DNA from: Nitrosomonas sp.
GTDB taxonomy: Bacteria; Pseudomonadota; Gammaproteobacteria; Burkholderiales; Nitrosomonadaceae
DNA: 64,000 nucleotides
Assembly (NCBI GenBank): GCA_017879645.1
Contig: JAAEXZ010000001.1
Span: forward strand, 3,583 to 67,582
Reading direction: 5' to 3'
Part shown: piece by piece, positions 1 through 64,000 of the stretch
Layout of the letters: each line of letters opens with the position of its first letter
Position numbering within the stretch: position 1 is the first letter of the stretch
The notes under the pieces: generated by a model
The model's input: the letters and a program-made list of their open reading frames with translations, nothing else
What the model was told of the DNA's origin: nothing
The model's database searches: none
Made by a program: the position numbers and the translations under genes

Positions 1-774
1 AATCTCCAGAGTCAAGGTCGCAAGGCGCTGATTCCATTCATTACTGCTGGTGATCCGTATCCAGATGCAACCGTGCAGTTGATGCATCAACTGGTGCAAT
101 CAGGAGCGGATATCATTGAATTGGGTGTGCCCTTTTCCGATCCGATGGCGGATGGCCCGACCATTCAGCGTTCGTCCGAACGGGCACTGAAGCACCACGT
201 CAATTTGAATCAGGTACTGGACATGGTGGCCGAATTTAGACACAGGGATACCGGTACGCCAGTGGTATTGATGGGATATGCCAATCCGATTGAAGCGATG
301 GGATATGAAGCATTTGCGGTTAAGGCAAAAGCAAGCGGAGTCGATGGCATTCTGATCGTGGATTATCCTCCCGAGGAATCAGTCGAGTGGGTGCAGCAGC
401 TAGATCGTCATGGCATTGATGCTATCTTTTTACTGTCGCCTACAACGCCAGAGGCGCGTATCGAACAGGTAGCCAAGCTTGCCAAGGGTTATATTTATTA
501 TGTTTCGCTTAAAGGGGTAACCGGTGCATCTCATCTCGATCTTCAAGATGTCAGCGCCATGGTGACACGGTTGCGCCAATCCATCACCATACCGATTGGT
601 GTGGGGTTTGGCATACGGGATGGTGACATGGCCAAAGCGGTAGCGGATCTGGCGGATGCCGTGGTGGTTGGCAGTCGAATCATCGAAGAAATAGAGCAGT
701 CATCCAGTGCTGAATTGCTCTCCAATGTGGGGAATTTCCTGCATAGTTTGCGTAAGGCTGTCGACGGACATTAA
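1..774 (+). CDS. trpA: Tryptophan synthase alpha subunit, 5' end lies upstream of the window
   Basis: Frame 1 is open from base 1 (NLQSQGRKALIPFITAGDPYPD...) and runs into the listed 73..774 ORF. ELGVPFSDPMADGPTIQ and YYVSLKGVTG are TrpA hallmarks. The trpA-accD-folC order is classical. Confidence 0.92.
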   Translation, partial: NLQSQGRKALIPFITAGDPYPDATVQLMHQLVQSGADIIELGVPFSDPMADGPTIQRSSERALKHHVNLNQVLDMVAEFRHRDTGTPVVLMGYANPIEAMGYEAFAVKAKASGVDGILIVDYPPEESVEWVQQLDRHGIDAIFLLSPTTPEARIEQVAKLAKGYIYYVSLKGVTGASHLDLQDVSAMVTRLRQSITIPIGVGFGIRDGDMAKAVADLADAVVVGSRIIEEIEQSSSAELLSNVGNFLHSLRKAVDGH

Positions 775-811
775 TGTGTGATGTAAATCATCAAACCGGG
801 AAAGCGTATTC

Positions 812-1681
812 ATGAGTTGGTTTCAAAATATCATTCCACCCAAAATCAAGAAAAAAGAGTCAGGCGATAAAAAAATCGTTCCTGAAGGGCTCTGGAGTAA
901 ATGCAGCAACTGCGAGGCGGTTTTATATTACACCGATCTTGCGAAGAATCTGAATGTATGCCCGAAATGTGATTATCACAATCGCGTGTCGGCGAGAGAT
1001 CGGCTGGACATGTTGCTGGATCAGGATAATCGTCATGAAATTGGTGCACAGGTCGTTGCGACAGACGCACTCAAATTCAAGGACAGCAAGAAATATGTGG
1101 ATCGCCTGACTCAAGCGCGGGAAAGCACGGAGGAGGGGGATGCTCTAGTGGTAATGCGTGGTTCCATCATGACCATGCCCGTGGTTGCTGCGGCATTCGA
1201 ATTCGGATTCATGGGGGGATCCATGGGGTCGGTGGTGGGTGAGCGCTTTGCCAGGGGTGTGAAGGTTAGTCTGGATCAGCACTTGCCTTTTATTTGTTTT
1301 AGTGCAAGTGGTGGGGCACGTATGCAGGAAGGATTGTTTTCACTGATGCAGATGGCCAAGACTACCGCAGCTTTAACCAAACTGAGTCATAACAAGTTGC
1401 CTTTCATATCGATTCTGACCGATCCAACCATGGGTGGGGTTTCAGCCAGCTTTGCATTCCTTGGTGATATCGTTATTGCAGAACCCGGTGCTTTGATCGG
1501 GTTTGCCGGACCGCGTGTCATTGAACAAACCGTGCGCCAGACGCTTCCTGAAGGATTTCAGCGTGCCGAGTTTCTGTTGCAGCATGGAGCGATAGACATG
1601 ATCGTGGATCGTAGGCAGATGCGCGACAAGATTGTCAATCTCTGTACGCAGTTGATGCATGTTCCGGTACCTGTTGTCTAG
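812..1681 (+). CDS. accD: Acetyl-CoA carboxylase carboxyltransferase beta subunit
   Basis: N-terminal four-Cys zinc ribbon ([10 protein letters not shown]...CPKCDYH) followed by the carboxyltransferase core ([19 protein letters not shown]). 289 aa. Confidence 0.95.
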
Positions 1682-1730
1682 CCGGTATCTATTCACGACG
1701 ATTCAAAATGAAATGTTTTGAGCGTGTGGC

Positions 1731-3029
1731 ATGAGTGTTCTTGCTGAAGGACAGGAACGGCGCACACTGACCGACTGGTTGACCTACCTTGAAACGCTTC
1801 ATCCCAAAACTATCGATATGGGTTTGGAGCGCGTCAATCAAGTGTGGTGTGAACTGGATCTTCACCCTGATTTTCCCATCATTATCGTCGGCGGCACAAA
1901 TGGCAAGGGTTCTGTATGTACCTTGCTTGAATCTATCCTGACTTGTGCCGGCTACAAGGTTGGTTGTTATACCTCTCCTCATTTGCTTCGATATAACGAA
2001 CGCACCCGGATTCATAAACAAGCGCTCGATAATAGTTTGCTTTGTCGCGCATTCGAGCACATCGATGCGGCACGGAAAAGCTGCAATACATCATTGACTT
2101 ATTTTGAGTTTGGAACGCTGGCAGCTATGTATCTGTTTATTCAGGATCAGATTGATGTCGCTATTCTGGAGGTTGGGCTGGGTGGTCGTCTCGATGCAGT
2201 CAATATCTTTGAGCCAGATTGCTCGATCATAACCAGTGTAGATTTGGATCACATGGAATATCTGGGAGATACCCGGGAGAAAATCGGTTTTGAAAAAGCT
2301 GCCATTTTTCGCCAGGGTAAACCAGCAATTTGTGGGGATGCAGCCGTACCGGATTCGGTGCAGCAGCAGGCTCAAAAAGTAGGTGCCGATTTCTATTGTC
2401 TTGCCAGGAATTTCGGTTTTGCAAGGCAGGCCATGCAGTGGGAATTTTGGAGTTCCAGAGGAAAGCGCCATGCTTTACCCTGGCCAGCACTACGTGGAGT
2501 CAAGCAGTTGCAGAATGCTAGTGTTTGTCTGATGGCAATCGATGCACTTGCTGGTTTACTTCCGGTGAGCATGAATGCGATTCGTCAAGGTCTGGTCGAA
2601 GCGGTTATCCCCGGTCGGTTTCAAGTTTATTCCACACAACCAATGATTATTCTGGATGTGGCGCATAATCCGGGCGCAGCACGGGTACTGGCTGAAAACT
2701 TATCAGCCACGAAACCAGTCGGTCGGACTTTTGCGGTATTTGCCATGCTCCAGGACAAGGATATTGCAAGTGTCATCGAAATTGTCAAAGATAATATTGA
2801 TGTCTGGCTGGTTGCTTCGATTCGGTCGCCCCGTGCAGCCAGCGTGGATGACTTGGTGCGTATCATGGTGCAGTCAGGTATTGAGAATCATCAGGCTATC
2901 CAGCCATTCCCCGATTGCGTGGCAGCATTTGTTTATGCCTGTGAACGTGCAACTAAAAATGATAGAATTTGCGTTTTCGGGTCTTTCCATACAGTGGGTG
3001 ACGTGTTGCAGCATTTGAACACGCTTTAA
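1731..3029 (+). CDS. folC: Dihydrofolate synthase / folylpolyglutamate synthase
   Basis: Mur-ligase type P-loop VGGTNGKGS, 432 aa, located directly after accD. Confidence 0.9.
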   Translation: MSVLAEGQERRTLTDWLTYLETLHPKTIDMGLERVNQVWCELDLHPDFPIIIVGGTNGKGSVCTLLESILTCAGYKVGCYTSPHLLRYNERTRIHKQALDNSLLCRAFEHIDAARKSCNTSLTYFEFGTLAAMYLFIQDQIDVAILEVGLGGRLDAVNIFEPDCSIITSVDLDHMEYLGDTREKIGFEKAAIFRQGKPAICGDAAVPDSVQQQAQKVGADFYCLARNFGFARQAMQWEFWSSRGKRHALPWPALRGVKQLQNASVCLMAIDALAGLLPVSMNAIRQGLVEAVIPGRFQVYSTQPMIILDVAHNPGAARVLAENLSATKPVGRTFAVFAMLQDKDIASVIEIVKDNIDVWLVASIRSPRAASVDDLVRIMVQSGIENHQAIQPFPDCVAAFVYACERATKNDRICVFGSFHTVGDVLQHLNTL

Positions 3030-3049
3030 GATTAAGCCATCATCGGATA

Positions 3050-3760
3050 TTGCAAATGACAAAAAATATCAGTGAAGAAGAACTGTTACTCAGGAAGCGT
3101 GCAAGAAGACGTCTCGTTGGTGCGATTGTTTTGGTCATCTTGTCGGTCATCATTCTACCGATGATTTTTGATGAGCCAAAAACAGACAAGATCGAGAAAC
3201 AGGAAATGGCGATCAATTTGCCCCCACAAAGCAGGAGTGCAATCGCAGACTCCCCTCCGCTGCCGACTGAACAACTGATTTCAAAGGAAGCGCTCGAGAA
3301 ACTGACTGCCTCGACCGAGTCGCAATCCGTTTCAAAGCATAAGCCGACCTCGGATGATGATGGTGTCGAATCGTTGCCGGAACGAAAACGCATGCCCATT
3401 CCAGGAATCAAACCGAGATTCGAGAAACCCGCTGTCGAAGCAAAAGTTACGACAAATACATCAGTTCCAACTCCAGCATCTGTGGCTGCCCCGGCTCCAG
3501 CCCCAGCTTCGGCAGTAGTTGCCGATACACCCAAAAATCTCGTTATTCAGTTGGGTGCATTCTCTGACTCGGTAAAAGCAAAACAACAGCTGGATGGTCT
3601 GATTGCCAATGGCTTCAATGCCTATACTGAATCATTGAAAACTGCGAATGGTGAAGTAACACGTGTACGTATTGGGCCTTACACAAATCGCAATACTGCG
3701 GAAAGTGAACTGAAAAAACTCAAGAAATTAGGTTTTGAAGGTGTGCTTACATCGCGCTAA
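3050..3760 (+). CDS. SPOR-domain cell-division protein (DedD-like)
   Basis: N-terminal TM anchor (LVGAIVLVILSVIILPMIF), a Pro/Ala-rich linker and a C-terminal SPOR fold (VIQLGAFSDSVKAKQQ...RVRIGPYTNRNTAESELKKLKKLGF). It occupies the dedD slot between folC and cvpA. Confidence 0.75.
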   Translation: MQMTKNISEEELLLRKRARRRLVGAIVLVILSVIILPMIFDEPKTDKIEKQEMAINLPPQSRSAIADSPPLPTEQLISKEALEKLTASTESQSVSKHKPTSDDDGVESLPERKRMPIPGIKPRFEKPAVEAKVTTNTSVPTPASVAAPAPAPASAVVADTPKNLVIQLGAFSDSVKAKQQLDGLIANGFNAYTESLKTANGEVTRVRIGPYTNRNTAESELKKLKKLGFEGVLTSR

Positions 3761-3839
3761 TGAGCAAGTGGAGAAATTGGTGCATCCTAGCAGCCAATTT
3801 TTTTCGACCTGATTATCACAAGGACTTTAATTTAAATCG

Positions 3840-4355
3840 ATGACAGTTTTTGATTATGTTGTTTGCGGTATTTTTCTTGTATCGATCATCTTGAGCATTA
3901 TCCGCGGACTGGTAAGAGAAACACTCTCGATTGCTGGCTGGATTGTAGCGTTTGTGGTTGCAAGTGCCTATGCTGTTCATATGGAACCCTACTTGCCGAC
4001 AGAGCTGGTAGGGGAAACATTAAGATTTTCCATATCTTTCGTTTTAACCTTCGTTTCCGTATTATTGTTGACTGCTCTGGTGACCATGTTGTTATCAACC
4101 CTGATCAAGGGTATAGGATTAGGTTTCATTGACAGATTGCTAGGCTGTATATTTGGCACGCTACGAGCATTGATCATTGTAACGACCATTGTGTTGATAG
4201 CTGGTTTGACGACGATTCCTAACCAGACTTTCTGGCAACAGGCTACACTCAGCAGACCATTGGAAGTCATTGCGTTACAGACCTTGCCCTGGTTGCCGGA
4301 TGATCTGGCCAAAAGGATCAGTTTCGAGCGTAAAGAAAACTCCTTGTATAAATAA
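3840..4355 (+). CDS. cvpA: CvpA family membrane protein (colicin V production protein)
   Basis: 171 aa with four hydrophobic helices, immediately upstream of purF as in the E. coli dedD-cvpA-purF arrangement. Confidence 0.8.
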   Translation: MTVFDYVVCGIFLVSIILSIIRGLVRETLSIAGWIVAFVVASAYAVHMEPYLPTELVGETLRFSISFVLTFVSVLLLTALVTMLLSTLIKGIGLGFIDRLLGCIFGTLRALIIVTTIVLIAGLTTIPNQTFWQQATLSRPLEVIALQTLPWLPDDLAKRISFERKENSLYK

Positions 4356-4448
4356 CTGTCTAGAATCTGGAAGAGTATTTGAGGATGAACGATCTTGTAA
4401 AGGCATGGGCAACAGGATCGAGGTCACTAAAATTAATGGAGTGTTGCT

Positions 4449-5969
4449 ATGTGTGGAATTCTTGGCATTGTTGCACAGTCGCCCGCTAATCAACTGCTCT
4501 ACGATGGTCTGCTCATGTTGCAGCATCGTGGACAAGATGCAAGTGGTATCGTGACGGCACAGGGCAATACCTTTCACATGCATAAAGGTTGTGGTTTGGT
4601 TCGCGATGTATTTCGTACCAGAGATATGCGGGAACTTTCAGGCAATATGGGGATTGGCCATGTCCGCTATCCTACAGCAGGTTCAGCCAGTTCGTCTGCC
4701 GAAGCGCAACCTTTTTATGTCAATTCACCATTTGGAATCGTATTGGGACACAATGGCAACCTGACCAATTCAGAACAGTTGAGCGAGGAGTTGTTCAAAG
4801 CTGATCTACGGCATGTCAACACCAATTCCGATTCGGAAGTATTGTTAAACGTGCTGGCCCATGAATTGCAGAAATGTGCACGTAACTATCGATTGGACCC
4901 GGAAACCATTTTTGCCGCCGTTTCCGGTGTGCACAGGCGTTGCAGAGGTGCGTATGCTGTAGTGGCCATGATAGCCGGTTACGGTTTATTGGCATTTCGC
5001 GATCCTTTCGGAATCAGGCCCTTGGTGTTTGGTTCATTGGAAAGCGAGCGGGGTGTGGAGTATTTGGTCGCTTCCGAGAGTGTGGCGCTGGATACCCTCG
5101 GTTTCAAAGTCATTCGTGATGTGGCGCCAGGAGAAGCCATTTTTATCGATGAGTCCGGAAATTTCTACAGCGAACAATGCGCCAGCCAATTTTCACTCCA
5201 TCCCTGTATTTTTGAATACGTTTACCTGGCTCGTCCGGATTCGGTGATTGATGGTATATCGGTGTATGAGACCCGACTCAATATGGGTGAGCATCTTGCA
5301 GAAAAAATCAAAAAAACGATGCGCCATATGGATATTGATGTCGTCATTCCTATTCCCGATTCGAGTCGACCCAGTGCATTGCAATTGGCCAACAAGCTGG
5401 GTGTTACCTTTCGCGAAGGGTTCGTGAAAAATCGTTATGTCGGCCGTACTTTTATCATGCCCGGACAGCAATTACGCCGAAAATCGGTTCGACAAAAACT
5501 GAATGCAATGAGTATCGAATTTCGTGGCAAGAATGTCATGCTCGTGGATGACTCTATCGTGCGTGGTACAACCAGCCGGGAGATTGTTCAGATGGCACGC
5601 GAGGCGGGGGCAAACAAAATCTATTTTGCATCGGCGGCACCGCCGGTTCGCTATCCGAATGTTTACGGTATCGACATGCCAACGCGGCACGAACTTATCG
5701 CAACGGATCGAAGCAACGAGGAAATTTGCCATGAAATTGGAGCGGATGAACTCGTATTTCAGGATCTGGACGCGCTGAGTCATGCAGTTGCAAAATTATC
5801 AACCTCACTCAAGCATTTTGAAACTTCCTGTTTTGATGGAAAATACATCACCGGTGATGTCACCCCGGATTATTTGCGTACACTGGAATTGCAACGTAGC
5901 TCCGGGGCAACCTCTGTTCGTTCAAGATCCAATATGCAACTGGATCTGAGTCTGGTTGTATCGGAGTGA
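4449..5969 (+). CDS. purF: Amidophosphoribosyltransferase
   Basis: MCGILGI N-terminal Cys nucleophile (Ntn glutamine amidotransferase) plus the PRPP-binding [14 protein letters not shown] motif. 506 aa. Confidence 0.95.
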
Positions 5970-6040
5970 ATCCCTGGCGACTACATTGTCGTTACCGCAG
6001 TTTGTATTGTGCATACCCAATTGAAAATTGATTTTATTTG

Positions 6041-7243
6041 ATGAACAAAGACGATATCAAGATTACTGAAATGACCGAACACTTGCAGCCAGAGACACTT
6101 GCATTACATACGGGTATTCATCGCAGTCAATTTAACGAACACTCGGAAGCGATGTTCCTGACCTCAAGTTTTGTATTCGATAATGCAGCCCAGGCGGCTG
6201 CACGTTTTTCCGGAAACGAACCTGGCAACATCTATTCACGCTTCACCAATCCGACGGTGACTGCTTTTGAAGAACGCCTTGCCATCCTGGAGGGTGCTGA
6301 ACTGGGTGTGGCTACTGCGTCGGGAATGTCTGCAATTCTGGCTTGCATAATGGGATTGTTAGCTGCGGGAGATCATGTCGTTGCCTCGCGCAGTTTATTT
6401 GGTGCCACAGTTAATTTGTTCAATAACATCTTGAAGAAATTTGCGATCGATACCACATTCGTATCCGCTACCGATGTCGCTTCCTGGGAAGCCGCCATCC
6501 AGCCCAATACCAAATTGTTCTTTCTGGAAACGCCATCTAATCCATTGACCGAAATTTCGGATATTGCGGCTTTGGCTGAAATTGCCAGAAAGTATGGGAT
6601 ATGGTTGGCAGTGGACAATTGTTTCTGTACTCCCATCCTACAAAAACCACTTGAGCTGGGGGCTGACATTGTCATTCACTCCGCCACCAAATACCTGGAT
6701 GGGCAGGGTAGGGTACTCGGGGGCGCAGTATTAGGTAAGCGTGATTTGCTGATGGATGGAGGCATCTATGGTTTTCTGAGGACTGCCGGTCCCACGATGA
6801 GTGCTTTCAACGCCTGGGTAATTTTGAAAGGACTTGAGACGCTGAAAATTCGGATGCAGAATCACGCGGCAAATGCGCTACAACTGGCCCAGTGGCTTGA
6901 ATCACAACCCAATGTGGCACGTGTTTATTATCCTGGCCTGCCTTCACATCCACAGTATGCACTGGCAAGAATTCAGCAAAATTCGGGGGGGGGGATTGTG
7001 ACATTTGAAGTGCGTGGCGGCAAAGATGCCGCATGGCGCGTTATCGATTCCACCCGCCTGATTTCCATTACGGCCAATCTAGGGGATGCCAAGAGTACAT
7101 TGACGCATCCCGCAACCACGACCCATGCGCGTATCAGTCAGGAAGCACGTGATGCTGCAGGTATTTCGGATGGACTGTTGCGCATTGCGGTGGGATTGGA
7201 AGCAGTACAGGATATCCAGGCTGATCTTGCCCGAGGACTGTAA
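6041..7243 (+). CDS. metZ: O-succinylhomoserine sulfhydrylase (Cys/Met-metabolism PLP enzyme)
   Basis: Cys/Met PLP family with the lysine motif HSATKYLDGQG. N-terminus (TLALHTG...EHSEAMFLTSSFVF) and length are typical of MetZ. ATG at 6041 is preferred over the TTG at 6038. Confidence 0.8.
   Translation: MNKDDIKITEMTEHLQPETLALHTGIHRSQFNEHSEAMFLTSSFVFDNAAQAAARFSGNEPGNIYSRFTNPTVTAFEERLAILEGAELGVATASGMSAILACIMGLLAAGDHVVASRSLFGATVNLFNNILKKFAIDTTFVSATDVASWEAAIQPNTKLFFLETPSNPLTEISDIAALAEIARKYGIWLAVDNCFCTPILQKPLELGADIVIHSATKYLDGQGRVLGGAVLGKRDLLMDGGIYGFLRTAGPTMSAFNAWVILKGLETLKIRMQNHAANALQLAQWLESQPNVARVYYPGLPSHPQYALARIQQNSGGGIVTFEVRGGKDAAWRVIDSTRLISITANLGDAKSTLTHPATTTHARISQEARDAAGISDGLLRIAVGLEAVQDIQADLARGL
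6985..6994 (+). repeat. G10 homopolymer inside metZ (encodes S-G-G-G)
   Basis: Direct count: aat tcg ggg ggg ggg att, with G at 6985..6994. It is in frame as given. Confidence 0.95.
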
Positions 7244-7250
7244 AAAAACA

Positions 7251-7281
7251 TCAGAATAAACACGCAATGTGTTTATTCTGA
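7251..7281 (-). terminator. Rho-independent terminator between convergent metZ and ppiB
   Basis: Perfect 13-bp stem tcagaataaacac / gtgtttattctga with loop gcaat. On the minus strand the stem is followed by TGTTTTTTTA (plus-strand A-run at 7242..7248). It lies 8 nt after the metZ stop and 23 nt after the ppiB stop. Confidence 0.75.
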
Positions 7282-7303
7282 CTGGAATGGCTATGTAATT
7301 GTT

Positions 7304-7795
7304 TTAAATGGTTTCTGCTTTCTGGATGACGACATCTTCACGCGGAACATTCTGATGACCGGCGGAATCACCCGTTTTGATTTTCTTGATCTTGTCCACG
7401 ACATCCTGGCCTTCCACGACTTTACCAAAGACGCAATAACCAAATTCCTGTGGGGTGGATGATTTGTAATTGAGAAAACCATTGCTGGTGACATTAATAA
7501 AAAATTGTGCGGTTGCTGAATGCACATCTGCAGTACGTGCCATGGCAATGGTATAAGCATCGTTCTTTAATCCATTGGCAGCTTCATTTTTAATAGGAGC
7601 CTGGGTTTTCTTCTGTTTCATTCCCGGTTCGAAACCACCTCCCTGAATCATGAAATCATCGATGACACGATGGAAGATAGTGTTGTCATAAAATCCGCTG
7701 TCGACATAGTTCAGAAAATTTTTTACGGTTTCGGGTGCTTTTTCACTATCCAGCTCGAGAATGATTACACCAAAGTTGGTTTGCAATTTGACCAT
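7304..7795 (-). CDS. ppiB: Peptidyl-prolyl cis-trans isomerase, cyclophilin type, cytoplasmic
   Basis: Cyclophilin core ([34 protein letters not shown]) with no signal peptide. 163 aa. Confidence 0.9.
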
Positions 7796-7822
7796 TTTTT
7801 TCCTTGTTGGATTGAAGTTGGA

Positions 7823-8422
7823 TTATTTTGTGTTTTGTTCGACTGTTTGATGCTTGACAATATCTTCAATGACGATGGTACTTTTGGGAACATCGCGCGA
7901 AAATGGACCACTTGAACCTGTCGGTGTGGCGGCAATCTTCTGTACGACATCCATACCACTGATGACCTTGCCAAAAACGGCATAGCCGTAGCCACTCTGA
8001 TTGGGGGCCTTGTAATCAAGGAAAGCGTTGTTGGCGACATTGATGAAAAACTGTGCTGAAGCTGAATGCGGATCGGATGTACGTGCCATGGCAATGGTTC
8101 CAACTTCATTCTTTAGTCCGTTAGCGGCTTCATTCTGGATTGCAGCGCGTGTCGGTTTCTGCTTGAGCGAAGCATCAAATCCTCCTCCCTGGATCATGAA
8201 GTTACTGATGACACGATGAAAGATCGTGTTTTTATAAAACCCATCATCGACATATTGCAGAAAATTCTCGACAGTTTTGGGCGCTTTGTCCGGATAAAGT
8301 TCCAGCACGATAGATCCTGTGTTTGTCTTGATCTCGACCGTTACGGTATTTGCAGCAGCACAAGTACCCGATATGAGCATGAAAAGAAACAAGCCCAATA
8401 AGTTCATAATATTACGTCGCAT
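7823..8422 (-). CDS. ppiA: Peptidyl-prolyl cis-trans isomerase, cyclophilin type, periplasmic
   Basis: Same cyclophilin core ([15 protein letters not shown]) preceded by a signal peptide ([17 protein letters not shown]). Tandem with ppiB. Confidence 0.9.
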
Positions 8423-8482
8423 AGTGATACTCAGTCCTGTATGAAGTGAGGGGTTAAGTGATAAAGAGTGTCGAGGTCAATA

Positions 8483-8491
8483 TGTTATAAT
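8483..8491 (+). promoter_or_regulatory. Candidate extended -10 promoter (TGtTATAAT) for cysS
   Basis: The sequence tgttataat lies about 93 nt upstream of the cysS ATG. I saw no convincing -35 element, hence the extended -10 interpretation. Confidence 0.25.
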
Positions 8492-8583
8492 GCCGCGCGA
8501 ATGAATATTCCCGGATTTGTCAATAAGTTCATCATTCTAACAAGAAGATAAGTCGACCCATAATTCTATCCACTTTTTACTTT

Positions 8584-9969
8584 ATGCTCAAAATTTATAA
8601 CTCCATTGCGAGAACAAAGCAGGATTTTGTTCCACTAGAGCCTGGCAAAGTAGGTCTCTATGTTTGTGGAATGACAGTCTACGATTACTGTCACCTTGGG
8701 CATGCGCGCGTACTGGTGGTGTTTGATACGGTTGTTCGCTGGTTTAGAGCAAGTGGGTACGTCGTTAACTATGTGCGCAATATTACCGACATCGATGACA
8801 AGATCATCAAACGCGCGCTGGAGAACAGCGAGCCCATCACCGCTCTGACCGATCGTTTTATCCAGGCCATGAATGAGGATTCAGACGCTCTGGGTGTGAT
8901 ACAACCTTCCAATCAGCCTCGTGCAACGGGCTATGTTGAACAGATGGTCCGCATGATCCAGACACTGGTGGATAAGGATCTTGCCTACCCGGCGCAAAAT
9001 GGCGACGTGTATTATTCCGTTTATAGATTTCCGGATTATGGAAAACTTTCCGGAAAATCACTGGATGATTTGCGTGCCGGTGAACGTGTGGAGATTGATT
9101 CCAATAAAAATGATCCGTTGGATTTCGTGCTGTGGAAAGCGGCGAAGCCGAATGAACCCGCTTGGGATTCTCCGTGGGGAAAAGGCCGACCCGGCTGGCA
9201 TATCGAATGCTCGGCGATGAGCGAGCAGTTGCTGGGAATTCATTTCGATATTCATGGCGGTGGACAGGATCTGCAGTTTCCACATCACGAAAATGAAATT
9301 GCGCAAAGTGAGGGGGCGCATGATCATCCATTTGTCAATTACTGGATGCATAATGGTTTTGTACGGGTGGATAACGAGAAAATGTCCAAATCGTTAGGCA
9401 ATTTCTTTACTGTTAGAGAGATACTCAAACATTATCAGGCTGAAGTCGTGCGGTTTTTCATATTGCGTGCACATTATCGCAGTCCGCTCAATTATTCAGA
9501 TCAGCACCTCAAGGATGCGAAACAGGCACTGGATCGGCTCTATACCGCCTTGAAAGACACGCCGCCTAATGTAGATGAGGCAAAAGTGGACTGGAATCAT
9601 GCTCATGCACAAAGATTCAAGGTTGCGATGGATGACGATTTCAATACCCCGGAAGCTGTAGCTGTGCTGTTCGAACTGACAAGCGATATCAACAAGACCG
9701 GTTCGACAGAAAACGCCAATCTATTAAAGGTATTAGGTGGTTTTCTGGGATTGCTGCAACAGAATCCGCAGGACTACCTGCAGGGCAAAGTTGCAATTCA
9801 TGAATCCCAAGGGCTGAGTTCGAATGAAATCGAACAATTGATTCAGCAGCGGATCGTTGCCCGAACGGAAAAACGCTATGCCGATGCCGATACGCTACGC
9901 AAGCACCTGTTATCGCAAGGCATCATTCTTGAAGACGGTGCACAGGGAACAACCTGGCGGCGAGTTTAA
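8584..9969 (+). CDS. cysS: Cysteine--tRNA ligase
   Basis: Class I synthetase HIGH-type motif (CHLGHAR) and KMSKS present verbatim ([10 protein letters not shown]). 461 aa. Confidence 0.95.
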
Positions 9970-9987
9970 TAAATGGAATCCAAAGTA

Positions 9988-10758
9988 TCAGATTTTCCAG
10001 ATAAATAGTGTGGAGTGGGAAAAATCATTGAGTTTGATACTTTTATAGGGCTGGACACCGGGGACGATAAAGGTGTTGCTGATAAATAAACTACCGGTTC
10101 GCATCTCCTTGCTGACTTTTTGCCATAATGCTTCCATGGGGACAGGAGACAAGTAAGCGTACACGACATCGTAGTTTGAGAAGTCATGATGCCAGAAATC
10201 TCCCCAGGTAAGGGTGAAGGGTGAACCGAGAAGCCGGTTTCTTAAATGACTGATCAGAAAAGGCAATGGTGCTGATTCGATACCGTGGAAATGGCCGTTT
10301 TTGTGGGAATCGGCCAGGTTCTTCAGCAAGCCGCCACAACCGCTACCCAGATCAACAAACGAGAATGCCGTATCTCGGGGCAGGAGTTTAGCCAATTCAA
10401 TATTGGCATCCTTGCTGGAAAGGTACAAGGGAACTCGTGTTCTGAAGGTTTTTCCATAAATCAGGAGTAAGGCTGCAAAAGCAAGCAGATACCAGGATGG
10501 GGAGATATCCAGTGTTAACATCAGCAGGAGCAGGGGCGAGAAAAACAGGTGCATGGGAATCCACCATACCGGTTGCCGCAGCAGAGAACTCAGTATTCCC
10601 GCCAGAAAACCTTGCAGGCTACTCCACTCCAGCAGACTGAGTGTGATTGCGGATTGATTGACGAGTGTAAGCACCATGAACAGCGAGCAAAGCTGGATGC
10701 ATAATGCCATCACTGCAGGATATTTCGCTTTTGTACAGGATGTTGTGATGGTATTCAT
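9988..10758 (-). CDS. Membrane-anchored class I SAM-dependent methyltransferase, function unknown
   Basis: The N-terminal ~110 aa form about four hydrophobic helices. The C-terminal half carries SAM-binding motif I (VDLGSGCGGLLKNL) and a downstream acidic YDVVYAYLSP motif. It starts 9 nt after the motB stop. Confidence 0.65.
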   Translation of the reverse strand: MNTITTSCTKAKYPAVMALCIQLCSLFMVLTLVNQSAITLSLLEWSSLQGFLAGILSSLLRQPVWWIPMHLFFSPLLLLMLTLDISPSWYLLAFAALLLIYGKTFRTRVPLYLSSKDANIELAKLLPRDTAFSFVDLGSGCGGLLKNLADSHKNGHFHGIESAPLPFLISHLRNRLLGSPFTLTWGDFWHHDFSNYDVVYAYLSPVPMEALWQKVSKEMRTGSLFISNTFIVPGVQPYKSIKLNDFSHSTLFIWKI

Positions 10759-10767
10759 AGATTATAC

Positions 10768-11688
10768 TTACTGGGGCTGCAATATTTCGGTATTGGGTTC
10801 GTCTTGCATGTCGATATCGACCGCAGGACTATCCATGATGATCGCTTTTTCAGCTTTCTCGTTCATGACTACGATACTGATGCGGCGGTTGATGGGGTTA
10901 AGTGGATCCTTCTTGTCAAATAAAACGGCCGAGGACAACCCCACGACTTTGAGTACCTTGTTGACGTCCATGCTACCGGCAATGAGCTCGCGGCGTGAGG
11001 CGTTTGCGCGGTCCGCAGACAATTCCCAGTTGCTGTAACCTTTGTCGCCGGTAGGGTACGGTTTTCCATCGGTATGCCCGGAGAGGCTGATTTTGTTATT
11101 GACATCGTTGAGCATTTTGCCAATTTCACGCAGTATGGTTTTGGTATAAGGTTGTAGATCTGCCTTACCCAGTGCGAACATGGGGCGATTCTTCTCATCG
11201 ACGATCTGGATTCTCAATCCGTCGGTTGTGATATCCAGTAAGAGCTGGTTTTCAAATTTTTTCAGGGCAGGATTGGCTTCGACCGCTGCTTCGATTTTTT
11301 TCTTCAATCCTTCCAGTTTGATCAGTTCGGCACGCTCACGCATGATTTTCTTGGTTTCTTTGTCGACGATTTCTTCTTTCACATCGCCTTTCTTGACCTG
11401 ACCTTCCTTGCGGGTAAAATCGGTGCCGCCACCTTTGATGACACTGGTGGTATCTCCGGCTCCCGATCCACCCGACAAGGAAACTTTCATCGGATTCTTG
11501 AAGTACTCTGCTATGCCTTCCAGTTGTGCCTTGGTAGTTGAGCCCAATAACCACATCAATAAAAAGAAAGCCATCATGGCCGTGACAAAATCGGCGTATG
11601 CGATTTTCCATGCGCCGCCATGATGTCCACCCGCAACTTTTTTTATACGCTTGATGACTATCGGGCGCTGAGCAAGATCTTCAGACAT
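10768..11688 (-). CDS. motB: Flagellar motor stator protein MotB
   Basis: N-terminal TM with the conserved Asp (WKIAYADFVTAMMAFFLLMWL) and a C-terminal OmpA-like peptidoglycan-binding domain (SLSGHTDGKPY...NRRISIVV). Immediately downstream of motA. Confidence 0.88.
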   Translation of the reverse strand: MSEDLAQRPIVIKRIKKVAGGHHGGAWKIAYADFVTAMMAFFLLMWLLGSTTKAQLEGIAEYFKNPMKVSLSGGSGAGDTTSVIKGGGTDFTRKEGQVKKGDVKEEIVDKETKKIMRERAELIKLEGLKKKIEAAVEANPALKKFENQLLLDITTDGLRIQIVDEKNRPMFALGKADLQPYTKTILREIGKMLNDVNNKISLSGHTDGKPYPTGDKGYSNWELSADRANASRRELIAGSMDVNKVLKVVGLSSAVLFDKKDPLNPINRRISIVVMNEKAEKAIIMDSPAVDIDMQDEPNTEILQPQ

Positions 11689-11728
11689 GTTTATCCTGTT
11701 GTTTGTAAGGGGTTATAGTCAGAAAATT

Positions 11729-12589
11729 CTATTTGGCTTTGCTCTGTTTGACATGTTCTTCCAATTCAATGAAGGAAGGTCGTTCCGTCGTGAATAGCAC
11801 CTTGCGACCAAACTCGACAGCCAGTACCGGAGAGTAACCATTCAGGTTGGCCAGTAAGGTGATTTTGATGCATTCATACATTTTGCTCGATTCGTGTAGA
11901 TTATGTTCGAGTTTACCCGCTAGCGGACTTACGAAACCGTAAGCCAATAAAATGCCCAGGAAAGTACCGACTAGGGCGGCTGCGATCAATATACCCAGTT
12001 CTGCGGGTGGTAGATGCACGGACTCCATCGTGTGCACCACACCCATTACCGCAGCGACAATACCGAATGCCGGTAGACCATCACCCAATTTGGAAATAGT
12101 GTGAATGGGTACTTCGCCTTCCTGATGGTGGGTTTCTAGCTCGCTGTCCATCAGGTTCTCGATTTCCAGGGAATTCAGATTTCCACCTACCATGAGTCGC
12201 AGGTAGTCGGTGATAAATTCAGTGATATGATGATCTGCAAGAATATCGGGGTATTTGGTAAATATCGGACTATTGTTAGGATCATCGACATCACCTTCGA
12301 TCGACATCAATCCTTCTTTACGGATTTTTCCCAGTACTTCGTAAAGTAATGTCATGAGATCCATATACATGGCTTTGCTATATTTCGAACTCTTGAAGAC
12401 GGTAGGTAAAGCCTTCATCGTTGCCTTGAGGGCCTTGTTGGAATTGCCTACTACAAATGCACCTACAGCTGCTCCACCGATCATGAGTAGCTCAACCGGT
12501 TGCCAGAGGGAGGCAAGGTGACCACCAGCCAGGGCAAAACCACCAAACACAGAGATAATGATGATGACGTAACCAACGATAACAAGCAT
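11729..12589 (-). CDS. motA: Flagellar motor stator protein MotA
   Basis: 286 aa MotA/TolQ/ExbB-type channel with a cytoplasmic loop between TM2 and TM3 and a C-terminal TM pair (LGILIAAALVGTFLGILLAYGFV). Paired with motB. Confidence 0.88.
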   Translation of the reverse strand: MLVIVGYVIIIISVFGGFALAGGHLASLWQPVELLMIGGAAVGAFVVGNSNKALKATMKALPTVFKSSKYSKAMYMDLMTLLYEVLGKIRKEGLMSIEGDVDDPNNSPIFTKYPDILADHHITEFITDYLRLMVGGNLNSLEIENLMDSELETHHQEGEVPIHTISKLGDGLPAFGIVAAVMGVVHTMESVHLPPAELGILIAAALVGTFLGILLAYGFVSPLAGKLEHNLHESSKMYECIKITLLANLNGYSPVLAVEFGRKVLFTTERPSFIELEEHVKQSKAK

Positions 12590-12739
12590 TATGCTGACTC
12601 CTAGAACTGAATTCAGTAAACGTTAAATGACGAATGCTGGTGTGCAAAATAACATACTGCCGAATTTTCCATTTACGAAGAAAAGCCAAGTTTTTCACGT
12701 GTTTTCGGGTTTTTGATGGTGACTTTTTTGTATTCACTC

Positions 12740-12766
12740 ATTTTCCGTATAGAAATGAGAAGTTTA
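12740..12766 (-). promoter_or_regulatory. Weak sigma-28 (FliA)-like promoter candidate upstream of motA
   Basis: The minus strand reads TAAACTTC-N11-CGGAAAAT against the consensus TAAAGTTT-N11-GCCGATAA. The -35 matches 6/8 and the -10 is poor. About 150 nt upstream of the motA ATG. Confidence 0.2.
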
Positions 12767-12837
12767 GGGAAATTTGGTGGGTTGGCAGTGAATTGACGGT
12801 ACATTGAGCACTGCTGACGGGGAATGAACAAAAATGC

Positions 12838-12869
12838 AAAGGAAGGCACATTGTGCCGCACCTTCCTTT
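12838..12869 (-). terminator. Hairpin terminator downstream of the 12889..14043 gene
   Basis: Stem aaaggaagg / ccttccttt encloses an inner ggcac/gtgcc stem. On the minus strand it is followed by GCATTTTTGTT. It begins 20 nt after the stop codon. Confidence 0.55.
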
Positions 12870-12888
12870 TTTGCTAGTGCAGTAGTAA

Positions 12889-14043
12889 TTATTCTACGCA
12901 GCTAGTGTAATTGGTTGGACATGCCGAAGACAGACCACCGTAAATATCGGTTTTCTGTTTTGGCGCTTTCATGACATTCAGAATACTGGGATAGAATTTT
13001 GGCGTACGGGTCCAAAACAGGTAATTGACCTTGAGATGATCTCGTGCAAATGCCATTAATTCTCCAATACTCGGTTGATGACCTGTTCCATCTACGCGCG
13101 TGTTTAAATAATTAGGTTCTTCAATCTGGATGGCCAGAGGCATCAACCCAGAACGTTCGGGATAATAGGTGTAAAGGCCCTTGGGTGAAGTTGCAGTTCC
13201 TGGAAAGTTAAGTCCGGGCTCATCCGGAAAAACATCGGGACCGCCCAGAGCGGATCCCATAGCTTGTAATTTATTGACATAGGTTTCCAGAATTGAACGG
13301 GGATAGTTGACAAACTGGAAGGTCATCGTGTTAGGAAAACGATAGCGCATGCGCTGGTTAAGTATCATCAGATTTCCATAGAATGCATCGGTTTGACTTG
13401 TGGTAAGCGGCTCGATCGGGGCGCCCATGGCTGTTTCTGTCAAGCCAAAGCCTTCGAAGTTGGGGTGAATATCAAAACGTTGGCCCATATTCCGGATTAA
13501 TGCTCTCAGACGACCCTGAATATTGCTATTCCACATTTTGATGTTATAGCCCTTGGTGACTTTGCTGCCATAAGCACCAATTGGAAATACGCCTCCCTCA
13601 TAAATGGGAGTGGTCTTGATGTAGTCCGGGACTATTGCTTTTGTGAGATTGAATGACTTGGTTTCTAACAGTACGATTAACTGCTTGTTTCTAGTTGCGA
13701 GTTCTGCAAGATGATTTTCGATGGCACTGAAATCATACACATCTTTTTGCGGCTCAAGCTCAGGCCAGGTGTAGCGAATAACCACTCCCCGAAATGCAGA
13801 AATTGCTAGGTCACTGTAAACTTGTTCCATATAGAGAGGATTGCTGTCACCTGGATTGACGAGCATGAGATAATGTCCGGGATGCCACTTTACATTACCA
13901 GCCGCACTAATTGCTTGTTTCGAACCCAAGGTGAAAAAGGTAGCGCAGAGAATTAAAAAAGAAGTCATCCAAAATAGACGCACACTTTTACCGGAATTTA
14001 GACTCAGAGTTCTAAATTTCGACTTGATATTTGCAGATTCCAT
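12889..14043 (-). CDS. Secreted uncharacterised protein, paralogue 1 of 3 (TIM-barrel glycoside-hydrolase-like)
   Basis: AAGGAA RBS 8 nt before the ATG and a signal peptide ending AISA/AG. Conserved blocks shared with 40988..42142 and 52610..53773: KWHPGHY, RG-V-x-RYxW-x-LE, LIVLLE-KSF, FEGFGL-ETA, NYLFWTR and the terminal CPxxYxSC. Confidence 0.85.
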   Translation of the reverse strand: MESANIKSKFRTLSLNSGKSVRLFWMTSFLILCATFFTLGSKQAISAAGNVKWHPGHYLMLVNPGDSNPLYMEQVYSDLAISAFRGVVIRYTWPELEPQKDVYDFSAIENHLAELATRNKQLIVLLETKSFNLTKAIVPDYIKTTPIYEGGVFPIGAYGSKVTKGYNIKMWNSNIQGRLRALIRNMGQRFDIHPNFEGFGLTETAMGAPIEPLTTSQTDAFYGNLMILNQRMRYRFPNTMTFQFVNYPRSILETYVNKLQAMGSALGGPDVFPDEPGLNFPGTATSPKGLYTYYPERSGLMPLAIQIEEPNYLNTRVDGTGHQPSIGELMAFARDHLKVNYLFWTRTPKFYPSILNVMKAPKQKTDIYGGLSSACPTNYTSCVE

Positions 14044-14417
14044 TAAAATTTCCTTTTAAGATATGGAAGCTGACTGAGAATAAGAAGAAGTGTTGCGTAA
14101 ATACTATTGCAGTTATGTTGCAATCTTCATTTCCTCGATGAAGAATTTTCCTTGGCAAGATAATTTTGAAATGCAATTCTGTAGCTGATTCCACTACTTA
14201 CACTATTCTCCGGCAGCCTCATTGATTTGATTCAATCGGTTTGTCAGAAGCAAACGTGGTTCTTGAAAAATTATTTTTTACAGAATTTATTGCTTCTTGA
14301 ATGCCTGTACGGTCAGCCAAAACTAGAACTTAAGGAAAGAAAAGAGAGCCATAAAGGCCTTATTTCTTAATTTTGATCCGATAAATAGATATAATTCTTG
14401 TACTTATATATAAAAGA

Positions 14418-14444
14418 TTTAATTAAATTTCGTTTAATTAAATT
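14418..14444. repeat. AT-only direct repeat tttaattaaatt x2 in a very AT-rich spacer
   Basis: tttaattaaatt occurs at 14418..14429 and again at 14433..14444. It lies in the 518-bp ORF-free region upstream of the 12889..14043 gene. Confidence 0.9.
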
Positions 14445-14477
14445 AAAATAAATTAAACAAAAGTGTTCAGGCCAGTG

Positions 14478-14508
14478 TTCACTAATGACCAATAAGGTCA
14501 TTAGTGAA
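14478..14508. repeat. Perfect 13-bp inverted repeat (ttcactaatgacc aataa ggtcattagtgaa)
   Basis: Read directly from the sequence. Arms are 14478..14490 and 14496..14508 with a 5-nt spacer. It lies 54 nt downstream of the stop of the 14562..14924 gene and has no U-tract. Confidence 0.9.
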
Positions 14509-14561
14509 GCAGGATAGTGTCGACTATGAATATGATGTCACTGTGTTGGGAATTGTAACCT

Positions 14562-14924
14562 TTAGCGCATGCGTGCTTCAACGAAAGTCGTTTCTCGATT
14601 GAAGTCGTCCCAGACATAATTGGGTTTTACGAAGGGTGTGGTGGGAATCAAGAAGGTAGCTATATCGAAAGCCCCACTCAAGGAGCGTCCCACTGCATTG
14701 GCAATGCCAGTCAGAAAACCAATGGTCATGCCATGAATGACGCCATCACGACTGCCAACGATGGAGATTGTTTTGGGGATTTCGACAAAACCAGTGACAG
14801 CATTTGCTAGGCCATTTCCGAGTTTCTCAACGACTTTATCCGGATATTGGCTGGAAAACGCAGGATTGGTCATGATCAGAGAGAAGATTGCGATAACTAG
14901 AAATCGTTGAAAGGTTATTTTCAT
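14562..14924 (-). CDS. Small secreted protein resembling the exosortase-system-associated TIGR04073 family
   Basis: 120 aa with signal peptide (IAIFSLIMTNPAFS/S). The pattern EKLGNGLANAVTGFVEIPK ... G-x-G ... GRSLSGAFDIATFLIP matches, from memory, the KLGRGLxNxxxGWxEIPK pattern of TIGR04073. AAGGAA RBS present. Confidence 0.55.
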   Translation of the reverse strand: MKITFQRFLVIAIFSLIMTNPAFSSQYPDKVVEKLGNGLANAVTGFVEIPKTISIVGSRDGVIHGMTIGFLTGIANAVGRSLSGAFDIATFLIPTTPFVKPNYVWDDFNRETTFVEARMR

Positions 14925-14984
14925 CGTTAATTCCTTGTTTTATTAAGAAAGATATTACCTGGATAGTTGAATGTCGTCATGAAT

Positions 14985-15497
14985 TTATTTCTTGGGTTGT
15001 TGTTTGAGTAGAGTCATGACTCTTTCAACATCCGATTCGATCTGACCCTCAGAAAGATTCCTGTTTTGCAGCTCCGCACGAACTCGATAGGCCATTTCCA
15101 GCAACAAGAGATCCATGGTGTTTTTTTCTCCTCGCTGTGATGCCTCCTGATACTCTGTCTGAAAGCGGTTGATAGCCGTCATCATTGCGTCTTTATTAAG
15201 ATTCAAGCTCAAAAGAGTCGATTCAAGTTCGTACTTTTGATTTCCTGATAGCACCGTTTGGGCAGATTGATTGCCACTATCAGATTGATAGGGTACATAT
15301 TTGTGCAATAGGACAGATGACATAATGAGTATAGTGCCTATTCCAACTGTCACGATTACAAAATAAAAAAGCTTCATTTCCTTACCCAGCAATTTGACTA
15401 CATTGATCCTGTCTACGCCAAGGCGAAGCTGCACGGCTATGCCGATGATAAATATCACGACACCCACTGCCATGATGGTAGGTACAATCGGATTCAC
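14985..15497 (-). CDS. Hypothetical membrane protein (2 TM plus coiled-coil tail)
   Basis: GTG start preceded by AAGGAGAA with 5-nt spacing. Two hydrophobic helices are followed by a charged helical C-terminus. It lies 60 nt upstream of, and is co-oriented with, 14562..14924. Confidence 0.6.
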   Translation of the reverse strand: MNPIVPTIMAVGVVIFIIGIAVQLRLGVDRINVVKLLGKEMKLFYFVIVTVGIGTILIMSSVLLHKYVPYQSDSGNQSAQTVLSGNQKYELESTLLSLNLNKDAMMTAINRFQTEYQEASQRGEKNTMDLLLLEMAYRVRAELQNRNLSEGQIESDVERVMTLLKQQPKK

Positions 15498-15960
15498 GGT
15501 TTCTCCTTATTTCGGTTGTCTATGCATAAAGAAATTAAAAAATATTGATCACGCAGTCAATCGACAATAATCATCTTTTAACTGGCTTACTGTCTATCTG
15601 TCCTGATTTTGTTCTGTTGATATCATACTGGGTTATTTCCAGTTTGATAAGCAGACGAATGGTTGTGGTCCGAATCGGTTCCAGGATAGGGAAAGTGAGG
15701 AAACGATTTATTATGTCGGTTTTGCCCTAGGAGGCAAGTAAAATAGCGCTCGTTTGCAATTCACATTGCGAAGGAATGGATAAGGGTATTCGCACTCAGG
15801 TCTCGTGTATGGAACCGATTCATGAAATCCATAAGGTACTGGTGATCAACCGGATAGGGTTGGACTATTCCAGTGAACTGTTATCCTCTGCCAAAGATAG
15901 GCAGAAAAAAGGTATCATATAGGACTCAGAATTTTAATAGTTATTTTAGGAGAAATTAGA

Positions 15961-16830
15961 ATGTCGCAAAAACACCCGGTTATCGCCGTTACCGGATCAT
16001 CAGGTGCAGGTACTTCAACGGTTAAAACCAGCTTTGAACACATTTTTCGTCGGCAAAAATTAAAAGCTGCCATCATCGAAGGAGATAGTTTTCATCGCTA
16101 CGATCGCGAGTCAATGAAACAGGCTGTTGCTGATTCAGAGAAAAATGGTGGAAGAGCCATCAGTCATTTTGGGCCAGAGGCCAACGAATTCGAGAAACTG
16201 GAAGTCTTGTTCAAGGAATATGGAGAGAGTGGAACTGGGCAGTCGCGACTGTATTTGCATAATGATGAAGAGGCCAAGCCATGGCAGCAAAAAGCGGGTA
16301 CGTTCACCCCTTGGGCTCCAATTGGACCAGGTTCGGATCTTCTGTTTTATGAGGGGCTCCACGGTGGGGCCAAGAGTGACACAGCGGATGTTGCCAAGTA
16401 TGTCGATTTGCTGGTTGGTGTCGTTCCCATCGTGAATCTGGAATGGATTCAGAAAATCTACCGTGATACCAATGCTCGAGGCTATTCGACAGAGGCCGTG
16501 ACACATACCATACTGCGTCGCATGCATGATTATGTGCATTACATTACACCGCAGTTTTCGCGTACTCACGTCAATTTCCAGCGTGTGCCCACTGTCGACA
16601 CTTCAAATCCTTTTATTTCACGGGAAATTCCGACTCTGGATGAAAGTCTGGTCGTGATTCGGTTCCGTTATCCCGAGATGGCGGATTTTCCATATTTGCT
16701 GAGAATGATCCATGATTCTTTCATGTCCCGTCCCAATACCCTGGTCGTTCCAGGTGGAAAAATGGGTATGGCCATTGAATTGATTCTGACACCGCTGATT
16801 CTCGATATTGTCTCAAAAAGCAGAGCTTGA
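15961..16830 (+). CDS. prk: Phosphoribulokinase
   Basis: N-terminus HPVIAVTGSSGAGTSTVK...IIEGDSFHRYDR is typical of bacterial class I PRK. 289 aa. AGGAGA RBS upstream. Confidence 0.9.
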   Translation: MSQKHPVIAVTGSSGAGTSTVKTSFEHIFRRQKLKAAIIEGDSFHRYDRESMKQAVADSEKNGGRAISHFGPEANEFEKLEVLFKEYGESGTGQSRLYLHNDEEAKPWQQKAGTFTPWAPIGPGSDLLFYEGLHGGAKSDTADVAKYVDLLVGVVPIVNLEWIQKIYRDTNARGYSTEAVTHTILRRMHDYVHYITPQFSRTHVNFQRVPTVDTSNPFISREIPTLDESLVVIRFRYPEMADFPYLLRMIHDSFMSRPNTLVVPGGKMGMAIELILTPLILDIVSKSRA

Positions 16831-16976
16831 TTTTTTGCATTCTAGATTGATCGATTCCTGGGCTGGGATTGATCTACACGAAGATCTACCCAGCCTGCCG
16901 TTAATCAGACTATACCGGATGTTTCATTCCAACCTCTCCGATCAGAGGTCTGGAATGATTCCCTTCAATTAAGATT

Positions 16977-19181
16977 ATGACTACTTTGTTGACTGGATTG
17001 AATCCTGAGCAATTGCAGGCTATTACCCTACCGAATCAGTCGGCATTGATTCTGGCGGGTGCAGGAAGCGGCAAAACACGGGTTCTGACGACGCGTATTG
17101 CCCATCTGATTCAGTCCGGGCAAGCCAACCCACACAGTGTCCTGGCAGTGACCTTTACCAACAAGGCTGCAAAGGAAATGCTGGCACGCATCAGTGCAAT
17201 GCTTCCAATCAATCCACGTGGCATGTGGATCGGCACTTTTCACGGATTGTGTCATCGCATGCTGCGGGCGCATCATCAAGATGCCGGTCTTCCTCCGGCT
17301 TTCCAGATTCTGGATTCGGCTGATCAACTGGCCATGATCAAGCGGGTTCTGAAAGCATTATCAATAGATGATAAAAAATTTCCGCCCCGACAGGTGCAGT
17401 GGTTTATCAATAACGCCAAGGAAGCTGGGTTGCGTGCAGCACAAGTCGTCATGGAAGATGTTTTTTCACGGCGCATGCAGGAGTTGTACCAAGCCTATGA
17501 GCAACAGTGCCATAGAGAAGGCGTAGTTGATTTTGCCGAATTGCTGTTACGTTGTTACGAGTTGCTGAGTCGCAACGAGTTGCTTTGCCAGCATTATCGT
17601 GAGCGTTTTCACCACATTCTGGTAGATGAATTCCAGGATACGAATCCATTGCAGTACCGATGGCTGAAGCTTCTGGCTGGAATGGGGGCAGTGACTACGG
17701 CTACGGTGTTTGCGGTAGGTGATGATGACCAGAGCATCTATGCCTTCCGCGGTGCTTGCAGTGGCAATATGCGGGATTTCGAGCGCGATTTCGGTATTAC
17801 CAAAGTAATCAAGCTGGAGCAGAATTATCGTTCACACGGCAATATTCTGGATGCTGCCAACGCTTTGATTCAGAATAACTCCGAACGCCTCGGTAAGAAT
17901 CTCTGGACAGCGGAAGGTAAGGGTGAACCATTGCGGATTTATAATGCACCCAACGATTTTGATGAGGCCGCATTCATTGTCGGAGAGATCAAGGCCTTGC
18001 ATCATGACGGACTTGCTTTATCCGAAATCGCTCTGCTGTATCGATCCAATGCACAGTCCCGGGTGCTCGAGCATGGCCTGTTCAATGCGGGCTTACCTTA
18101 CCGTGTATACGGTGGCATGCGATTCTTCGATCGACAGGAAATCAAGCATGCGTTGGCCTATCTGCGCCTGATCGCCAATCCGGATGATGATGGTGCATTG
18201 TTGCGCGTGATCAACTTTCCTGCACGCGGTATCGGTCCGCGCAGCCTTGAACAGTTGACTGGTGTCGCCCAGGCGCAGAATAGCAGTCTGTGGATGGCTG
18301 CATTGGAGAAAAGCAGTGGCGATACCGAGGATCTGCTGCAGCAATCCAGCAAAACTATAAAAGGGATTGCCGGTTTTGTTCAGCTTATCACCCGGATGAG
18401 ACAGCAGTGTGCGGGACTCCCACTTCCGCAGGTGATTGAGCTGATGTTGACACAAAGCGAATTATTGATGCATTACGCCAAAGAACGTGAAAGTGCCGAG
18501 AGACTCGAGAATCTGCAGGAACTGGTTAATGCTGCCACACTGTTTGTGCACGAGGCTACGGATGATAGCTTGGCGGAGTTTCTTGCCCATGCATCGCTCG
18601 AGGCGGGTGAGCATCAGGCCGGTAGTGGTCAGGATGCACTGCAGTTGATGACGGTTCATGCGGCCAAGGGATTGGAATTTCATAGCGTTTTCTTAAGTGG
18701 TTTGGAAGAAGGGCTGTTTCCACACGAAAATAGCTTGAATGAAGCCAATGGTACGGCCGAGGAAAGACGTCTGATGTATGTGGCTATGACCCGGGCGCGC
18801 CGCCGCCTGTATTTGAGTTTTGCTCAGAGTCGGTTGCTGCATGGACAAACGCGCTACAACATACCATCGCGCTTTCTCGATGAGATTCCGGAAAACTGTG
18901 TGAAATGGCTGCAATCCACTTCACCAGCATGGGGAGGCGCATATCGAACGAATTCGGATAATCCGGCGTCATGGACAACGGGAGGGAGTGCATCTTACCC
19001 GCAGCATGGTGGAGCAAATGCCAAGTGGCGAGTCGGGCAGAATGTGATGCATGCAAAATTTGGCACTGGTGTGATCATCAATCGCGAAGGGAGTGGCAGT
19101 GAAGCGCGAGTGCAGGTCAATTTTGCCCAGTCAGGTACAAAATGGTTGCTGCTGGAGTATGCAAAATTGACGGAAATCTAG
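16977..19181 (+). CDS. uvrD: DNA helicase II (UvrD)
   Basis: SF1 helicase motifs (AGAGSGKT, VDEFQDTN, QNYRS, VHAAKGLEF, YVAMTRAR). The 734-aa length and C-terminal tail (HAKFGTGVII...VNF) favour UvrD over Rep. Confidence 0.88.
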   Translation: MTTLLTGLNPEQLQAITLPNQSALILAGAGSGKTRVLTTRIAHLIQSGQANPHSVLAVTFTNKAAKEMLARISAMLPINPRGMWIGTFHGLCHRMLRAHHQDAGLPPAFQILDSADQLAMIKRVLKALSIDDKKFPPRQVQWFINNAKEAGLRAAQVVMEDVFSRRMQELYQAYEQQCHREGVVDFAELLLRCYELLSRNELLCQHYRERFHHILVDEFQDTNPLQYRWLKLLAGMGAVTTATVFAVGDDDQSIYAFRGACSGNMRDFERDFGITKVIKLEQNYRSHGNILDAANALIQNNSERLGKNLWTAEGKGEPLRIYNAPNDFDEAAFIVGEIKALHHDGLALSEIALLYRSNAQSRVLEHGLFNAGLPYRVYGGMRFFDRQEIKHALAYLRLIANPDDDGALLRVINFPARGIGPRSLEQLTGVAQAQNSSLWMAALEKSSGDTEDLLQQSSKTIKGIAGFVQLITRMRQQCAGLPLPQVIELMLTQSELLMHYAKERESAERLENLQELVNAATLFVHEATDDSLAEFLAHASLEAGEHQAGSGQDALQLMTVHAAKGLEFHSVFLSGLEEGLFPHENSLNEANGTAEERRLMYVAMTRARRRLYLSFAQSRLLHGQTRYNIPSRFLDEIPENCVKWLQSTSPAWGGAYRTNSDNPASWTTGGSASYPQHGGANAKWRVGQNVMHAKFGTGVIINREGSGSEARVQVNFAQSGTKWLLLEYAKLTEI

Positions 19182-19321
19182 GAAAAGCCGGGTAGGTTCT
19201 GAGAAAAGTAGCGCACCAAAGCCAGATCAGTCAAAATCGGCAACAAGCAATTCTTGGGAATCACTGTGCCTTCCGGACCTGTTTCTGGTATTGGTGTTTC
19301 AAATCGATAGAGGGTAATCAA

Positions 19322-20305
19322 TTAATTTTCCGGTTTTTGCATTGATAGATGTTGCTTGTAATGTTCTTCACTGCAAAAAAACTTGCCTTGACCAGCGACA
19401 GCTTCATCCTTACGAATCACTGCATTACAAAACGCACACTGCGTGTTGGTTTCCGACTCCTGTGGACGATCGCTTTGTGTGGTTGTATCCTGTTGCTTTA
19501 CCTCATTTTCATGCGACGGGGGGCGATGTTGTTGCTGACTATCCCGGTCTGTTTCCGGATTATCCGAATCAGATTCGTTATCGCGGATGCGCAGTGGTTC
19601 TGCGAGGAAGATATCCTTGTAGCTCGCATAGATGGATGTAAACATGACCGGGATCAGCACAATGAATCCCAATCCGTAGATTTCCATGCTCAGGAGTGAC
19701 AAAAGGATGAAAATGATGCCATAAACCTGAAAAGGAATAAAATTTTTCAGGCAGGCAAAAAAGCTGCGTTGCAAGGCCACTACAGGAGGGGTGTCGTGAA
19801 ATACGATCAGTAGGGGCGAGAACCAGGATGCCATCATCAGGGGAATGGACAGTGCCAAAGCAATAAGGAATGAGGTCAGGAAACTGCTCATGACATCCAT
19901 CAATTCACTCTCGTCGAACCGCTTTCCATACAACAGCATGTCAATCATCTGCGTGCCGCCGATCAGCATGACCAAGCCCAGGATCAGAACCTGTCCGATC
20001 AGATATATTCCCCCGACTGTGACCAGTGAAGCCGTATTGATTCGGAAAGCAGAAAACAAGTGCATGATTTGCAGGGGTCGACCCCGTTCCATGTCCTTGC
20101 ATCCCATCATGACCCCGGCCAGGAAAATAGGTGAAATCAGGGTGAAGATGAATTTGCCGATGAAAGGCAACAAGGAAACACCGATGGCAATGATGATGAG
20201 GGTGAAGCATGTCACTATCCAGGCCAAGGGTGCCTTCAGGAACAGATAGAAGCCGTTGATGATCCATTGTAATCCCTGCTTGCCATTGACTTGATGAATT
20301 TCCAT
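19322..20305 (-). CDS. Multi-pass membrane protein (BPSS1780-like) with C-terminal Cys-x2-Cys...FCS-x2-H zinc-ribbon-like tail
   Basis: About six hydrophobic segments come first. A polar acidic linker (RDNESDSDNPETDRDSQQQHRPPSHENE) follows, then CAFCNAVIRKDEAVAGQGKFFCSEEHYKQH. It lies 37 nt downstream of thrB on the same strand. Confidence 0.6.
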   Translation of the reverse strand: MEIHQVNGKQGLQWIINGFYLFLKAPLAWIVTCFTLIIIAIGVSLLPFIGKFIFTLISPIFLAGVMMGCKDMERGRPLQIMHLFSAFRINTASLVTVGGIYLIGQVLILGLVMLIGGTQMIDMLLYGKRFDESELMDVMSSFLTSFLIALALSIPLMMASWFSPLLIVFHDTPPVVALQRSFFACLKNFIPFQVYGIIFILLSLLSMEIYGLGFIVLIPVMFTSIYASYKDIFLAEPLRIRDNESDSDNPETDRDSQQQHRPPSHENEVKQQDTTTQSDRPQESETNTQCAFCNAVIRKDEAVAGQGKFFCSEEHYKQHLSMQKPEN

Positions 20306-20342
20306 TCGTTAATCTCCAGAATATTCAATATTTTATGATGTT

Positions 20343-21293
20343 TCAGATCCAGTAATGTCGCATGCTGTGCGTATCGGCAGCATGGTTTATCAGGATCTCG
20401 CGAAAATGTATGGGGTCCTTGGCATGGGTAAGTTCGCCCGGGCGCGGCAAATGAAAATCATACAAACGAGAGACCCAGAAACGCAAGGCACCTGCACGCA
20501 ACATGACAGGCCAGGCAGCATGCTCTTCGACAGTCAGTGGCCGAATGTCATGATAAGCGTGAATCAGGGCGCGGGTTCGTGGTACATCCAGCAATTTGTC
20601 CTCAGTCATGCACCAGTCGTTGGCGACAATGGCCAGATCATATAAAAAACGGTCATAACAGGCAAAATAAAAATCGATGACGCCACCCAGGGTACTCTCA
20701 CTGAACAGGACATTATCACGAAATAAATCGGCGTGAATGATTCCACTTGGAAGGGTGGAATAGGGATGGTCGTGTTGAAATTGTAGTTCCTGATCCAGTA
20801 ACCGACTTTCTTCCGTGGACAGAAAAGGGGCGATTTCGGGTTTTTTGGTTTGCCACCAACCCAATCCACGCGGGTTGCTCATTTTACCGGAATAGGACTT
20901 GCCTGCTATATGCATTTGTGCCAGCATTTTTCCGACTTCGGCGCATTGATCAGCAGTCGGATGCTGCAGCGATTTTCCGGGCAGACAGGTTACGAGTGTT
21001 GCAGGCTTGCCATTGAGTTCACCGAGCAGTTGTCCGTTTTTTCCGGGAATCGGCGCCGGGCATGGAATGCCATGAAGCGATAGATGCGCCATCAGATTCA
21101 GATAGAAGGGTAACTCGCTGGTGGTTAGTTTCTCAAACAGGGTCAGCACATACTTGCCTTGCGTCGTGGTGACAAAGTAGTTGGTATTTTCAATGCCGGA
21201 TGAGATACCCTGCAATCGAACCAGTTTGCCGAGTGAGTAATGCTCCAGCCAAGCATCAAGCTGTTGCTCTGAAACGGGGGTGAAGACAGACAT
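20343..21293 (-). CDS. thrB: Homoserine kinase (APH-fold ThrB type)
   Basis: N-terminus [12 protein letters not shown]...[13 protein letters not shown]...YVLTLFE and the catalytic [12 protein letters not shown] motif. 316 aa. The thrB-DUF2782-polA neighbourhood is as in pseudomonads. Confidence 0.88.
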
Positions 21294-21373
21294 GGGTCAG
21301 CGTGAAAGAAAATGGAATGTAATCGATACGGTCGTCGTTGTGCAATTACAATTGCATTGTTTCGAGGCAATCA

Positions 21374-21784
21374 TCAGAATTTCAGGAATTGCCACATCGG
21401 TGCACTGACATCGATTCCACCCTCACCAGCATGTGTGTGCGAACCTCTTCCCATGTTTTTTTTCAAGTAATAGGGAGGGCCGATGCGGGGAATGACCTTG
21501 ATCATCAACAGCTCCCCGTTGATGCGATGCTCTTCGATGGTGTCTTCTCCGCGCTTGATAATGGTTACCTGTGTCTCAAGTTCGGGATCAGGCTGAATAT
21601 CGGGCACTTCCGGAGGAGAAGATGGGGGCGTGTCCGTGACGGGCGGCAGTTCAGGGATTTCGGGCAGTGGGATGAGATTGTTGGGTACCGAGGATTGCTT
21701 GGCCTGTTTGGGTTGTGCAACAGCGGATTCTCCCATGACAGGCATTGCGGTACTCAACAATATGATGAAAAAGAATGGATACAT
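21374..21784 (-). CDS. DUF2782-like periplasmic protein
   Basis: Start set at the internal ATG (21784), which gives a signal peptide MYPFFFIILLSTAMPVMG. The conserved C-terminal block is VTIIKRGEDTIEEHRINGELLMIKVIP. The longer listed ORF would overlap the LOG gene. Confidence 0.65.
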   Translation of the reverse strand: MYPFFFIILLSTAMPVMGESAVAQPKQAKQSSVPNNLIPLPEIPELPPVTDTPPSSPPEVPDIQPDPELETQVTIIKRGEDTIEEHRINGELLMIKVIPRIGPPYYLKKNMGRGSHTHAGEGGIDVSAPMWQFLKF

Positions 21785-21842
21785 AATGATTCCCGTTTGA
21801 TCAGGGTGATTTTGTATTCTACCTAAAATGGGTGAATACGAA

Positions 21843-22562
21843 TTAAAGATTGAGTTGCACTTCTCGTTCTGCAGCCGTAGGTTCAAACCCGCTGGTTTCA
21901 TAATACTGGAAAATCGCCTGGACGATCTGATCGGGTTCGTCGATGACTTGAATCAGGTTCATATCCTGCTGAGAAATCAGTCCTTCATTAACCAGCGTTT
22001 TTTGGAACCAGTCCAACAGACCCTGCCAGAAAGCCGAATATACCAGAATGATCGGCATCTTGCGGGTTTTGCCGGTTTGTACCAATGTCAACGCTTCCAT
22101 CAATTCATCCAGTGTACCGAAACCGCCCGGTAAGACCACATAGGCGGTGGCGAATTTGACAAACATATACTTGCGTGCAAAAAAATGTCTGAACGTTTGG
22201 CTGATATCCTGGTAAGCATTGCGGTGTTGTTCGTGGGGCAACTGGATGTTCAGGCCGATACTAGGCGATTTGCCAAAATAGGCACCCTTGTTGGCAGCTT
22301 CCATGATACCGGGACCTCCTCCGGAAATGACGGCAAAACCGGCATCCGATAACTGTCTGGCAATGCGTTCAGCCAGTTGATAATGCGGATTGTCCGGATC
22401 CGTGCGTGCACTGCCAAAGATACTAACAGCAGGCTGGATGGCATCAAGTCGTTCCGTTCCCTCAACAAACTCTGCCATAATTCTAAACAGGCGCCATGAT
22501 TCTTTTGCTGACCAAGATTGTTCGACAGAAGCCTGATCAACCCTCTTATCTTTAAGGCTCAT
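21843..22562 (-). CDS. LOG family protein (TIGR00730 / cytokinin riboside 5'-monophosphate phosphoribohydrolase-like)
   Basis: VSIFGSAR, GGGPGIMEAANKGA and PGGFGTLDELMEALTLVQTGK motifs. Confidence 0.85.
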   Translation of the reverse strand: MSLKDKRVDQASVEQSWSAKESWRLFRIMAEFVEGTERLDAIQPAVSIFGSARTDPDNPHYQLAERIARQLSDAGFAVISGGGPGIMEAANKGAYFGKSPSIGLNIQLPHEQHRNAYQDISQTFRHFFARKYMFVKFATAYVVLPGGFGTLDELMEALTLVQTGKTRKMPIILVYSAFWQGLLDWFQKTLVNEGLISQQDMNLIQVIDEPDQIVQAIFQYYETSGFEPTAAEREVQLNL

Positions 22563-22575
22563 AGGAAATAAATGA

Positions 22576-25317
22576 ATGAAAACACTGTTGCTGGTTGATG
22601 GATCTTCTTATTTGTACCGTGCATTTCACGCGTTACCGGATTTGCGTAATCGGAACCATGAACCGACAGGCGCTATACACGGAGTGCTCAACATGCTGCG
22701 GCGATTACACAAGGATTACCATGCCGATTATAGCGCGTGCGTGTTTGATGCAAAAGGTAAAACTTTTCGCGATGAACTGTATCCCGAATATAAGTCCCAC
22801 AGGCCGGCAATGCCACCTGATCTGGCAATTCAGATCGAGCCGCTGCTTGCCTGCATTCGGGCTCTGGGCTGGCCGATGCTGATTATTGATGGGGTAGAAG
22901 CAGACGATGTGATCGGTACCCTGGCAACACAGGCTGTGGAAGAAAACATGCAGTGCATCATTTCCACCGGGGACAAGGATCTGGCCCAACTGGTATGTCC
23001 ACAGATCAAGTTGGTAAATACCATGACCAATGAAGAACTGGATGAAGTTCATGTGAAAATCAAGTTTGGTGTGCCTCCTTCGCTGATGCTGGATTATCTG
23101 ATGCTGATCGGTGATACGTCGGATAATGTCCCCGGGGTAACCAAAGTCGGACCCAAGACCGCTGTCAAATGGCTGACGCAATATGGCTCACTTGAAAGTT
23201 TGGTTGCGCATGCGGATGAAATCAAAGGAGTTGTTGGGGATAATCTGCGTCTTGCCTTAAGCTGGTTTGAAACTTCGCGCCAATTGATCACGATTCGATG
23301 TGATGTGGATTTACCCGTGAAGATTCCGGATCTTGCGCTACAGCCACAGGATGTCGATACGCTGATGCAATTGTACGACAGATTGGATATGAAGACCGCG
23401 CTGCGAGAATTGCGTCAGCAAATGGAAATCGGGCAAACCGGCGGGCTGGCTGTACGTGAGAACGCTACTGATCCGGACATGAAACTGGCTTTTGCGGCAA
23501 CGCCAGAGGAAGATGGACATTATCAGACAATTTTGGCCGAAAGTGAGCTGGATGCCTGGATAGCCCGGCTACAGCAGGCACAACTCGTGTCACTGGATAC
23601 CGAGACCACGAGTCTGAATCCCATGCAAGCCAGGCTGGTGGGGATTTCCTTTTGTATCGATAGCTGTTATGCAGCCTATTTGCCCTTGCAGCACGATTAT
23701 GCCGGAGTACCTGATCAACTATCGCTGGAGGTTGTGCTGGAAAAGCTGAAACCCTGGTTGGAAGATGCCTCAAAGCCCAAGCTGGGGCAGAATCTCAAAT
23801 ATGACAAACATGTTTTTGCCAATCACGGTATTCAGTTGAATGGCATTGCCCATGACACGTTACTGCAGTCCTATGTATTGGAATCGCATCGTCCGCACAA
23901 CATGGATAATCTGGCATTGCGTCATTTGAGTATCAAGACGATTACCTATGATGAAGTGACTGGAAAAGGTGCCAGTCGCATCGGGTTTGAGCAGGTTGCA
24001 ATTGATGTGGCGACTCGTTACGCCGCCGAAGATGCTGATGTCACCTTGCGTTTGCATCAGGAGTTGTATCCGAGACTGCACCAGGAGCAAAAACTGGATT
24101 TTATATATCAGCAGATCGAAATGCCTGTTCTGGATGTGCTGTTTACCATCGAACGCAATGGTGTGCTGCTGGATGATAAGTTGTTGCAACGGCAAAGCCG
24201 CGAGTTGGGAGAGAAGTTGCACGAACTGGAACAGCGTGCGTTCGAGTTGGCGCAACAACCATTCAACCTGAATTCGCCTAAGCAGATCCAGCAGATATTA
24301 TTTCATCAGTTGAAACTGCCCGTACTCAAGAAAACCCCCACAGGGATTCCTTCGACCGATGAGGATGTGTTGCAGCAACTGGCACTGGATTATCCGCTGC
24401 CTAAATTATTGCTTGACTATCGCGGTATGGCCAAGTTGAAGTCAACTTATACCGATAAATTACCACTGATGATCGAACGCCGAACCGGGCGAGTGCATAC
24501 GAATTATGCCCAGGCAGTCGCTGTAACCGGCCGATTGGCCAGTTCGGATCCCAATTTGCAGAATATTCCCGTGCGAACGAGCGAGGGGCGCAGAATTCGT
24601 GAGGCTTTCATTGCAGCACCGGACTGTCAGATCGTTTCTGCGGATTATTCGCAAATTGAATTGCGCATCATGGCGCATATTTCCCAGGATGCCGGGTTGT
24701 TGAGGGCTTTTGCTGCCGGAGAAGATATACATCGTGCCACCGCGGCTGAAGTCTTCGGTATTCCACTGGAGCAGGTCGATCAGGAGCAGCGGCGTTATGC
24801 GAAAGTCATCAATTTTGGTCTAATCTATGGCATGTCAGAGTTTGGGTTGGCTTCCCAGTTGGGAATTGAACGTAGTGCAGCCCGAACTTACATGGAACGT
24901 TATTTTGCACGCTATCCTAATGTAGAGCAGTACATGCGATTGACCCGAGAAAAAGCCAAGCAACAGGGCTATGTGGAAACTGTTCTGGGGCGCCGGTTAT
25001 GGTTATCCGAGATTAATCACAGCAACGGTAGTCGTCGCCAGGGTGCCGAGCGCGCGGCAATCAATGCGCCCATGCAGGGTACAGCAGCCGATATCATCAA
25101 GCTTGCCATGATAGCGGTTCACAATAAGCTGCAACAGGAGAATTTACGCTGCAAAATGATCATGCAGGTACACGACGAACTGGTACTCGAAGTGCCTCAT
25201 GATGAAATCGATTACATTAAAAAAATTCTTCCCGACTGCATGTGCAATGTTCTGGAGTTGGATGTGCCACTACAGGTGCACATCGGGACAGGTAACAACT
25301 GGGAACAGGCGCATTGA
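22576..25317 (+). CDS. polA: DNA polymerase I
   Basis: 913 aa with a 5' nuclease N-terminus (LLLVDGSSYLYRAFHA), a 3'-5' exonuclease domain (VSLDTETTSL) and polymerase motifs A/B/C (SADYSQIELRI, RRYAKVINFGLIYG, QVHDELV). Confidence 0.97.
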   Translation: MKTLLLVDGSSYLYRAFHALPDLRNRNHEPTGAIHGVLNMLRRLHKDYHADYSACVFDAKGKTFRDELYPEYKSHRPAMPPDLAIQIEPLLACIRALGWPMLIIDGVEADDVIGTLATQAVEENMQCIISTGDKDLAQLVCPQIKLVNTMTNEELDEVHVKIKFGVPPSLMLDYLMLIGDTSDNVPGVTKVGPKTAVKWLTQYGSLESLVAHADEIKGVVGDNLRLALSWFETSRQLITIRCDVDLPVKIPDLALQPQDVDTLMQLYDRLDMKTALRELRQQMEIGQTGGLAVRENATDPDMKLAFAATPEEDGHYQTILAESELDAWIARLQQAQLVSLDTETTSLNPMQARLVGISFCIDSCYAAYLPLQHDYAGVPDQLSLEVVLEKLKPWLEDASKPKLGQNLKYDKHVFANHGIQLNGIAHDTLLQSYVLESHRPHNMDNLALRHLSIKTITYDEVTGKGASRIGFEQVAIDVATRYAAEDADVTLRLHQELYPRLHQEQKLDFIYQQIEMPVLDVLFTIERNGVLLDDKLLQRQSRELGEKLHELEQRAFELAQQPFNLNSPKQIQQILFHQLKLPVLKKTPTGIPSTDEDVLQQLALDYPLPKLLLDYRGMAKLKSTYTDKLPLMIERRTGRVHTNYAQAVAVTGRLASSDPNLQNIPVRTSEGRRIREAFIAAPDCQIVSADYSQIELRIMAHISQDAGLLRAFAAGEDIHRATAAEVFGIPLEQVDQEQRRYAKVINFGLIYGMSEFGLASQLGIERSAARTYMERYFARYPNVEQYMRLTREKAKQQGYVETVLGRRLWLSEINHSNGSRRQGAERAAINAPMQGTAADIIKLAMIAVHNKLQQENLRCKMIMQVHDELVLEVPHDEIDYIKKILPDCMCNVLELDVPLQVHIGTGNNWEQAH

Positions 25318-25381
25318 TGAGGGTGTAGCAATTACGAAGGCCTGTTCCTGGGTTGTATGAAATACGTGCAAACGGATTGTG

Positions 25382-27847
25382 TTACTCGCGGGTCTCGACT
25401 TGCATCAAAGGACCTGCTTCTGTAGCTGCGACGCTTTTGACTTTTCTTCGGGTACGTTTTTGGGGGGGGGCTGATTCCTCACTATTGGATTCCACCCTTT
25501 CATTTGCAGTTTCGATCATAACCAGTCCACTTTTGGTAAGATCCGGTAACTCCTTGACAAAATTGGAGTCATTAGTGGAAGAGTTATTGGTATTAGCGTT
25601 CCTGCTGTTTGTGTTTGAATCTTCAAAGCGGTTTTCGGTTTTTTCAATCAGTGAATCTTTTGCAGGTTCTCTGGAAGCAGTTGAAAAATGATCTGAGCTT
25701 GCAGGTTGTGAATCCACGAAATCGGTACCGGTTGAAAAAGTGCTGGCATCGATGGAATCAGCATGACGATCTGCTGACTGCCCAACACTTCCACTTTCTT
25801 CTACAGATTTTTCGCGAGCGTTTTGATCTCGGTTCTTGCTACTACGATGTCTGCGAGGGCGTTTACGGCTTTCACCTTTGCTGGCGGTACCCTCGTCCGG
25901 AGTCATTGACGTATTCAGTGATTCCGATTGATTTGCATCCGGTTTAGCCTCAACAAGGGTTACGGAATCCAGCAAACTTTCAGATTGTACCTGAAACTGG
26001 GTATCATCCGAGGTACCGGCTTTGCCTGGCTTGTTCGCTGAGTCTCTACTGCGCTCATTTCGGGGGCGGGCACGCCGGCCACCACGTGATTTTCCATTTC
26101 TTTCCTGCGAGCTCCTGGGTTTGTCAATATCTGTTTTTGTCTCGGATTTAGCATTGACTGTTTCGACAGAATCGGATTTAAACCAGCTAAAGAACTTGTC
26201 CAGAAGGGAAGTATCACGTGACCTGTCCTCTCGAATAGGTGCAGGTTGTACGGGAGTGATTCCCTGGACAGCCGCTTTGGGGCGAACCGGTTTGTTTTTT
26301 TGCTCTGATAATAATAGATTATTTTCTTCAGTGTTTTTTTCAACCAGCTTGTAACTGGCTACGATCTCATTCGATTTGATATCTTCATGACGCAGCCGTG
26401 TGATGCTGTAGTTGGGTGTCTCGATGTGAATATTAGGAATAAGGATGATATTGATCCTCTGTCTCATTTCAATATCATAAATTTCAGCACGTTTTTCGTT
26501 CAGCAGGTAGGTCGCCACATCAACTGGAAGCTGAACATGAAGCGCGCTGGTGTTCTCTTTCATCGCTTCTTCTTGAATAATCCTCAGCACATGAAGTGCA
26601 GATGAATCGGTGCCACGGATGTACCCTGTTCCATTGCAACGTTGACAGGGGATGTAGTTACTTTCGCCGAGAGAAGGACGCAGGCGTTGGCGTGACAATT
26701 CCATCAAGCCAAAACGTGAGATCTTGCCAACCTGGATACGTGCCCGATCTTGTCTTAATGCTTCATGCAGCCGAACCTCGACTTCGCGTTGATTGCGCTG
26801 CACATCCATATCGATGAAATCAATGACGATCAGTCCCCCCAGATCACGCAACCTCAACTGGCGTGCAATTTCATCGGCAGCTTCGAGATTGGTGTTGAGT
26901 GCGGTGTGCTCGATGTCTAGCCCGCGTATGGCGCGTGCGGAATTGACGTCTACAGAAACCAATGCCTCGGTATGATCGATTACAATCGCCCCACCTGAAG
27001 GCAAGGAAACATGCCTCGAATAGGCTGTTTCAATCTGGTGCTCGATCTGGAAACGCGAGAAAAGCGGTACATCATCATGATAGTATTTCAGACGATCTAC
27101 ATTGGCCGGCATGACATGCGCCATAAACTGACTGGCTTGCTCGAAAATATCGCGACTATCAATCAGTATTTCACCGATTTCTTGATTGAAATAATCACGT
27201 ATGGCACGTATAACCAAGCTACTTTCCTGATAAATCAGAAAAACACCATCCTGATTGTTTGCAGCTTCTTCAATGGCAAACCACAATTGCGTGAGGTAAT
27301 TCAGATCCCATTGCAATTCTTCTGCACTTCGACCTATTCCGGCTGTTCTGGCGATGATGCTCATTCCTTCAGGGACTTCAAGCTGGGCAATGACATCACG
27401 GAGATCGTTTCGCTCCTCACCCGTAATGCGTCGTGATACACCACCACTATTGGGATTGTTAGGAATAAGAACAAGGTACCGACCAGCCAGTGAAATATAT
27501 GTGGTCAGTGCTGCGCCTTTATTACCACGTTCATCTTTATCTACTTGTACGATTAATTCCTGACCTTCATAGATCTGATCGTGAATGCGAGTACCAGAAT
27601 TCGCATTTTCACCCAAACAGGATGGTGAAATTTCCTTGAATGGAAGAAAACCATGGCGTTCACAACCATAATCAACAAAAGCAGCTTCTAGGCTAGGCTC
27701 AATCCGAGTAATAACTGCCTTATAAATATTGCTTTTTCGTTGCTCTTTGGTAACAGACTCTATATCAAGATCAATTAGTGTTTGACCGTTGACAATCGCT
27801 ACCCTTAACTCCTCTGGTTGAGTCGCATTAAATAACATTCGTTTCAT
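25382..27847 (-). CDS. rne: Ribonuclease E
   Basis: N-terminus [22 protein letters not shown]..., an S1 domain, a catalytic core with the Zn-link CQRCNGTG, then a long low-complexity Arg/Ser/Asp-rich scaffold. Divergent from rluC as in E. coli. Confidence 0.95.
25462..25470 (-). repeat. C9 (plus-strand G9) homopolymer in the 3' end of rne
   Basis: Direct count of G at 25462..25470. On the minus strand it reads gcc ccc ccc caa (A-P-P-Q), 26 codons before the stop. Confidence 0.95.
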
Positions 27848-28325
27848 TTACAAGCCTTACGTGTTGTAATTATAAATAAACCATTCACTATCGTATCGGA
27901 TGGCTTTTTCTGTTGGACGTAGTTGTAATGACGAGGTTTGGGTTTTCTGTATTTGTTGTAATATATACTTATCAATTACTTATTTCTTATTATTGAGTTT
28001 TAGTTAATGAATATTTTAGTTGTTGAAAAAATTGTGAATCGAAATTAGAAATGAGTCCTATATATATTTTAATTCTAATATATTAACAATTGTTAAGGTA
28101 GCAGATTTTACATAAAGTTCCAAATAGAACTTTGCTTTAAATCAAATTTTTTACCAACACATTTTTTGTATATTTTTTATTCAGATGGATTTTCCTATTT
28201 TAAAATAGAGAAACCAAATTTACGAATTTCCATTGGTCGAATTTTACAACATAGACTTGAAAAGAAGATAGATTAAGTTCAAGGTTTCAATCATTTTGCA
28301 ACAAAAATCTTTATTCACTAATGAG
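27848..28325. promoter_or_regulatory. AT-rich divergent rne / rluC control region, probably containing a long rne 5' leader
   Basis: About 480 bp without a credible ORF, very AT-rich. Local hairpins include aaagttc-caaata-gaacttt (28114..28133) and a 14-bp palindrome ctattttaaaatag (28195..28208). The E. coli rne gene has a long autoregulatory leader. Confidence 0.4.
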
Positions 28326-29330
28326 ATGACAACCCAAACCTCCGTTGAATACCTGCAGATTGGCGAGAACGAGGACAATCAGCGGATTGATAATTTTTTG
28401 ATCAAACATTTTCGGACCGTACCCAAAAGCCATTTGTATCAAATTTTGAGGAGTGGGCAAATTAGGGTCAACGGTAAGCGTATCGATGCCAAATATCGTT
28501 TGCAGATTGGCGAAACGCTCAGAATTCCACCTCTCAAAATCGGGTTTGCTGATATTTCCTCGCAAAAATCAGTTCCATCTTCGAATTGGTTTCAGTTCAA
28601 AAGAATATACGAAGACGATGTCTTGTTAGTTATAGATAAACCAAGTGGAATAGCTGTTCATGGCGGAAGTGGTATCAGTTTTGGTGTCATTGAGCAGCTC
28701 CGTGCGCAACATTCTTCTTGGGAATTTCTGGAACTCGTTCATCGATTGGATCGAGAAACTTCGGGAGTATTAATGTTGGCTAAAAAACGCAGTGCATTAG
28801 TTGAGTTGCACAAGCAAATTCGCGAAGGATCGACTGAAAAACATTATCTTGTCATGGTCAAGGGGCAATGGAGAAATACTAAACAACATGTCAAGCTGGC
28901 TTTGAACAAATACCTTACAGCCACCGGAGAGCGTCGAGTGGCCGTTTCAACACCAGGACGGAATCGTGATGCTAAGCCAATGGAAGCGCACACTGTGTTC
29001 AGATTGAAAAAGGCATGGGAACAGTACAGTTTACTGGATGCGGAATTAAAAACAGGTCGCACACACCAGATTCGCGTTCATTTGGCCCATCTTGGATTCC
29101 CCATTCTGGGGGATGACAAGTATGGCGATTTCGAGTTGAACAAGATGATTGCGAAATTAAATAGTGGCTTGCGACTGCAACGTATGTTTTTGCATGCCCA
29201 TACCATGCGTATCAGGCATCCGTTTACGGCGCAATACCTTGATTTTAATTCGCCTTTGCCCAAAGACTTATCAGGTTTCATGGCCGCTCTGGATGTAAGT
29301 GCAAACGCGGGTTCAGCGCATTCGCCGTGA
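28326..29330 (+). CDS. rluC: 23S rRNA pseudouridine synthase C (RluA family, S4 domain)
   Basis: S4-like N-terminus (QRIDNFLIKHFRTVPKSHLYQILRSGQIRVNGKR) and catalytic HRLDRETSGVL. Start set at ATG 28326 (MTTQTS...) by comparison with the E. coli RluC N-terminus. Confidence 0.85.
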   Translation: MTTQTSVEYLQIGENEDNQRIDNFLIKHFRTVPKSHLYQILRSGQIRVNGKRIDAKYRLQIGETLRIPPLKIGFADISSQKSVPSSNWFQFKRIYEDDVLLVIDKPSGIAVHGGSGISFGVIEQLRAQHSSWEFLELVHRLDRETSGVLMLAKKRSALVELHKQIREGSTEKHYLVMVKGQWRNTKQHVKLALNKYLTATGERRVAVSTPGRNRDAKPMEAHTVFRLKKAWEQYSLLDAELKTGRTHQIRVHLAHLGFPILGDDKYGDFELNKMIAKLNSGLRLQRMFLHAHTMRIRHPFTAQYLDFNSPLPKDLSGFMAALDVSANAGSAHSP

Positions 29331-29988
29331 CGTGATCTGCCTGGCTAAAAGCGGATCGGGCGGTTAGGTGATCACTTTTAATCATGGTTTGTAAAATTTC
29401 CCAGACATTTTCGACGATTTTGTGCTGAGCGATTTCAGTGGGATGAATGCCATCCGACTGAAAGAATTCACGTTTGTCACCAAAACCGGCTAGCAGAAAT
29501 GGGACCAGCTTTATCTGAAAATTCTCGGCTAATTGCAGGAAAACGGACTGGAACTTTTGTGTATACGTAATGCCATAGTTCGGTGGTAATTGCATGCCTG
29601 CCAGTAGAACCAATACATTATTTTTTTGGCATGTAGCAATAATGGCTGCAAGATTGTCATAAATCGATTTGACCGATGCGCCGCGTAAACCATCGTTGGC
29701 TCCCAGTTCAAGTATGATGATATCCGGAAGATGCTGGCTTAACGCCTGATCGATTCGATTGCGACCTCCGAGCGATGTTTCGCCACTGATACTTGCATTG
29801 ATGATCTGATAACTGTCGGATTGTGTCTGAAGTCGTTGCTTGAGCAATGCAACCCAACCTGCCTCGGTTGATATGCCATAATTTGCAGAAAGGCTGTCAC
29901 CAAAGACCAAAATGGTTTTGGTTGCAGCAAATACCGGGGCAACAAAAAAAAGAACGAATAGCAATATAATCAGGAATATTTTTTTCAT
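29278..29988 (-). CDS. tesA: SGNH/GDSL arylesterase - thioesterase I-like (TesA family)
   Basis: Signal peptide, then block I VFGDSLSANYG, block III GANDG and block V DGIHP. Divergent from an ybbA/ybbP-like ABC pair as in E. coli. It carries a C-terminal extension of about 30 aa. Confidence 0.8.
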   Translation of the reverse strand: MKKIFLIILLFVLFFVAPVFAATKTILVFGDSLSANYGISTEAGWVALLKQRLQTQSDSYQIINASISGETSLGGRNRIDQALSQHLPDIIILELGANDGLRGASVKSIYDNLAAIIATCQKNNVLVLLAGMQLPPNYGITYTQKFQSVFLQLAENFQIKLVPFLLAGFGDKREFFQSDGIHPTEIAQHKIVENVWEILQTMIKSDHLTARSAFSQADHVTANALNPRLHLHPERP

Positions 29989-30673
29989 GTTAGATCATCA
30001 AGTTAATCAACCCATTCTCAGTACCCAAGCCCTAACGAAGCAAGTCAGCATAGGCGAGACGCAACTGACCATACTGCATGACATCACCTTGCAGGTCAAT
30101 CCAGGTGAAGCCGTTGCCATACTGGGTGCGTCGGGTTCGGGTAAATCCACTTTACTTGGATTACTGGCAGGATTGGATTTGCCAAGCTCGGGAAAAGTTC
30201 ATCTACAGGATGTAGATCTTTTTACTCTGGATGAGGATAGCAGGGCGGCACTGCGGGGCAAGATGATGGGATTTGTATTTCAATCGTTCCAGTTGTTGCC
30301 TGCGCTGACAGCCATTGAAAATGTCATGCTGCCATTGGAATTGGCCGCTACCGACAATGCCGAGAGTGTGGCGCAGAAATTATTGCAGCGGGTCGGACTG
30401 GCAAATCGACTGTACCATTATCCCAAGCAGTTATCGGGGGGTGAACAACAGCGAGTGGCCATTGCGCGGGCTTTTGCAACTGAACCTAGGTTATTGCTGG
30501 CGGATGAGCCAACCGGCAATCTCGATTCGGCTACCGGTGTGCAAATTATCGAACTCATGTTCGAACTTAATCGGGAACATGGTACGACACTGATTCTGGT
30601 GACACACGACGAAGTCCTGTCGAGACGCTGCTCGCGGCAGATAAGACTGGCCGATGGTAAACTGCTGCAATGA
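29987..30673 (+). CDS. ybbA: ABC transporter ATP-binding protein (YbbA-like)
   Basis: Walker A GASGSGKST, signature LSGGEQQRV and Walker B LLLADEPT. Start set at ATG 29987 (MLDHQVNQ...); the listed upstream extension overlaps tesA. Confidence 0.8.
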   Translation: MLDHQVNQPILSTQALTKQVSIGETQLTILHDITLQVNPGEAVAILGASGSGKSTLLGLLAGLDLPSSGKVHLQDVDLFTLDEDSRAALRGKMMGFVFQSFQLLPALTAIENVMLPLELAATDNAESVAQKLLQRVGLANRLYHYPKQLSGGEQQRVAIARAFATEPRLLLADEPTGNLDSATGVQIIELMFELNREHGTTLILVTHDEVLSRRCSRQIRLADGKLLQ

Positions 30674-30709
30674 GCCTGAATTTTATTTTTCCACTGATTT
30701 TTTCGTTTC

Positions 30710-33223
30710 ATGAACTCGTTTAGATTTTCCTTGCGCATGCTATTTCGTGATTGGCGTGCCGGAGAGCTCAATGTTCTGATATTGGCTCTGGTGATTGCAA
30801 TCAGCAGTCTCACGACAGTGGGTTTTTTTGCAGATCGTGTCGAATTGGCGCTTGCCCGGGAGAGTAATCAGCTGCTCGGAGCCGATTTGCTGGTTATTTC
30901 CAGTCAACCCATTCCCGATACATTGACAGCAGAAGCATCTCGCAGGGGTTTGGCGGTATCCTCACTGATCAAATTTCCCAGCATGATTTCCAATGGTGAT
31001 AGTAATCTGCTAACGGAGATCAAGGCTGTCACCGAAGGTTATCCACTTCGGGGGCGCATTAACCTGGCTGATCAATTCTCTATAAACGGTGATGTATCGA
31101 CACCGGCGCATAGAGTGGCCGAGGGGATTCCGCTGCCCGGAACCATCTGGATCGACGAAAAAGTCATGACCCGGCTCGAGCTCAAGCCAGGTGACAGAGT
31201 GGATGTGGGGATGACGCAATTGGTGGTGACTGAATTGATCACCCGCGAACCGGATCACTCGGTGGGATTTGTCAGCATGGGGCCCCGTGCCATCATGAAT
31301 GCGGTCGATTTGCCAAAGACAGGCTTGATTCAGGAAGGTAGTCGTGTCTCCTATCAGTTATTGCTTGCCGGTGAACTGAAAAAGGTGGAACAGTATCGCG
31401 AGTGGGTCAAACCGCAATTGACCCGTGCGCAGCGATTGGAAGGCATTCGAGATGCACGACCGGAAATCAGAGCGGCTCTCGAGCGAGCCGAGAAGTTTCT
31501 GAGTCTGGCTGCCCTGGCCAGTGTGGTCTTGGCTGCGGCAGCGCTGGCTTTGGCCGTGCGCCGTTTTACCTTGCGTCATCTTGACGGATGCGCAGTGATG
31601 CGTAGCCTAGGCGCCAGTCAGAAGCAATTGTTTTATTTATATCTGTACTATTTCATCGTGCTGGGTATCGTGGCCAGTACCATCGGCAGTCTGATCGGTT
31701 TTGCGGCTCAACAGGTTTTGACGCAATGGTTAACCGGCATTGTTGATACTGAGCTTCCCTGGCCGGATGCATTGCCGGCAGTTCAAGGCGTGATGGTAGG
31801 ATTGGTGCTGCTGCTCGGGTTTGCCTTGCCGCCAGTGCTGAATTTGCGTAGTGTGCCGGCGCTGCGTGTATTGCGCAGGGATATCGGATTGTCCAATACA
31901 CACAGTGTGGCAGGTTATGTACTCGGATTGATCGCCTTGTCTTTGATGTTTATCTGGAAAGCTCAGGATCTGAAGTTGGGCCTGTATATTGTTGCTGGAT
32001 TCATCACTGCCATAACGGTATTTGGTGCCATCGGCTGGTTGTTGATCAGGGTATTGGGAGGGTTACGGCATCAAGCGGGGGGGGCGTGGCGTTATGGTTT
32101 GGCAAGCATACGCCGGCGTGCAGCTTCCAGTGTGCTGCAGGCTGTGGCACTGGGGTTGGGCCTGATGGCGTTGTTGTTGTTAACCTTGATTCAAGACGAT
32201 CTGATCAAGGACTGGCATACCAGTTTGCCAGCTGATGCACCGAATCACTTTCTGGTCAATATTCAATCAGATCAGGTGCAAGCCATACAGACATTCTTTC
32301 AGCAACATGACATCACGCAGCCGCGCATGTTTCCCATGGTCAGGGCGCGGTTGAGCAAAATTAACGGTAAATCGGTTGCAGCCGAGGACTATGCGCACGA
32401 TCCACATGCCGAACGCCATGTCAGGCGCGAGTTCAATCTTTCTTGGACGAATCGACTGATGTCCGACAATCAGGTTGTAAAGGGAACATGGTGGCAGGAT
32501 GGCACACAGGAAGCCTTATTGTCGTTTGAGGAAGGTCTGGCCAAAACGCTGGGGCTCAGGGTAGGCGACGAATTGACTTACGATATTGCGGGCAGTGCGT
32601 TTTCGGCTCGTATCGATAACCTTAGAAAGGTCGACTGGGATACTTTCCGGGTCAATTTTTTTGTTCTGGTTCCACCGGGTCTGCTGGATCAGTATCCAGC
32701 CAGCTATATCACCAGTTTTTATGTGTCACCAGCACAGGCATCGGTGATGCATGAACTGGTCAGGGCTTTTCCCAATCTTCTTGTGGTCGATGTTGCGATT
32801 GTCATCGGTCAGGTACAGCAAATGATCCGGCAGGTTTCCCAGGCGATCGAGTTTGTTTTTGTCTTTACTATGCTGGCAGGTTTTGCCGTACTTTATGCTG
32901 CCATTGCATCCACTCACGATGAGCGCATACATGAAGCGGCTGTTTTCAGGGCGTTGGGTGCGCGACGACAGCAATTATCGCGTGCCTGGGCCGCCGAGTT
33001 TGCCCTGCTGGGTGGGCTATCGGGTTTGTTTGCTTCCGCTGGAGCCAGTGCGCTCGGCTACGTGATCGGGGAACATGTGCTGAATCTTCAGTACTCCTTT
33101 AATCCCTGGATCTGGTTGATCGGTACATCGATAGGTGCAGTAGGGGTGTTGCTGGCCGGCATGCTGGGGACGCGTTCGGTACTGTCGACTCCGCCACTCC
33201 TGACATTGCGCAATATAGGCTGA
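30710..33223 (+). CDS. ybbP: ABC transporter permease with duplicated FtsX domains (YbbP-like)
   Basis: 837 aa with two FtsX-type 4-TM modules separated by large periplasmic loops. Follows the ybbA-like ATPase. Confidence 0.75.
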   Translation: MNSFRFSLRMLFRDWRAGELNVLILALVIAISSLTTVGFFADRVELALARESNQLLGADLLVISSQPIPDTLTAEASRRGLAVSSLIKFPSMISNGDSNLLTEIKAVTEGYPLRGRINLADQFSINGDVSTPAHRVAEGIPLPGTIWIDEKVMTRLELKPGDRVDVGMTQLVVTELITREPDHSVGFVSMGPRAIMNAVDLPKTGLIQEGSRVSYQLLLAGELKKVEQYREWVKPQLTRAQRLEGIRDARPEIRAALERAEKFLSLAALASVVLAAAALALAVRRFTLRHLDGCAVMRSLGASQKQLFYLYLYYFIVLGIVASTIGSLIGFAAQQVLTQWLTGIVDTELPWPDALPAVQGVMVGLVLLLGFALPPVLNLRSVPALRVLRRDIGLSNTHSVAGYVLGLIALSLMFIWKAQDLKLGLYIVAGFITAITVFGAIGWLLIRVLGGLRHQAGGAWRYGLASIRRRAASSVLQAVALGLGLMALLLLTLIQDDLIKDWHTSLPADAPNHFLVNIQSDQVQAIQTFFQQHDITQPRMFPMVRARLSKINGKSVAAEDYAHDPHAERHVRREFNLSWTNRLMSDNQVVKGTWWQDGTQEALLSFEEGLAKTLGLRVGDELTYDIAGSAFSARIDNLRKVDWDTFRVNFFVLVPPGLLDQYPASYITSFYVSPAQASVMHELVRAFPNLLVVDVAIVIGQVQQMIRQVSQAIEFVFVFTMLAGFAVLYAAIASTHDERIHEAAVFRALGARRQQLSRAWAAEFALLGGLSGLFASAGASALGYVIGEHVLNLQYSFNPWIWLIGTSIGAVGVLLAGMLGTRSVLSTPPLLTLRNIG

Positions 33224-33239
33224 CCTGGCTGGAAAACGT

Positions 33240-34454
33240 ATGACCACATCGTCGCAAGATCCGGCTGACGTGAGTGTGCCGAAATTAAAAGCGCTGCCGC
33301 CACTGAGTCTGTATATCCATATTCCCTGGTGCCTGAAGAAATGCCCTTACTGTGACTTCAATTCGCATGCGATAAAGACAGCGGATGCACAGGTACCCGA
33401 AGCGGAATATGCCGCTGCACTCATTCGCGATCTGGAATCAGCCCTGGCGGAAGTATGGGGGCGGCGTCTCGGCAGCGTGTTTTTTGGGGGCGGTACACCG
33501 AGTGTATTCAGCGCGCAGTCAATTGACAGAATATTGACTGCGGTGCGCATGCTGTTACCGCTGGAGCCCTATGCCGAAGTTACGCTGGAAGCCAATCCCG
33601 GTACGTTTGAGGCACAAAAGTTCAAGGACTTCCGTGCGGCCGGAATCAACCGCCTGTCCATCGGCATACAGAGTTTCAATCCACACCATTTAAAGGCACT
33701 GGGACGTGTGCACGATGATCGTGAAGCATGGCGTGCAGTTGAAATGGCACAAAACCATTTCGATAATATCAACCTCGATGTGATGTATGCCTTGCCCGGG
33801 CAAACCGTCCAGCAAGCACAGGTTGATATCGAAACGGCCTGTTCATTCGGGGTTTCGCATCTCTCGGCCTATCATCTGACCCTCGAACCCAATACGCTGT
33901 TTTATCGTTTTCCCCCGCAACTTCCCGATGATGAAACCGCAGCCACGATGCAGGAAATGATCGAGCAAACCCTGATGAATCGGGGGTATCGTCATTACGA
34001 GACTTCCGCTTATGCGCAGCCCGGAAAGGAATCTCAGCACAACACCAATTACTGGTTGTTTGGTGATTATCTGGGCATCGGAGCGGGCGCACACAGCAAA
34101 ATCAGTTTTTCGGATAAAATCGTGCGCCAGATGCGTTTCAAGCAACCCCGGCAGTATCTGGAGCAGGCGGCCTCCGCTACATCGCTGATTCAGACACAGC
34201 ATAGCCTGACATCGGCCGACCGGGGATTCGAGTTCATGATGAATGCGTTGCGATTGCACGGTGGATTTGATACACCGCTTTTTCAGGAACGGACGGGGCT
34301 GCCGGTGGATGAATTGCGACAACAACTCGATGAAGCCGAGCGACAGGGATTGCTGGTATGGGACCGGCATCGTATCAAGCCAACCGTACTGGGCAGGCGT
34401 TTTTTGAATGATTTGCTGCAATTATTCTTGCCCGCCGAACCAAGTGTGAAATAA
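33240..34454 (+). CDS. hemW: Radical SAM heme chaperone HemW (HemN-like, oxygen-independent coproporphyrinogen oxidase family)
   Basis: LSLYIHIPWCLKKCPYCDFNSH cluster motif, GGGTPS, and a HemN C-terminal domain. 404 aa. Confidence 0.85.
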   Translation: MTTSSQDPADVSVPKLKALPPLSLYIHIPWCLKKCPYCDFNSHAIKTADAQVPEAEYAAALIRDLESALAEVWGRRLGSVFFGGGTPSVFSAQSIDRILTAVRMLLPLEPYAEVTLEANPGTFEAQKFKDFRAAGINRLSIGIQSFNPHHLKALGRVHDDREAWRAVEMAQNHFDNINLDVMYALPGQTVQQAQVDIETACSFGVSHLSAYHLTLEPNTLFYRFPPQLPDDETAATMQEMIEQTLMNRGYRHYETSAYAQPGKESQHNTNYWLFGDYLGIGAGAHSKISFSDKIVRQMRFKQPRQYLEQAASATSLIQTQHSLTSADRGFEFMMNALRLHGGFDTPLFQERTGLPVDELRQQLDEAERQGLLVWDRHRIKPTVLGRRFLNDLLQLFLPAEPSVK

Positions 34455-34533
34455 GGTCGCGCGGGCGACTCTGCCGCAGCGTGGAGCAGCGAAGCCCGGA
34501 AATAGTCATTTTGAGTTAAGAAAGGAGAGATTC

Positions 34534-35337
34534 GTGGCCTATGTGAAGCCGGAAGAAGTCATTGAGAACATGTTGCAGGCGGGCGCCAAGAAAGCCAATC
34601 TTCCTGTGCCGCAATTACTGATCCGCGGGCTTTTGTCCGGTGCTTTTCTGGGATATGCAACGACACTGGCTATACTGGCAGCCACACAAACCGGAGTGGG
34701 CATGGCGGGCGCACTGGTTTTTCCAATCGGTTTTGTCATGATCATCCTGCTGGGACTGGAACTGGCAACCGGTAATTTTGCCTTGATCCCGATTGCCGTC
34801 ACGGATAATCGCGTTACGTTTCACCGCTTGCTGGTTAACTGGTTCTGGGTGCTGACCGGAAACCTCATTGGTAGCGTCATGTATGCCTACCTGTATTGCA
34901 TAGTGGCAACGAAAATGGGATCGATCGATCCGGAGACGATTCCTGCCTTGCAGCGCATCATTGCCATTGCAGAAACCAAGACACTGGAATATGCCAAACT
35001 TGGTTTGGATGGCACGATCACAGCTTTTGTCAGTGCCATGCTATGTAACTGGATGGTCACGCTAGGGGCGGTGATGGCTTTCACTTCGACGACCACAGGT
35101 GGCAAGATCGCTGCGATGTGGTTGCCGATCATGACCTTTTTTGGCTTGGGGTATGAACATGCGATTGTGAATATGTTTGTCATTCCAGCGGGTATGCTGA
35201 TCGGCGCCAACATTACACTGGCCGAGTGGTGGATATGGAATGGACTGCCGGTCATAGCGGGTAATCTGATGGGAGGAATGATCTTTACCGGATTTGCACT
35301 ATACTGGTGTTATCGCACCAAAAGTGTTGTCTCGTGA
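34534..35337 (+). CDS. Formate/nitrite transporter (FNT) family channel
   Basis: GTG start 4-5 nt after AAAGGAGAG. Six-TM FNT pattern (LLIRGLLSGAFLGYAT..., LELATGNFAL, FGLGYEHAIVNMF). Confidence 0.85.
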   Translation: MAYVKPEEVIENMLQAGAKKANLPVPQLLIRGLLSGAFLGYATTLAILAATQTGVGMAGALVFPIGFVMIILLGLELATGNFALIPIAVTDNRVTFHRLLVNWFWVLTGNLIGSVMYAYLYCIVATKMGSIDPETIPALQRIIAIAETKTLEYAKLGLDGTITAFVSAMLCNWMVTLGAVMAFTSTTTGGKIAAMWLPIMTFFGLGYEHAIVNMFVIPAGMLIGANITLAEWWIWNGLPVIAGNLMGGMIFTGFALYWCYRTKSVVS

Positions 35338-35388
35338 CGCGATAGCCGTTGCTGGTTTGTCATCTTTACCCGCGATAAGTCTTCGGAA

Positions 35389-35832
35389 TTAAAGATTGTA
35401 GTTTTCTGCAGCATGCAGATGCGTGTGCAGCAAATCGTAAATCCGCTCTCCCATGAGCTGATGCGGATCGAAAGCGGGTGTTTTTTGGATTTGTTCAAAG
35501 GCCTGCCGGGTATCGGAATTCTCGCCAACATAAGCCATGAACCATTCGCTAAAGCGACGTGCTGGCGTGAGGTCAAAATCCAGAATGGCGACATTGGAGT
35601 GCCGGGGATCACACTGGATGCGTTCGAAGGTCTGTTGAATTTGATGGTGTGTGCCTTCCAGGACCTGAGCGAAGCAATTCCTGTTGAACATCAATGCGCC
35701 GGTGATATTGGCAGCGCGGTTGTTTTGCCGTGAGATGGCGAGAATTTGCTCGATTTCCTCACGAATTGTACTGTCGTTCCCGCAAATTTCGCTGTGACTC
35801 AGGTAAATCAATTGATACAAGTCATTTTTCAT
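35389..35832 (-). CDS. Stand-alone BLUF blue-light FAD photoreceptor
   Basis: LYQLIYLS (photoactive Tyr), NITGALMFNRNCFAQVLEG (photoactive Gln) and DPRH...FSEWFM (Trp/Met) all present. 147 aa with no output domain. Confidence 0.88.
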   Translation of the reverse strand: MKNDLYQLIYLSHSEICGNDSTIREEIEQILAISRQNNRAANITGALMFNRNCFAQVLEGTHHQIQQTFERIQCDPRHSNVAILDFDLTPARRFSEWFMAYVGENSDTRQAFEQIQKTPAFDPHQLMGERIYDLLHTHLHAAENYNL

Positions 35833-35930
35833 GGTAATCCTTCCAAGTAGTTCGATGTACTGTTGCGGAAGTACTGAAAATCGACCGCACCTTGGGTCAT
35901 CGCATACTACTTCTTCAGGACTTTCCTATG

Positions 35931-37622
35931 TCAAAAAAGCTCCAAAATTTTCTCAACCGGAACAGGTTTGCTGATCAGATATCCCTGTACTGCATTGCAT
36001 CCATTGTGCGCCAGGTAATCCAGCTGCTCTTCTGTTTCAACGCCCTCTGCCAAGGTATCCATATTCAACGCCTGACCCAGCGACAAGATGGCCTGTACCA
36101 GTGCGCGCGATTTTTCTGTCTGCAAACTGCGAATGAACGATTGATCTATTTTGATTTTTGAAAACGGAAAGCTGTTCAAATAATTGAGGGATGAGAAACC
36201 GGTACCGAAATCATCCATGGCGATCGTGACGCCCATATTCTGTATGTGCCAGAGCTGCTCGAGGGTTTTTTCAATATTGCGAATCAACAATCCTTCGGTG
36301 ATTTCCAGTTCCAGCCGTTGTGGATCCAGTCCGCTCATATGCAAGGCACGCTGAATGTGGTGTATCAGGCTGCCATCCTCAAATTGCAGGGGGGAAACAT
36401 TGATGGCGACCCTGATGTTTGCAGGCCAGCGCGCGGCATCGTGGCAAGCGGTCTGCAAGACCCATTTACCGATGGTATGAATTTCTCCCATGCTTTCCGC
36501 GAGTGGAATGAACTGCGCAGGAGAGATCCAGTCCTTGCCGGATTTCTGCCAGCGCAGCAAGGCTTCGCATCCGACAATTTTACGGTTGTGCATGTCAATC
36601 TGGGGTTGGTAGAACAGCTGAAATTCCTGTAGCAGGAGTGCACGACGCAAACCGACCTCCAGGTTGTGCTGCTCGAGTGCTCTCTGTTCCAATCCGGGTT
36701 CAAAAATGCAATGACTGCCCGGCGCCTGTTTCTTGGCTTCGGCCAGTGCCCACTCGGCATGCTGGATCAGATTCTTGGCTTCATCCGTACCCTGATGCAG
36801 AATAGCCATGCCGACACATGCGTTGGTGTTGACCTGGCGGCCGTTAATCAGGAAAGGACGTTGTAGTAATTCCAGCAAACGCTTGGCCAGGGTCACGACA
36901 CTGGCAGGCTGTGTCTGATTGGTTTGCAGCACGATGAATTTGTCTCCATCCAGTGCGGTAACAAAATCGTCTGTCCGCGAGACGCGGGCAATGCGCTGTC
37001 CTGCCAGCTTGAGTACCTGATCGCCGGTGTCATAGCCCAGTGTTTCATTGATTTTTTTGAATTGACTTAATCCAATGAGAATGACAGCCAGCGACCGATT
37101 TTCGGATTGATCGGTTTCCCAATCAGCAAGTATTTGGTGCAATTGCTGGCGATGACCCAATGTCGGCTGAGATTCATGGTTTTCAGTTTTGTCGGCATTG
37201 CGTTGAATCAGTAATGTATGATCAGAGGGCAGGGACTCAGCGATGATCAGGCGATGATCCTGATTTAATGCGGTCCATTGCAAACGGATCATGCTTTTAT
37301 CTTCAGGAATTGCGATTTCAAGTGTGCCGGCTTGAGGACAGGTTAATGTGTGTTGCCAGTGCATGACATCCACGGAACGGATGTGCTGCACATATTCAAA
37401 GATAGAGTGTCCCGGTTGAACCGGTTGTGTATGAAGCAGTCGGGTGAAAGCCGTATTGGCGGATAAAATTTTTCCCGATGTGTCAATATAAGCGATACCG
37501 AAACCGGTATGCAGTTGGGAAATATCCTGAAATTGGGGTATGGCGTTGTGCATGATCCTTTCCATTTTTATTGTATTGATGACAAGCGGCAGGACAGTGC
37601 GACAGTGGCAGAAATGCCGCAT
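35931..37622 (-). CDS. PAS / degenerate GGDEF / EAL protein (probable c-di-GMP phosphodiesterase)
   Basis: The GGDEF site reads LDGDKF instead of GGDEF. The EAL domain is canonical (GCEALLRW, DDFGTGFSSLNYL, KIDQSF). The true start is uncertain (M1, M20 or M24 of the ORF). Confidence 0.85.
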   Translation of the reverse strand: MRHFCHCRTVLPLVINTIKMERIMHNAIPQFQDISQLHTGFGIAYIDTSGKILSANTAFTRLLHTQPVQPGHSIFEYVQHIRSVDVMHWQHTLTCPQAGTLEIAIPEDKSMIRLQWTALNQDHRLIIAESLPSDHTLLIQRNADKTENHESQPTLGHRQQLHQILADWETDQSENRSLAVILIGLSQFKKINETLGYDTGDQVLKLAGQRIARVSRTDDFVTALDGDKFIVLQTNQTQPASVVTLAKRLLELLQRPFLINGRQVNTNACVGMAILHQGTDEAKNLIQHAEWALAEAKKQAPGSHCIFEPGLEQRALEQHNLEVGLRRALLLQEFQLFYQPQIDMHNRKIVGCEALLRWQKSGKDWISPAQFIPLAESMGEIHTIGKWVLQTACHDAARWPANIRVAINVSPLQFEDGSLIHHIQRALHMSGLDPQRLELEITEGLLIRNIEKTLEQLWHIQNMGVTIAMDDFGTGFSSLNYLNSFPFSKIKIDQSFIRSLQTEKSRALVQAILSLGQALNMDTLAEGVETEEQLDYLAHNGCNAVQGYLISKPVPVEKILELF

Positions 37623-37807
37623 TTTTCAGGATGATGCCGCGATACTGTTAGCATGAATATACTCCGTGAATCAGATCGGGTTTGCGCTGCAGCATTGTAC
37701 CGGATCGACAGAATTCATGGCGCCGCTTAATTTCAGGATTTGGAAAGCAAAAAGCTGAATACAGACTGATGCCTTGGTCATGAAATAGGGAGTTGGAATA
37801 ATCTGAA

Positions 37808-38221
37808 ATGCCAAGAACCGGGATTTTACTTTCACTATCACGCGAACATCACTCTGCCTTGGTGCTGGCGCGGGCAGCCTCGCGTGCAGCGGAGAGCGGG
37901 GATGCAAACGTACAAGCCGAAATGATTGAACGTATTGAGATCTATTGGGAATCGATCATGGCGCGGCATTTTGAGGTGGAGGAACAGTTGATGGCTCAGA
38001 TTGGTAAGGATCTGGATTCACAATCCGTGATGCAGGTTTTGTCCGAGCATGCCGAGTTGCGCCTGCTTGTCGATCGGGAATGCACGATGGAGCCGGTTGC
38101 ACGGTTGCGGCGATTCGGAGATGTACTCTATACCCATGTGCGTTTTGAAGAGCGCCACTTTTTTCCGCAGTTACAAGCCTCCCATGATCTGGAGGTGGAT
38201 CCGGCACATCCCGGAAAATGA
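37808..38221 (+). CDS. Hemerythrin HHE cation-binding domain protein
   Basis: Spaced His/Glu ligand pattern: SREHHSAL, HFEVEE, EHAELR, HVRFEERHFFP. 137 aa. Confidence 0.65.
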   Translation: MPRTGILLSLSREHHSALVLARAASRAAESGDANVQAEMIERIEIYWESIMARHFEVEEQLMAQIGKDLDSQSVMQVLSEHAELRLLVDRECTMEPVARLRRFGDVLYTHVRFEERHFFPQLQASHDLEVDPAHPGK

Positions 38222-38338
38222 ATCATACCAGCCGCATGAGATGAATCAGAGAACCACACTCCGCATTGATTTTGAAAGCTGGTTATGAGGAAAGGAATAC
38301 TTCAAAGCGCAGATCATCATGGAAATTGGCCATGACGA

Positions 38339-39181
38339 TCAACCCAATTGCTCGCTGTGATACTTCAAATGTTCGCCAATAAAGGTACTGATGAAATAAT
38401 AGCCGTGATCGTAACCACTGTGGAAGCGCAGTGTGAGTTTCTGGCTTGCTTCGCGGCAGGTTTTCTCCAAAGCTTCAGGATACAGTTGCGAAACCAGGAA
38501 CTGGTCGTCCATGCCTTGATCGATCAGTAAATCCGGTGCACGCATACCATCCTCAATCAACGCAGTGGCATCATGCTGACGCCAGCTTTGTTGATCTTCT
38601 CCCAGATAGTTGCGGAACGCTTTTTGTCCCCACGGACAGCGCATCGGTGCGCAAATCGGTGCCAGTGCCGATACGGATCGATATTTATCCGGGTGGTACA
38701 GAGCCAGTGTCAGAGCGCCATGTCCGCCCATCGAATGACCAAAAATACCTATCTGACCCGGATCGGCTGGAAACTGATCGAGAATGATCTGGCGCAGCTC
38801 ATGCGTCACGTAACTTTCCATTCGATAATATTGCGACCAGGGGGCTTGCGTCGCGTCCAGGTAGAATCCTGCACCGGCACCAAAATCCCAGGTATCGGTT
38901 TCACCTGCAATGCCGGTCTGACGCGGACTGGTATCCATGGTGATCAGCATCAGACCATATTCGGCGGCATAACGTTGTGCACCGGCCTTGATCATGAACG
39001 TTTCTTCGGTACAAGTCAGTCCGGCCAGGAAAAATAGTGCCGGCACGGCATGATTTTTGGCTTGAGGGGGTTGATACACGGAAAAGCGCATCGGCAGCCC
39101 GATGATTTCCGAAAGATGCTGGTAATATCCCTGGATGCCGCCAAAGCAGAGATGCTGGCTGCGGGTTTCAATTGTCGCCAC
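38339..39181 (-). CDS. fghA: S-formylglutathione hydrolase (esterase D)
   Basis: N-terminus with CFGG..., nucleophile elbow GHSMGGHGAL, and the C-terminal GYDHGYYFI motif. Directly downstream of adhC. Confidence 0.92.
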   Translation of the reverse strand: MATIETRSQHLCFGGIQGYYQHLSEIIGLPMRFSVYQPPQAKNHAVPALFFLAGLTCTEETFMIKAGAQRYAAEYGLMLITMDTSPRQTGIAGETDTWDFGAGAGFYLDATQAPWSQYYRMESYVTHELRQIILDQFPADPGQIGIFGHSMGGHGALTLALYHPDKYRSVSALAPICAPMRCPWGQKAFRNYLGEDQQSWRQHDATALIEDGMRAPDLLIDQGMDDQFLVSQLYPEALEKTCREASQKLTLRFHSGYDHGYYFISTFIGEHLKYHSEQLG

Positions 39182-39183
39182 GA

Positions 39184-40290
39184 TCAGTAAATCACCACGG
39201 AGCGGATCGATTCACCGGATTTCATCAAACGGAAACCCTCGTTGATGTTATCCAGTGTCAGTGTGTGAGTGATCAGGGAATCGATATCGATTTTGCCTTC
39301 CATATACCAGTCGACGATTTTCGGTACGTCGGTGCGGCCGCGCGCGCCGCCGAATGCAGAACCTTCCCATTTACGGCCGGTGACGAGCTGGAATGGCCGC
39401 GTGCTGATTTCCGCACCGGCTTCGGCGACGCCGATGATGATGCTGCGTCCCCAGCCTTTGTGTGTGCATTCCAGTGCCTGGCGCATCACTTTGGTACTGC
39501 CGATGCACTCGAAGCTGTAATCCGCGCCGCCGTCGGTCAGTTGCACCACAGCGTCGATAATGTTCGGCACGTCGTTCGGGTTGATGAAATGGGTCATGCC
39601 GAATTTGCGTGCCATCGCTATACGCTCGGGATTGATGTCGATACCGATGATTTTATCTGCACCGACCATGCGCGCGCCTTGAATCACGTTCAAGCCGATG
39701 CCGCCCAGACCGAACACCGCCACGTTGGCACCGGCTTCCACTTTGGCGGTATAAATCACCGCGCCGATGCCGGTAGTGACGCCACAGCCGATGTAACATA
39801 CTTTATCGAACGGCGCATCCTGGCGAATCTTGGCCAAGGCGATTTCGGGCACTACGGTGTAATTGGAGAACGTGGATGTGCCCATATAATGAAACAGGGG
39901 TTTACCGTCGATGGAAAAGCGTGAAGAACTGTCGGGCATCAGACCCTTACCCTGTGTGGCACGGATGGCCTGGCACAAGTTGGTTTTTTTTGACAAGCAG
40001 AATTTGCACTCGCGGCATTCCGGTGTGTACAGCGGAATGACATGGTCGCCTTTGCGCAGCGATTTGACGTTCGGGCCGACATCGACCACTACGCCCGCGC
40101 CTTCATGGCCAAGAATGGCGGGAAACAAGCCTTCCGGATCAGCGCCGGATAACGTGTAATAATCGGTATGGCAGATGCCGGTAGCCTTGATTTCAACCAA
40201 TACTTCACCGGACCGGGGGCCTTCGAGATCGATTTCTTCGATGGTTAACGGTTCGCCCGCTTTCCAGGCTACGGCAGCTTTTGTTTTCAT
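39184..40290 (-). CDS. adhC: S-(hydroxymethyl)glutathione dehydrogenase / class III alcohol dehydrogenase
   Basis: [25 protein letters not shown]..., Zn ligands in GICHTD and [15 protein letters not shown], Rossmann VFGLGGIGL. 368 aa. Confidence 0.95.
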
Positions 40291-40796
40291 AGGTGGTTCC
40301 TGTTCGTAATGATCGTTTCGTGTAAATGCTCGAGCAAACCCTGGCTGGCTTCTTCCACCATATTCAGTACCAGCTCGAAACCTTCGTGACCGCCAAAGTA
40401 AGGATCCGGTACCTCGGTATCGTCGTCATGATTCTTGCTATAAGCCATAAATAACCGGATTTTGTCGTGATGGTGGTGAGGGCTGCGTTGCTGCAGCAAA
40501 CGCAGGTTTTCCCTATCCATGGCCAGAATGTAATCGAATTCATCAAAATCGCTGATTTCGACGGCTCGTGCACGCAGGTCGTCCATTTTGTAGCCACGCC
40601 TGAATGCGGTACGTTGCGAGCGTTCATCGGGAGGATTGCCGATATGATAAGCATGGGTTCCGGCCGAATCGACCTCGATGAGATGATCCACGCCCGCTGC
40701 CTTGACGTAATGACGAAATACCGCATCGGCTGTGGGTGATCGGCAAATATTGCCCATGCAGACAAAGAGTACTTTTGTTTTTCTAGGATTGATCAT
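40287..40796 (-). CDS. Low-molecular-weight protein-tyrosine phosphatase family protein
   Basis: P-loop [15 protein letters not shown] and the DP loop (VPDPYFG). Its stop overlaps the adhC start by 4 nt (ATGA). Confidence 0.85.
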
Positions 40797-40987
40797 GATT
40801 GCAGTCCAGTCTTATGCATTTTTTCAAAAAACGCATTTTACTACAGCAGATGACTTTAATTTTGCGACCACGAGATTCAGATCGATCCGGATAATCAATC
40901 TGGCTTGCTCAGAACAAATTCGCCGACAATGCTCGTCGAGTGACATTTGAGGTGGCACGCTCACACATCATTTGATGCTGCGCCTTT

Positions 40988-42142
40988 TCATTCGACACAA
41001 GAATGATAAACCCTGGGGCATACGGTACTTAGGCCGCCAGTCGGATCGTCTGCTGGAAGGCTTCTCAGTGTTTGCAGCACATTGGGAAAATATCCGGGTG
41101 CCCGAGTCCAGAAAATGTAGTTGGCTTTCAGATTATCTCGGGCATATGCCAACAGTTCCTCGACTGTAGGTGTCTTGCCGGATTTATCAGGACGGGTATT
41201 GACATAATTTGTTTGCATGACCGAGGGTGTCAGAGGGACTATTCCGGAAAGTTCTGAATAATGATGATAGACCCCCTTGGGAGCATTTGTCCTATTGACA
41301 GTCAATCCAGGATCGTCGGGGAATGTATCTGGGCCACCTAAGCCCGTTCCGATTTCCCGCAAACGGTTGACAAATGATTTCAGCATCGGCCTGGGATAAT
41401 TCGTAAACTGATAGGTCATGGTGTTCGGGAAATGTGTTCTTAATTCCTGGTTAATGAGTAACATGCCGGAATAAAAACTGTTTTCCTGATTCTTGGATAA
41501 TTCAATCATAGGCTTGCCCATGGCGGTTTCAGTCAATCCTATCCCCTCAAAATAGGGGTGCGTATTGAATCGCTTACCCAATTCGGTGATTAGGGCAACG
41601 AGCCGATTTTGTAGTTGTACATTCCAAAGTTTCAGGTTATAGCCCCTGATCTTTTGTGTCCCGTAACTGCTGAATGGAAAAGCGCCTTCCTCGTATTTTT
41701 TGTCTTTCAAATAATCGGGTATGAATCGGGTCGATGCGTCGAAGGACTTGATTTGCAATAATACGATCAATCTTTTCTTGCGCTCGGACAACTCTCTCAA
41801 TCGCTGCTCGATCTGTGAAAAATCATATGCTCCTTCACTGGGTTCCAGGTCTATCCATTCATAGCGGATTTGCACGCCACGTAACGCGGGCGTATTTTCC
41901 AGTTCCCGATAAACTTGAGACAGATATTGCGGATTGTTTTTTCCACCCATCAATGTGTAGTAATGGCCGGGATGCCATTTTACCGCTCCGGCTTCGCTGT
42001 TACGGGATGCGTGCGCTGAAAGGCTCGGTGTGGTGAGGAAAATAACCAGGAATGTAAAAGTCAGAATGGGTTTGAATTGAGCAAACCGCATGAAGTCCCG
42101 GCTATTGAAGCGTGTTTGTAACATACTAAAAATCTTCATCAT
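40988..42142 (-). CDS. Secreted uncharacterised protein, paralogue 2 of 3
   Basis: AAGGAGG RBS and signal peptide ending LSAHA/S. Same conserved blocks as 12889..14043 (VKWHPGHY, RGVQIRYEWIDLEP, LIVLLQIKSF, FEGIGLTETAMG, NYIFWTR, terminal CPRVYHSCVE). Confidence 0.85.
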   Translation of the reverse strand: MMKIFSMLQTRFNSRDFMRFAQFKPILTFTFLVIFLTTPSLSAHASRNSEAGAVKWHPGHYYTLMGGKNNPQYLSQVYRELENTPALRGVQIRYEWIDLEPSEGAYDFSQIEQRLRELSERKKRLIVLLQIKSFDASTRFIPDYLKDKKYEEGAFPFSSYGTQKIRGYNLKLWNVQLQNRLVALITELGKRFNTHPYFEGIGLTETAMGKPMIELSKNQENSFYSGMLLINQELRTHFPNTMTYQFTNYPRPMLKSFVNRLREIGTGLGGPDTFPDDPGLTVNRTNAPKGVYHHYSELSGIVPLTPSVMQTNYVNTRPDKSGKTPTVEELLAYARDNLKANYIFWTRAPGYFPNVLQTLRSLPADDPTGGLSTVCPRVYHSCVE

Positions 42143-42536
42143 TAGGTGTTCCTCCTTGAAGCCAATTGAAGTGCTCTGGATTCAATCAGTGCAGTGGTGT
42201 TGAAATGAACAGTGTCAGGGAATCAATATCAAATCGATGGGATGGGAAGGTGCTGCAAGTAACAAATGGGTCGCAAATTAACTGATCGACAGCATTGCTG
42301 TTCAGGCATCGTGCAATATTCAGACACGATTGTAAAGGAATATCGCATGCTGCAGATTATATTCATTCTGGAATACAATAGCCTAATCAATGAAATACCT
42401 GCTCTTTCTGGCAAGAATCCAGCAGAGCAAGTGTCGGGTTTCAGGCTGACGAGTAATTGAAAACAAGCTGGGTTGAAACGATTTGCATCGTTTTATTTTC
42501 TAATAGAATATCTGAATTCTAACTTAAGGGTGTGAC

Positions 42537-43343
42537 ATGACCCAGTTTCGTAAACCGGCTGTAGCAGGCCTGTTTTATTCCGCGGAAAACAAACAGCTTG
42601 TAAAAGACGTGCAAGTCTTGCTGGCCAGGGCAAAACACCAGACCTGCTTGCCCAAGGCATTGATCGTGCCGCATGCCGGCTATGTTTATTCGGGTAGTGT
42701 AGCGGCAGCCGCTTATGCCACCCTGAATTCGATTGCAGGCCGCATCAGACGTGTGGTGCTACTGGGTCCGGCACATCGTTTTGCATTCAGCGGTGTGGCG
42801 TTGCCTGACGCGGATGCTTTTACCACACCACTGGGAGAAATCAAGTTGGATGTGGGATGGATCCGGAAAAATCAACATCTGTCCGGACTACTTGTTTCCA
42901 GGGCAGCGCATGAATTCGAGCATGCCCTGGAAGTACAGTTGCCATTCTTGCAATGTGTATTGAACGATTTTGTTTTGTTACCTTTGGTCGTTGGTATGAC
43001 GACTGTCGAAACCGTTGCCGAGATTCTTGAAAATGCTTGGGGTGGAGAAGAGACATTGATCGTGGTCAGTTCCGATCTCTCGCATTACCTGCCTTACGAA
43101 GTGGCACAACAGGTGGATCAGCAGACTATTCGGGGCATTTTGCAACTCCAGCTTCTGGCAGACCGTGATCAGGCTTGCGGTAGTATGCCGATCAATGGAT
43201 TGATCATGGCAGCCCGGAAGCATCATCTGACACCACAATTGCTGGATTCGTGCAATTCAGGTGATACGGCTGGCGAACGAACACAAGTGGTCGGGTATGC
43301 TTCGATTGCTTTCACTGATATCAAGGTTAAACATGCTTCCTGA
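42537..43343 (+). CDS. AmmeMemoRadiSam system protein B (Memo-like)
   Basis: N-terminus RKPAVAGLFYS, metal-ligand context VPHAGYVYSG, and SSDLSHY. 268 aa. Confidence 0.85.
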   Translation: MTQFRKPAVAGLFYSAENKQLVKDVQVLLARAKHQTCLPKALIVPHAGYVYSGSVAAAAYATLNSIAGRIRRVVLLGPAHRFAFSGVALPDADAFTTPLGEIKLDVGWIRKNQHLSGLLVSRAAHEFEHALEVQLPFLQCVLNDFVLLPLVVGMTTVETVAEILENAWGGEETLIVVSSDLSHYLPYEVAQQVDQQTIRGILQLQLLADRDQACGSMPINGLIMAARKHHLTPQLLDSCNSGDTAGERTQVVGYASIAFTDIKVKHAS

Positions 43344-43902
43344 GTCCATGACGCAAGGCAATATCGTATTGAGAATTGCCCGTGCGGCGATCGCGCAGGC
43401 ACTCCATGTGCACTTTGAATCCATTGATTCTGAAGCGAATCAACCTTGGTTGTTGCAGCCTGGAGCCTCGTTTGTCACTTTGTTGCAGCATGGTCAACTG
43501 CGAGGCTGTATCGGTTCATTGCAACCTGATTTACCCTTGCTGGAAGATATTCGCAAAAATGCGGTATCGGCCGCACTGCACGATTCCCGTTTTTTACCGT
43601 TGACTCAGCGTGAATTCAGTTCCATCGCAATCGAGGTATCCGTACTTTCTGATCTTGATCGCATCGATTTCAGAGATGAAGCGGATGCGATTGCACAAAT
43701 GCGTCCGGGAATGGACGGTATCGTTTTGGAGTATGAAAACTGTCGTAGCACATTCTTGCCGCAAGTATGGGATAGCATTCCCGATCCCCAGCAATTTCTG
43801 GAAAATCTGAAAATCAAGGCCCAGTTACCCGGAGATTTCTGGGCAGCAGGAATCCGGTTATTTCGTTATACGGTCAACTCGTGGCACGAAACTAAATCTT
43901 AG
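43333..43902 (+). CDS. AmmeMemoRadiSam system protein A (AMMECR1 domain)
   Basis: AMMECR1 core LRGCIGS plus DSRF and EVSVLS blocks. Start set at ATG 43333, overlapping the stop of protein B by 11 nt. Confidence 0.82.
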   Translation: MLPESMTQGNIVLRIARAAIAQALHVHFESIDSEANQPWLLQPGASFVTLLQHGQLRGCIGSLQPDLPLLEDIRKNAVSAALHDSRFLPLTQREFSSIAIEVSVLSDLDRIDFRDEADAIAQMRPGMDGIVLEYENCRSTFLPQVWDSIPDPQQFLENLKIKAQLPGDFWAAGIRLFRYTVNSWHETKS

Positions 43903-43911
43903 GAGGTTGAT

Positions 43912-45003
43912 ATGGATGAGCCGATTACACCTGACCAGCAGTTTCCTGCGCGTTACTGGCATGTTCTGCAAGATGGCAGGATTCAATGTGATCTCTGCCC
44001 CCGGGACTGCAAGTTGCATGACGGGCAGCGAGGAGCCTGTTTTGTGCGTGCGCGTGCCGGTGATTCGATGGTGCTGACCACCTATGGGCGGTCTTCGGGG
44101 TTTTGTATCGATCCTATCGAAAAGAAACCGTTGTATCACTTCTATCCAGGTAGCAGCGTTCTGTCCTTTGGCACGGCAGGCTGCAATCTTGCCTGCAAGT
44201 TTTGTCAAAACTGGGATATATCGAAATCGCGGAGCTTCGATAAACTGATGGATCGGGCAAGTCCCGAGGCAATTGCGCAGTGTGCTGTGCAACATGACTG
44301 TCGAAGTGTTGCCTTTACTTACAACGATCCGGTCATTTTTGCAGAATATGCGATCGATGTTGCCGATGCCTGTCATGCCAGAGGAATTAAGACGGTTGCA
44401 GTAACGGCTGGATACATCAATGCGCAGGCACGAAAGGATTTCTTTGCCGGAATGGATGCAGCCAATGTCGATCTCAAGGGTTTTACGGAAGCGTTTTATC
44501 TGAAACAAACCGGATCACACCTTCAGCCAGTACTCGAGACACTGCAATATTTGAAACACGAAACCGAGGTCTGGCTGGAACTGACCACACTGTTGATACC
44601 AGGCTTGAATGATTCGATCGAAGAATTGGAAAAGATGTGCAGGTGGATACATGATGCGCTGGGAACCGGCGTGCCATTACATTTCACCGCATTTCATCCG
44701 GATTACAAGCTCGATGATATCCCGTCGACACCACTTGAAACCTTGATTCAAGCACGCAAGATTGCACTCGATTGTGGATTGCAGTACGTCTACACCGGAA
44801 ATGTTCATCATCGCGAGGGGGATACAACGCTCTGCCATACCTGTGGCAACATCGCTATTGAGCGTGACTGGTACGAAATCAAACGTTACGAGTTGACGAC
44901 AGAAGGCTGCTGCAAGCATTGCAACGCTTCAATACCAGGCTGCTTCGGGGCATTCTCAGGGCAATTTGGGAGACAGAGAATGCCTGTCAGAATCGGTATT
45001 TAG
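43912..45003 (+). CDS. AmmeMemoRadiSam system radical SAM enzyme
   Basis: CNLACKFCQNW 4Fe-4S/SAM motif. AGGAGG RBS overlaps the stop of protein A. The C-terminal CHTCG...CCKHC four-Cys ribbon is present. 363 aa. Confidence 0.88.
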   Translation: MDEPITPDQQFPARYWHVLQDGRIQCDLCPRDCKLHDGQRGACFVRARAGDSMVLTTYGRSSGFCIDPIEKKPLYHFYPGSSVLSFGTAGCNLACKFCQNWDISKSRSFDKLMDRASPEAIAQCAVQHDCRSVAFTYNDPVIFAEYAIDVADACHARGIKTVAVTAGYINAQARKDFFAGMDAANVDLKGFTEAFYLKQTGSHLQPVLETLQYLKHETEVWLELTTLLIPGLNDSIEELEKMCRWIHDALGTGVPLHFTAFHPDYKLDDIPSTPLETLIQARKIALDCGLQYVYTGNVHHREGDTTLCHTCGNIAIERDWYEIKRYELTTEGCCKHCNASIPGCFGAFSGQFGRQRMPVRIGI

Positions 45004-45050
45004 CTCGCTAGCGTCAGCTGCAATACCCATTTGTGGGCGGGGCGGCGGAT

Positions 45051-45347
45051 CTAGTTGACCGGTTCGAGTAAGCTTTTGACCGTTCCGCTACGTACTCTTT
45101 TTTTACCATTACCGTTTAACGCATTATTGACCTCAATTTCGGCATCAAGCCAATCCTGCATGGCATCGGCGGCGTTGCCGTTAAAACCGCGTTTCTCGGC
45201 GAGATAATAAGCCGCCACTGCAATCATATGCTGGCGATCATACGTCTCGGTGCTATGATTGTCCGACTGACTCCGGATAGCGGCAGTACGTTTGGACGAT
45301 TTGGATTCCTTTATTTTATCGGCGAGTTCGTTTACTTTATTTTCCAT
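45051..45347 (-). CDS. DUF2934-like small protein
   Basis: The IAVAAYYLAEKRGFNGNAADAMQDWLDAEIEV core matches the DUF2934 signature as I recall it. 98 aa. Confidence 0.6.
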   Translation of the reverse strand: MENKVNELADKIKESKSSKRTAAIRSQSDNHSTETYDRQHMIAVAAYYLAEKRGFNGNAADAMQDWLDAEIEVNNALNGNGKKRVRSGTVKSLLEPVN

Positions 45348-45521
45348 TTCAGTACTCCTTTGGCGATACCATGAAAGTTAATGTAACGGGATTGAGAAAT
45401 CAAATACTTGGAATCAAATTGTATCCATTGTAGTGATCCATGTTAGCTGAACCTGTTTCGAATAATGAGTAGGAAAATACTCATTTTTAATTCAGTAAAT
45501 TCCGGTACTTCGAGCTTTTTC

Positions 45522-45848
45522 TCAACAGTGCATTTCCGATGATTCCGAATTGCTTCCCAATGTATGGTGCAACCTGAAAAATTCAGTGTGGATGATCATC
45601 GGGGTACGTTTCGTTAAGGCAGATAAAACCTTTGAGTCTGTCGTGTTGAATACCAGGCTGATTTCAAGCAACCGACGCAGTGAAGGCGAGAGGGAATAGT
45701 GGCTGTCAATGGTGCTGATCAAATGTGCGGCATGCAGTTTAGCGCGCCTCAGTTGACCCGTTTCGTGAAAACCAGACTGACCGCTTACTGGTTTGGATTT
45801 AGAGTAGCTAGAGCTTAACCGATCATCGGAAAAATTCGATTGCATCAT
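45522..45848 (-). CDS. Hypothetical protein (108 aa), no recognisable family
   Basis: Start trimmed to the ATG preceded by CAAGGAGT at 8-nt spacing (plus-strand gactccttg at 45855..45863). No motifs recognised. Confidence 0.4.
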   Translation of the reverse strand: MMQSNFSDDRLSSSYSKSKPVSGQSGFHETGQLRRAKLHAAHLISTIDSHYSLSPSLRRLLEISLVFNTTDSKVLSALTKRTPMIIHTEFFRLHHTLGSNSESSEMHC

Positions 45849-46124
45849 TTGAATGACTCCTTGCAAAAAGCGATAGAGGCAAAATAACAATCTTTTGTGA
45901 CAAGAATATAACAAAAAAAATTTAAATCAAGTCAGAAAACTTTGTAATTTCAGGGTGCAATTTTCAGACAAGACTAAATTTCTTTGTAGGACTAGCATTG
46001 GTGCTGTTCAGCGTTGTCATGATCGCATCTTAGTGGTTTTAAAAAAATGAATTGCGTGATCATGCAGGTAGATTGAAGTACATCTGGCAAATCTTTTTAA
46101 TTGTGTTGTGGAATTAACATATTG

Positions 46125-46355
46125 TTATTGGTATAAATTCTTATGAAAAATTTTTCCATCACACATGATGCCAGCGACAGGCAACGCCAATCCGTACAAA
46201 CTGATTTGACCTGTCATGGCAGCATCATGACGTACTAGGTGATCGGTGAACAGTGACATCAATACGATAACCATTGCCACACTGGGGTCCGTCCTGGAGA
46301 ATAGAGTCAATCTATTATTCAGCACTCTGGAATATTTGCTCCAGCCTGCCAGATA
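46125..46355 (-). pseudogene. Relic of a Lon (S16) protease proteolytic domain
   Basis: The translation ...RTDPSVAMVIVLMSLFTDHLVRHDAAMTGQISLYGLALPVAGI... aligns by eye with Lon PKDGPSAGIAM...[26 protein letters not shown]. Only about 76 codons lie between stops, there is no ATPase part, and the Lys-dyad region is degenerate. Confidence 0.5.
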
Positions 46356-46400
46356 TCATGAGCCGCCACGCATCAAATTTTTCACTTTCCAGAATGGATG

Positions 46401-46850
46401 CTAGGGGCGGTGCCTTTCTTCTTTTCTCTGTTCGTATCTGACCAGTTTGGCCAGATCAAGCAATTCCTGAGACAGTATTCCCAGCGCATCATCTAGCGTC
46501 AGTATGCCAATCAGCTCCCCGGAATTGTCAACGACTGGTAAGCGCCGTACCGTTTTGCGTCGCATGAATTCTATCGCTTCATGCGTCGGCATGTTTTCGT
46601 TAACCGTAAATATTTCCGATGCCATGATGTCACCTACCGTGATAACGGTTTCGTCTAGCTCCGTTGCTAGAATCTCAACGACCAGATCGCGATCCGTGAC
46701 AATGCCAACAGGAACTTGGTGATTGTGCTGCTTTTCCACCACGATGACAGCACCGACGTGATACTGCCGCATCAGTTTGGCAGCACCTAAAACCGTTTCT
46801 TCACGCTGAATGACGATTACTTGACGATTGCATAGGCTTCCGACTGTCAT
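46401..46850 (-). CDS. CBS-pair domain protein
   Basis: Two CBS repeats (HVGAVIVVEKQ...PVGIVTDRDLV and RRLPVVDNSGELIGILTLDDAL). Start set at MTVGSLC (46850). Confidence 0.75.
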   Translation of the reverse strand: MTVGSLCNRQVIVIQREETVLGAAKLMRQYHVGAVIVVEKQHNHQVPVGIVTDRDLVVEILATELDETVITVGDIMASEIFTVNENMPTHEAIEFMRRKTVRRLPVVDNSGELIGILTLDDALGILSQELLDLAKLVRYEQRKEERHRP

Positions 46851-47221
46851 TTTCTTTCTCCTTTCTAGTTTTTGTGGCAATTCAACCGTGCAGCTTTTGT
46901 ATAGTCGCATCTGCGAATACGCTTTCATGGATTCACCATGGTTTTCATACTGTACTCCTAAGTCGATTTGATTAACATCAGTGTCAGCAAGTTTTGCCTG
47001 CTGTTGTTTTTTTGTTTAGGGGATATTGCGTGGAAGTACGGGATTTATTGACTCGTCCAGCCGCATTACGTATATTTTGTTTCAATCCACACCCAATTCA
47101 CTGTTCTAACCCATTTTTGCAGTAATAAATTCAACCTGGATTTCCTGAGTACCATTTCGATCAGGTTTCTTGCGTTTGCCATTTTTTGTATGTTTTTTGT
47201 TTGTATTCATAAAATTTGCCG

Positions 47222-48376
47222 ATGAATCGTTTCCAAACAAGCTCAGTGTCTCAGTATCGTTATCTGATCATCGTGATGATCTCGCTGTTACTGTTATCCG
47301 GCTGCCAGTCATTCTCGTTCAGATCGGCCGATTCATCGGTCAAAAATAACCGGACTCTGCCCATACCGCTGGCAAAGCACGAATTTACGATCAATGGACC
47401 GCATGACGAAGTCGTTGGAGCACTGCAAGTCATCACCGCCAACTCGGAAGACACGCTTTCTGATATCGCTCGTCGCTTCAATTTGGGATATGAGGAAATT
47501 GTCGCCGCCAATCCCAATGTCGATCCCTGGTTACCCGGTGAGGGCACGCAGATTGTCATTCCTACGCAGTTTGTGCTGCCCGATGCGCCACGCCAGGGAA
47601 TCGTCATCAATCTTGCGGCCATGCGCCTGTTTTACTATCCCCAAACCAAGAACGGCGAACCGCAGCGTGTGATTACCCATCCAGTCGGAATAGGGCGCGT
47701 GGAATGGAAGACTCCGGAAGGTGCGACGAAAGTGGCTGCAAAAAAGGAAAATCCATCCTGGATACCGACACCCGCCATTCGCAAGGAACATGCAGCCAAT
47801 GGTGATCCCTTACCGGCTGTTGTGCCTCCGGGACCAGACAATCCGATGGGAACCCATGTATTGAAGCTGGCCTGGCCGAGCTATGCTATTCATGGTACCG
47901 ACAAACCGCCCAGCATTGGTTTGCGTGGCAGTCACGGTTGTCTGCGCATGTATCCTGAAGACATTATTGGTATTTATCATGGTGTGCCTGTCGGGACACC
48001 GGTTCGAGTGGTCAATCAGCCATGGTTACTGGGCTGGCGTAATCGCCATCTGTATCTGCAGGCCTATCCCACTCTCGAAGACGATAAGCGTAATCACCAG
48101 AAGCTGGTGAAAACAGCCATCAATACCGCACTTGCAAGTCCGAAAGCCAAGCTGAATGCCAAATCGAAGGGTAATCTCAATACAGTGCTGATAAGCGAAG
48201 CCACCAAAATTCCGCGCGCGATTGCCATGCCCATTACGCAATCTGAACTCAGTCTGTTGTCATACCTGGATCGGGCTACCCGTGTGCAAAACGTCTTGCC
48301 TTTCAACGCCACCTGGGATGGAGACATGAAAGGACAATTAACGGCTGTGGAAGTCATGGATATGGCTAACAGGTAA
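47222..48376 (+). CDS. L,D-transpeptidase lipoprotein (LysM + YkuD domains)
   Basis: Lipobox LLLLSGC, LysM (TLSDIARRFNLGYEEIVAANP), and the YkuD catalytic motif HGTDKP...GSHGCLRM. Confidence 0.85.
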   Translation: MNRFQTSSVSQYRYLIIVMISLLLLSGCQSFSFRSADSSVKNNRTLPIPLAKHEFTINGPHDEVVGALQVITANSEDTLSDIARRFNLGYEEIVAANPNVDPWLPGEGTQIVIPTQFVLPDAPRQGIVINLAAMRLFYYPQTKNGEPQRVITHPVGIGRVEWKTPEGATKVAAKKENPSWIPTPAIRKEHAANGDPLPAVVPPGPDNPMGTHVLKLAWPSYAIHGTDKPPSIGLRGSHGCLRMYPEDIIGIYHGVPVGTPVRVVNQPWLLGWRNRHLYLQAYPTLEDDKRNHQKLVKTAINTALASPKAKLNAKSKGNLNTVLISEATKIPRAIAMPITQSELSLLSYLDRATRVQNVLPFNATWDGDMKGQLTAVEVMDMANR

Positions 48377-48806
48377 TTCGTTCGATCATTCTGATAAGAA
48401 TTATGTATGCCCTGAACCCATGCCGAATACTGGGCTAAGACTATCGGATCCGAGTCTTCCTACTGCTTACCTGATGCTCAAATCAGGATTCCCAAAAGAC
48501 CTTTTAACCTAAAACTCAAGCAATAATCCAACTCAATCTTTTTGGGAATTGGAATCTTTTAGGTAATCAGCCAGATTGTTCCTATGGTAAACCCGTCACA
48601 TTTAACTGACCGGGTTCGGTGATTGTATTTTTGAATCGCAATAAATGCTAAATTCCGGAAATTTTTGACACGGGTGGCGGATTTGTTTACTGGATGGACT
48701 AAAAATTTTCTCAAAATGTTCTATTTTGAGCCGTAAATCATTTTGTTCATCGTGTGTTTTTTTATCGAGATTGTTCGATGATGCAAATCCTGCCGAGTAG
48801 ATTGTT

Positions 48807-49337
48807 ATGCTAGAACCCCGTTTTATATCGTTTCATTTCCATTTTCCTCAGTTTGTTCGTATCGGGCAAAAGAAAGTGGTTTTTTTCCAGCGGGCATTTA
48901 CGGTCATTGAATTGATGGTGACTTTGGCGATAGTTGGAGTGATTGCTACGATTGCCGCACCAGCCTATGAAAATTACCGGGACCGTATCGATAACGCAAA
49001 AGCCGTTGCGGACATCAAGACAATCGAAGGTAAGTTGGAAAGCTATTATGGCAACAATAACCGATATCCACCTTCGTTGACTGAAGCCGGGGCCAACAAT
49101 ATTCTGGATCCTTGGGGAAATCCTTATCAATACATGAACCTGTCCGATCCTGGTATTAAAAATGTGACAGGTAAGGCGCGTAAGGACCATAACCTGCACC
49201 CCATTAATTCCGATTTCGATTTGTACAGTCAGGGCAAAGACGGCAAAAGTGTATCGCCTTTAACAGCCTCGCCAAGTCGTGACGATATTATCAGAGCCAA
49301 TAATGGCAGATATATCGGTCTTGCATCCGGATATTGA
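48807..49337 (+). CDS. GspG-like type II secretion pseudopilin (orphan)
   Basis: Prepilin N-terminus FTVIELMVTLAIVGVIATIAAP and the GspG-type body DPWGNPYQY...DLYSQGKDG. The residue before F is Ala, not Gly. A GTG at 48876 would give a normal short leader (MVFFQRA/FTVIE). Confidence 0.75.
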   Translation: MLEPRFISFHFHFPQFVRIGQKKVVFFQRAFTVIELMVTLAIVGVIATIAAPAYENYRDRIDNAKAVADIKTIEGKLESYYGNNNRYPPSLTEAGANNILDPWGNPYQYMNLSDPGIKNVTGKARKDHNLHPINSDFDLYSQGKDGKSVSPLTASPSRDDIIRANNGRYIGLASGY

Positions 49338-49349
49338 TCGCCCATCGGA

Positions 49350-52160
49350 ATGAAGCTTGAAACGAAATTTATGCGTAGCCGGGTTGCCCGGCGCATGCTA
49401 CTTTTCTTTGTTATCTCTGCATTCATTCCAGTATTGTTCTTGGCTGTCCTGTCTTATTGGGAATCTAACCAGCAATTGACCAGACAAGCGCAAACCCGTC
49501 TGGATGCGGTCAGCAAGATTTATCAAACTTCGATTTATGACCGGTTGCTGCTACTGGATCGGGCGTTGATCGAAGTTTCGCAACAACTGACTGAAAACGA
49601 ATTGCCCAATGACATGCAGGTGCAACTACAGGATAAATTTCGTCATCTCGCACTGCAATTTTCTGATGGCAAATTCCTGACCCTGCTAGGGCAAGATATG
49701 CCCGTCACGTCACTGAGTTCCGCGGCATTGCAGCATTTGCAGCACGGCCAACCCTTGCTCGTCACGCAGCGAATGGATTCCGATATCCGAATATTTGTTT
49801 TGCGTGCTCAATCGTTATCCACAGATCAGTCTGTCATCATCCGTGCAGAAATCATTCCGGAATTTTTATGGGGAAATCCTGAAGATTTTGTACTGGATAA
49901 TAATTTATGTATATTCAATGAGCTAAACATTAATCTGTTTTGTACCAACGTGCCAATTTATCCGGTGCTAGAGGATCTACAGGAAAAGACCCGCGCAACC
50001 AAAGGCAATCTGTATTGGCAGCATCAAGGCGAAAACTTTATCGCCAGTTATCATGAAATTTTCTTGCAGGCAAAGTTTATGACGCCGCGCTGGGTCGTGC
50101 TGGCATCGCAACCGGAAATGGAAGCGCTGCATGCGCTGAAGCAATTTAATACCATTTTCTGGGGCAGCGTAATTTTGTCCATTTTACTCATTCTGTTGTT
50201 GAGCATGACGCAGATTCGTCGTGTCCTCGTGCCGCTCGAACAATTGATCGATGGTACTCGCCGTTTGAGTGGCCGCGATTTCACTGCCAAAGTGTCTGTC
50301 TCCAGCACTGATGAATTCGGTGAACTGGCTTCTTCATTCAATGCGATGAGCGACAGGTTGGGTTATCAGTTTGAAACACTGGAGGCGCTTGCAAAGATTG
50401 ACCGTGATATTTTGTCATCGCTCGATATGGACAGTATCGCGACAGATGTTTTGAGTCACCTCAAGAAATTGACGGGCGCGGAGTTTGGCAGTATTTCTGT
50501 CATGAATGCCAAATCTTCCTTGTCAATGCATACTGTTGTCAGTAATGGTTCGGCGGACAAACCGACTGTTACGACGGATGTCTTGCTGGAGAACACACAT
50601 GCTCTGCTGATACAGCATCAACGGGGTATCTGGGTAGATCATCAGCTTATCAAACAACAGATTAAAGAATATACAACAGCAGTCAGATATTTCTTTTTGT
50701 TTCCATTGAACTGGAAAGAGCAGATGGTGGGGTTTATCGCCTTGGGATGCCAGAACAGACAACATTGGGTAGAGGATGAGAACCAGTTGATTCAGGATTA
50801 TGCCGATCGGATTGCGGTGGCACTTTTTACTCGAAACCGGGAAGAAATGCTTATTCGTCAGGCGAGAATCGATGCGTTGACAGGTTTGCCCAACCGGTTT
50901 TTGTTCGTTGAACAACTGCAAAAGGAGATTGCCAAAGCGCATCGTACAACGGCAAGGTTTGCGGTGTTTTATATCGATCTGGATCGCTTCAAGAAAATCA
51001 ATGATAGTCTCGGTCATTCGATCGGGGACAAGTTACTATGCGATGCGGGTCGGCGTTTGCAACACTGCGTACGCGAGAGCGATATGGTTGCCCGGCTGGG
51101 TGGCGATGAGTTTGCCGTTCTGGTCAATCCAGTTGAGCATGAACACATCGCTACCCGGATAGCTGACGATATCGTTCAGTCATTGACCAAACCTTTTTTT
51201 CTCGATGGTGATGACAATGTGGTTGGGGCTAGTATCGGCATAGCCCTGTTTCCCAGTGACGGTGAAAGCGTCGAAGAACTGATGCGCAATTCGGATATTG
51301 CCATGTACCGTGCCAAAGCAAACAGTGGCAATCGCTATATCTTTTTTGAAGAAAGCATGAATTCGGAAGTAATCAGGCGTGCCAATACTGAAAGAGAATT
51401 AAGGAAAGCCATTGCCGAAAAACAATTCGTCTTGCACTATCAGCCGCAGATCGATCCCAAAACAAATCTACCTCGGGGTGTCGAAACCCTGGTGCGCTGG
51501 AATCATCCCCGGTTGGGATTGATTTCTCCGGCTTCATTTATCCCGATTGCAGAAGAAGCCGGACTGATCGTCGATATCGGATATTTTATTCTGCACGAAG
51601 CTTGTGCGCAGTATCGTGCGTGGTGTGATCAGGGAATCGTATTGGATTATGTCGCTGTTAATGTTTCAGTCGAGCAATTCAGTCATGCTCATTTTGTGCA
51701 ATCGGTTGAGGCAGCGCTTAGAAACAATGACATGCCGGCGCATTGCCTGGAGCTGGAAATAACGGAAAGTGTACTGATGAACGATACAACGGTTGTACTC
51801 GAGGTTTTGCATCGATTGCGGCAAATGGGTATACAACTTTCGATTGATGATTTTGGAACCGGGTATTCATCCTTATCCTATCTCGAGCAACTGCCTTTTG
51901 ACACGCTGAAGATCGACATATCGTTTGTCAATAAAATTCAGGATGATCGCAGTGGTGGTACGATTGCGGCCACGATAGCTGCCATGGCGCATACATTGGG
52001 TAAGAAAGTCGTTGCAGAAGGTGTCGAAACCCAGGCACAACTGGACTTTTTGCGAAATCATGACTGTGAATTGATACAGGGTTTTTATTTCAGCCGGCCA
52101 TTGCCAGCCTGCGAGCTCGCCGCTTTCGTGAGTTCGAAGCGTGTTTGTCACAAGGACTGA
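49350..52160 (+). CDS. Periplasmic-sensor / HAMP / GAF-like / GGDEF / EAL signalling protein
   Basis: TM1, an extracytoplasmic domain of about 230 aa, TM2, HAMP (DEFGELASSFNAMSDRL), intact RLGGDEFAVL, and an EAL domain with ETLVRW, DDFGTGYSSLSYL and KIDISF. 936 aa. It starts 12 nt after the pseudopilin stop. Confidence 0.88.
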   Translation: MKLETKFMRSRVARRMLLFFVISAFIPVLFLAVLSYWESNQQLTRQAQTRLDAVSKIYQTSIYDRLLLLDRALIEVSQQLTENELPNDMQVQLQDKFRHLALQFSDGKFLTLLGQDMPVTSLSSAALQHLQHGQPLLVTQRMDSDIRIFVLRAQSLSTDQSVIIRAEIIPEFLWGNPEDFVLDNNLCIFNELNINLFCTNVPIYPVLEDLQEKTRATKGNLYWQHQGENFIASYHEIFLQAKFMTPRWVVLASQPEMEALHALKQFNTIFWGSVILSILLILLLSMTQIRRVLVPLEQLIDGTRRLSGRDFTAKVSVSSTDEFGELASSFNAMSDRLGYQFETLEALAKIDRDILSSLDMDSIATDVLSHLKKLTGAEFGSISVMNAKSSLSMHTVVSNGSADKPTVTTDVLLENTHALLIQHQRGIWVDHQLIKQQIKEYTTAVRYFFLFPLNWKEQMVGFIALGCQNRQHWVEDENQLIQDYADRIAVALFTRNREEMLIRQARIDALTGLPNRFLFVEQLQKEIAKAHRTTARFAVFYIDLDRFKKINDSLGHSIGDKLLCDAGRRLQHCVRESDMVARLGGDEFAVLVNPVEHEHIATRIADDIVQSLTKPFFLDGDDNVVGASIGIALFPSDGESVEELMRNSDIAMYRAKANSGNRYIFFEESMNSEVIRRANTERELRKAIAEKQFVLHYQPQIDPKTNLPRGVETLVRWNHPRLGLISPASFIPIAEEAGLIVDIGYFILHEACAQYRAWCDQGIVLDYVAVNVSVEQFSHAHFVQSVEAALRNNDMPAHCLELEITESVLMNDTTVVLEVLHRLRQMGIQLSIDDFGTGYSSLSYLEQLPFDTLKIDISFVNKIQDDRSGGTIAATIAAMAHTLGKKVVAEGVETQAQLDFLRNHDCELIQGFYFSRPLPACELAAFVSSKRVCHKD

Positions 52161-52609
52161 GAAGACGGATATCGATCCGGATTGAATCAAGTTTTCTCAA
52201 CCCAATCATTGGTTCATTATTGATTATTTCTGCAATCAATTGTCGATAACTGTCGTTATCAGATTGCTTGTTACACTAGCTCTCATGATTAAATCTTTGT
52301 GATAATTTGAAGCTGCTCGCAAAAGTCGAATCGATTTTACATAAAGATATTGTGAAGTTATTTGTTGCTGTTTCATTTTTGTTGCGATATGATTGGCGCC
52401 GGAAACAGCGCTTATTACCGTCAAAATGACTGATGAGCATCCCGAGGAAGTTCTGAATAAATATCTACGCAAGCGAGTCACTGTGTATTAGGTAGTGCTC
52501 GATTTTTTTTATCCTATCCATTTTGTTTCCCAGGCACCGTTAGCCTTTTGCGTCATCTCACTCTGCGATTTATTCGGGATTCCTTTTCTATATTAAAGGA
52601 GCCTTTCAT

Positions 52610-53773
52610 ATGCAACATATGCAAAATCAGAATATTATTTCGTCTCAAAAAAATAAATCAGACAACACAAATAATATTCCTAGCCGTACTATAAAACGTG
52701 GATTAATGCCTGTAGTACTCGCCTTTATCGTAGGCATGGCATTGATTCCCTGGAAACTAGGGCATGCAGCTACTACCAATCCCATTAAATGGCACCCTGG
52801 TCACTATAGTATTCTAGTCGGTGATCCCAACAATCCGAGATTGATGAATGAAGTTTACAATGAGCTGACTGAAACCCCGGCTTTGCGAGGTGTTGTTCTT
52901 CGGTACGAATGGTCAGAACTGGAGAAATCCCCTGGTGTCTACAATTTTCAATCCATTGATGCGCGCCTTAAGGAGTTGACTGCAAAAAAGAAGCGACTCA
53001 TTATCCTCCTGGAAGCAAAGTCTTTTGATAAATCTAAGATTGTTCCCAGTTATTTACTGACTGCAAAATACGATGGCGGTGTATTTCCAATCGGCAAATA
53101 TGGTAGTAGCGCCGTAAATGGTTATAACCTCAAGCTCTGGAACAACGCTGTAAAAGAGCGTGTGGCGGCACTCATTACCGCATTGGGAAAACGTTATGAT
53201 TCAAATCCTAACTTTGAAGGTTTTGGATTGCAGGAGACTGCATTTGGCGATCCGGTCAAACCGGTTACCAATGCTCAGGTCGATGGTTATTATAAAAACT
53301 TAACTGCACTGAACAAACATATGCGGGCACAGTTTCCGCATACTATGGTTTTTCAGTATACCAATTACCCACGTCCTGAAATTAAGCCAATTATCGATAA
53401 TCTGAAGGCAACAGGTGGAACGCTTGCTGCAACAGATATCTTCTTGGATGATCCAGGCCTTAACTATAAAGGTACACCAGCTGGCGTTTATAGCTATTTT
53501 TCTAAAAATGCTGGTGCCATGCCATTAGCCGCTCAAATCGAAAGACCTAATTATCTTGATACTCGGCATGATGGTAATGGCTTCAAACCAACGGTTGCGC
53601 AGTTATTGAATTTTGCTCGCGATAACTTGCATGTCAATTATCTTTTCTGGACAAGAACACCGGAAATTTTCCCCAAAGTACTGGAAGTGCTGAGAGGAAA
53701 AGCCCAGAAAGCCACACCTTCGGGTGGATTGCCTGCCGGATGTCCTAAGAGCTATAAATCCTGCACGAATTAA
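52610..53773 (+). CDS. Secreted uncharacterised protein, paralogue 3 of 3
   Basis: AAGGAG RBS and signal peptide ending GHA/A. Same conserved blocks (IKWHPGHY, RGVVLRYEWSELE, LIILLEAKSF, FEGFGLQETAFG, NYLFWTR, terminal CPKSYKSCTN). Confidence 0.85.
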   Translation: MQHMQNQNIISSQKNKSDNTNNIPSRTIKRGLMPVVLAFIVGMALIPWKLGHAATTNPIKWHPGHYSILVGDPNNPRLMNEVYNELTETPALRGVVLRYEWSELEKSPGVYNFQSIDARLKELTAKKKRLIILLEAKSFDKSKIVPSYLLTAKYDGGVFPIGKYGSSAVNGYNLKLWNNAVKERVAALITALGKRYDSNPNFEGFGLQETAFGDPVKPVTNAQVDGYYKNLTALNKHMRAQFPHTMVFQYTNYPRPEIKPIIDNLKATGGTLAATDIFLDDPGLNYKGTPAGVYSYFSKNAGAMPLAAQIERPNYLDTRHDGNGFKPTVAQLLNFARDNLHVNYLFWTRTPEIFPKVLEVLRGKAQKATPSGGLPAGCPKSYKSCTN

Positions 53774-53934
53774 GAAGCTTGTCAATTTAGACTGAGCCAA
53801 AGTCATGGCGACACGGTCTTCGGTTCAGTTCCTACTGATCTGAGGAGCAGGCTTTGGCTCAGTGTGGAAACGTTTTGTCGCGATAGTCCAAGTGATTTAG
53901 AATGGGTGCTTGATCGGTCGATTAATTTAAGAAA

Positions 53935-54714
53935 ATGGAAAATTACGAAGCGCTTCTGGCAACATTGGCATTAATGATGGGAACCTCCTGGGCCAGCGGT
54001 ATCAATCTGTATGCCGTATTGCTGGTACTCGGATGGGGTAGTGCGGCAGGGCATATCACTTTGCCCGAAGAGTTAGCGGTATTACAGGATCCTTTGGTGA
54101 TTGGTGCGGCAGGCGTAATGTATTTTGTCGAGTTTTTTGTCGACAAGATCCCCGGTGTCGATTCGCTGTGGGATTCCATTCATACGTTTATCCGAATTCC
54201 TGCGGGTGCCATGCTGGCAGCCGGTACGGTAGGTGACGTGACGCCGGCTCTGGAAATTGCAGCAGGCATTCTGGGTGGTGGGGTGGCGGCTACCAGTCAT
54301 GCTACTAAAGCGGGTACGCGCCTTTTTCTGAATACATCGCCCGAACCTTTTACCAACTGGTCTGCTTCACTGACAGGCGATGTTCTTGTTCTATCTGGGT
54401 TATGGACGGCCCTGAAACATCCTGAACTGTTTCTGGTGTTGTTTGTCATTTTCTTGGGAATTGCAATCTGGTTATTACCGAAACTCTGGCGTTTTGTAAA
54501 AATCGTGTTTTTCAAGATTGGAAAGATTCTGGGCTTTAAACAGGATACGTCCAATACGGTTGATGCAGCAGGGTATCATCTGATTCCCGATTCTGCTCAG
54601 GATAAGCAAATCACGGCCCTGGAACGATTGCAGCGACTTAGGGATCAAGGCATGCTCACTGACGAAGAGTTCATGGAACAGAAAAAGCAGATCCTGAAAG
54701 CAAGAAGCGAATGA
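53935..54714 (+). CDS. DUF4126-like membrane protein with C-terminal SHOCT domain
   Basis: Gly/Ala-rich multi-TM body, then LERLQRLRDQGMLTDEEFMEQKKQIL (SHOCT-type short C-terminal helix pair). Confidence 0.6.
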   Translation: MENYEALLATLALMMGTSWASGINLYAVLLVLGWGSAAGHITLPEELAVLQDPLVIGAAGVMYFVEFFVDKIPGVDSLWDSIHTFIRIPAGAMLAAGTVGDVTPALEIAAGILGGGVAATSHATKAGTRLFLNTSPEPFTNWSASLTGDVLVLSGLWTALKHPELFLVLFVIFLGIAIWLLPKLWRFVKIVFFKIGKILGFKQDTSNTVDAAGYHLIPDSAQDKQITALERLQRLRDQGMLTDEEFMEQKKQILKARSE

Positions 54715-54727
54715 TTTTCTGATTATT

Positions 54728-55741
54728 TCAGCTTAATTGCTGAAGCCTTTTTAGAATGACGGTTTGTAGCTCGGTATTGATCCACGCATCTCTGGGTAAA
54801 GCCCACACTGTATTTGTCGCAAAACCTTGACATAGCAATGCGTTATCTTCCGGCATGAGGATGATCTCAGCCTCCGGGAATTGCTGTATATCGGCTGGTG
54901 TGAACGCATGATTTTCCGGGAAAGTACGCAGTTGGGTATTCAAACCGAAAAATTGAATCAGATTGTACATCCATAAAGCGTTGTCTTCTGTTGCAATAGC
55001 TTGAAGGCGCTTGTTCTTGAATCCGGTAATGGGTTGCCGGGTTGTCGATTCAAAGATGGGATAGGCTGTATTGTTCAGCAGTTTCATATTGAATGATTTT
55101 CTCCAATTTGACGTATCGACAAATCGCTGTGACCTATCGTTGGTGACGACAATGTCAGTTTTTTCCAATTGCTTGATGTCGAAACGCAATGGACCGGCAG
55201 GGAGGCATAATCCGTTGCCAAAGCTGTGTTCAGAGAAATCGGCGACGACAATCTCAAGATCGCGCTCGAGACGGAAGCAATTCACTCCGCCATCTTGAAT
55301 GATGATATTGCAATGTGAGTGAGCAGCCAGCAATGATTGGGCCGTTGTGATTCGATCGCTGCCGATCCAAACCGGGCAAGATTCACCACAATGGCGTGCC
55401 AATAGGAAGGTTTTGGCTCCCACTACATTCGGGTCGCAATCTATAGTGATCTGACGAGGCTTTCCGGGATGATCGGTACTGCCTTGCGTGATGACTGCGG
55501 GGTGATAGCCTTGCTTGAGCAAATACTGAACCAGCCATTCGATCAGGGAAGATTTGCCACTATCTTCGATGGAAATACTATCCACAACAATGACGGGTAC
55601 GGTAAGTTTGACTGTGGGTAGGATGTCAAGCCAGTAGCAGAATTTCTGTAATCGCAGGAAAAAGCCATAAATAATGCTCAGCGGCCACAATAAAAAATGC
55701 AGGGGAGTGATACGATGCCAGTAGAGATCAGATAACTTCAT
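54728..55741 (-). CDS. LpxK-like protein (tetraacyldisaccharide 4'-kinase fold) with divergent catalytic motifs
   Basis: LpxK architecture is recognisable (N-terminal helix LLWPLSIIYG, VPVIVV..., FGNGLCLPAGPLR). However, GNxTxGGxGKTP reads DSISIEDSGKSS, SRGYG reads TQGST, GDEP reads GAKT, and DDGxQH reads QDGGVNC. Confidence 0.6.
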   Translation of the reverse strand: MKLSDLYWHRITPLHFLLWPLSIIYGFFLRLQKFCYWLDILPTVKLTVPVIVVDSISIEDSGKSSLIEWLVQYLLKQGYHPAVITQGSTDHPGKPRQITIDCDPNVVGAKTFLLARHCGESCPVWIGSDRITTAQSLLAAHSHCNIIIQDGGVNCFRLERDLEIVVADFSEHSFGNGLCLPAGPLRFDIKQLEKTDIVVTNDRSQRFVDTSNWRKSFNMKLLNNTAYPIFESTTRQPITGFKNKRLQAIATEDNALWMYNLIQFFGLNTQLRTFPENHAFTPADIQQFPEAEIILMPEDNALLCQGFATNTVWALPRDAWINTELQTVILKRLQQLS

Positions 55742-56018
55742 GCTTGATTCCTTTGCACAAGATGCTGATAGATAATGGTTTGTTGAGTGTATTCCAGGAT
55801 ACTGGAAAGTATAAAACTCAAGCTGTAAACAGTATACGCAACGATCCAGATCTTGGAAAAGGAGAATAAAAACATTTTATGGTTTTATTAAGTGAAATTG
55901 GGGTGAATGCTACATAGTTTGAATAATGCCATCGCTTATGAAATACTCTTGGGGGTCTTGATGGTTCGCTCGGAGCGAGCCGATTTAATTGCCACCCTTA
56001 TTATCAAGAAAATAAACA

Positions 56019-56909
56019 ATGAAAATCCCCGTCAAGAGATTGTTGGTTCCTACACCTTCCTGTGATGGCAGACAGAAAGCTCCTCGTTATATTGCTTACA
56101 CAGATTGGGGCGATATTCATAACCCGCATGTGGTCATCTGTGTGCACGGATTGACACGAAATTGCCGTGATTTCGATTATCTTGCCCGCGCCCTGGAAAA
56201 GGATTGTCGTGTGATTTCAATGGATATCGTGGGGCGTGGTCAAAGTGACTGGCTGGAGCAGGCCAGTGATTATGATTACTATCCGTTGTATCTTTCCGAT
56301 GCCATGAGTTTGTTAGCGCACCTGAAATCCCAGTATCAGATACCGATCAAGCTGGATTGGGTTGGCATTTCCTTGGGAGGATTGATCGGAATGATCCTGG
56401 CCATACAACCCAATCTTCCCGTGCCCCTCCACAAATTGATCATGAGTGATATAGGTCCCCTGATACCTGCCACGGCCTTGAAACGGATTGCCGATTATGT
56501 GGGCCGGGATCTGCGTTTCAACCGTTTTGATGAATTCAAGCAGTATATGAAGTCGATTTCAGTTTCGTTCGGTCCCCTTACTGAGGAACAGTGGGAGCAT
56601 ATGGCCATACACAGTGCGCGCGAATACGATGATGGTAGTATCGGCTTTCGCTACGATCCCAAAATTGCAATCAGTTTCAAGCAACACGAGATTACCGATA
56701 TCGATTTATGGCAGCAATGGGACCAGTTAAAAGTGCCGACTCTGGTCCTGCGAGGAACGGAATCAGATATTCTGTCTGTGGAAACGGCGATGCAGATGCA
56801 AATTCGTGGTGTAAAAGCCAAAATTGTGGAACTGTCTGGAATAGGGCATGCGCCTATGCTAATGGATCAGCAGCAGATAGGCACTGTGCGGGATTTTATT
56901 CTGGGTTAA
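56019..56909 (+). CDS. Alpha/beta-fold hydrolase
   Basis: Oxyanion region VICVHGLTRN, nucleophile elbow GISLGG, C-terminal GIGHAPM (catalytic His). 296 aa. Confidence 0.8.
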   Translation: MKIPVKRLLVPTPSCDGRQKAPRYIAYTDWGDIHNPHVVICVHGLTRNCRDFDYLARALEKDCRVISMDIVGRGQSDWLEQASDYDYYPLYLSDAMSLLAHLKSQYQIPIKLDWVGISLGGLIGMILAIQPNLPVPLHKLIMSDIGPLIPATALKRIADYVGRDLRFNRFDEFKQYMKSISVSFGPLTEEQWEHMAIHSAREYDDGSIGFRYDPKIAISFKQHEITDIDLWQQWDQLKVPTLVLRGTESDILSVETAMQMQIRGVKAKIVELSGIGHAPMLMDQQQIGTVRDFILG

Positions 56910-56959
56910 GCCCCCCTAAAAAAATGGCAGCCTGGGGCTGCCATTTTTTTTGTTGAAAC

Positions 56960-58645
56960 TTAAAAGCGGAAGTTATATTGAACGTAGAAGAGATCAGGTG
57001 AAATGCCTGGTCGTTGCTTGTCAAGAAAACGTCCACTAAACATTTTCGAATAACCAAACAGCACATCCTGGTGACGACTGACGTGGAAGTTGAACCGGAA
57101 ATCAAATTCATCCCCGATATGACCGCCCGACTGACCGGTAAGGTCCCGAATGGTTGCCTGGCCAGCAGCGTTGTACAGAAAATCCCGGTCATTGGCCAGA
57201 TAGAAGCGATGGTACTGTGTAATAACCGTCAGCCACGGCATGGGATGCAGGGTAAATTGGGCATTGATGTCATGCATGTTCTGACGACCTACCCGATCCA
57301 AAAAACCGAGGTAGTAGTGACCGAATGGGAACAATTGATGGAAAGTGTTGCTTTTACCGTCTTTATTATTACCATCACCGGAGGCAAAGTCATAACGTAT
57401 CCATCCCTGTGGATTCATGGGAACTGGGAAACGGTAGCCGACACCGGTAGCCACTGCAAAAGCCGAAATATCCTGTCCGGATCGGCGGCCAAACTGGTAC
57501 ATACCTTCCAGTTCGTACAAGAAGTTGTCAAAGTTTCCAGCCAAGCGCGCACCCAATGTGTGTACATCCGAATTTCCCTGCATGAGGTTTCCGGCCAGCA
57601 GATTGGCTGTCGGAACGGGATTGTCATTGAGCAGACTCAGAAAATACAGATCAATGGTGTGACCGGGCTTGGGTTTGTTGGTAGCCCATAATCCGAAGAA
57701 ATTCTGCTGTGTATCCCAGTTATCGAGGTTACCCTTCTCAATAATCATCGGACGTGTCCAGAATGCATCGACATCCCACTCTGGTGAGCGCCAGAAAGCT
57801 TTCACACCCTGGAAGGTTCGACGTGTGTTAACCCAGTCCAAAGTTGAGATCAGTCTTTGTGAACCGTACATCAATTCTTGCCGACCGAAACGGATATAGA
57901 CCGGTCCATTGTTGATGTTTGCCAGTTTGATGTCGGTAAACAGGTTGAGAATGTCGGCATGGTTTCTATCGGTAACCAATGGCGACAACTCGGAACCGAA
58001 AGCACGTGCATCAAGCATTTCCGCGAAGAGGCGTACCTTGTCCCGATACCACAAGTCCGCATGAAAGCGGGTACGTAACAAATGGAAATCATTGTTCACC
58101 CCCGCTGCATTGAGGCGACTATCCGTTTCGTGGGTGTAGCGATACCAGAAGTTTCCGCCAAAAGAGAGTATCCAGTCATCACCAAAACGAATTCTCTTAA
58201 CCGGGTCAAAAATATCTTTTTCGTGACCTGGTGTGTCCATATAACGGAAATCGATGTCGTATGACGGGGTCGTCAGTAATGCGAAAGGTGCATAAGGTGC
58301 TACTGGCGGCTTCTCGCGTTTGTTTCCAGTCGCTAAATCCCATAGTGAATAGTATCCGGGACCGGTGGGGGGCAACAGAAAAGCACCTGGACGCGATGGA
58401 ATACTGACTACGGGAATTTTTGTGGTATCAAACGTGGAACTGGTTGATACCGGTGCTGGCGGTTTTGGTGCTGCTGCAGCACCGGTTGCTGCAGGTGCCG
58501 GTGCGGACGATGTAGCCGGGGCCGGAGCTGATTGTGCGCCCGTATTTTCCGTTTTCGCTGGAGCAGGGCTGGTGGCATGAACCTGTGCAGCTAAACACGT
58601 AATAGCGATGCAACTAATGGACAACTGATAGAGCTTATGCTTCAT
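56960..58645 (-). CDS. Outer-membrane beta-barrel, alginate-export (AlgE-like) family candidate
   Basis: Start set at MKHKLYQLSISCIAITCLAAQVHA (signal peptide). An Ala/Pro/Ser-rich linker follows. The amphipathic beta-strand-rich body ends in the OMP signature ...YVQYNFRF. Confidence 0.6.
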   Translation of the reverse strand: MKHKLYQLSISCIAITCLAAQVHATSPAPAKTENTGAQSAPAPATSSAPAPAATGAAAAPKPPAPVSTSSTFDTTKIPVVSIPSRPGAFLLPPTGPGYYSLWDLATGNKREKPPVAPYAPFALLTTPSYDIDFRYMDTPGHEKDIFDPVKRIRFGDDWILSFGGNFWYRYTHETDSRLNAAGVNNDFHLLRTRFHADLWYRDKVRLFAEMLDARAFGSELSPLVTDRNHADILNLFTDIKLANINNGPVYIRFGRQELMYGSQRLISTLDWVNTRRTFQGVKAFWRSPEWDVDAFWTRPMIIEKGNLDNWDTQQNFFGLWATNKPKPGHTIDLYFLSLLNDNPVPTANLLAGNLMQGNSDVHTLGARLAGNFDNFLYELEGMYQFGRRSGQDISAFAVATGVGYRFPVPMNPQGWIRYDFASGDGNNKDGKSNTFHQLFPFGHYYLGFLDRVGRQNMHDINAQFTLHPMPWLTVITQYHRFYLANDRDFLYNAAGQATIRDLTGQSGGHIGDEFDFRFNFHVSRHQDVLFGYSKMFSGRFLDKQRPGISPDLFYVQYNFRF

Positions 58646-59073
58646 TTTTTTGACCTTGTGCACTTTCGATTCAGCGCATGTTTCTGCTGAAAGGGGAAAA
58701 ATGCGTGATGGATTCATTACGGAACTCCTGTTTTATGAAATGAATATTGATAAACCCGCATTGCAACCTAAGAAAGTACTCGCAATTGCAAACAGAAGTA
58801 TCTTTTAAAGGGTATGGGCTTGTTTTCTTGAATAATCTAGGGCGCTATTATATGCGATAACGTTTTTTGTCAAAGCTAAGAATGAACAGTTTTGTGGATA
58901 CTAATCCGGCGTTGTGATGAGTGCCCTAATTTGTTGTATATAAAAGTATTAAATATCAGCCATATAAATATCGGTATTGATCAGGATCAAAAAGTATGAA
59001 TTGTTGTAAATAAGTGACACTGGATTGGAAGTGTGGAGGATGAGTTAAACTGAAAATTGATCCAGTCAGAATA

Positions 59074-59934
59074 TCAGCAGGATACCCTGACCGAAAAACC
59101 CAATGCTTTAATCCTTTCTCCAAAAGCGAGTAGCCATGATTCCTGCGCCGGTGCCAACCGAGCAGCTTCGGGTTGCAAGGAGGGGCGTGCAATTCCGTAG
59201 AGCAGAACACCTTGAAGAGGCATGTTTTCTTCCTTCAATTGCTTGAGAAACTTCAGGTAGGCATCGATTTCTTCAGTGCTGGGCAGGTTTCCATCCATTT
59301 GGAACATGCAGGTTTGTATCCATGTGGGGCAGAGAGACGTTGCAATGCCAAGATGACGGTGGATTTTCTTTAAACTGATCCGGACATTATTGATTTTCTG
59401 TCTTTCTTCTGCCAATGCGCGATCAAATTTGAACCAGACTTCTCCATTCAGTTGCGCCATGCGCTGCAAACCCACCTGAACGAAAGGTTGATGTATGAGG
59501 CTACCGTTGGTGATCAAAACCAATTTCAGGTCCATGGGCAATTTGTAGTCTGCGATGATCTTTCCAATCAATTCGATGACAGACTCGAATTCCTTGGCGC
59601 TGGTGGGTTCGCCATTTCCGGATAGAGCAATATCGTGGATTTTTCTGGCTTCTTCCGGCACATGCTGTTGCATGAAGTCACCTTCGGTCAGTTCGTGCAG
59701 AAAATTTCTTAGCTCGGCTTCCAGCTTGTTCAAGTCGACGCGCGGAGCGGAGCCGCGTTTGAGGTCGGGTACTTGGCAGTATACGCAGCGCCAGTTACAG
59801 GCATTGTTGGGATTGAGATTGATGCCGACCGACACGCCACCGGCACGTCGAGAAATGACAGGATAGACATAAGTCAGTCCAACACGATCGCGGCTGTGAT
59901 CCGTGGTGTTCAGTCGATCTTGTTTTGTTTGCAA
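59074..59934 (-). CDS. Radical SAM protein of unknown function
   Basis: CNWRCVYCQ cluster motif and LSGNGEPT SAM-binding motif. 286 aa. Divergent from queD with only 41 bp between the start codons. Confidence 0.75.
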   Translation of the reverse strand: MQTKQDRLNTTDHSRDRVGLTYVYPVISRRAGGVSVGINLNPNNACNWRCVYCQVPDLKRGSAPRVDLNKLEAELRNFLHELTEGDFMQQHVPEEARKIHDIALSGNGEPTSAKEFESVIELIGKIIADYKLPMDLKLVLITNGSLIHQPFVQVGLQRMAQLNGEVWFKFDRALAEERQKINNVRISLKKIHRHLGIATSLCPTWIQTCMFQMDGNLPSTEEIDAYLKFLKQLKEENMPLQGVLLYGIARPSLQPEAARLAPAQESWLLAFGERIKALGFSVRVSC

Positions 59935-59975
59935 TGTTACAATCCTATCTATTTTTGTTGCTGTTTCTCACAGGT

Positions 59976-60422
59976 ATGCTAATTACACGTAAGCTGGAAT
60001 TTGATGCAGGTCACCGCATTTCGACCCATACGAGCCAATGCCGTCACTTGCACGGCCATCGTTACATGATCGAGATCACGCTATCTGGTAACATTATCAC
60101 CGATGCGGGTGTGGCCCAGCAAGGCATGGTTATGGATTTCTCCGAAGTGAAGCAGATTGCAAAATCGGTATTGGTCGATCATTGGGACCATGCATTCCTG
60201 GTTTATGACGGTGATACCCAAGTTTTGCACTTTCTGCAATCATTGCAGGATCACAAGACGGTCGTGCTCGAAGTTCAGCCGACGGCTGAAAATTTGGCCC
60301 TGATAGCTTTTGGCATTCTGGATCATGCCTATCAGGACAGTTATGGCAACCATTTGCAACTGGAACGTGTGCGTTTGTTTGAAACTCCCAATTGCTGGGC
60401 GGATGCAGTACGTGGTGGATAA
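59976..60422 (+). CDS. queD: 6-carboxy-5,6,7,8-tetrahydropterin synthase
   Basis: PTPS/QueD motifs KLEFDAGHRI, CRHLHGHRY and the C-terminal FETPNCWA. Start set at ATG 59976. Confidence 0.85.
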   Translation: MLITRKLEFDAGHRISTHTSQCRHLHGHRYMIEITLSGNIITDAGVAQQGMVMDFSEVKQIAKSVLVDHWDHAFLVYDGDTQVLHFLQSLQDHKTVVLEVQPTAENLALIAFGILDHAYQDSYGNHLQLERVRLFETPNCWADAVRGG

Positions 60423-60442
60423 ATTTTCTCGATTATAAGGTT

Positions 60443-61228
60443 ATGTTCATTGATTCGCATTGTCACCTGGATTTTCCTGATTTAGCAAAAGATTTGCCTG
60501 AACTGCTGCGACAAATGCAGCATAACCAAGTTACGCACGCACTGTGTGTCAGTGTCAATTTGCCGGATTTCCCGCGTGTACGCGCCTTGGCTGAAACCCA
60601 CGAAAATCTGTTTGCTTCAGTTGGAGTGCACCCCGATTATGAAGAACAGCTCGAGCCGAAGGCTGAAGAGCTCGCCGAACTGGCGGCTCACCCCAAAGTG
60701 ATTGCCATTGGCGAAACGGGACTGGATTACTTTCGCTTGCAAGGTGATCTGGAATGGCAGCGGGAACGTTTCCGTCAACATATTCGGGCAGCCCGCATGG
60801 CAAAAAAACCCCTGATCATTCACACGCGCTCGGCTGCAGAAGATACGTTGCGCATCATGCGGGAAGAAGGTGCCGATCAGGTTGGCGGGGTCATGCACTG
60901 CTTCACGGAAAGTTGGGAAGTGGCACAGCAGGCGATCGCGATGAATTTTTATATTTCCTTTTCGGGTATCGTGACCTTCAAAAATGCCACGGCATTAAAG
61001 GAAGTGGCCAAAAATATCCCCCTGGACCGCATGCTGATCGAAACCGATTCTCCTTACCTGGCGCCTGTGCCTCATCGCGGAAAAGTCAACCAGCCTGCAT
61101 TTGTGCGTCATGTGGCAGAAGAAATCGCGCGGTTGCGGGATACTTCGCTGGAAAGCATTGCAACGGCGACCACCGACAATTTTTTCAATTTGTTCAAGGT
61201 GAATAGACATGAATGTGAAACTTGCTAA
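60443..61228 (+). CDS. TatD family metal-dependent hydrolase (DNase)
   Basis: FIDSHCHLDF, GETGLDY, IHTR, MHCF and ETDSPYL motifs. Start set at ATG 60443. Confidence 0.88.
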   Translation: MFIDSHCHLDFPDLAKDLPELLRQMQHNQVTHALCVSVNLPDFPRVRALAETHENLFASVGVHPDYEEQLEPKAEELAELAAHPKVIAIGETGLDYFRLQGDLEWQRERFRQHIRAARMAKKPLIIHTRSAAEDTLRIMREEGADQVGGVMHCFTESWEVAQQAIAMNFYISFSGIVTFKNATALKEVAKNIPLDRMLIETDSPYLAPVPHRGKVNQPAFVRHVAEEIARLRDTSLESIATATTDNFFNLFKVNRHECETC

Positions 61229-61865
61229 TTTTCAATGGACGACTTTTGTCATCGTGCTGGTTACGTTCTTCTATTCATCCAGCATGTATGCGGATGTTCA
61301 GGAGGATTTTTTCTGGGCTATTGAAAAAGGCAATTCTACGCAGGCGGCTGAGTGGCTGAAGAAAGGGGCCAATATCGACGCACCGAATGCCGAGGGCTAT
61401 ACGCCACTGATGGTGGCAGCACAAACCAGTAATCTGCACATGGCGCAATTTCTCGTCGAAGCCGGAGCAAACCCCAATATTCGTAACCGGTACGGAGAAA
61501 CGGCAATCATGCTGGCTAGTTATCATGGACAAACCGATATGGTGCGATTGCTGCATCTCAAAGGGGCCGATATTCATCATGACGGCTGGAACCCGTTACT
61601 CTATGCCGCATTCAATGGTCATCTGGATACCATACGTTGGCTCCTGGACAGTAATGCAAACATCAATGCCACATCCGACAATGGAACCACGCCACTGATG
61701 ATGGCAGTACGCGGCAATCATCGCGATGCGGTCGCTTTGCTGTTATCCAAGGGAGCGGATCCCGCAATCAAAAACGAACAGGGTGATAATGCACTGATCT
61801 GGGCAGAAAAACGCGATCATCAAAATATCGTCAAATTGCTAAAATCACAAAGCCAGTCCAAATAA
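61209..61865 (+). CDS. Secreted ankyrin-repeat protein
   Basis: Signal peptide (FVIVLVTFFYSSSMYA), then about five ANK repeats (GYTPLMVAAQ..., GETAIMLAS..., GWNPLLYAA..., GTTPLMMAV..., GDNALIWA). Overlaps the tatD 3' end by 20 nt. Confidence 0.85.
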   Translation: MNVKLANFQWTTFVIVLVTFFYSSSMYADVQEDFFWAIEKGNSTQAAEWLKKGANIDAPNAEGYTPLMVAAQTSNLHMAQFLVEAGANPNIRNRYGETAIMLASYHGQTDMVRLLHLKGADIHHDGWNPLLYAAFNGHLDTIRWLLDSNANINATSDNGTTPLMMAVRGNHRDAVALLLSKGADPAIKNEQGDNALIWAEKRDHQNIVKLLKSQSQSK

Positions 61866-61905
61866 TCACTCCTTTAGTCCATAACGCAATTTCATTCGAT
61901 AGCAC

Positions 61906-62646
61906 ATGGCCTCACTACACGGAAAAGTAGCAATCATTACCGGTTCTTCACGCGGGATCGGTGCGGAAGTGGCGAAGACGCTTGCCCATGCCGGTGCCCG
62001 TGTGGTTATCAACTATGTGGAAAATAAAAGTGCGGCGGATGCCCTCTGCAATGAAATTGCTACTGAGGGAGGAGAGTGTATTGCCGTCCAGGCCGATGTG
62101 GGCAATCCGGCAGCAGTAAAGCAGTTGTTCGATGCTGCACTGGAGCATTTCCAGCAGATCGATATTCTGGTGAATAATGCCGGGATTTTGCTGTTCAAGG
62201 AAATTGCTGACATCCAGGACGACGAATTCGATCGCATTCTAACGGTCAACCTCAAAAGCGTTTTTTATACCCTGCGCGAGGCGGCGAACAAGCTGGCTGA
62301 TCACGGCCGGATCGTCAATATTTCGAGTACCGTGACGCGGGTGATGATGCCCAAATATGGTGCCTATGCGGCAACCAAAGCCGGAGTGGAACAATTGACG
62401 CGCATTTTTGCGCGAGAAATGGGAAAACGCGGCATCACCGCCAATGCCATTCTGCCTGGTCCGATCGATACCGAACTGTTTCGTACCGGCAAGACCAGCG
62501 TCGATATTGAGCGCATGGCGGCCATGTCAGCGCTGGGGCGCATCGGTACGACTGATGATGTCGCTCAGGTCGTGCTGTTTCTGGTCAGTGACGAAGCAGC
62601 CTGGGTCAACGGGCAAACGATTGGCGTGAATGGTGGAATTATCTAA
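61906..62646 (+). CDS. SDR family oxidoreductase (3-oxoacyl-ACP reductase-like)
   Basis: TGSSRGIG cofactor motif, NNAG, and the catalytic YAATKAG. 246 aa. Confidence 0.85.
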   Translation: MASLHGKVAIITGSSRGIGAEVAKTLAHAGARVVINYVENKSAADALCNEIATEGGECIAVQADVGNPAAVKQLFDAALEHFQQIDILVNNAGILLFKEIADIQDDEFDRILTVNLKSVFYTLREAANKLADHGRIVNISSTVTRVMMPKYGAYAATKAGVEQLTRIFAREMGKRGITANAILPGPIDTELFRTGKTSVDIERMAAMSALGRIGTTDDVAQVVLFLVSDEAAWVNGQTIGVNGGII

Positions 62647-62667
62647 TTTGAATGAAGGGAGTGTTTG

Positions 62668-63792
62668 ATGCGTATCGGTGTACCCAAGGAAATTAAAACT
62701 CATGAATCCCGCGTTGGTTTGACGCCGACAGCGGTACGCGAACTCGTTTCCCATGGTCATCAGGTCATGGTGCAGAAGGATGCCGGAGTACAGATCGATC
62801 TGGGAGACGACAAGTATGTGACGGCAGGAGCCACGATAGCAGCGACCGCACAGGAAATTTATGCTGAGGCCGACCTGATCGTCAAGGTCAAGGAACCCCA
62901 ATCTTCGGAGATTCCCTGGTTGCGCGAGGGGCAGGTGTTGTTCACTTATTTGCATCTGGCACCCGATCCGGTACAAACGCAAGGTTTACTAGATTCCGGA
63001 TGTATTGCTATCGCGTATGAAACCGTGACTGACAGCTACGGCGGGCTTCCGCTACTGGCGCCGATGAGTGAAGTTGCCGGTCGTATGGCTATCCAGGCGG
63101 GCGCTCGTGCGCTTGAACTGGATCAGGGTGGGCGCGGCATGCTGCTGGGGGGTGTATCCGGTGTGCCGGCAGCACGTGTCGTTGTGCTGGGTGGCGGGGT
63201 AGTGGGCACCAATGCTGCCCGTATCGCCATGGGCGTAGAAGCTCATGTCACCGTGCTGGATAAATCCATTCATCGTTTGCAGCAATTGGATGCGCAATAC
63301 GGTTCCCGGATCAATACGGTTTTCTCCACCGTGGATGCGGTGGAGGAATATGTCTCTACCGCTGATCTGGTGATTGGTGCGGTGCTGGTGCCGGGTGGTG
63401 CAGCGCCTAAACTGGTCAGTCGGGAACTGGTTGGTCGCATGAATCGCGGCGCGGTGCTGGTCGACGTGGCCATCGATCAGGGCGGCTGTTTTGCAACATC
63501 CAAGCCGACCACGCTTGCTCATCCGATTTATAGCGTCGATGGCGTCGTGCACTACTGCGTGTCGAACATGCCCGGTGCCGTCGCCAGGACTTCCACCTTC
63601 GCGCTGAACAATGCGACACTGCCGTTTGTGCTGGCGCTCGCCAATAAAGGCTATCGTCAGGCACTATCAGATGATGTTCATTTACGCAATGGACTGAACA
63701 TTTTCAAGGGCCGCCTGACCTACGCTGCCGTGGCGCATGCCCTGGGGTTGGCTTACGTACCTGCCATGGATGTATTGAGTAAGGGACAATAG
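62668..63792 (+). CDS. ald: Alanine dehydrogenase
   Basis: MRIGVPKEIKTHESRVGLTP N-terminus, Rossmann VLGGGVVG, 374 aa. AAGGGA RBS 7 nt before ATG 62668. Confidence 0.92.
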   Translation: MRIGVPKEIKTHESRVGLTPTAVRELVSHGHQVMVQKDAGVQIDLGDDKYVTAGATIAATAQEIYAEADLIVKVKEPQSSEIPWLREGQVLFTYLHLAPDPVQTQGLLDSGCIAIAYETVTDSYGGLPLLAPMSEVAGRMAIQAGARALELDQGGRGMLLGGVSGVPAARVVVLGGGVVGTNAARIAMGVEAHVTVLDKSIHRLQQLDAQYGSRINTVFSTVDAVEEYVSTADLVIGAVLVPGGAAPKLVSRELVGRMNRGAVLVDVAIDQGGCFATSKPTTLAHPIYSVDGVVHYCVSNMPGAVARTSTFALNNATLPFVLALANKGYRQALSDDVHLRNGLNIFKGRLTYAAVAHALGLAYVPAMDVLSKGQ

Positions 63793-64000
63793 TTATGTAG
63801 ACATCAAATTCGGGATGGTTGACAATGCGGCAGTATGCCAGCGTTTGATATAGGGGATGGTCAGTAGCTTAGGTTCTGTTTGCACATAACGAATGAACCA
63901 TTGCAGCATGCCATCCCATTCTTGCACATGACCCGGCGGATACAACTGCCATTGTAGCTGCTCCAGAGTCCAGTTTGATTTGATGCTGTTGGTCAGCATC
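63793..64000 (-). CDS. 3' end of an unidentified gene whose start lies beyond the window
   Basis: The minus strand is open from the window edge to a TAA that abuts the ald stop codon. No motif recognised (…WTLEQLQWQLYPPGHVQEWDGMLQWFIRYV…). Confidence 0.35.
   Translation of the reverse strand, partial: MLTNSIKSNWTLEQLQWQLYPPGHVQEWDGMLQWFIRYVQTEPKLLTIPYIKRWHTAALSTIPNLMST

Follow-up and report, generated by a model that had tools for sequence, protein, structure and literature searches.

Three old paralogues of an unnamed (beta/alpha)8-barrel family, distantly GH35/GH42-like and predicted to be exported, in a Nitrosomonas genome

What do three similar, apparently secreted proteins, encoded at dispersed sites among housekeeping genes, do for the bacterium that carries them, and did they arise by recent duplication? 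The question is raised by a 64,000-nucleotide stretch of DNA (the window) from a Nitrosomonas of the oligotropha/ureae type. A first-pass annotation had reported three genes of one family, and the ORFs match it exactly in coordinates, strand, and length:

12889..14043, minus strand: copy 1, 384 aa, GH35/GH42-like (beta/alpha)8 barrel, predicted to be exported, Glu-308 type (from the ORF and an AF2 model)
40988..42142, minus strand: copy 2, 384 aa, same family as copy 1, with Met309 at the equivalent of position 308 of copy 1 (from the ORF and alignment)
52610..53773, plus strand: copy 3, 387 aa, same family as copy 1, Glu type with Glu311 (from the ORF and alignment)
12838..12869, minus strand: terminator-like hairpin of copy 1, 13 pairs followed by GCATTTTTGT, 20 nt past the stop codon

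Copies 2 and 3 are each 47% identical to copy 1, in line with the half estimated by eye, and at least 130 alignment columns are invariant across the three. All of the shared blocks named earlier were found (KWHPGHY, RGVxxRYxWxxLE, LIxLLxxKSF, FEGxGLxETAxG, GYNxKxWN, FPxTM, DxPGL, and NYxFWTR). When all six-frame ORFs were scanned with an HMM, exactly three family members came up in the window, with no further copy. Each gene has its own ribosome-binding site (AAGGA, AAGGAGG, and AAGGAG), placed 6 to 9 nt 5′ of the ATG. The description of the genes as monocistronic holds by degrees: copy 1 has a 518-nt 5′ gap and the hairpin listed above; copy 2 is divergent from its 5′ neighbor, and the one hairpin on its 3′ side is weak, at 7 bp; and copy 3 has a 449-nt 5′ gap, with no terminator-like site found between it and the next gene, 161 nt downstream. 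The surroundings were correctly described as a housekeeping region, in that the neighbors of the three genes in the window are housekeeping or unrelated genes (motAB, which copy 1 adjoins, PRK, uvrD, LMW-PTP, ADH, Memo/AMMECR1/radical SAM, GGDEF-EAL, DUF4126, and lpxK).

The copies were previously taken as a possible lineage-specific expansion. Orthologues occupy the same syntenic positions in other genomes, which identifies the window copies as old paralogues rather than recent duplicates. Copy 1 has orthologues of 89% and 85% identity, both in the same motAB-adjacent position, and one of 53% in strain Nm166 that also lies beside motAB. The orthologues of copy 2 (91% identity in locus L036, about 60% in others) keep the Memo/AMMECR1/radical-SAM neighborhood, and that of copy 3 (89%, locus L065) lies downstream of the same GGDEF-EAL gene. 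Expansion within Nitrosomonas is nevertheless heavy, with at least nine copies per genome, and few sets of secreted paralogues in these genomes are larger. The family itself is widespread, comprising 2,314 clusters at 50% identity, and it is also found in Nitrospira, in Bacteroidota, cyanobacteria, and Parcubacteria, and on plasmids of Vibrio and Enterobacterales. Tandem arrays of family genes occur, and distant members carry fused Laminin_G_3, PA14, CBM4_9, CBM35, fn3, or He_PIG domains. A full-text literature search found nothing on the family or any member.

The AF2 model of copy 1 (pLDDT 89.9, pTM 0.85) contains eight beta/alpha repeats and is thus predicted to form the (beta/alpha)8 barrel that the first-pass annotation expected. 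The top Foldseek matches are all glycosidase TIM barrels (GH14, GH35, and GH42 in the PDB; DUF4832, GH5, and GH20 in BFVD), with a best TM-score to any solved structure of about 0.5. Across the PDB and BFVD, the matches are generic glycosidase barrels, none above a TM-score of 0.56, and they do not identify the family. The GH14 beta-amylases (1vep and 5wqu), which rank first in Foldseek by both E-value (2e-9) and TM-score (TMq, 0.50 to 0.56), share 8 to 12% identity at an rmsd of 7 to 8 Å and have no sequence-level match; the likeness is one of barrel fold only. No solved structure for the family was matched in the PDB.

Sequence profiles uphold the suggested likeness to clan GH-A, in that the only detectable relatives are GH35 and GH42 beta-galactosidases. 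A family profile matched the GH35 structures 7kmn and 8fa4 in the PDB with E = 5e-6 and GH42 structures with E = 2e-3, all within a region of about 60 residues covering beta2-alpha2-beta3; with three profiles of differing breadth and span, the alignment to GH35 and GH42 could not be extended to beta4 or beta7. The earlier statement that the proteins fall in no named group also held, since scans of the three proteins and 92 diverse members against Pfam and NCBIfam gave nothing above threshold; the family is unnamed, without a Pfam or NCBIfam model or a solved structure. The three window proteins score 15.9, 15.0, and 11.2 bits against Pfam GH42 (PF02449; cut-off, 21) and 25.8, 23.6, and 17.9 bits against NCBIfam GH35 (NF051902; cut-off, 500), and none matches the Pfam GH35 model. 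PF02449 is the sole Pfam family to score, doing so in 24 of the 92 diverse members (best E = 3e-6) over a span from beta2 to just short of the beta4 Glu. The best explanation is that the family descends distantly from glycosidases of the GH35/GH42 line, in clan GH-A.

The comparison with GH35 enzymes of the Bgl35A/GanA/XAC1772 type (PDB 4d1i, 8fa4, and 7kmn; clan GH-A) shows what is kept and what is lost. Both are (beta/alpha)8 barrels, both carry W-x-x-[LIV]-E-P-x-x-G-x-[YF]-D-F and a downstream P-x-[YW] in beta2-alpha2-beta3, and the family has a Glu just past beta4, the site of the GH-A acid/base. However, only about 60 residues align, the TM-score is about 0.5, the Asn expected ahead of the beta4 Glu is missing, a Glu is not conserved as the beta7 nucleophile, and each protein is a single domain of about 340 aa when mature, against 510 to 550 aa. 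GH42 enzymes (PF02449; PDB 5e9a, 8ibr, 4ucf, and 3tts) are also among the structural matches, but all three window proteins fall below the gathering threshold, the nucleophile is again not conserved, and the trimerization and C-terminal domains are absent; GH42 enzymes are moreover cytoplasmic, whereas the family is predicted to be exported.

Two positions of the copy 1 model, in which beta4 spans residues 196 to 201 and beta7 residues 303 to 307, bear on catalysis:

13435..13437, minus strand: codon of Glu203 of copy 1, proposed general acid/base, two residues past beta4 (equivalents at 41528-41530 in copy 2 and 53234-53236 in copy 3)
13120..13122, minus strand: codon of residue 308 of copy 1, Glu, the clan GH-A nucleophile position directly past beta7 (equivalents are Met at 41216-41218 in copy 2 and Glu at 53540-53542 in copy 3)

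Conservation was assessed family-wide in 144 diverse domains from the 50%-identity clusters and separately in a nitrifier set of 100 proteins. Glu203 is kept in 143/144 and 100/100, respectively, and is proposed to occupy the clan GH-A acid/base position, an equivalence that is positional and drawn from the model. Immediately before it stands Thr, Ile, Gln, or Pro, with Asn there in no more than 13/144. Position 308 is Gln in 91 domains (63%), Met in 18 (12%), and Glu in 14 (10%), while the nitrifier clade divides into 51 Glu and 48 Met. Other residues are strongly conserved across the 144 domains (Asn246, 99%; Glu97, 98%; Trp93, 96%; Trp344, 90%; Asp270, 86%, with Asn in a further 13%), and residues 202 and 308 are only weakly coupled. 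The paired carboxylates that had been expected are therefore not a family trait: only the beta4 Glu is universal, and with the beta7 Glu not conserved, the textbook GH-A retaining mechanism cannot be assumed. Indeed, most members lack the classical nucleophile, so hydrolysis may not be what these proteins do at all.

Export is suggested by signal-like N-termini, by a C-terminal Cys pair, and by sorting tails in relatives. Read by eye, each of the three copies begins with a basic n-region, as described before, followed by a hydrophobic core and a site of the AxA type:

13903..14043, minus strand: predicted N-terminal export signal of copy 1, about residues 1-47, site AIS/AA (sequence inspection)
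42008..42142, minus strand: predicted signal peptide of copy 2, about residues 1-45, site AHA/S (sequence inspection)
52610..52768, plus strand: predicted signal peptide of copy 3, about residues 1-53, site GHA/A (sequence inspection)
12898..12921, minus strand: Cys375...Cys382 pair of copy 1 (GGLxxxCPxxYxSC), invariant in 50/50 and 100/100 sequences

Orthologues show the same layout by eye, with sites AYA/A and SHA/S, and the copy 1 model has a low-confidence helix at residues 18 to 41, ahead of the barrel. The C-termini of the copies read GGLxxxCPxxYxSC[VT][EN]; the invariant Cys375 and Cys382 probably form a disulfide, which would be consistent with export. Bacteroidota homologues carry T9SS sorting tails. 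No PEP-CTERM motif, transmembrane helix, or Pfam PF07589 match was found at the C-termini of the three copies.

The upstream regions of the window genes are as follows:

14044..14561, minus strand: copy 1 upstream region, 518 nt, AT-rich (32% GC), no riboswitch or sigma-54 site detected
42143..42536, minus strand: copy 2 upstream region, 394 nt, lying between copy 2 and the divergent Memo gene, no riboswitch detected
52161..52609, plus strand: copy 3 upstream region, 449 nt, no riboswitch detected

Regulatory evidence comes from relatives. All 25 c-di-GMP-I riboswitches (RF01051) in the fetched loci lie directly 5′ of a family gene, with scores of 76 to 87 bits against a gathering score of 35. 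They precede 21 of the 105 family genes in those loci, each with one or two full-length aptamers (four in tandem), and 17 of these 21 genes encode Met-308 paralogues. Every other site residue is invariant in Met-308 paralogues, and this, together with their share of the riboswitch-controlled genes, argues that the Met forms are functional proteins. In MFE folds of the riboswitch leaders, the Shine-Dalgarno sequence is always sequestered in a conserved hairpin, and folding alone does not tell an ON from an OFF switch. In the window, RF01051 had no match at the gathering score or at E <= 5; part of the copy 3 leader (ACGCAAGCGAGTCACTG) resembles the aptamer core but was rejected, as the leader searched alone gave no match. 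By eye only, a 7-bp hairpin in the same leader (UUCCUUU...AAAGGAG) could mask the RBS. Some family genes have sigma-54-like promoters, and none was found at the three window genes. The motif GATT[GC]AATC occurs upstream of all three window genes, with three of its four window matches falling in 2% of the sequence; as a common cis-element it is unproven and was set aside, being not enriched 5′ of family genes elsewhere and absent from the copy 2 orthologue. A full-text literature search found nothing on c-di-GMP riboswitches in Nitrosomonas.

Functional context likewise comes from paralogues, which are only 45 to 55% identical to the window copies. In 12 Nitrosomonas genomes, a paralogue lies inside an exosortase EPS locus (13 loci) with genes for exosortase EpsH, EpsI, three sulfotransferases, a CE4 deacetylase, GT4s, a Wzx flippase, and WecG; in locus L044, the paralogue is co-directional with the EPS-locus genes. 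From this gene content, the exosortase/PEP-CTERM-associated polymer is predicted to be sulfated and partly N-deacetylated. Neighbor clustering over 79 loci gave no conserved operon partner (none in more than 11/79); the recurrent neighbors represent orthologous synteny and the EPS locus, with no sugar transporter or catabolic gene among them. No EPS locus surrounds any of the three window copies. The first-pass suggestion of an extracellular polymer as the target gains support from the EPS-locus context, carbohydrate-binding and T9SS domains, and c-di-GMP riboswitches of relatives. The paper on the sulfated EPS synechan describes no homologous hydrolase.

Glycosidases encoded in EPS loci are a known class (PslG/GH39, BcsZ/GH8, PelA/GH166, PgaB C-domain/GH153, Sph3/GH135, and Ega3/GH114), several families of which use atypical catalytic residue sets. 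The family resembles them by role, being predicted to be exported and, in the 12-genome paralogues, clustered with glycosyltransferases, a flippase, and a CE4 deacetylase. It differs in that no sequence relationship was detected, the window copies lie outside EPS loci, and the family is multi-copy, whereas those glycosidases are usually single-copy per locus.

The reading we favor, with slightly better than even confidence, is that the three genes are ancient paralogues for barrel proteins that remodel the cell's own matrix exopolysaccharide by a non-canonical mechanism. The analysis itself shows the fold, the remote homology, the pattern of conservation, the expansion, and the association of relatives with particular genomic contexts and riboswitches; we infer export, substrate, catalysis, and mechanism alike. 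In the periplasm or outside the cell, the proteins would cut, trim, or rearrange the exosortase/PEP-CTERM-associated matrix EPS, and the many paralogues may cover differing linkages or regulatory states. Glu203 would act as the general acid/base, and the -1 subsite would be lined by Glu97 (of WxxLE), Asn246 (past beta5), Asp270 (past beta6), Arg90, and Trp344. The canonical beta7 nucleophile would be dispensable: since most members have Gln at that position and half of the paralogues in nitrifiers have Met, something else would have to supply the second catalytic function. Asp270 or Glu97 could do so, acting as base or nucleophile, as could the substrate itself, through a 2-acetamido group, for instance. 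A substrate-assisted route is consistent with the missing Asn ahead of the acid/base. Nitrosomonas and Nitrospira are chemolithoautotrophs whose microcolonies are embedded in a matrix, a way of life in which a secreted glycosidase is likelier to serve matrix handling than feeding.

Binding rather than cutting is the alternative that we rate highest, although we consider it unlikely. The barrel would have lost its nucleophile and become a lectin-like matrix protein that binds EPS and cross-links or organizes the microcolony matrix, as chi-lectins and other GH18-derived pseudo-glycosidases illustrate. Gln or Met at position 308 in about 75% of the family (Met in 48/100 nitrifier proteins), the very large family size, and the tandem arrays would suit this, as would the arrangement of the genes, which stand singly behind long upstream regions, some with sigma-54-like promoters, an arrangement that Haft et al. 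2006 (PMC1569441) report for PEP-CTERM matrix proteins. Adhesins are also often under c-di-GMP riboswitch control. However, Glu203 is present in 99% of very diverse members and Glu97, Asn246, and Asp270 are kept with it, constraint this strict being commoner in catalytic sites than in binding sites; Glu at 308 persists in half of the paralogues from nitrifiers; and the proteins have no repeats, anchoring motifs, or PEP-CTERM.

Two other enzymatic roles appear less probable still. Action on another envelope glycan in the periplasm (peptidoglycan, LPS/O-antigen, osmoregulated glucans, or protein-linked glycans), which we judge improbable, would accord with the envelope- or motility-related genes near window copies: motAB beside copy 1, kept in Nm166, and an L,D-transpeptidase gene and lpxK within a few kilobases of copy 3. 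Those neighbors, however, are not in an operon with family genes, no polysaccharide context recurs from genome to genome except that of the exosortase EPS locus, and the T9SS tails and CBM fusions of relatives point outside the cell. Ordinary secreted beta-galactosidases or exo-glycosidases that scavenge external glycans are very improbable. Some homologues carry the NCBI name beta-galactosidase or glycoside hydrolase, and the sole significant similarity is to GH35/GH42 beta-galactosidases, but the best scores (25.8 bits against 500 for NCBIfam and 15.9 against 21 for Pfam) are far below the family thresholds, the nucleophile is not conserved and nor is the Asn-Glu dyad, sugar transporters and catabolic genes do not recur nearby, the hosts are chemolithoautotrophs, and the mature proteins of about 340 aa lack the extra domains of GH35/GH42 (chains of 511 to 712 aa).

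Taken further, the matrix-remodeling reading leads to a bolder proposal, which we put forward tentatively. The family may be a new GH family, or another carbohydrate-active family, derived from a GH35/GH42 barrel without the beta7 nucleophile and working by substrate assistance or a different base. The nitrifier paralogues would then form a c-di-GMP-controlled toolkit for building, trimming, and dissolving a sulfated microcolony matrix, with Glu-308 and Met-308 forms carrying out different reactions.

Nitrosomonas and Nitrospira drive nitrification in soils, waters, and wastewater plants as tight microcolonies, and the synthesis and remodeling of the nitrifier matrix are poorly understood. Relatives link the family to the exosortase EPS locus and to c-di-GMP riboswitches, both of them hallmarks of biofilm control. 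A barrel derived from GH-A that keeps its acid/base constant but has Gln, Met, or Glu by nature at the nucleophile position would offer a natural experiment on mechanism, and engineers could make good use of enzymes that dissolve or strengthen the aggregates of nitrifiers.

Three genes in the window encode one unnamed family of proteins predicted to be exported (beta/alpha)8 barrels, as follows.

12889..14043, minus strand: copy 1, an ORF of 384 aa
40988..42142, minus strand: copy 2, an ORF of 384 aa
52610..53773, plus strand: copy 3, an ORF of 387 aa

These coordinates and lengths agree exactly with the first-pass annotation, and every motif block that it quoted as shared was found in the alignment of the three copies. 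Copy 1 shares 47% identity with copy 2 and likewise with copy 3. Scanning every six-frame ORF of the window with a family HMM detected these three genes and no others. Each gene has one Shine-Dalgarno (SD) sequence (AAGGA, AAGGAGG, or AAGGAG). AT-rich noncoding stretches of 518, 394, and 449 nt (32 to 41% GC, versus 47.5% for the window) lie 5′ of copies 1, 2, and 3, respectively. The proposal that all three genes are monocistronic holds for copy 1, which has a 13-bp terminator hairpin 3′, is weaker for copy 2, which has a weak hairpin, and is weakest for copy 3, where no recognisable terminator was found between the stop codon and the next gene. Genes near the three copies have unrelated housekeeping or signalling roles (motAB, phosphoribulokinase, uvrD, LMW phosphatase, ADH, Memo/AMMECR1/radical-SAM, two GGDEF-EAL proteins, DUF4126, and lpxK). 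The following features were also observed.

14562-14924 and 14985-15497, minus strand: two small ORFs 5′ of copy 1 (120 and 170 aa), neither with a Pfam match, both keeping their position in an 85% relative (fetched loci L001 and L003)
35389-35832, minus strand: BLUF blue-light sensor, adjoining a GGDEF-EAL protein (35931-37622, minus strand)
42537-45003, plus strand: complete AmmeMemoRadiSam trio, divergent from copy 2 (Memo, 42537-43343; AMMECR1, 43261-43902; radical SAM, 43912-45003; all plus strand)
49350-52160, plus strand: larger HAMP-GAF-GGDEF-EAL protein, immediately 5′ of copy 3
56960-58717, minus strand: Alginate_exp (AlgE-like) outer-membrane porin (E = 8e-114), 3 kb from copy 3

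Both GGDEF-EAL genes are c-di-GMP turnover genes near riboswitch-less family members. The porin is a possible polysaccharide export channel; no other alginate genes were found near it.

Neither the three proteins nor 92 diverse members scored above threshold with any Pfam or NCBIfam model, consistent with the initial inability to place the family in a named group; only weak partial matches to GH42 (Pfam) and GH35 (NCBIfam) were returned. When family profiles were run against every PDB sequence, the only matches were to GH35 and GH42 beta-galactosidases (best E = 5e-6), over just the ~60-residue beta2-alpha2-beta3 segment bearing W-x-x-L-E-P-x-x-G-x-Y-D-F. An AlphaFold2 model of copy 1, built on 50 homologues (pLDDT, 89.9; pTM, 0.85), contains a predicted signal-peptide helix and then eight beta/alpha units. 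Glycosidase TIM barrels made up hundreds of Foldseek matches to the model, led by GH14, GH35, and GH42; no TM score was above about 0.56, and rmsd values were 6 to 8 Å. The best matches in a viral-model fold search were a DUF4832 protein and GH5s. Homologues are named "glycoside hydrolase," "beta-galactosidase," or "hypothetical protein" at NCBI. The model and Foldseek matches bear out the barrel fold suggested earlier, as the profile matches do the likeness to GH42 and GH35. The protein is thus predicted to belong to the glycosidase TIM-barrel superfamily, as a divergent, single-domain member to which no solved structure or named family is close. GH35 and GH42, the closest known families, have the fold and one local motif in common with it, but filing under either was rejected because scores stay below the HMM cut-offs and most members lack the N-E dyad and the nucleophile.

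Conservation in 144 aligned domains (clusters at 50% identity) was mapped onto the model strands. The candidate active site (copy 1 numbering) comprises Glu203, two residues after beta4 at the presumed clan GH-A acid/base site (143/144 domains); Asn246, after beta5 (99%); Glu97, the Glu of WxxLE, after beta2 (98%); Trp93, also after beta2 (96%); Asp270, after beta6 (86%, plus 13% Asn); and Trp344, in beta8 (90%). Paired carboxylates had been proposed as a check on the barrel; the beta4 Glu is in place, but the residue directly after beta7, where clan GH-A enzymes always have the nucleophile Glu, is Glu in only 10% of the domains (Gln in 63% and Met in 12%). The Asn usual before the GH-A acid/base is missing from most domains. 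Of 100 nitrifier proteins, 51 carry Glu at the beta7 position (308) and 48 carry Met; the window has two Glu-type copies (1 and 3) and one Met-type copy (2). Fifteen of 21 sampled positions are 100% invariant in these 100 proteins (including Arg90, Glu97, Glu197, Glu203, Gln243, Asn246, Asp270, Asn311, Trp344, Arg346, and both Cys), and conservation is at least 94% at the other residues of the likely site.

The expansion of the family is lineage-specific, as first proposed, but the family itself is not, since a profile search of all public proteins returned 2,314 clusters at 50% identity (E ≤ 1e-3), 373 of them at E ≤ 1e-30. Oligotropha/ureae-type Nitrosomonas show strong expansion, with at least nine copies in one MAG, at least seven in another, and at least five in several (lower bounds, from the best 80 of 222 genomic matches); in the same 80 matches, Nitrosomonas copies often form tandem arrays of two or three. 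Members of ~50% identity are also present in Nitrospira, for example on a closed chromosome where the neighbourhood is distinct and conserved, and the genomic matches listed include a Stenomitos cyanobacterium and a Saprospiraceae MAG. In distant members, the barrel is joined to Laminin_G_3, PA14, CBM4_9, CBM35, fn3, He_PIG, cadherin-like, and CARDB domains and to T9SS sorting tails, as is typical of carbohydrate-active enzymes that are secreted. Large plasmids carry distant homologues (25 to 31% identity) annotated "hypothetical protein" (L084, Enterobacter bugandensis pEC105227L, 8896-9855; H3, H6, and H7, on Ewingella, Serratia, and Xenorhabdus plasmids). The pEC105227L homologue is flanked by a Tn3-family transposase/resolvase on one side and a second transposase on the other and resembles a transposon passenger.

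The window's three genes are old paralogues fixed in position, not recent duplicates, because orthologues hold their syntenic positions even at low identity. Among the matches listed, the closest genome, Nitrosomonas MAG GRE_AOB_2, has an 89 to 91% identical orthologue of each copy in unchanged arrangement. Copy 1 has another orthologue (85% identity, identical synteny), and its place upstream of motAB is retained in strain Nm166 at 53% identity. The place of copy 2 beside Memo/AMMECR1/radical-SAM is retained in seven Nitrosomonas loci (~60% identity). Elsewhere, in L026 (3981-5279, 5884-7152, and 8643-9911), two family genes have the same active-site signatures at 21 sampled positions except residue 309, and leaders identical over ~260 nt (sigma-54-like site, riboswitch, and downstream region). 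The first is immediately preceded by a DDE transposase gene, and the locus adjoins EPS/sulfotransferase genes. The matching signatures and leaders and the transposase suggest a very recent duplication.

A ~90-nt element upstream of some paralogues is a full-length c-di-GMP-I riboswitch (Rfam RF01051; 76 to 87 bits versus a gathering score of 35). When all fetched DNA was scanned with the profile, 25 aptamers were found, all ≤700 nt upstream of a barrel-family gene on the same strand. They precede 21 of 105 family genes, 17 singly (loci L026, L028, L035, L047, L048, L049, L052, L056, L070, L071, L081, and L082) and four as tandem pairs.

L039: 5502-5588 and 5743-5829
L058: 1879-1965 and 2122-2208
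L059: 5483-5569 and 5726-5812
L061: 1922-2008 and 2165-2251

Tandem arrangements of c-di-GMP-I riboswitches are frequent among bacteria (PMC9481103); a literature search found nothing tying this class to Nitrosomonas or to the barrel family. The 25 aptamers come from other Nitrosomonas genomes and a Stenomitos MAG. At least 12 loci have a sigma-54-like TGGCAC-N5-TGCT element (-24/-12 type) ~25 nt upstream of the aptamer (e.g., L082, about 5575-5590; L070, about 5670-5685), echoing the sigma-54 sites upstream of PEP-CTERM genes (Haft et al. 2006; PMC1569441). A conserved hairpin 3′ of the aptamers pairs an anti-SD (UUCCGUCCUU) with the SD (AAGGAGGAA). Seventeen of the 21 controlled genes encode the Met-308 type.

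Twelve Nitrosomonas genomes have, at 13 loci in all, between one and three family genes within the exosortase locus, alongside EpsH, EpsI (DUF3485), three sulfotransferases, a CE4 polysaccharide deacetylase, GT4 glycosyltransferases, a Wzx-type flippase, and WecG; in locus L044, the family gene is codirectional with the exosortase-locus genes. The EpsH/PEP-CTERM system was defined as EPS associated, with N. europaea among the founding genomes (PMC1569441). Riboswitches precede half of EPS-locus copies versus 15% of other copies.

The window copies belong to a branch without the riboswitch and outside the EPS locus. Rfam searches of the window gave no match, whether cut at the gathering threshold or at E ≤ 5, nor did a search of the copy 3 leader by itself, and no sigma-54-like site was found 5′ of the three genes. 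In the copy 3 leader (52570-52600, plus strand), UUCCUUU-N8-AAAGGAG can pair as a 7-bp hairpin over the SD, resembling the expression platform of riboswitch-controlled paralogues but without an aptamer. The 64 kb contain four matches to the near-palindrome GATT[G/C]AATC (14229-14237, 16996-17004, 42179-42187, and 52180-52188), three of them upstream of copies 1, 2, and 3 (at -186, -37, and -430, respectively). It is kept in orthologous leaders of copies 1 and 3, not copy 2, and no enrichment was found in other genomes; it may be an operator specific to this lineage or have arisen by chance.

Because Met-type proteins are clearly maintained and regulated, the beta7 carboxylate is probably not essential to the family's core function. 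Judging from the alignment and model, the textbook retaining mechanism apparently cannot be general. Another carboxylate, Asp270 or Glu97, might act as base or nucleophile, catalysis might be substrate assisted, or there might be no catalysis. That the proteins are noncatalytic, lectin-like matrix proteins would fit the missing nucleophile but not the near-absolute conservation of Glu203, and we consider it unlikely.

We lean toward exported carbohydrate-active proteins acting on the cell's own matrix polysaccharide. This reading is weakest in that its functional context is drawn entirely from paralogues only 45 to 55% identical to the window proteins. A nutritional role is disfavoured because the host is autotrophic, and the EPS-locus and c-di-GMP associations of paralogues point to matrix building or dispersal. 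The EPS-locus glycosidases PslG, PelA, PgaB C-domain, Sph3, and Ega3 are alike in role, without sequence relationship. Action on another envelope glycan is distinctly improbable, and that these are ordinary beta-galactosidases is very doubtful.

The sequences are best described as an unclassified, glycosidase-like barrel family with a predicted noncanonical catalytic set, not a new kind of system. The family is large, apparently unstudied, and mechanistically odd, its hosts are ecologically important bacteria, and it now has concrete, testable ties to c-di-GMP and EPS biology.

What the first reader, a model, noticed from the sequence alone, without database searches (positions are those of the whole stretch)
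35389..37622. Stand-alone BLUF photoreceptor adjacent to a PAS / degenerate-GGDEF / EAL phosphodiesterase: candidate light-to-c-di-GMP switch
The 147-aa BLUF protein keeps all photocycle residues: Tyr in LIYLS, Gln in FAQVLEG, and Trp/Met in FSEWFM. It has no output domain. Ninety-eight bp upstream on the same strand lies a protein whose GGDEF site is inactivated (LDGDKF). Its EAL domain is canonical (EALLRW, DDFGTGFSS), so it is a dedicated c-di-GMP hydrolase with a regulatory pseudo-cyclase domain. Short BLUF proteins are known to control partner EAL proteins in trans (for example PapB/PapA in Rhodopseudomonas), and fused BLUF-EAL proteins exist (BlrP1, YcgF). Ammonia oxidation is known to be photoinhibited. 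In a non-phototrophic nitrifier-like organism, a blue-light input to motility or biofilm decisions would therefore make physiological sense. A hemerythrin-type protein is divergently encoded next door (37808..38221) and may add O2/NO input.
Basis: partly seen in the sequence, partly recalled or inferred. Interest (0 to 1): 0.62.

Follow-up and report, generated by a model that had tools for sequence, protein, structure and literature searches.

The report
Blue-light sensor paired with c-di-GMP phosphodiesterase
A wastewater ammonia-oxidising Nitrosomonas carries a two-gene unit, an enzyme that destroys the signalling molecule c-di-GMP followed by a small blue-light flavoprotein; the same pair sits side by side in all 80 related loci examined, so it is very probably a split light switch of a known type, in a form and an organism group where I found none described.

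Summary
Window 35389-35832 (-) encodes a 147-aa short BLUF protein with every photocycle residue. Ninety-eight nt upstream on the same strand, 35931-37622 (-) encodes a PAS / dead-GGDEF / intact-EAL protein.

- **Synteny.** I fetched 80 loci by BLUF similarity alone, from Beta-, Gamma- and Alphaproteobacteria and one Acidimicrobiales MAG. In 80 of 80 a GGDEF-EAL or EAL-bearing ORF lies directly beside the BLUF gene on the same strand, upstream in 79. The median gap is 15 nt, and -4 overlaps are frequent.
- **BLUF residues.** Tyr, Asn, Gln, Trp and Met are invariant in 81 of 81 sequences.
- **Partner.** The EAL catalytic motifs are conserved throughout. GGDEF is intact in most lineages but degenerate in all 12 members of the monophyletic Nitrosomonas clade.
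- **Selection.** All parts are under purifying selection.
- **Mechanism.** It most likely works like PapB-PapA of Rhodopseudomonas palustris: the BLUF protein binds the phosphodiesterase and blue light changes its activity. The partner here has three domains, not a lone EAL.
- **Hemerythrin.** This gene belongs with the hemN-FNT unit, not with the module.

Verdict: a new variant of a known kind, of moderate interest. No biochemistry was possible.

The parts
35389..35832 (-). Short BLUF photoreceptor gene, 147 aa. The BLUF core is residues 5-101. Two C-terminal helices span about residues 106-116 and 129-145.
   Evidence: Pfam BLUF E 3.9e-28. PDB sequence hits to TePixD, bPAC, AppA, Slr1694 and BlrP1. 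AlphaFold pLDDT 82, with the core superposing on Slr1694 and AppA at 1.5-2.5 A. Y10, N38, Q56, W97 and M99 are invariant in 81 of 81 family members. dN/dS against L001 is 0.14.
35833..35930 (-). The 98-nt spacer between the PDE stop and the BLUF start. It carries the BLUF Shine-Dalgarno GGAAGGA at 35838-35844 and a weak hairpin at 35882-35899.
   Evidence: Sequence read directly. The hairpin is only a weak terminator-like match, with 5 pairs. The 123-column alignment covering the spacer and short coding flanks is about 95% identical to L001. Contigs from RNA-labelled wastewater runs span it: 35542-35958, 35836-35985 and 35771-35953. It is longer than the family median gap of 15 nt.
35931..37553 (-). 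PAS / degenerate-GGDEF / EAL c-di-GMP phosphodiesterase gene. It is 540 aa from the probable start Met24. The maximal ORF reaches 37622 and gives 563 aa.
   Evidence: ORF. Pfam EAL 1.1e-71 and GGDEF 1.9e-27. Best solved relatives are MorA and DosP GGDEF-EAL proteins, E 3e-84 and 4e-68. Start inferred from the Shine-Dalgarno sequence and from L001. dN/dS is 0.08.
37230..37526 (-). N-terminal PAS domain of the phosphodiesterase (residues about 33-131). No cofactor is identified.
   Evidence: Weak Pfam PAS in the window protein. Orthologues pass PAS_4, PAS_7 and PAS_8 thresholds. The AlphaFold model (pLDDT 70) has a two-strand, helices, three-strand order and matches PYP, BvgS and EcDOS PAS domains with Foldseek probability 1.00.
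36726..37142 (-). Degenerate GGDEF domain. The signature is DGDKF (residues 225-229). The metal-binding Asp is replaced, giving GLSQFK (residues 184-189). The RxxD motif RTDD (residues 216-219) is retained.
   Evidence: Alignment to MorA GGDEF. Motif table across 79 partners. Coordinates. dN/dS is 0.07, so the domain is still constrained.
35964..36650 (-). EAL phosphodiesterase domain with all catalytic and metal-binding motifs: EALLRW 353-358, N408, ELEITE 438-443, DDFGTGFSS 470-478, KIKID 489-493, EGVE 526-529 and QG 546-547.
   Evidence: Pfam. Alignments to MorA and other active EAL structures. Family-wide conservation. dN/dS is 0.05.
37808..38221 (+). Neighbouring hemerythrin-type (HHE) gene, divergent from the PDE gene. 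I judge it not to be part of the module.
   Evidence: Pfam Hemerythrin E 1.7e-6. In seven N. oligotropha-type loci it lies in a hemN-FNT-hemerythrin same-strand row. It is absent from the flanks of every non-Nitrosomonas locus.

Best explanation
The two genes form one operon that encodes a split blue-light-regulated c-di-GMP phosphodiesterase.

Proposed mechanism:
1. The 147-aa BLUF protein binds FAD.
2. On blue light it undergoes the Tyr-Gln-flavin hydrogen-bond switch.
3. Through its beta5 Trp/Met segment and C-terminal helices, it changes the activity of the PAS-GGDEF*-EAL protein, to which it is bound non-covalently.
4. By analogy with PapB-PapA and BlrP1, light most probably raises EAL activity and lowers c-di-GMP. 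That would shift the cell away from the matrix/biofilm state.

In the Nitrosomonas clade the GGDEF half has lost catalysis, so the output can only be hydrolysis. The dead domain is kept as a structural or allosteric part.

Shown here: the domain identities, the residue conservation, the strict gene pairing, purifying selection, and co-divergence of the two genes.

Inferred: flavin binding, the photocycle, the physical complex, the sign of regulation, and the physiological output.
For: 1. Gene pairing. Eighty loci were chosen by BLUF similarity alone. All 80 have a GGDEF-EAL or EAL-bearing ORF directly adjacent on the same strand, upstream in 79. Seventy-eight show both domains in one ORF; two truncated loci show only EAL. 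The full-length partners are about 530-610 aa. The median gap is 15 nt, with many -4 overlaps typical of translational coupling.
2. Photocycle residues. Y10, N38, Q56, W97 and M99 are invariant in 81 of 81 sequences. The model has a BLUF fold plus two C-terminal helices. C-terminal positions F121, D122, G128 and L135 are kept in 69-77 of 81 sequences.
3. EAL domain. The catalytic motifs are conserved family-wide and in the window protein.
4. Co-divergence. BLUF pairwise distances track PDE-domain distances with r 0.80-0.84. That is as tight as the PDE domains track each other (0.69-0.82), so the pair is inherited as a unit.
5. Selection. dN/dS is 0.14 for BLUF and 0.05-0.19 for the PDE domains.
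6. Transcription. Contigs from three RNA-labelled wastewater runs bridge the PDE 3' end, the spacer and BLUF. The flanking non-coding stretches have zero cover.
7. Precedent. PapB (short BLUF) forms a complex with the EAL protein PapA, and blue light stimulates hydrolysis. BLUF-EAL fusions also exist: BlrP1 and BldP (PMC8846402; PMC3989770).
Against: - There are no biochemical data for any member of this family.
- The window spacer (98 nt) is the longest among intact pairs except L073 (104 nt). It holds a weak hairpin and is more conserved than synonymous sites, so BLUF could have some expression of its own.
- The RNA-labelled libraries may carry DNA.
- The organism lives in activated sludge and wastewater, which are mostly dim habitats.
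- The mirror-tree correlation has no species-tree control.
- The docking domain (EAL, PAS or GGDEF) is not resolved.
Confidence: 0.7

Rival explanations
1. The BLUF protein signals to a different partner, and the PDE is only a co-expressed neighbour. The partner could be a transcription factor as for BlsA, or a PixE-like or PpsR-like protein.
For: Short BLUF proteins have varied partners, for example PixD-PixE and BlsA. The window has an unusually long, conserved 98-nt spacer.
Against: Adjacency in 80 of 80 loci across three proteobacterial classes and an actinobacterium, with no other conserved neighbour. Frequent 4-nt overlaps. Co-divergence as tight as between domains of one protein.
Confidence: 0.1
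2. The pair is a functional complex, but in this dim-habitat nitrifier the flavoprotein reports something other than light, and light is not the physiological cue. Candidates are redox state, flavin availability and temperature, as reported for BlsA and YcgF co-regulation.
For: The habitat is activated sludge or wastewater. Temperature co-regulation is noted for the Acinetobacter and E. coli BLUF proteins (PMC4844311 Table 2).
Against: Every residue needed specifically for the photocycle is invariant in all 81 sequences and under purifying selection: Tyr, Gln, Trp/Met. Many relatives live in lit habitats, such as phyllosphere Methylobacterium, lichen-associated taxa and marine Granulosicoccus.
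Confidence: 0.1
3. The GGDEF-EAL protein is not an enzyme. It is a c-di-GMP receptor or scaffold like LapD, FimX or CsrD, and BLUF modulates binding rather than hydrolysis.
For: GGDEF is degenerate and RxxD is retained. NCBIfam gives weak similarity to LapD and CsrD.
Against: All EAL catalytic and metal-binding residues and the loop-6 DDFGTGFSS motif are intact. The best matches are to active phosphodiesterases: MorA, DosP, DibA. LapD and FimX lack these residues (established knowledge).
Confidence: 0.05
4. The hemerythrin gene is a third component that feeds O2 or NO information into the switch.
For: It is divergently adjacent in the window and in L001, L003 and L009.
Against: In seven N. oligotropha-type loci it lies behind FNT in a hemN-FNT-hemerythrin same-strand row. 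It is absent from the 7-kb flanks of all non-Nitrosomonas loci.
Confidence: 0.05

Closest known systems
PapB-PapA of Rhodopseudomonas palustris (short BLUF protein plus EAL phosphodiesterase acting in trans)
   Same: Both have a stand-alone BLUF of about 140-150 aa with C-terminal helices, and a separate EAL phosphodiesterase as the evident partner. The predicted output is blue-light control of c-di-GMP hydrolysis and hence of biofilm (PMC8846402).
   Different: PapA is described as a solo EAL protein. Here the partner is PAS-GGDEF-EAL, about 540-560 aa, in every lineage. GGDEF is intact in most lineages and dead in Nitrosomonas. Orthology of this BLUF to PapB could not be tested because the PapB sequence was not obtainable.
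BlrP1 (Klebsiella pneumoniae), BldP and YcgF/BluF: BLUF fused to EAL
   Same: The same two functional domains are present. The BLUF model and sequence match BlrP1 BLUF. These fusions give Rosetta-stone-type support for BLUF-to-EAL signalling.
   Different: In those proteins the domains are covalently fused, with BLUF N-terminal and no PAS or GGDEF. Here there are two polypeptides, and the BLUF gene lies downstream. The YcgF EAL domain is catalytically inactive (established knowledge), whereas this EAL is intact.
Degenerate-GGDEF/active-EAL phosphodiesterases such as Caulobacter PdeA (CC3396), and the MorA/DosP class of PAS-GGDEF-EAL proteins
   Same: The PAS-GGDEF-EAL architecture is shared. 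The best solved relatives are MorA (E 3e-84) and DosP (E 4e-68). The concept of a dead GGDEF kept as a regulatory domain comes from established knowledge of PdeA.
   Different: None of those proteins is known to be paired with a BLUF protein. GTP activation through the dead GGDEF is untested here, and both the metal-binding Asp and the signature Glu are lost.
PixD/TePixD (Slr1694, Tll0078) with PixE
   Same: TePixD is the best sequence and fold match for the BLUF protein: E 4.7e-15 and Foldseek E 1e-10. Both are short BLUF proteins that act by protein-protein interaction.
   Different: The partner there is a PatA-type response regulator, not a c-di-GMP enzyme, and there is no conserved PDE neighbour.

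Membership tests
BLUF photoreceptor domain (PF04940) | Profile match over the whole domain, above the curated threshold | tested here: met
   97.9 bits against a cut-off of 25, over profile positions 1-92 of 92.
BLUF photoreceptor domain (PF04940) | Photocycle and flavin-binding residues: Tyr on beta1, Asn on alpha1, Gln on beta3, Trp/Met on beta5 | tested here: met
   Y10, N37/N38, Q56, W97 and M99 align to TePixD Y8, N31/N32, Q50, W91 and M93. They are invariant in 81 of 81 relatives, except N37.
BLUF photoreceptor domain (PF04940) | Beta-alpha-beta-beta-alpha-beta-beta fold | tested here: met
   AlphaFold pLDDT 82. The element order is E-H-E-E-H-E-E followed by two helices. Core rmsd to Slr1694 and AppA is 1.5-2.5 A.
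BLUF photoreceptor domain (PF04940) | FAD binding and a light-induced red shift of about 10 nm | not testable with these tools
   This needs purified protein and spectroscopy.
Catalytically active EAL c-di-GMP phosphodiesterase | EAL Glu, the Arg of EALxR, Asn, ExxE, DD(F/Y)G(T/A)G loop 6, KxD, EGVE and QG | tested here: met
   EALLRW, N408, ELEITE, DDFGTGFSS, KIKID, EGVE and QG are all present and conserved across about 79 partners.
Catalytically active EAL c-di-GMP phosphodiesterase | Measured hydrolysis of c-di-GMP to pGpG | not testable with these tools
   This needs an enzyme assay.
Active diguanylate cyclase (GGDEF domain) | GG(D/E)EF signature and the metal-binding Asp of the DxDxFK motif | tested here: not met
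   The window has DGDKF and GLSQFK. All 12 Nitrosomonas-clade members have degenerate signatures. Most other lineages keep GGDEF and DLDRFK.
PapB-PapA type split BLUF / EAL system | A short BLUF protein with no output domain, encoded next to an EAL phosphodiesterase gene | tested here: met
   The pair lies on the same strand with a 98-nt gap in the window. The pairing holds in 80 of 80 loci.
PapB-PapA type split BLUF / EAL system | The partner is a stand-alone EAL protein | tested here: not met
   The partner is PAS-GGDEF-EAL in the window and in all nine orthologues scanned. PapA is described as solo EAL (PMC8846402).
PapB-PapA type split BLUF / EAL system | Orthology of this BLUF to PapB | not tested
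   The PapB sequence was not obtainable. A search seeded with a Xanthobacteraceae family member returned no Rhodopseudomonas entry among its 120 best hits. The primary papers are not held.
PapB-PapA type split BLUF / EAL system | A physical BLUF-PDE complex and light-stimulated hydrolysis | not testable with these tools
   There is only indirect support: strict pairing, translational coupling and co-divergence.
PAS domain | Profile match or PAS fold | tested here: met
   The window protein is sub-threshold (16.3 bits). Orthologues pass: PAS_7 43.1, PAS_4 30.3 and PAS_8 24.7 bits. The model matches PYP, BvgS and DOS PAS domains with probability 1.00.

The most novel reading that the evidence does not exclude
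The family is a widespread, uncharacterised two-protein photoswitch. The BLUF subunit would toggle a bifunctional PAS-GGDEF-EAL enzyme between making and breaking c-di-GMP. The ammonia-oxidiser clade (N. oligotropha and relatives, including this wastewater lineage) has deleted the synthesis half, which hard-wires 'light means less c-di-GMP'. This would be the sensory basis of light avoidance, or of floc and biofilm restructuring, in nitrifiers, and so of their behaviour under blue-light-driven partial nitrification.
Probability: 0.2. Interest if true: 0.65.

Novelty: new variant of a known kind. Interest (0 to 1): 0.45.

Why it matters
Photoinhibition of ammonia oxidation is long known. Blue light is also being tried as a way to steer nitrifying reactors towards partial nitrification (Zheng et al. 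2024, Water Res 254:121381, as cited in PMC12943234). In the library I could search I found no paper describing a dedicated photoreceptor in ammonia-oxidising bacteria.

This module is a concrete, testable candidate. It is present in culturable N. oligotropha strains Nm45 and Nm75. It would link light to c-di-GMP, and so to floc, biofilm or motility state.

More generally, the strict pairing in 80 of 80 loci defines a large natural family of split BLUF / PAS-GGDEF-EAL switches. Within it there is a natural experiment, intact versus dead cyclase half, that could be used to study BLUF-to-enzyme signalling in trans and to build optogenetic c-di-GMP tools.

Tried and rejected
I could not count other BLUF, LOV or photolyase genes in this genome. 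I also could not show directly that the module is absent from N. europaea-type genomes. Absence is inferred only from their not appearing among the best 80 of 231 hits.
2. I tried to place PapB in this subfamily. A protein search seeded with the Xanthobacteraceae member (L064) gave 641 hits, but no named Rhodopseudomonas protein among the 120 listed. Kanazawa 2010 and Ren 2012 are not held. Orthology is left untested.
3. Two subfamily cysteines (C53 and C74) looked invariant in the first 21 sequences, which suggested redox sensing. Across 81 sequences they are present in only 56 and 60, so I dropped the idea.
4. I used mirror-tree partial correlations to ask which PDE domain BLUF docks on. The result is not discriminating: partial r 0.33, 0.40 and 0.36.
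5. I checked for a c-di-GMP riboswitch or any other Rfam family in the window as a downstream output. There were none at gathering thresholds.
6. I checked whether the PAS model matched a cofactor-specific PAS class. It gives only generic PAS matches (PYP, BvgS, DOS, HTR-like), so no cofactor is inferred.
7. I considered the hemerythrin as part of the module and rejected it on synteny.
8. Literature searches for this pairing in Methylobacterium, or for BLUF neighbourhood surveys, found nothing relevant.
Full report
**1. What is there**

The ORF list confirms a 147-aa ORF at 35389-35832 (-). It also confirms a 563-aa ORF at 35931-37622 (-), 98 nt upstream on the same strand.

Pfam gives these results:
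- the small protein is BLUF (E 3.9e-28, full-length profile match);
- the large one carries EAL (E 1.1e-71) and GGDEF (E 1.9e-27), plus a sub-threshold PAS hit (E 0.0098).

The neighbours are a formate/nitrite transporter (34534-35337, +, convergent with BLUF), a HemN-like radical-SAM gene (33240-34454, +), a hemerythrin-type gene (37808-38221, +, divergent from the PDE), an esterase and a zinc alcohol dehydrogenase.

The closest locus found, 92% identical at the BLUF protein level, is from a Nitrosomonas MAG. N. oligotropha strains are about 60-63% identical. Near-identical DNA occurs in many activated-sludge, wastewater and biofilm metagenomes.

**2. The BLUF protein**

- Against solved structures the best matches are TePixD, bPAC, AppA, Slr1694, BlrB and BlrP1.
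- Y10, N37/N38, Q56, W97 and M99 align to TePixD Y8, N31/N32, Q50, W91 and M93.
- An AlphaFold model built on 40 relatives has pLDDT 82. It shows the BLUF strand and helix order plus two C-terminal helices.
- Its core superposes on Slr1694 and AppA at 1.5-2.5 A.
- There is no output domain.
- A good Shine-Dalgarno sequence (GGAAGGA) precedes the ATG.

**3. The phosphodiesterase**

- The best solved relatives are the GGDEF-EAL parts of MorA (E 3e-84) and DosP (E 4e-68).
- All EAL catalytic and metal-binding motifs are present: EALLRW, N408, ELEITE, DDFGTGFSS, KIKID, EGVE and QG.
- The GGDEF signature is DGDKF. The metal-binding Asp of DLDRFK is Ser. The RxxD motif five residues upstream (RTDD) is kept.
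- The N-terminal 110 or so residues fold as a PAS domain. The AlphaFold model has pLDDT 70 and matches PYP, BvgS, DOS and HTR-like PAS domains. Orthologues pass Pfam PAS thresholds. No cofactor can be inferred.
- The real start is probably Met24 (37553). It has a Shine-Dalgarno sequence, and the closest relative has no Met at the position of the upstream start.

**4. The decisive comparative result**

A scan of one genome per prokaryotic species, using two peptide patterns from the BLUF alignment, found 231 relatives. The best 80 were fetched with 7-kb flanks. The loci were chosen by the BLUF protein only.

| Test | Result |
|---|---|
| GGDEF-EAL or EAL-bearing ORF directly adjacent, same strand | 80 of 80 loci (upstream in 79, downstream in L021; both domains in one ORF in 78) |
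| Gap from PDE stop to BLUF start | median 15 nt, many -4 overlaps |
| Other gene conserved in the flanks outside Nitrosomonas | none |
| Partner architecture | PAS-GGDEF-EAL in all nine diverse members scanned |
| BLUF Y10, N38, Q56, W97, M99 | invariant in 81 of 81 |
| EAL motifs | conserved throughout |

The loci span Nitrosomonadaceae, Gallionellaceae, Methylococcaceae, Halomonadaceae, Salinisphaeraceae, Granulosicoccaceae, many Alphaproteobacteria and one Acidimicrobiales MAG.

BLUF pairwise distances correlate with those of the PAS, GGDEF and EAL segments at r 0.80-0.84. The three PDE segments correlate with each other at 0.69-0.82. The small gene therefore diverges as if it were a fourth domain of the large one. 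This has no species-tree control.

**5. What is special about the nitrifier copies**

- In a tree of the partners, the 12 Nitrosomonas-type sequences form one well-supported clade on a long stem.
- Every member of that clade has a degenerate signature: AGDQF, SGDQF, EGDKF, EGDTF, SDDRF or DGDKF. The first Asp of DLDRFK is Gly.
- The window and its closest relative have also lost the second Asp.
- Nearly all gamma- and alphaproteobacterial partners keep GGDEF, DLDRFK and RxxD.
- So cyclase capacity was probably lost once, at the base of the nitrifier clade, while EAL stayed intact.
- Between the window and L001, dN/dS is 0.14 (BLUF), 0.19 (PAS), 0.07 (dead GGDEF) and 0.05 (EAL). All parts are maintained, including the dead domain. 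This rests on a single pairwise comparison with small counts.

**6. Expression**

Four wastewater runs labelled RNA-Seq carry short, near-identical contigs. Three of them have contigs that run from the PDE 3' end across the spacer into BLUF: 35542-35958, 35836-35985 and 35771-35953. None covers the non-coding stretches at 35200-35303 or 37696-37903.

This fits co-transcription, but DNA carry-over in such libraries cannot be excluded.

The 98-nt spacer is unusually long for the family. The alignment covering it is about 95% identical to L001, more than synonymous sites in the flanking genes (dS 0.25-0.36). It also holds a weak hairpin. Some separate control of BLUF expression is possible.

**7. 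Mechanism**

The best-supported reading is a split light-regulated phosphodiesterase. FAD-BLUF would be bound non-covalently to the PAS-GGDEF*-EAL protein. Blue light would change EAL activity through the BLUF beta5 segment and C-terminal helices.

Two precedents are described in PMC8846402 and PMC3989770:
- PapB-PapA: a complex in which blue light is listed as stimulatory and the C-terminal helices transmit the signal.
- The fused BlrP1.

By analogy, light probably raises hydrolysis and lowers c-di-GMP. The sign, the docking surface and the role of the PAS and dead GGDEF domains are inferred, not shown.

**8. The hemerythrin**

In L002, L004-L008 and L011 the hemerythrin gene lies in a hemN-FNT-hemerythrin row on one strand, on the far side of BLUF. 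In the window, L001, L003 and L009 it lies on the PDE side. Outside Nitrosomonas it is absent from the flanks.

It therefore travels with the hemN-FNT unit. The PDE-BLUF cassette sits at different points relative to it. An O2/NO input to the switch is not supported.

**9. Comparison with what is known, and novelty**

- It works like PapB-PapA, but the partner is a three-domain protein, not a solo EAL protein.
- Orthology to PapB could not be tested.
- Searches of the held literature found no description of BLUF in ammonia oxidisers or of this conserved pairing. Only open-access papers are searchable.
- Notes from other windows of this scan record similar BLUF-beside-GGDEF-EAL pairs in other genomes. 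This agrees with the family being common.
- I file it as a new variant of a known kind.

**10. Limits**

No whole-genome census was possible.
- There is no complex prediction and no biochemistry.
- Absence from other Nitrosomonas species is inferred only from their not appearing among the best hits.

Noticed in passing
L039, L043, L044, L046, L049-L052, L055, L059, L067, L068, L070, L072, L080 (BLUF ORFs starting near locus position 7001): In Methylobacterium and one Beijerinckiaceae MAG, the BLUF partner is about 290-380 aa rather than about 150. Its C-terminal extension of 150-230 aa has no Pfam domain; one shows a weak coiled-coil hit. It is still directly behind the PAS-GGDEF-EAL gene.
   Followed up: partly
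L015 (Candidatus Nitrotoga sp. CP45, QFXJ01000024.1): A nitrite-oxidiser MAG also carries the module, with an intact GGDEF. Its PDE nests inside the Methylococcaceae clade. That suggests either horizontal transfer or a binning error.
   Followed up: partly
window 33240-35337 and 37808-38221; L002, L004-L008, L011: hemN-like, FNT and hemerythrin genes form a same-strand row in N. oligotropha-type genomes. In the window lineage the PDE-BLUF cassette lies between FNT and the hemerythrin gene. An FNT-hemerythrin pairing in ammonia oxidisers may relate to nitrite or NO handling.
   Followed up: partly
window 35833-35930: The 98-nt PDE-BLUF spacer is much longer than the family median of 15 nt. The alignment covering it is about 95% identical to the closest relative, more than synonymous sites nearby. 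It contains a weak hairpin followed by ATTTTCAG. It may be a regulatory element or an internal promoter.
   Followed up: partly
L018, L019, L065: In three loci the PDE reading frame is split into two ORFs, by a frameshift or stop, while the BLUF gene is intact. These are either pseudogenes or assembly errors.
   Followed up: no
window 49350-52160 (+): A second c-di-GMP protein of 936 aa, with HAMP-GAF-GGDEF-EAL, lies 12 kb away.
   Followed up: no
window 40988-42142 (-): A 384-aa protein with a signal-peptide-like N-terminus has no Pfam match. No Rfam family reaches threshold anywhere in this window.
   Followed up: partly
BLUF residues 53 and 74 (window 35611-35613 and 35674-35676): Two cysteines are conserved in about 70% of the subfamily, including all beta- and gammaproteobacterial members aligned first. 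They are replaced in many alphaproteobacterial members. Their role is unknown.
   Followed up: partly

Follow-up and report, generated by a model that had tools for sequence, protein, structure and literature searches.

The window analyzed here, a 64-kb stretch of Nitrosomonas DNA, carries three co-directional open reading frames (ORFs) packed between positions 42537 and 45003 of the forward strand in the order Memo-like gene (encoding protein B), AMMECR1-like gene (protein A), and radical SAM gene (protein R). Protein B matched profile TIGR04336 with 260.9 bits (cutoff, 26; E = 1.1e-77) over profile positions 1 to 270 of 270, protein A gave a full-length match to TIGR04335 with 187.6 bits (cutoff, 99; E = 1.2e-55), and protein R matched TIGR04337 with 627 bits (cutoff, 220; E = 7e-189) over positions 1 to 349 of 349. 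A first-pass annotation made from the sequence letters had described a complete trio of these three kinds and had staked that description on profile searches with TIGR04335, TIGR04336, and TIGR04337; each search matched above its curated cutoff and the motifs were found, so the description holds. These NCBIfam models are those of the AmmeMemoRadiSam system, for which the PGAP gene symbols are amrA, amrB, and amrS, and the Nitrosomonas orthologues (73 to 82% identity) already bear the name "AmmeMemoRadiSam system" (amrB/amrA/amrS) in NCBI records. It is virtually certain that the cassette is a complete amrB-amrA-amrS operon and an ordinary member of this system. Its host is a wastewater Nitrosomonas, and the operon is chromosomal. 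The features of the locus are listed in the table.

Genes and features of the amrB-amrA-amrS operon, in window coordinates
Feature	Position	Strand	Description and basis
Possible sigma-70-type promoter, TTTGCA-16-TAGAAT	42482-42509	+	Consensus scan, 9/12 matches; upstream of the operon
Shine-Dalgarno-like AAGGG	42526-42530	+	6 nt 5' of the B start codon; sequence inspection
amrB, protein B	42537-43343	+	268 aa, Memo-like; TIGR04336 and PF01875 matches
amrA, protein A	43333-43902	+	189 aa if the start is ATG 43333; TIGR04335 and PF01871 matches
AGGAGG ribosome-binding site of R	43901-43906	+	Overlaps the A stop codon, TAG 43900-43902; sequence inspection
amrS, protein R	43912-45003	+	363 aa, radical SAM; TIGR04337 and PF04055 matches
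N-terminal four-Cys motif of R (C26, C29, C33, C43; CDLCPRDC...C)	43987-44040	+	Family alignment
Radical SAM cluster motif CX3CX2C of R (C91, C95, C98)	44182-44205	+	Invariant in the family alignment
C-terminal CxxC...CxxC ribbon of R (C308, C311, C334, C337)	44833-44922	+	Family alignment and AF2 model

Both junctions within the operon are tight. The stop codon of amrB (TGA, 43341 to 43343) lies beyond the ATG of amrA (43333 to 43335), giving an 11-nt overlap, and an AAGG lies 6 nt 5' of this ATG; an alternative in-frame ATG at 43348 would leave a 4-nt gap after amrB, and the packing is tight under both starts. A 9-nt spacer separates the TAG of amrA from the ATG of amrS at 43912. The overlap and the ribosome-binding site lying across the amrA stop codon had both been claimed earlier, and both can be read directly in the sequence. 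The candidate promoter upstream of amrB is weak evidence because such sites are no commoner in this region than in shuffled sequence, and the scan for promoters and terminators as a whole gave counts that did not exceed those of shuffles. An Rfam scan of positions 41500 to 46500 (E ≤ 1) found no riboswitch or leader. Contigs from one metatranscriptome (X32) lay within amrB, across the B/A junction (43313 to 43463), and within amrS, at low coverage and as assembled contigs of environmental runs in which DNA carry-over is possible. In a second RNA run (X25) the flanks were covered as evenly as the genes, and this run probably contains DNA.

No neighboring gene in the window suggests a substrate. 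The five window ORFs of at least 700 aa encode UvrD, PolA, RNase E/G, an FtsX-type permease, and a signaling protein (49350 to 52160) that was called GGDEF-EAL from its translation and left out of the domain scan.

Among betaproteobacterial relatives, 74 of 80 loci have the B-A-R order, the remainder being mostly truncated, and tight or overlapping junctions are typical (median projected gaps in 38 loci, about -14 nt for B/A and -8 nt for A/R). B-A fusions occur immediately upstream of R in distant lineages, and R, A, and B are found on one chain of 918 to 1,152 aa in Phycisphaeraceae (Planctomycetes) and Verrucomicrobiales (Verrucomicrobia), these single-chain fusions retaining all catalytic residues. 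The AF2 model of one triple fusion, P0124, gave no confident domain packing (pTM, 0.42) and contained a 95-residue disordered linker between R and A. TIGR04337-class R genes were also found with no A or B nearby, at loci L067, L081, and L086 and at 28 of 36 well-flanked metagenome loci, and eukaryotes, so far as is known, retain homologues of A and B (AMMECR1 and MEMO1) without R. The strict coupling proposed by the first-pass annotation therefore describes the Betaproteobacteria sampled but does not extend to the family at large. A fourth gene, encoding a dienelactone-hydrolase-like protein, lies 3' of R in 18 relatives, the nearest Nitrosomonas loci included, and is found nowhere in the 64-kb window. 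The family formed 1,864 clusters at E ≤ 1e-30 in a 50%-identity representative library, and the operon of the window is one among thousands of equivalent loci.

Several genomic contexts bear on whether the trio modifies an isoprenoid or membrane lipid, or a quinone; aliphatic isoprenoid modification is reportedly the second context that Burroughs et al. 2019 (JBC) proposed for it. The trio has ispD and ispF divergently upstream in 6 to 7 of the 80 betaproteobacterial loci, but this link is confined to a few related lineages, is missing from the window, and could be inherited synteny. In several lineages, membrane redox modules (DsbD_2, FMN_bind, and NosR-like Fer4_5) form fusions with TIGR04337-class domains, which would fit a lipid substrate, but the membrane fusions at L081 and L086 have no nearby A or B and may thus belong to a different system. 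A gene of the geranylgeranyl reductase family lies approximately 1.8 kb upstream of R in an archaeal locus (L082). None of the three proteins encoded by the trio in the window had a Pfam membrane domain. We regard modification of such lipids by the trio as improbable. Separately, archaeal locus L082/L083 has genes for a Taw2/Trm5-like tRNA enzyme and RaSEA on either side of an R-class gene. A metagenome scan found this arrangement in none of 80 further relatives, and it was therefore rejected as evidence for a tRNA role.

Protein R contains the motifs CNLACKFCQNW (residues 91 to 101), CHTCG (308 to 312), and CCKHC (333 to 337). Its match to PF04055 (Radical_SAM; 59.2 bits; cutoff, 29.5; E = 7.5e-16) and its CX3CX2C motif place it in the radical SAM superfamily, and it is predicted to cleave SAM. 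Within the C-terminal ribbon, conservation is complete at C308, C311, and C334 and at least 90% at C337; the AF2 model of R (pLDDT, 94.4; pTM, 0.93) has a beta-hairpin (strands 314 to 319 and 322 to 326) between the two knuckles, and zinc-ribbon Pfam matches in relatives were weak. The N-terminal motif, CxxCxxxC-x9-C, has all four of its Cys invariant in 41 diverse family members of 39 to 71% identity. This motif was absent from the first-pass annotation. It could serve as ligand to an auxiliary Fe-S cluster or to zinc.

The closest solved fold to the R model, using Foldseek, was the pyruvate formate-lyase activating enzyme PFL-AE (3cb8_A; E = 1.3e-14; target TM, 0.81; rmsd, 2.5 Å over 258 columns), and the best sequence match in the PDB was also PFL-AE (3c8f; E = 1.6e-5), the sequence search having found no close homologue of R there. 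The next structural neighbors, which included NifB and HydE, were weak (E about 1e-7; TM about 0.45), and matches of this type are generic to radical SAM barrels. R scored far below the cutoffs of the activase families (59.7 versus 231.75 for TIGR02493 and 50.5 versus 174.35 for TIGR02494), and all other activase models likewise scored R far short of their cutoffs.

Protein A carries the motifs LRGCIGS (residues 56 to 62) and HDSRF (83 to 87) and matched PF01871 (AMMECR1) with 153.6 bits (E = 4.4e-45). These include R57-x-C59-x-G61 and D84-x-R86-F, and both R-x-C-x-G and D-x-R are invariant in the triple fusions. Balaji and Aravind considered the RGCxG and DxR(aromatic) elements of the AMMECR1 family to be its likely active site (PMC2034487). 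A PDB sequence search identified ST0229, MM0484, and PH0010 as relatives of A, and because every one of these structures is labelled hypothetical, they offer nothing on ligand or activity that could be carried over to A.

The likeness of R to PFL-AE, by far its nearest relative in both sequence and structure, raises the question of whether R acts on its own partners. PFL-AE targets a protein loop, and R might likewise place a radical or a post-translational modification on one of them, either A (Cys59 or Gly61 of its RGCIG loop being candidates) or B, and the protein so altered would be the working enzyme. The invariant R-x-C-x-G loop would offer a plausible target in A; R is brought next to A and B by translational coupling, the conserved operon, and the single-chain fusions; and the long flexible linker of P0124, which tethers R to the A-B module, would make action in cis possible. 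However, in addition to the activase family scores given above, R-class genes often occur without neighboring A or B, eukaryotic AMMECR1 and MEMO1 are generally known to function without an R homologue, and the 1:1:1 stoichiometry of the fusions is unusual for a catalytic activase, fitting a pathway or holoenzyme better. No glycyl-radical enzyme was detected in the window either; the ten large ORFs scanned contained no Gly_radical or PFL-like domain. Because R-class genes occur with no A or B nearby, it is unlikely that R exists solely to mature these two proteins. Given R-class genes without A or B and eukaryotic A and B without R, we do not favor the earlier suggestion, in which one protein modifies another or a cofactor is assembled by all three, and we consider activation of A or B by R, the main rival to the reading favored below, unlikely. 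A bolder version is that R puts a protein-based radical or a covalent modification on the invariant Cys of the R-x-C-x-G loop of A. The product would be a radical enzyme of a new class, separate from the glycyl-radical enzymes and able to work also in obligate aerobes such as Nitrosomonas, and its eukaryotic descendants AMMECR1 and MEMO1 would have replaced the radical SAM step. We judge this highly improbable.

Protein B contains the motifs VPHAGYVYSG (residues 44 to 53) and SSDLSHY (178 to 184). Memo (PF01875; 178 bits; E = 2.6e-52) was its sole Pfam match, and no match to the LigB profile was obtained at E ≤ 1e-3. A candidate metal site comprises H46, H80, D180, H183, and C214 together with an H125/E128/H129/E132 block. 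H46, H80, D180, and H183 are invariant in 15 triple fusions and align with the PHAGY, GPSHH, and SSDFCHW segments of human MEMO1, so that equivalents of its site residues H49, H81, D189, and H192 are kept in B. C214 matches a Cys that all of these fusions keep and presumably corresponds to MEMO1 C244.

This intact His/His/Asp/His/Cys site in the sequence of B brings up metal handling, in which B would be an Fe or Cu chaperone or redox protein that, with A and R, builds or repairs a metallocofactor instead of modifying a substrate. The standing of human MEMO1 as an Fe- and Cu-binding protein is debated; its structures are available as PDB entries 7kq8, 7l5c, and 7m8h. Eight further conserved Cys in R and the presence of the cofactor maturases NifB and HydE among its structural neighbors after PFL-AE point in the same direction, but those matches are weak and generic, and a metallo-enzyme client was linked to the trio in none of 160 loci examined. 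We judge a metallocofactor role very unlikely.

The reading that we favor, tentatively, is that B, A, and R act together as a single radical-SAM-dependent machine that modifies a separate substrate. The [4Fe-4S] cluster on C91, C95, and C98 of R would reductively cleave SAM, and the resulting 5'-deoxyadenosyl radical would abstract a hydrogen from the substrate. The wide, PFL-AE-like barrel of R and its two added Cys4 modules suggest that R takes a bulky substrate or docks with a partner, the barrel of PFL-AE being the most open among radical SAM enzymes. Protein A, in which two RAGNYA domains would form a cleft, could grip the substrate, its invariant Cys59 acting as nucleophile or relaying the radical, and the His/His/Cys metal site and Asp/His of B might then carry out an O2-independent follow-up step. 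The host Nitrosomonas is an obligate aerobe, and strict anaerobes also carry the AmmeMemoRadiSam family; this speaks against any dioxygenase role of B being obligatory. The most likely class of substrate is a nucleotide or RNA base, with a peptide or an isoprenoid as the alternative. The profile matches above cutoff, the kept gene order, the overlapping or nearly touching junctions, the natural fusions, the R-class genes found away from A and B, the X32 contigs, a fold of R nearest that of PFL-AE, and the Aravind-lab prediction of RNA-base modification all speak for a joint machine. Against it, the PFL-AE likeness would fit a protein substrate just as well, A or B included; the domains of P0124 were not confidently packed; the archaeal tRNA gene link was not reproduced; and no neighbor hints at a substrate. 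The gene identities, the conserved residues, the fold of R, the kept linkage, and the natural fusions are established here, whereas we infer that the three proteins would form a complex, the order in which they act, and the substrate.

The first-pass annotation had also stated that no substrate was established for this trio, and this holds as far as the searchable literature goes. A full-text search (subscription journals were outside its coverage) returned annotation mentions and Aravind-lab predictions only; that literature contained neither biochemical nor genetic data on any AmmeMemoRadiSam member, and no substrate assignment was present in PDB entries.

AMMECR1 and MEMO1 are linked to human disease, and we know of no agreed molecular function for either. 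No better clue to that function is available than the association of their prokaryotic counterparts with a radical SAM enzyme, and finding the substrate would probably explain all three proteins. The kind of operon described here is already known and is named by annotation pipelines, and the copy in the window adds nothing special on its chemistry; it brings the function no closer because the locus is one of thousands, the host is genetically difficult, and its neighbors are uninformative. Useful by-products for the family are the invariant N-terminal Cys4 of R and the frequency of standalone R-class genes, and the R-A-B single-chain fusions would make convenient expression constructs.

Compared to known systems, R shares the CX3CX2C motif and partial barrel fold of PFL-AE and other glycyl-radical-enzyme activases, which lack its approximately 60 added N-terminal residues with the invariant Cys4 and its C-terminal Cys4 ribbon; in R, the segment preceding the cluster motif is DPIEKKPLxHFxPG. 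Protein A has the fold family and the RGCxG and DxRF elements in common with human AMMECR1 and archaeal PH0010, ST0229, and MM0484. Human MEMO1 (293 to 294 residues in PDB chains, versus 268 aa) aligns with residues 5 to 184 of B (E of about 1e-18) and has PHAGY, GPxH, and SSDxxH in common with it, but acts in cells without an R homologue, its own enzymatic role being disputed. The Memo clade belongs to the superfamily of LigB-type enzymes (class III extradiol dioxygenases), and in Pfam B matches Memo only. On the basis of gene neighborhood, the RAGNYA fold, and a conserved Cys, the Aravind lab predicted a role in RNA-base modification (PMC2034487), and Balaji and Aravind in 2007 drew an analogy to the TYW1/TYW3 steps of wybutosine synthesis (PMC2034487). 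There, as with R and A, the radical SAM enzyme is accompanied by a RAGNYA-fold enzyme with a conserved Cys in its cleft; this is an analogy alone, the window proteins being outside those sequence families, and TYW1 (6djt) is a weaker structural neighbor of R (E = 1e-7). With the AmmeMemoRadiSam system itself, the window trio agrees in adjacency, strand, tight or overlapping genes, and every family-invariant residue, and differs from it in nothing essential.

The proteins encoded by the three genes, AmrB (Memo-like), AmrA (AMMECR1-like), and AmrS (radical SAM), were compared to NCBIfam and Pfam models. AmrB matched TIGR04336 at 260.9 bits (cutoff, 26), AmrA matched TIGR04335 at 187.6 bits (cutoff, 99), and AmrS matched TIGR04337 at 627 bits (cutoff, 220), and their Pfam matches were Memo, AMMECR1, and Radical_SAM. 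Since NCBIfam assigned all three proteins to the TIGR families that the first-pass annotation had named, its identification of the trio as an AmmeMemoRadiSam system stands. The trio is a textbook example of a system that already has a name, curated HMMs, and automatic annotation. The nearest relatives of AmrS were Nitrosomonas proteins with 73 to 82% identity, bearing the NCBI name "AmmeMemoRadiSam system radical SAM enzyme"; the exact protein was seen only in assembled public reads, and DNA near-identical to the window was present in activated-sludge, wastewater, and bioreactor metagenomes. A full-text search of the literature outside subscription journals returned no experimental assignment for the system, in agreement with the first-pass annotation, to which no established substrate, product, or phenotype was known. 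The trio was noticed by Balaji and Aravind (2007), who drew an analogy with TYW1/TYW3 and proposed that an RNA base is modified (PMC2034487), and Kaur et al. (2020) wrote of "recently-described Memo-Ammecr1 systems."

Upon checking the sequence, every motif and junction quoted in the first-pass annotation for the trio was found where it had been placed. With the amrA start at ATG 43333, which has AAGG 6 nt upstream, the amrB stop codon (43341-43343) lies inside amrA; the sole alternative, an in-frame ATG at 43348, would leave a 4-nt gap. The amrA TAG (43900-43902) is overlapped by AGGAGG (43901-43906), located 5 nt upstream of the amrS ATG. An AAGGG Shine-Dalgarno sequence precedes amrB. Just upstream of amrB, a small AT-rich hairpin (AAACGAT-TTGC-ATCGTTT, then a T-run) overlaps the -35 element of the promoter-like site. 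The cassette has 49.7% GC, little different from the 47.5% of the window, and thus shows no sign of recent transfer. Contigs from X32, a wastewater metatranscriptome run, fell inside amrB, across the amrB/amrA junction (43313-43463), and inside amrS, with none in the flanks, and the amrA/amrS junction was spanned in two other RNA-labelled runs, which possibly contain DNA. These contigs are consistent with low-level cotranscription of the trio and prove no more.

Coordinates of the trio and of other features in the window and in loci (L) of amrS relatives
Feature	Position	Strand	Remark
amrB ORF	42537-43343	+	268 aa
amrA ORF	43333-43902	+	189 aa counted from ATG 43333
amrS ORF	43912-45003	+	363 aa
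Promoter-like site, weak	42482-42509	+	upstream of amrB
Hairpin	42476-42499	+	
384-aa protein	40988-42142	-	divergent from operon
adhC-fghA	38339-40796	-	TIGR02818, 624 bits; TIGR02821, 442 bits
HemN/HemW-like gene	33240-34454	+	Radical_SAM + HemN_C
Hydrolase gene downstream of amrS	L001:9095-9724		also L002-L004, L006, L007, L009, L016, L017, L021, L022
Hydrolase gene downstream of amrS, further loci			L029, L030, L037, L056, L068, L070, L080
Small protein downstream of solitary amrS	L067:9078-9424		about 115 aa
Archaeal gene row	L082:1031-6906		also L083

Elsewhere, the window carries core chromosomal genes (PolA, UvrD, CysS, RNase E/G, PurF-like, and adhC-fghA), and the neighbors of the trio, a secreted protein, a DUF2934 protein, a CBS protein, and an L,D-transpeptidase, are unrelated to it. 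The adhC-fghA genes form a glutathione-dependent formaldehyde detoxification pair and adjoin a low-molecular-weight protein-tyrosine phosphatase gene. The divergent 384-aa protein has a signal-peptide-like N terminus, lacks Pfam matches, and gave just a faint GH35-like hit; in one Nitrosomonas locus (L002), a protein with 63% identity occupies the corresponding position. Because a HemN/HemW-like gene shares the window with amrS, radical SAM enzymes are ordinary in this aerobic host.

A genome scan for amrS returned at least 596 relatives, and linkage was counted in the best 80, nearly all of them from Betaproteobacteria. In 74 of these 80, amrB and amrA were directly upstream of amrS in the same order, and most junctions overlapped or nearly did; the exceptions were mostly truncated contigs. 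Identity to the window proteins was highest for AmrS (67 to 80%), followed by AmrB (47 to 71%) and AmrA (43 to 60%). The only recurrent extra gene, found directly downstream of amrS in 18 loci, among them the closest Nitrosomonas ones, encodes a dienelactone-hydrolase-like alpha/beta hydrolase of about 210 to 250 aa that may be an optional fourth component; no such gene was found anywhere in the window. Divergent ispD and ispF lay upstream of the trio in 6 to 7 loci. Burkholderia sp. Ac-20353 (L067) carried an amrS (69% identity) with neither partner within 8 kb; a small protein (MRFEAFSFGSIRIDG...) is encoded downstream of it. A further 80 metagenome loci, more distant than the first set, included 36 with flanks of 2 kb or more on each side; amrA or amrB lay beside amrS in just 8 of these 36, usually as a B-A fusion of about 470 aa.

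When 1.84 billion cluster representatives were searched exhaustively for the wider family, 8,464 hits passed E <= 1e-3, of which 1,864 also passed E <= 1e-30. Single-chain AmrS-AmrA-AmrB fusions of 918 to 1152 aa came from Phycisphaeraceae and Verrucomicrobiales MAGs (P0124-P0143, P0154, P0161), cleared all three TIGR models, and kept every key residue. In P0124, about 95 disordered residues link AmrS to AmrA; a structure model of this fusion did not place its domains confidently. TIGR04337-class domains were also fused, at their N-terminal side, to the membrane redox modules DsbD_2, FMN_bind, and NosR-like Fer4_5 (P0180, P0201, P0208, P0223), and neither amrA nor amrB was near those forms that could be placed on contigs (L081, L086). 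The membrane-fused forms may be a separate system or may have a built-in electron supply. In L081, a 753-aa spermine-synthase-like gene adjoins such a form. Another homologue, P0122 (823 aa, 66% identity), is split by an intein that carries a LAGLIDADG domain and sits near the radical SAM cluster motif. The coupling described as strict thus holds very tightly in Betaproteobacteria but not across the whole family, because solitary amrS genes occur among the distant metagenome loci and the membrane-fused forms.

Eukaryotes have AmrA and AmrB homologues but are not known to have AmrS. This, together with the 1:1:1 fusions and the AmrS-class genes without amrA or amrB, leads us to favor, tentatively, a model in which the three proteins work as one machine on a separate substrate. 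AmrS would start the reaction by hydrogen abstraction, AmrA would bind the substrate and use Cys59, and AmrB would carry out a metal-dependent follow-up step. As a further argument for this model, an obligatory dioxygenase role for AmrB is unlikely, since the trio is found in an obligate aerobe and in anaerobes. The Memo clade has reportedly been tied, by Burroughs et al. in 2019, to nucleotide-base and isoprenoid modification. Scattered observations are all that speak for modification of an isoprenoid by the trio, which we consider improbable, or for a metal-cofactor role, which is more improbable again. On an archaeal contig (L082 and L083), genes for a geranylgeranyl-reductase family protein, a Taw2/Trm5-like tRNA enzyme, an AmrS-class radical SAM protein, and RaSEA (archaeosine radical SAM) stand in a row, which seemed to link AmrS to tRNA modification; the arrangement recurred in 0 of 80 other loci and was rejected as evidence for such a role.

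Three cysteine groups were invariant (C337 at least 90% conserved) in an alignment of 41 diverse AmrS homologues (39 to 71% identity): an N-terminal CxxCxxxC-x9-C (C26, C29, C33, and C43), absent from the first-pass annotation, the radical SAM motif (C91, C95, and C98), and the C-terminal ribbon (C308, C311, C334, and C337). The PDB held no AmrS-class structure, and its AMMECR1 entries were all labelled "hypothetical." The AF2 model of AmrS was confident (pLDDT, 94.4; pTM, 0.93), and its closest solved fold was pyruvate formate-lyase activating enzyme (3cb8; E, 1.3e-14; TM, 0.81), a match seven orders of magnitude better than those to LIAS, TYW1, QueE, viperin, NifB, and HydE. This fold, and the tethering of AmrS to AmrA and AmrB in the fusions, argue for an activase model, in which AmrS would modify AmrA or AmrB in line with the earlier proposal that one protein modifies another; we nonetheless regard this model as rather unlikely. 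No glycyl-radical enzyme was found among the ten large ORFs scanned in the 64-kb window, and AmrS scored far under every activase family cutoff despite its predicted fold. In AmrA, both R-x-C-x-G and D-x-R-F are intact, the motifs that Balaji and Aravind put forward as the active site (PMC2034487). AmrB keeps a cysteine that is invariant in the triple fusions and, by alignment, the counterparts of MEMO1 H49, H81, D189, and H192.
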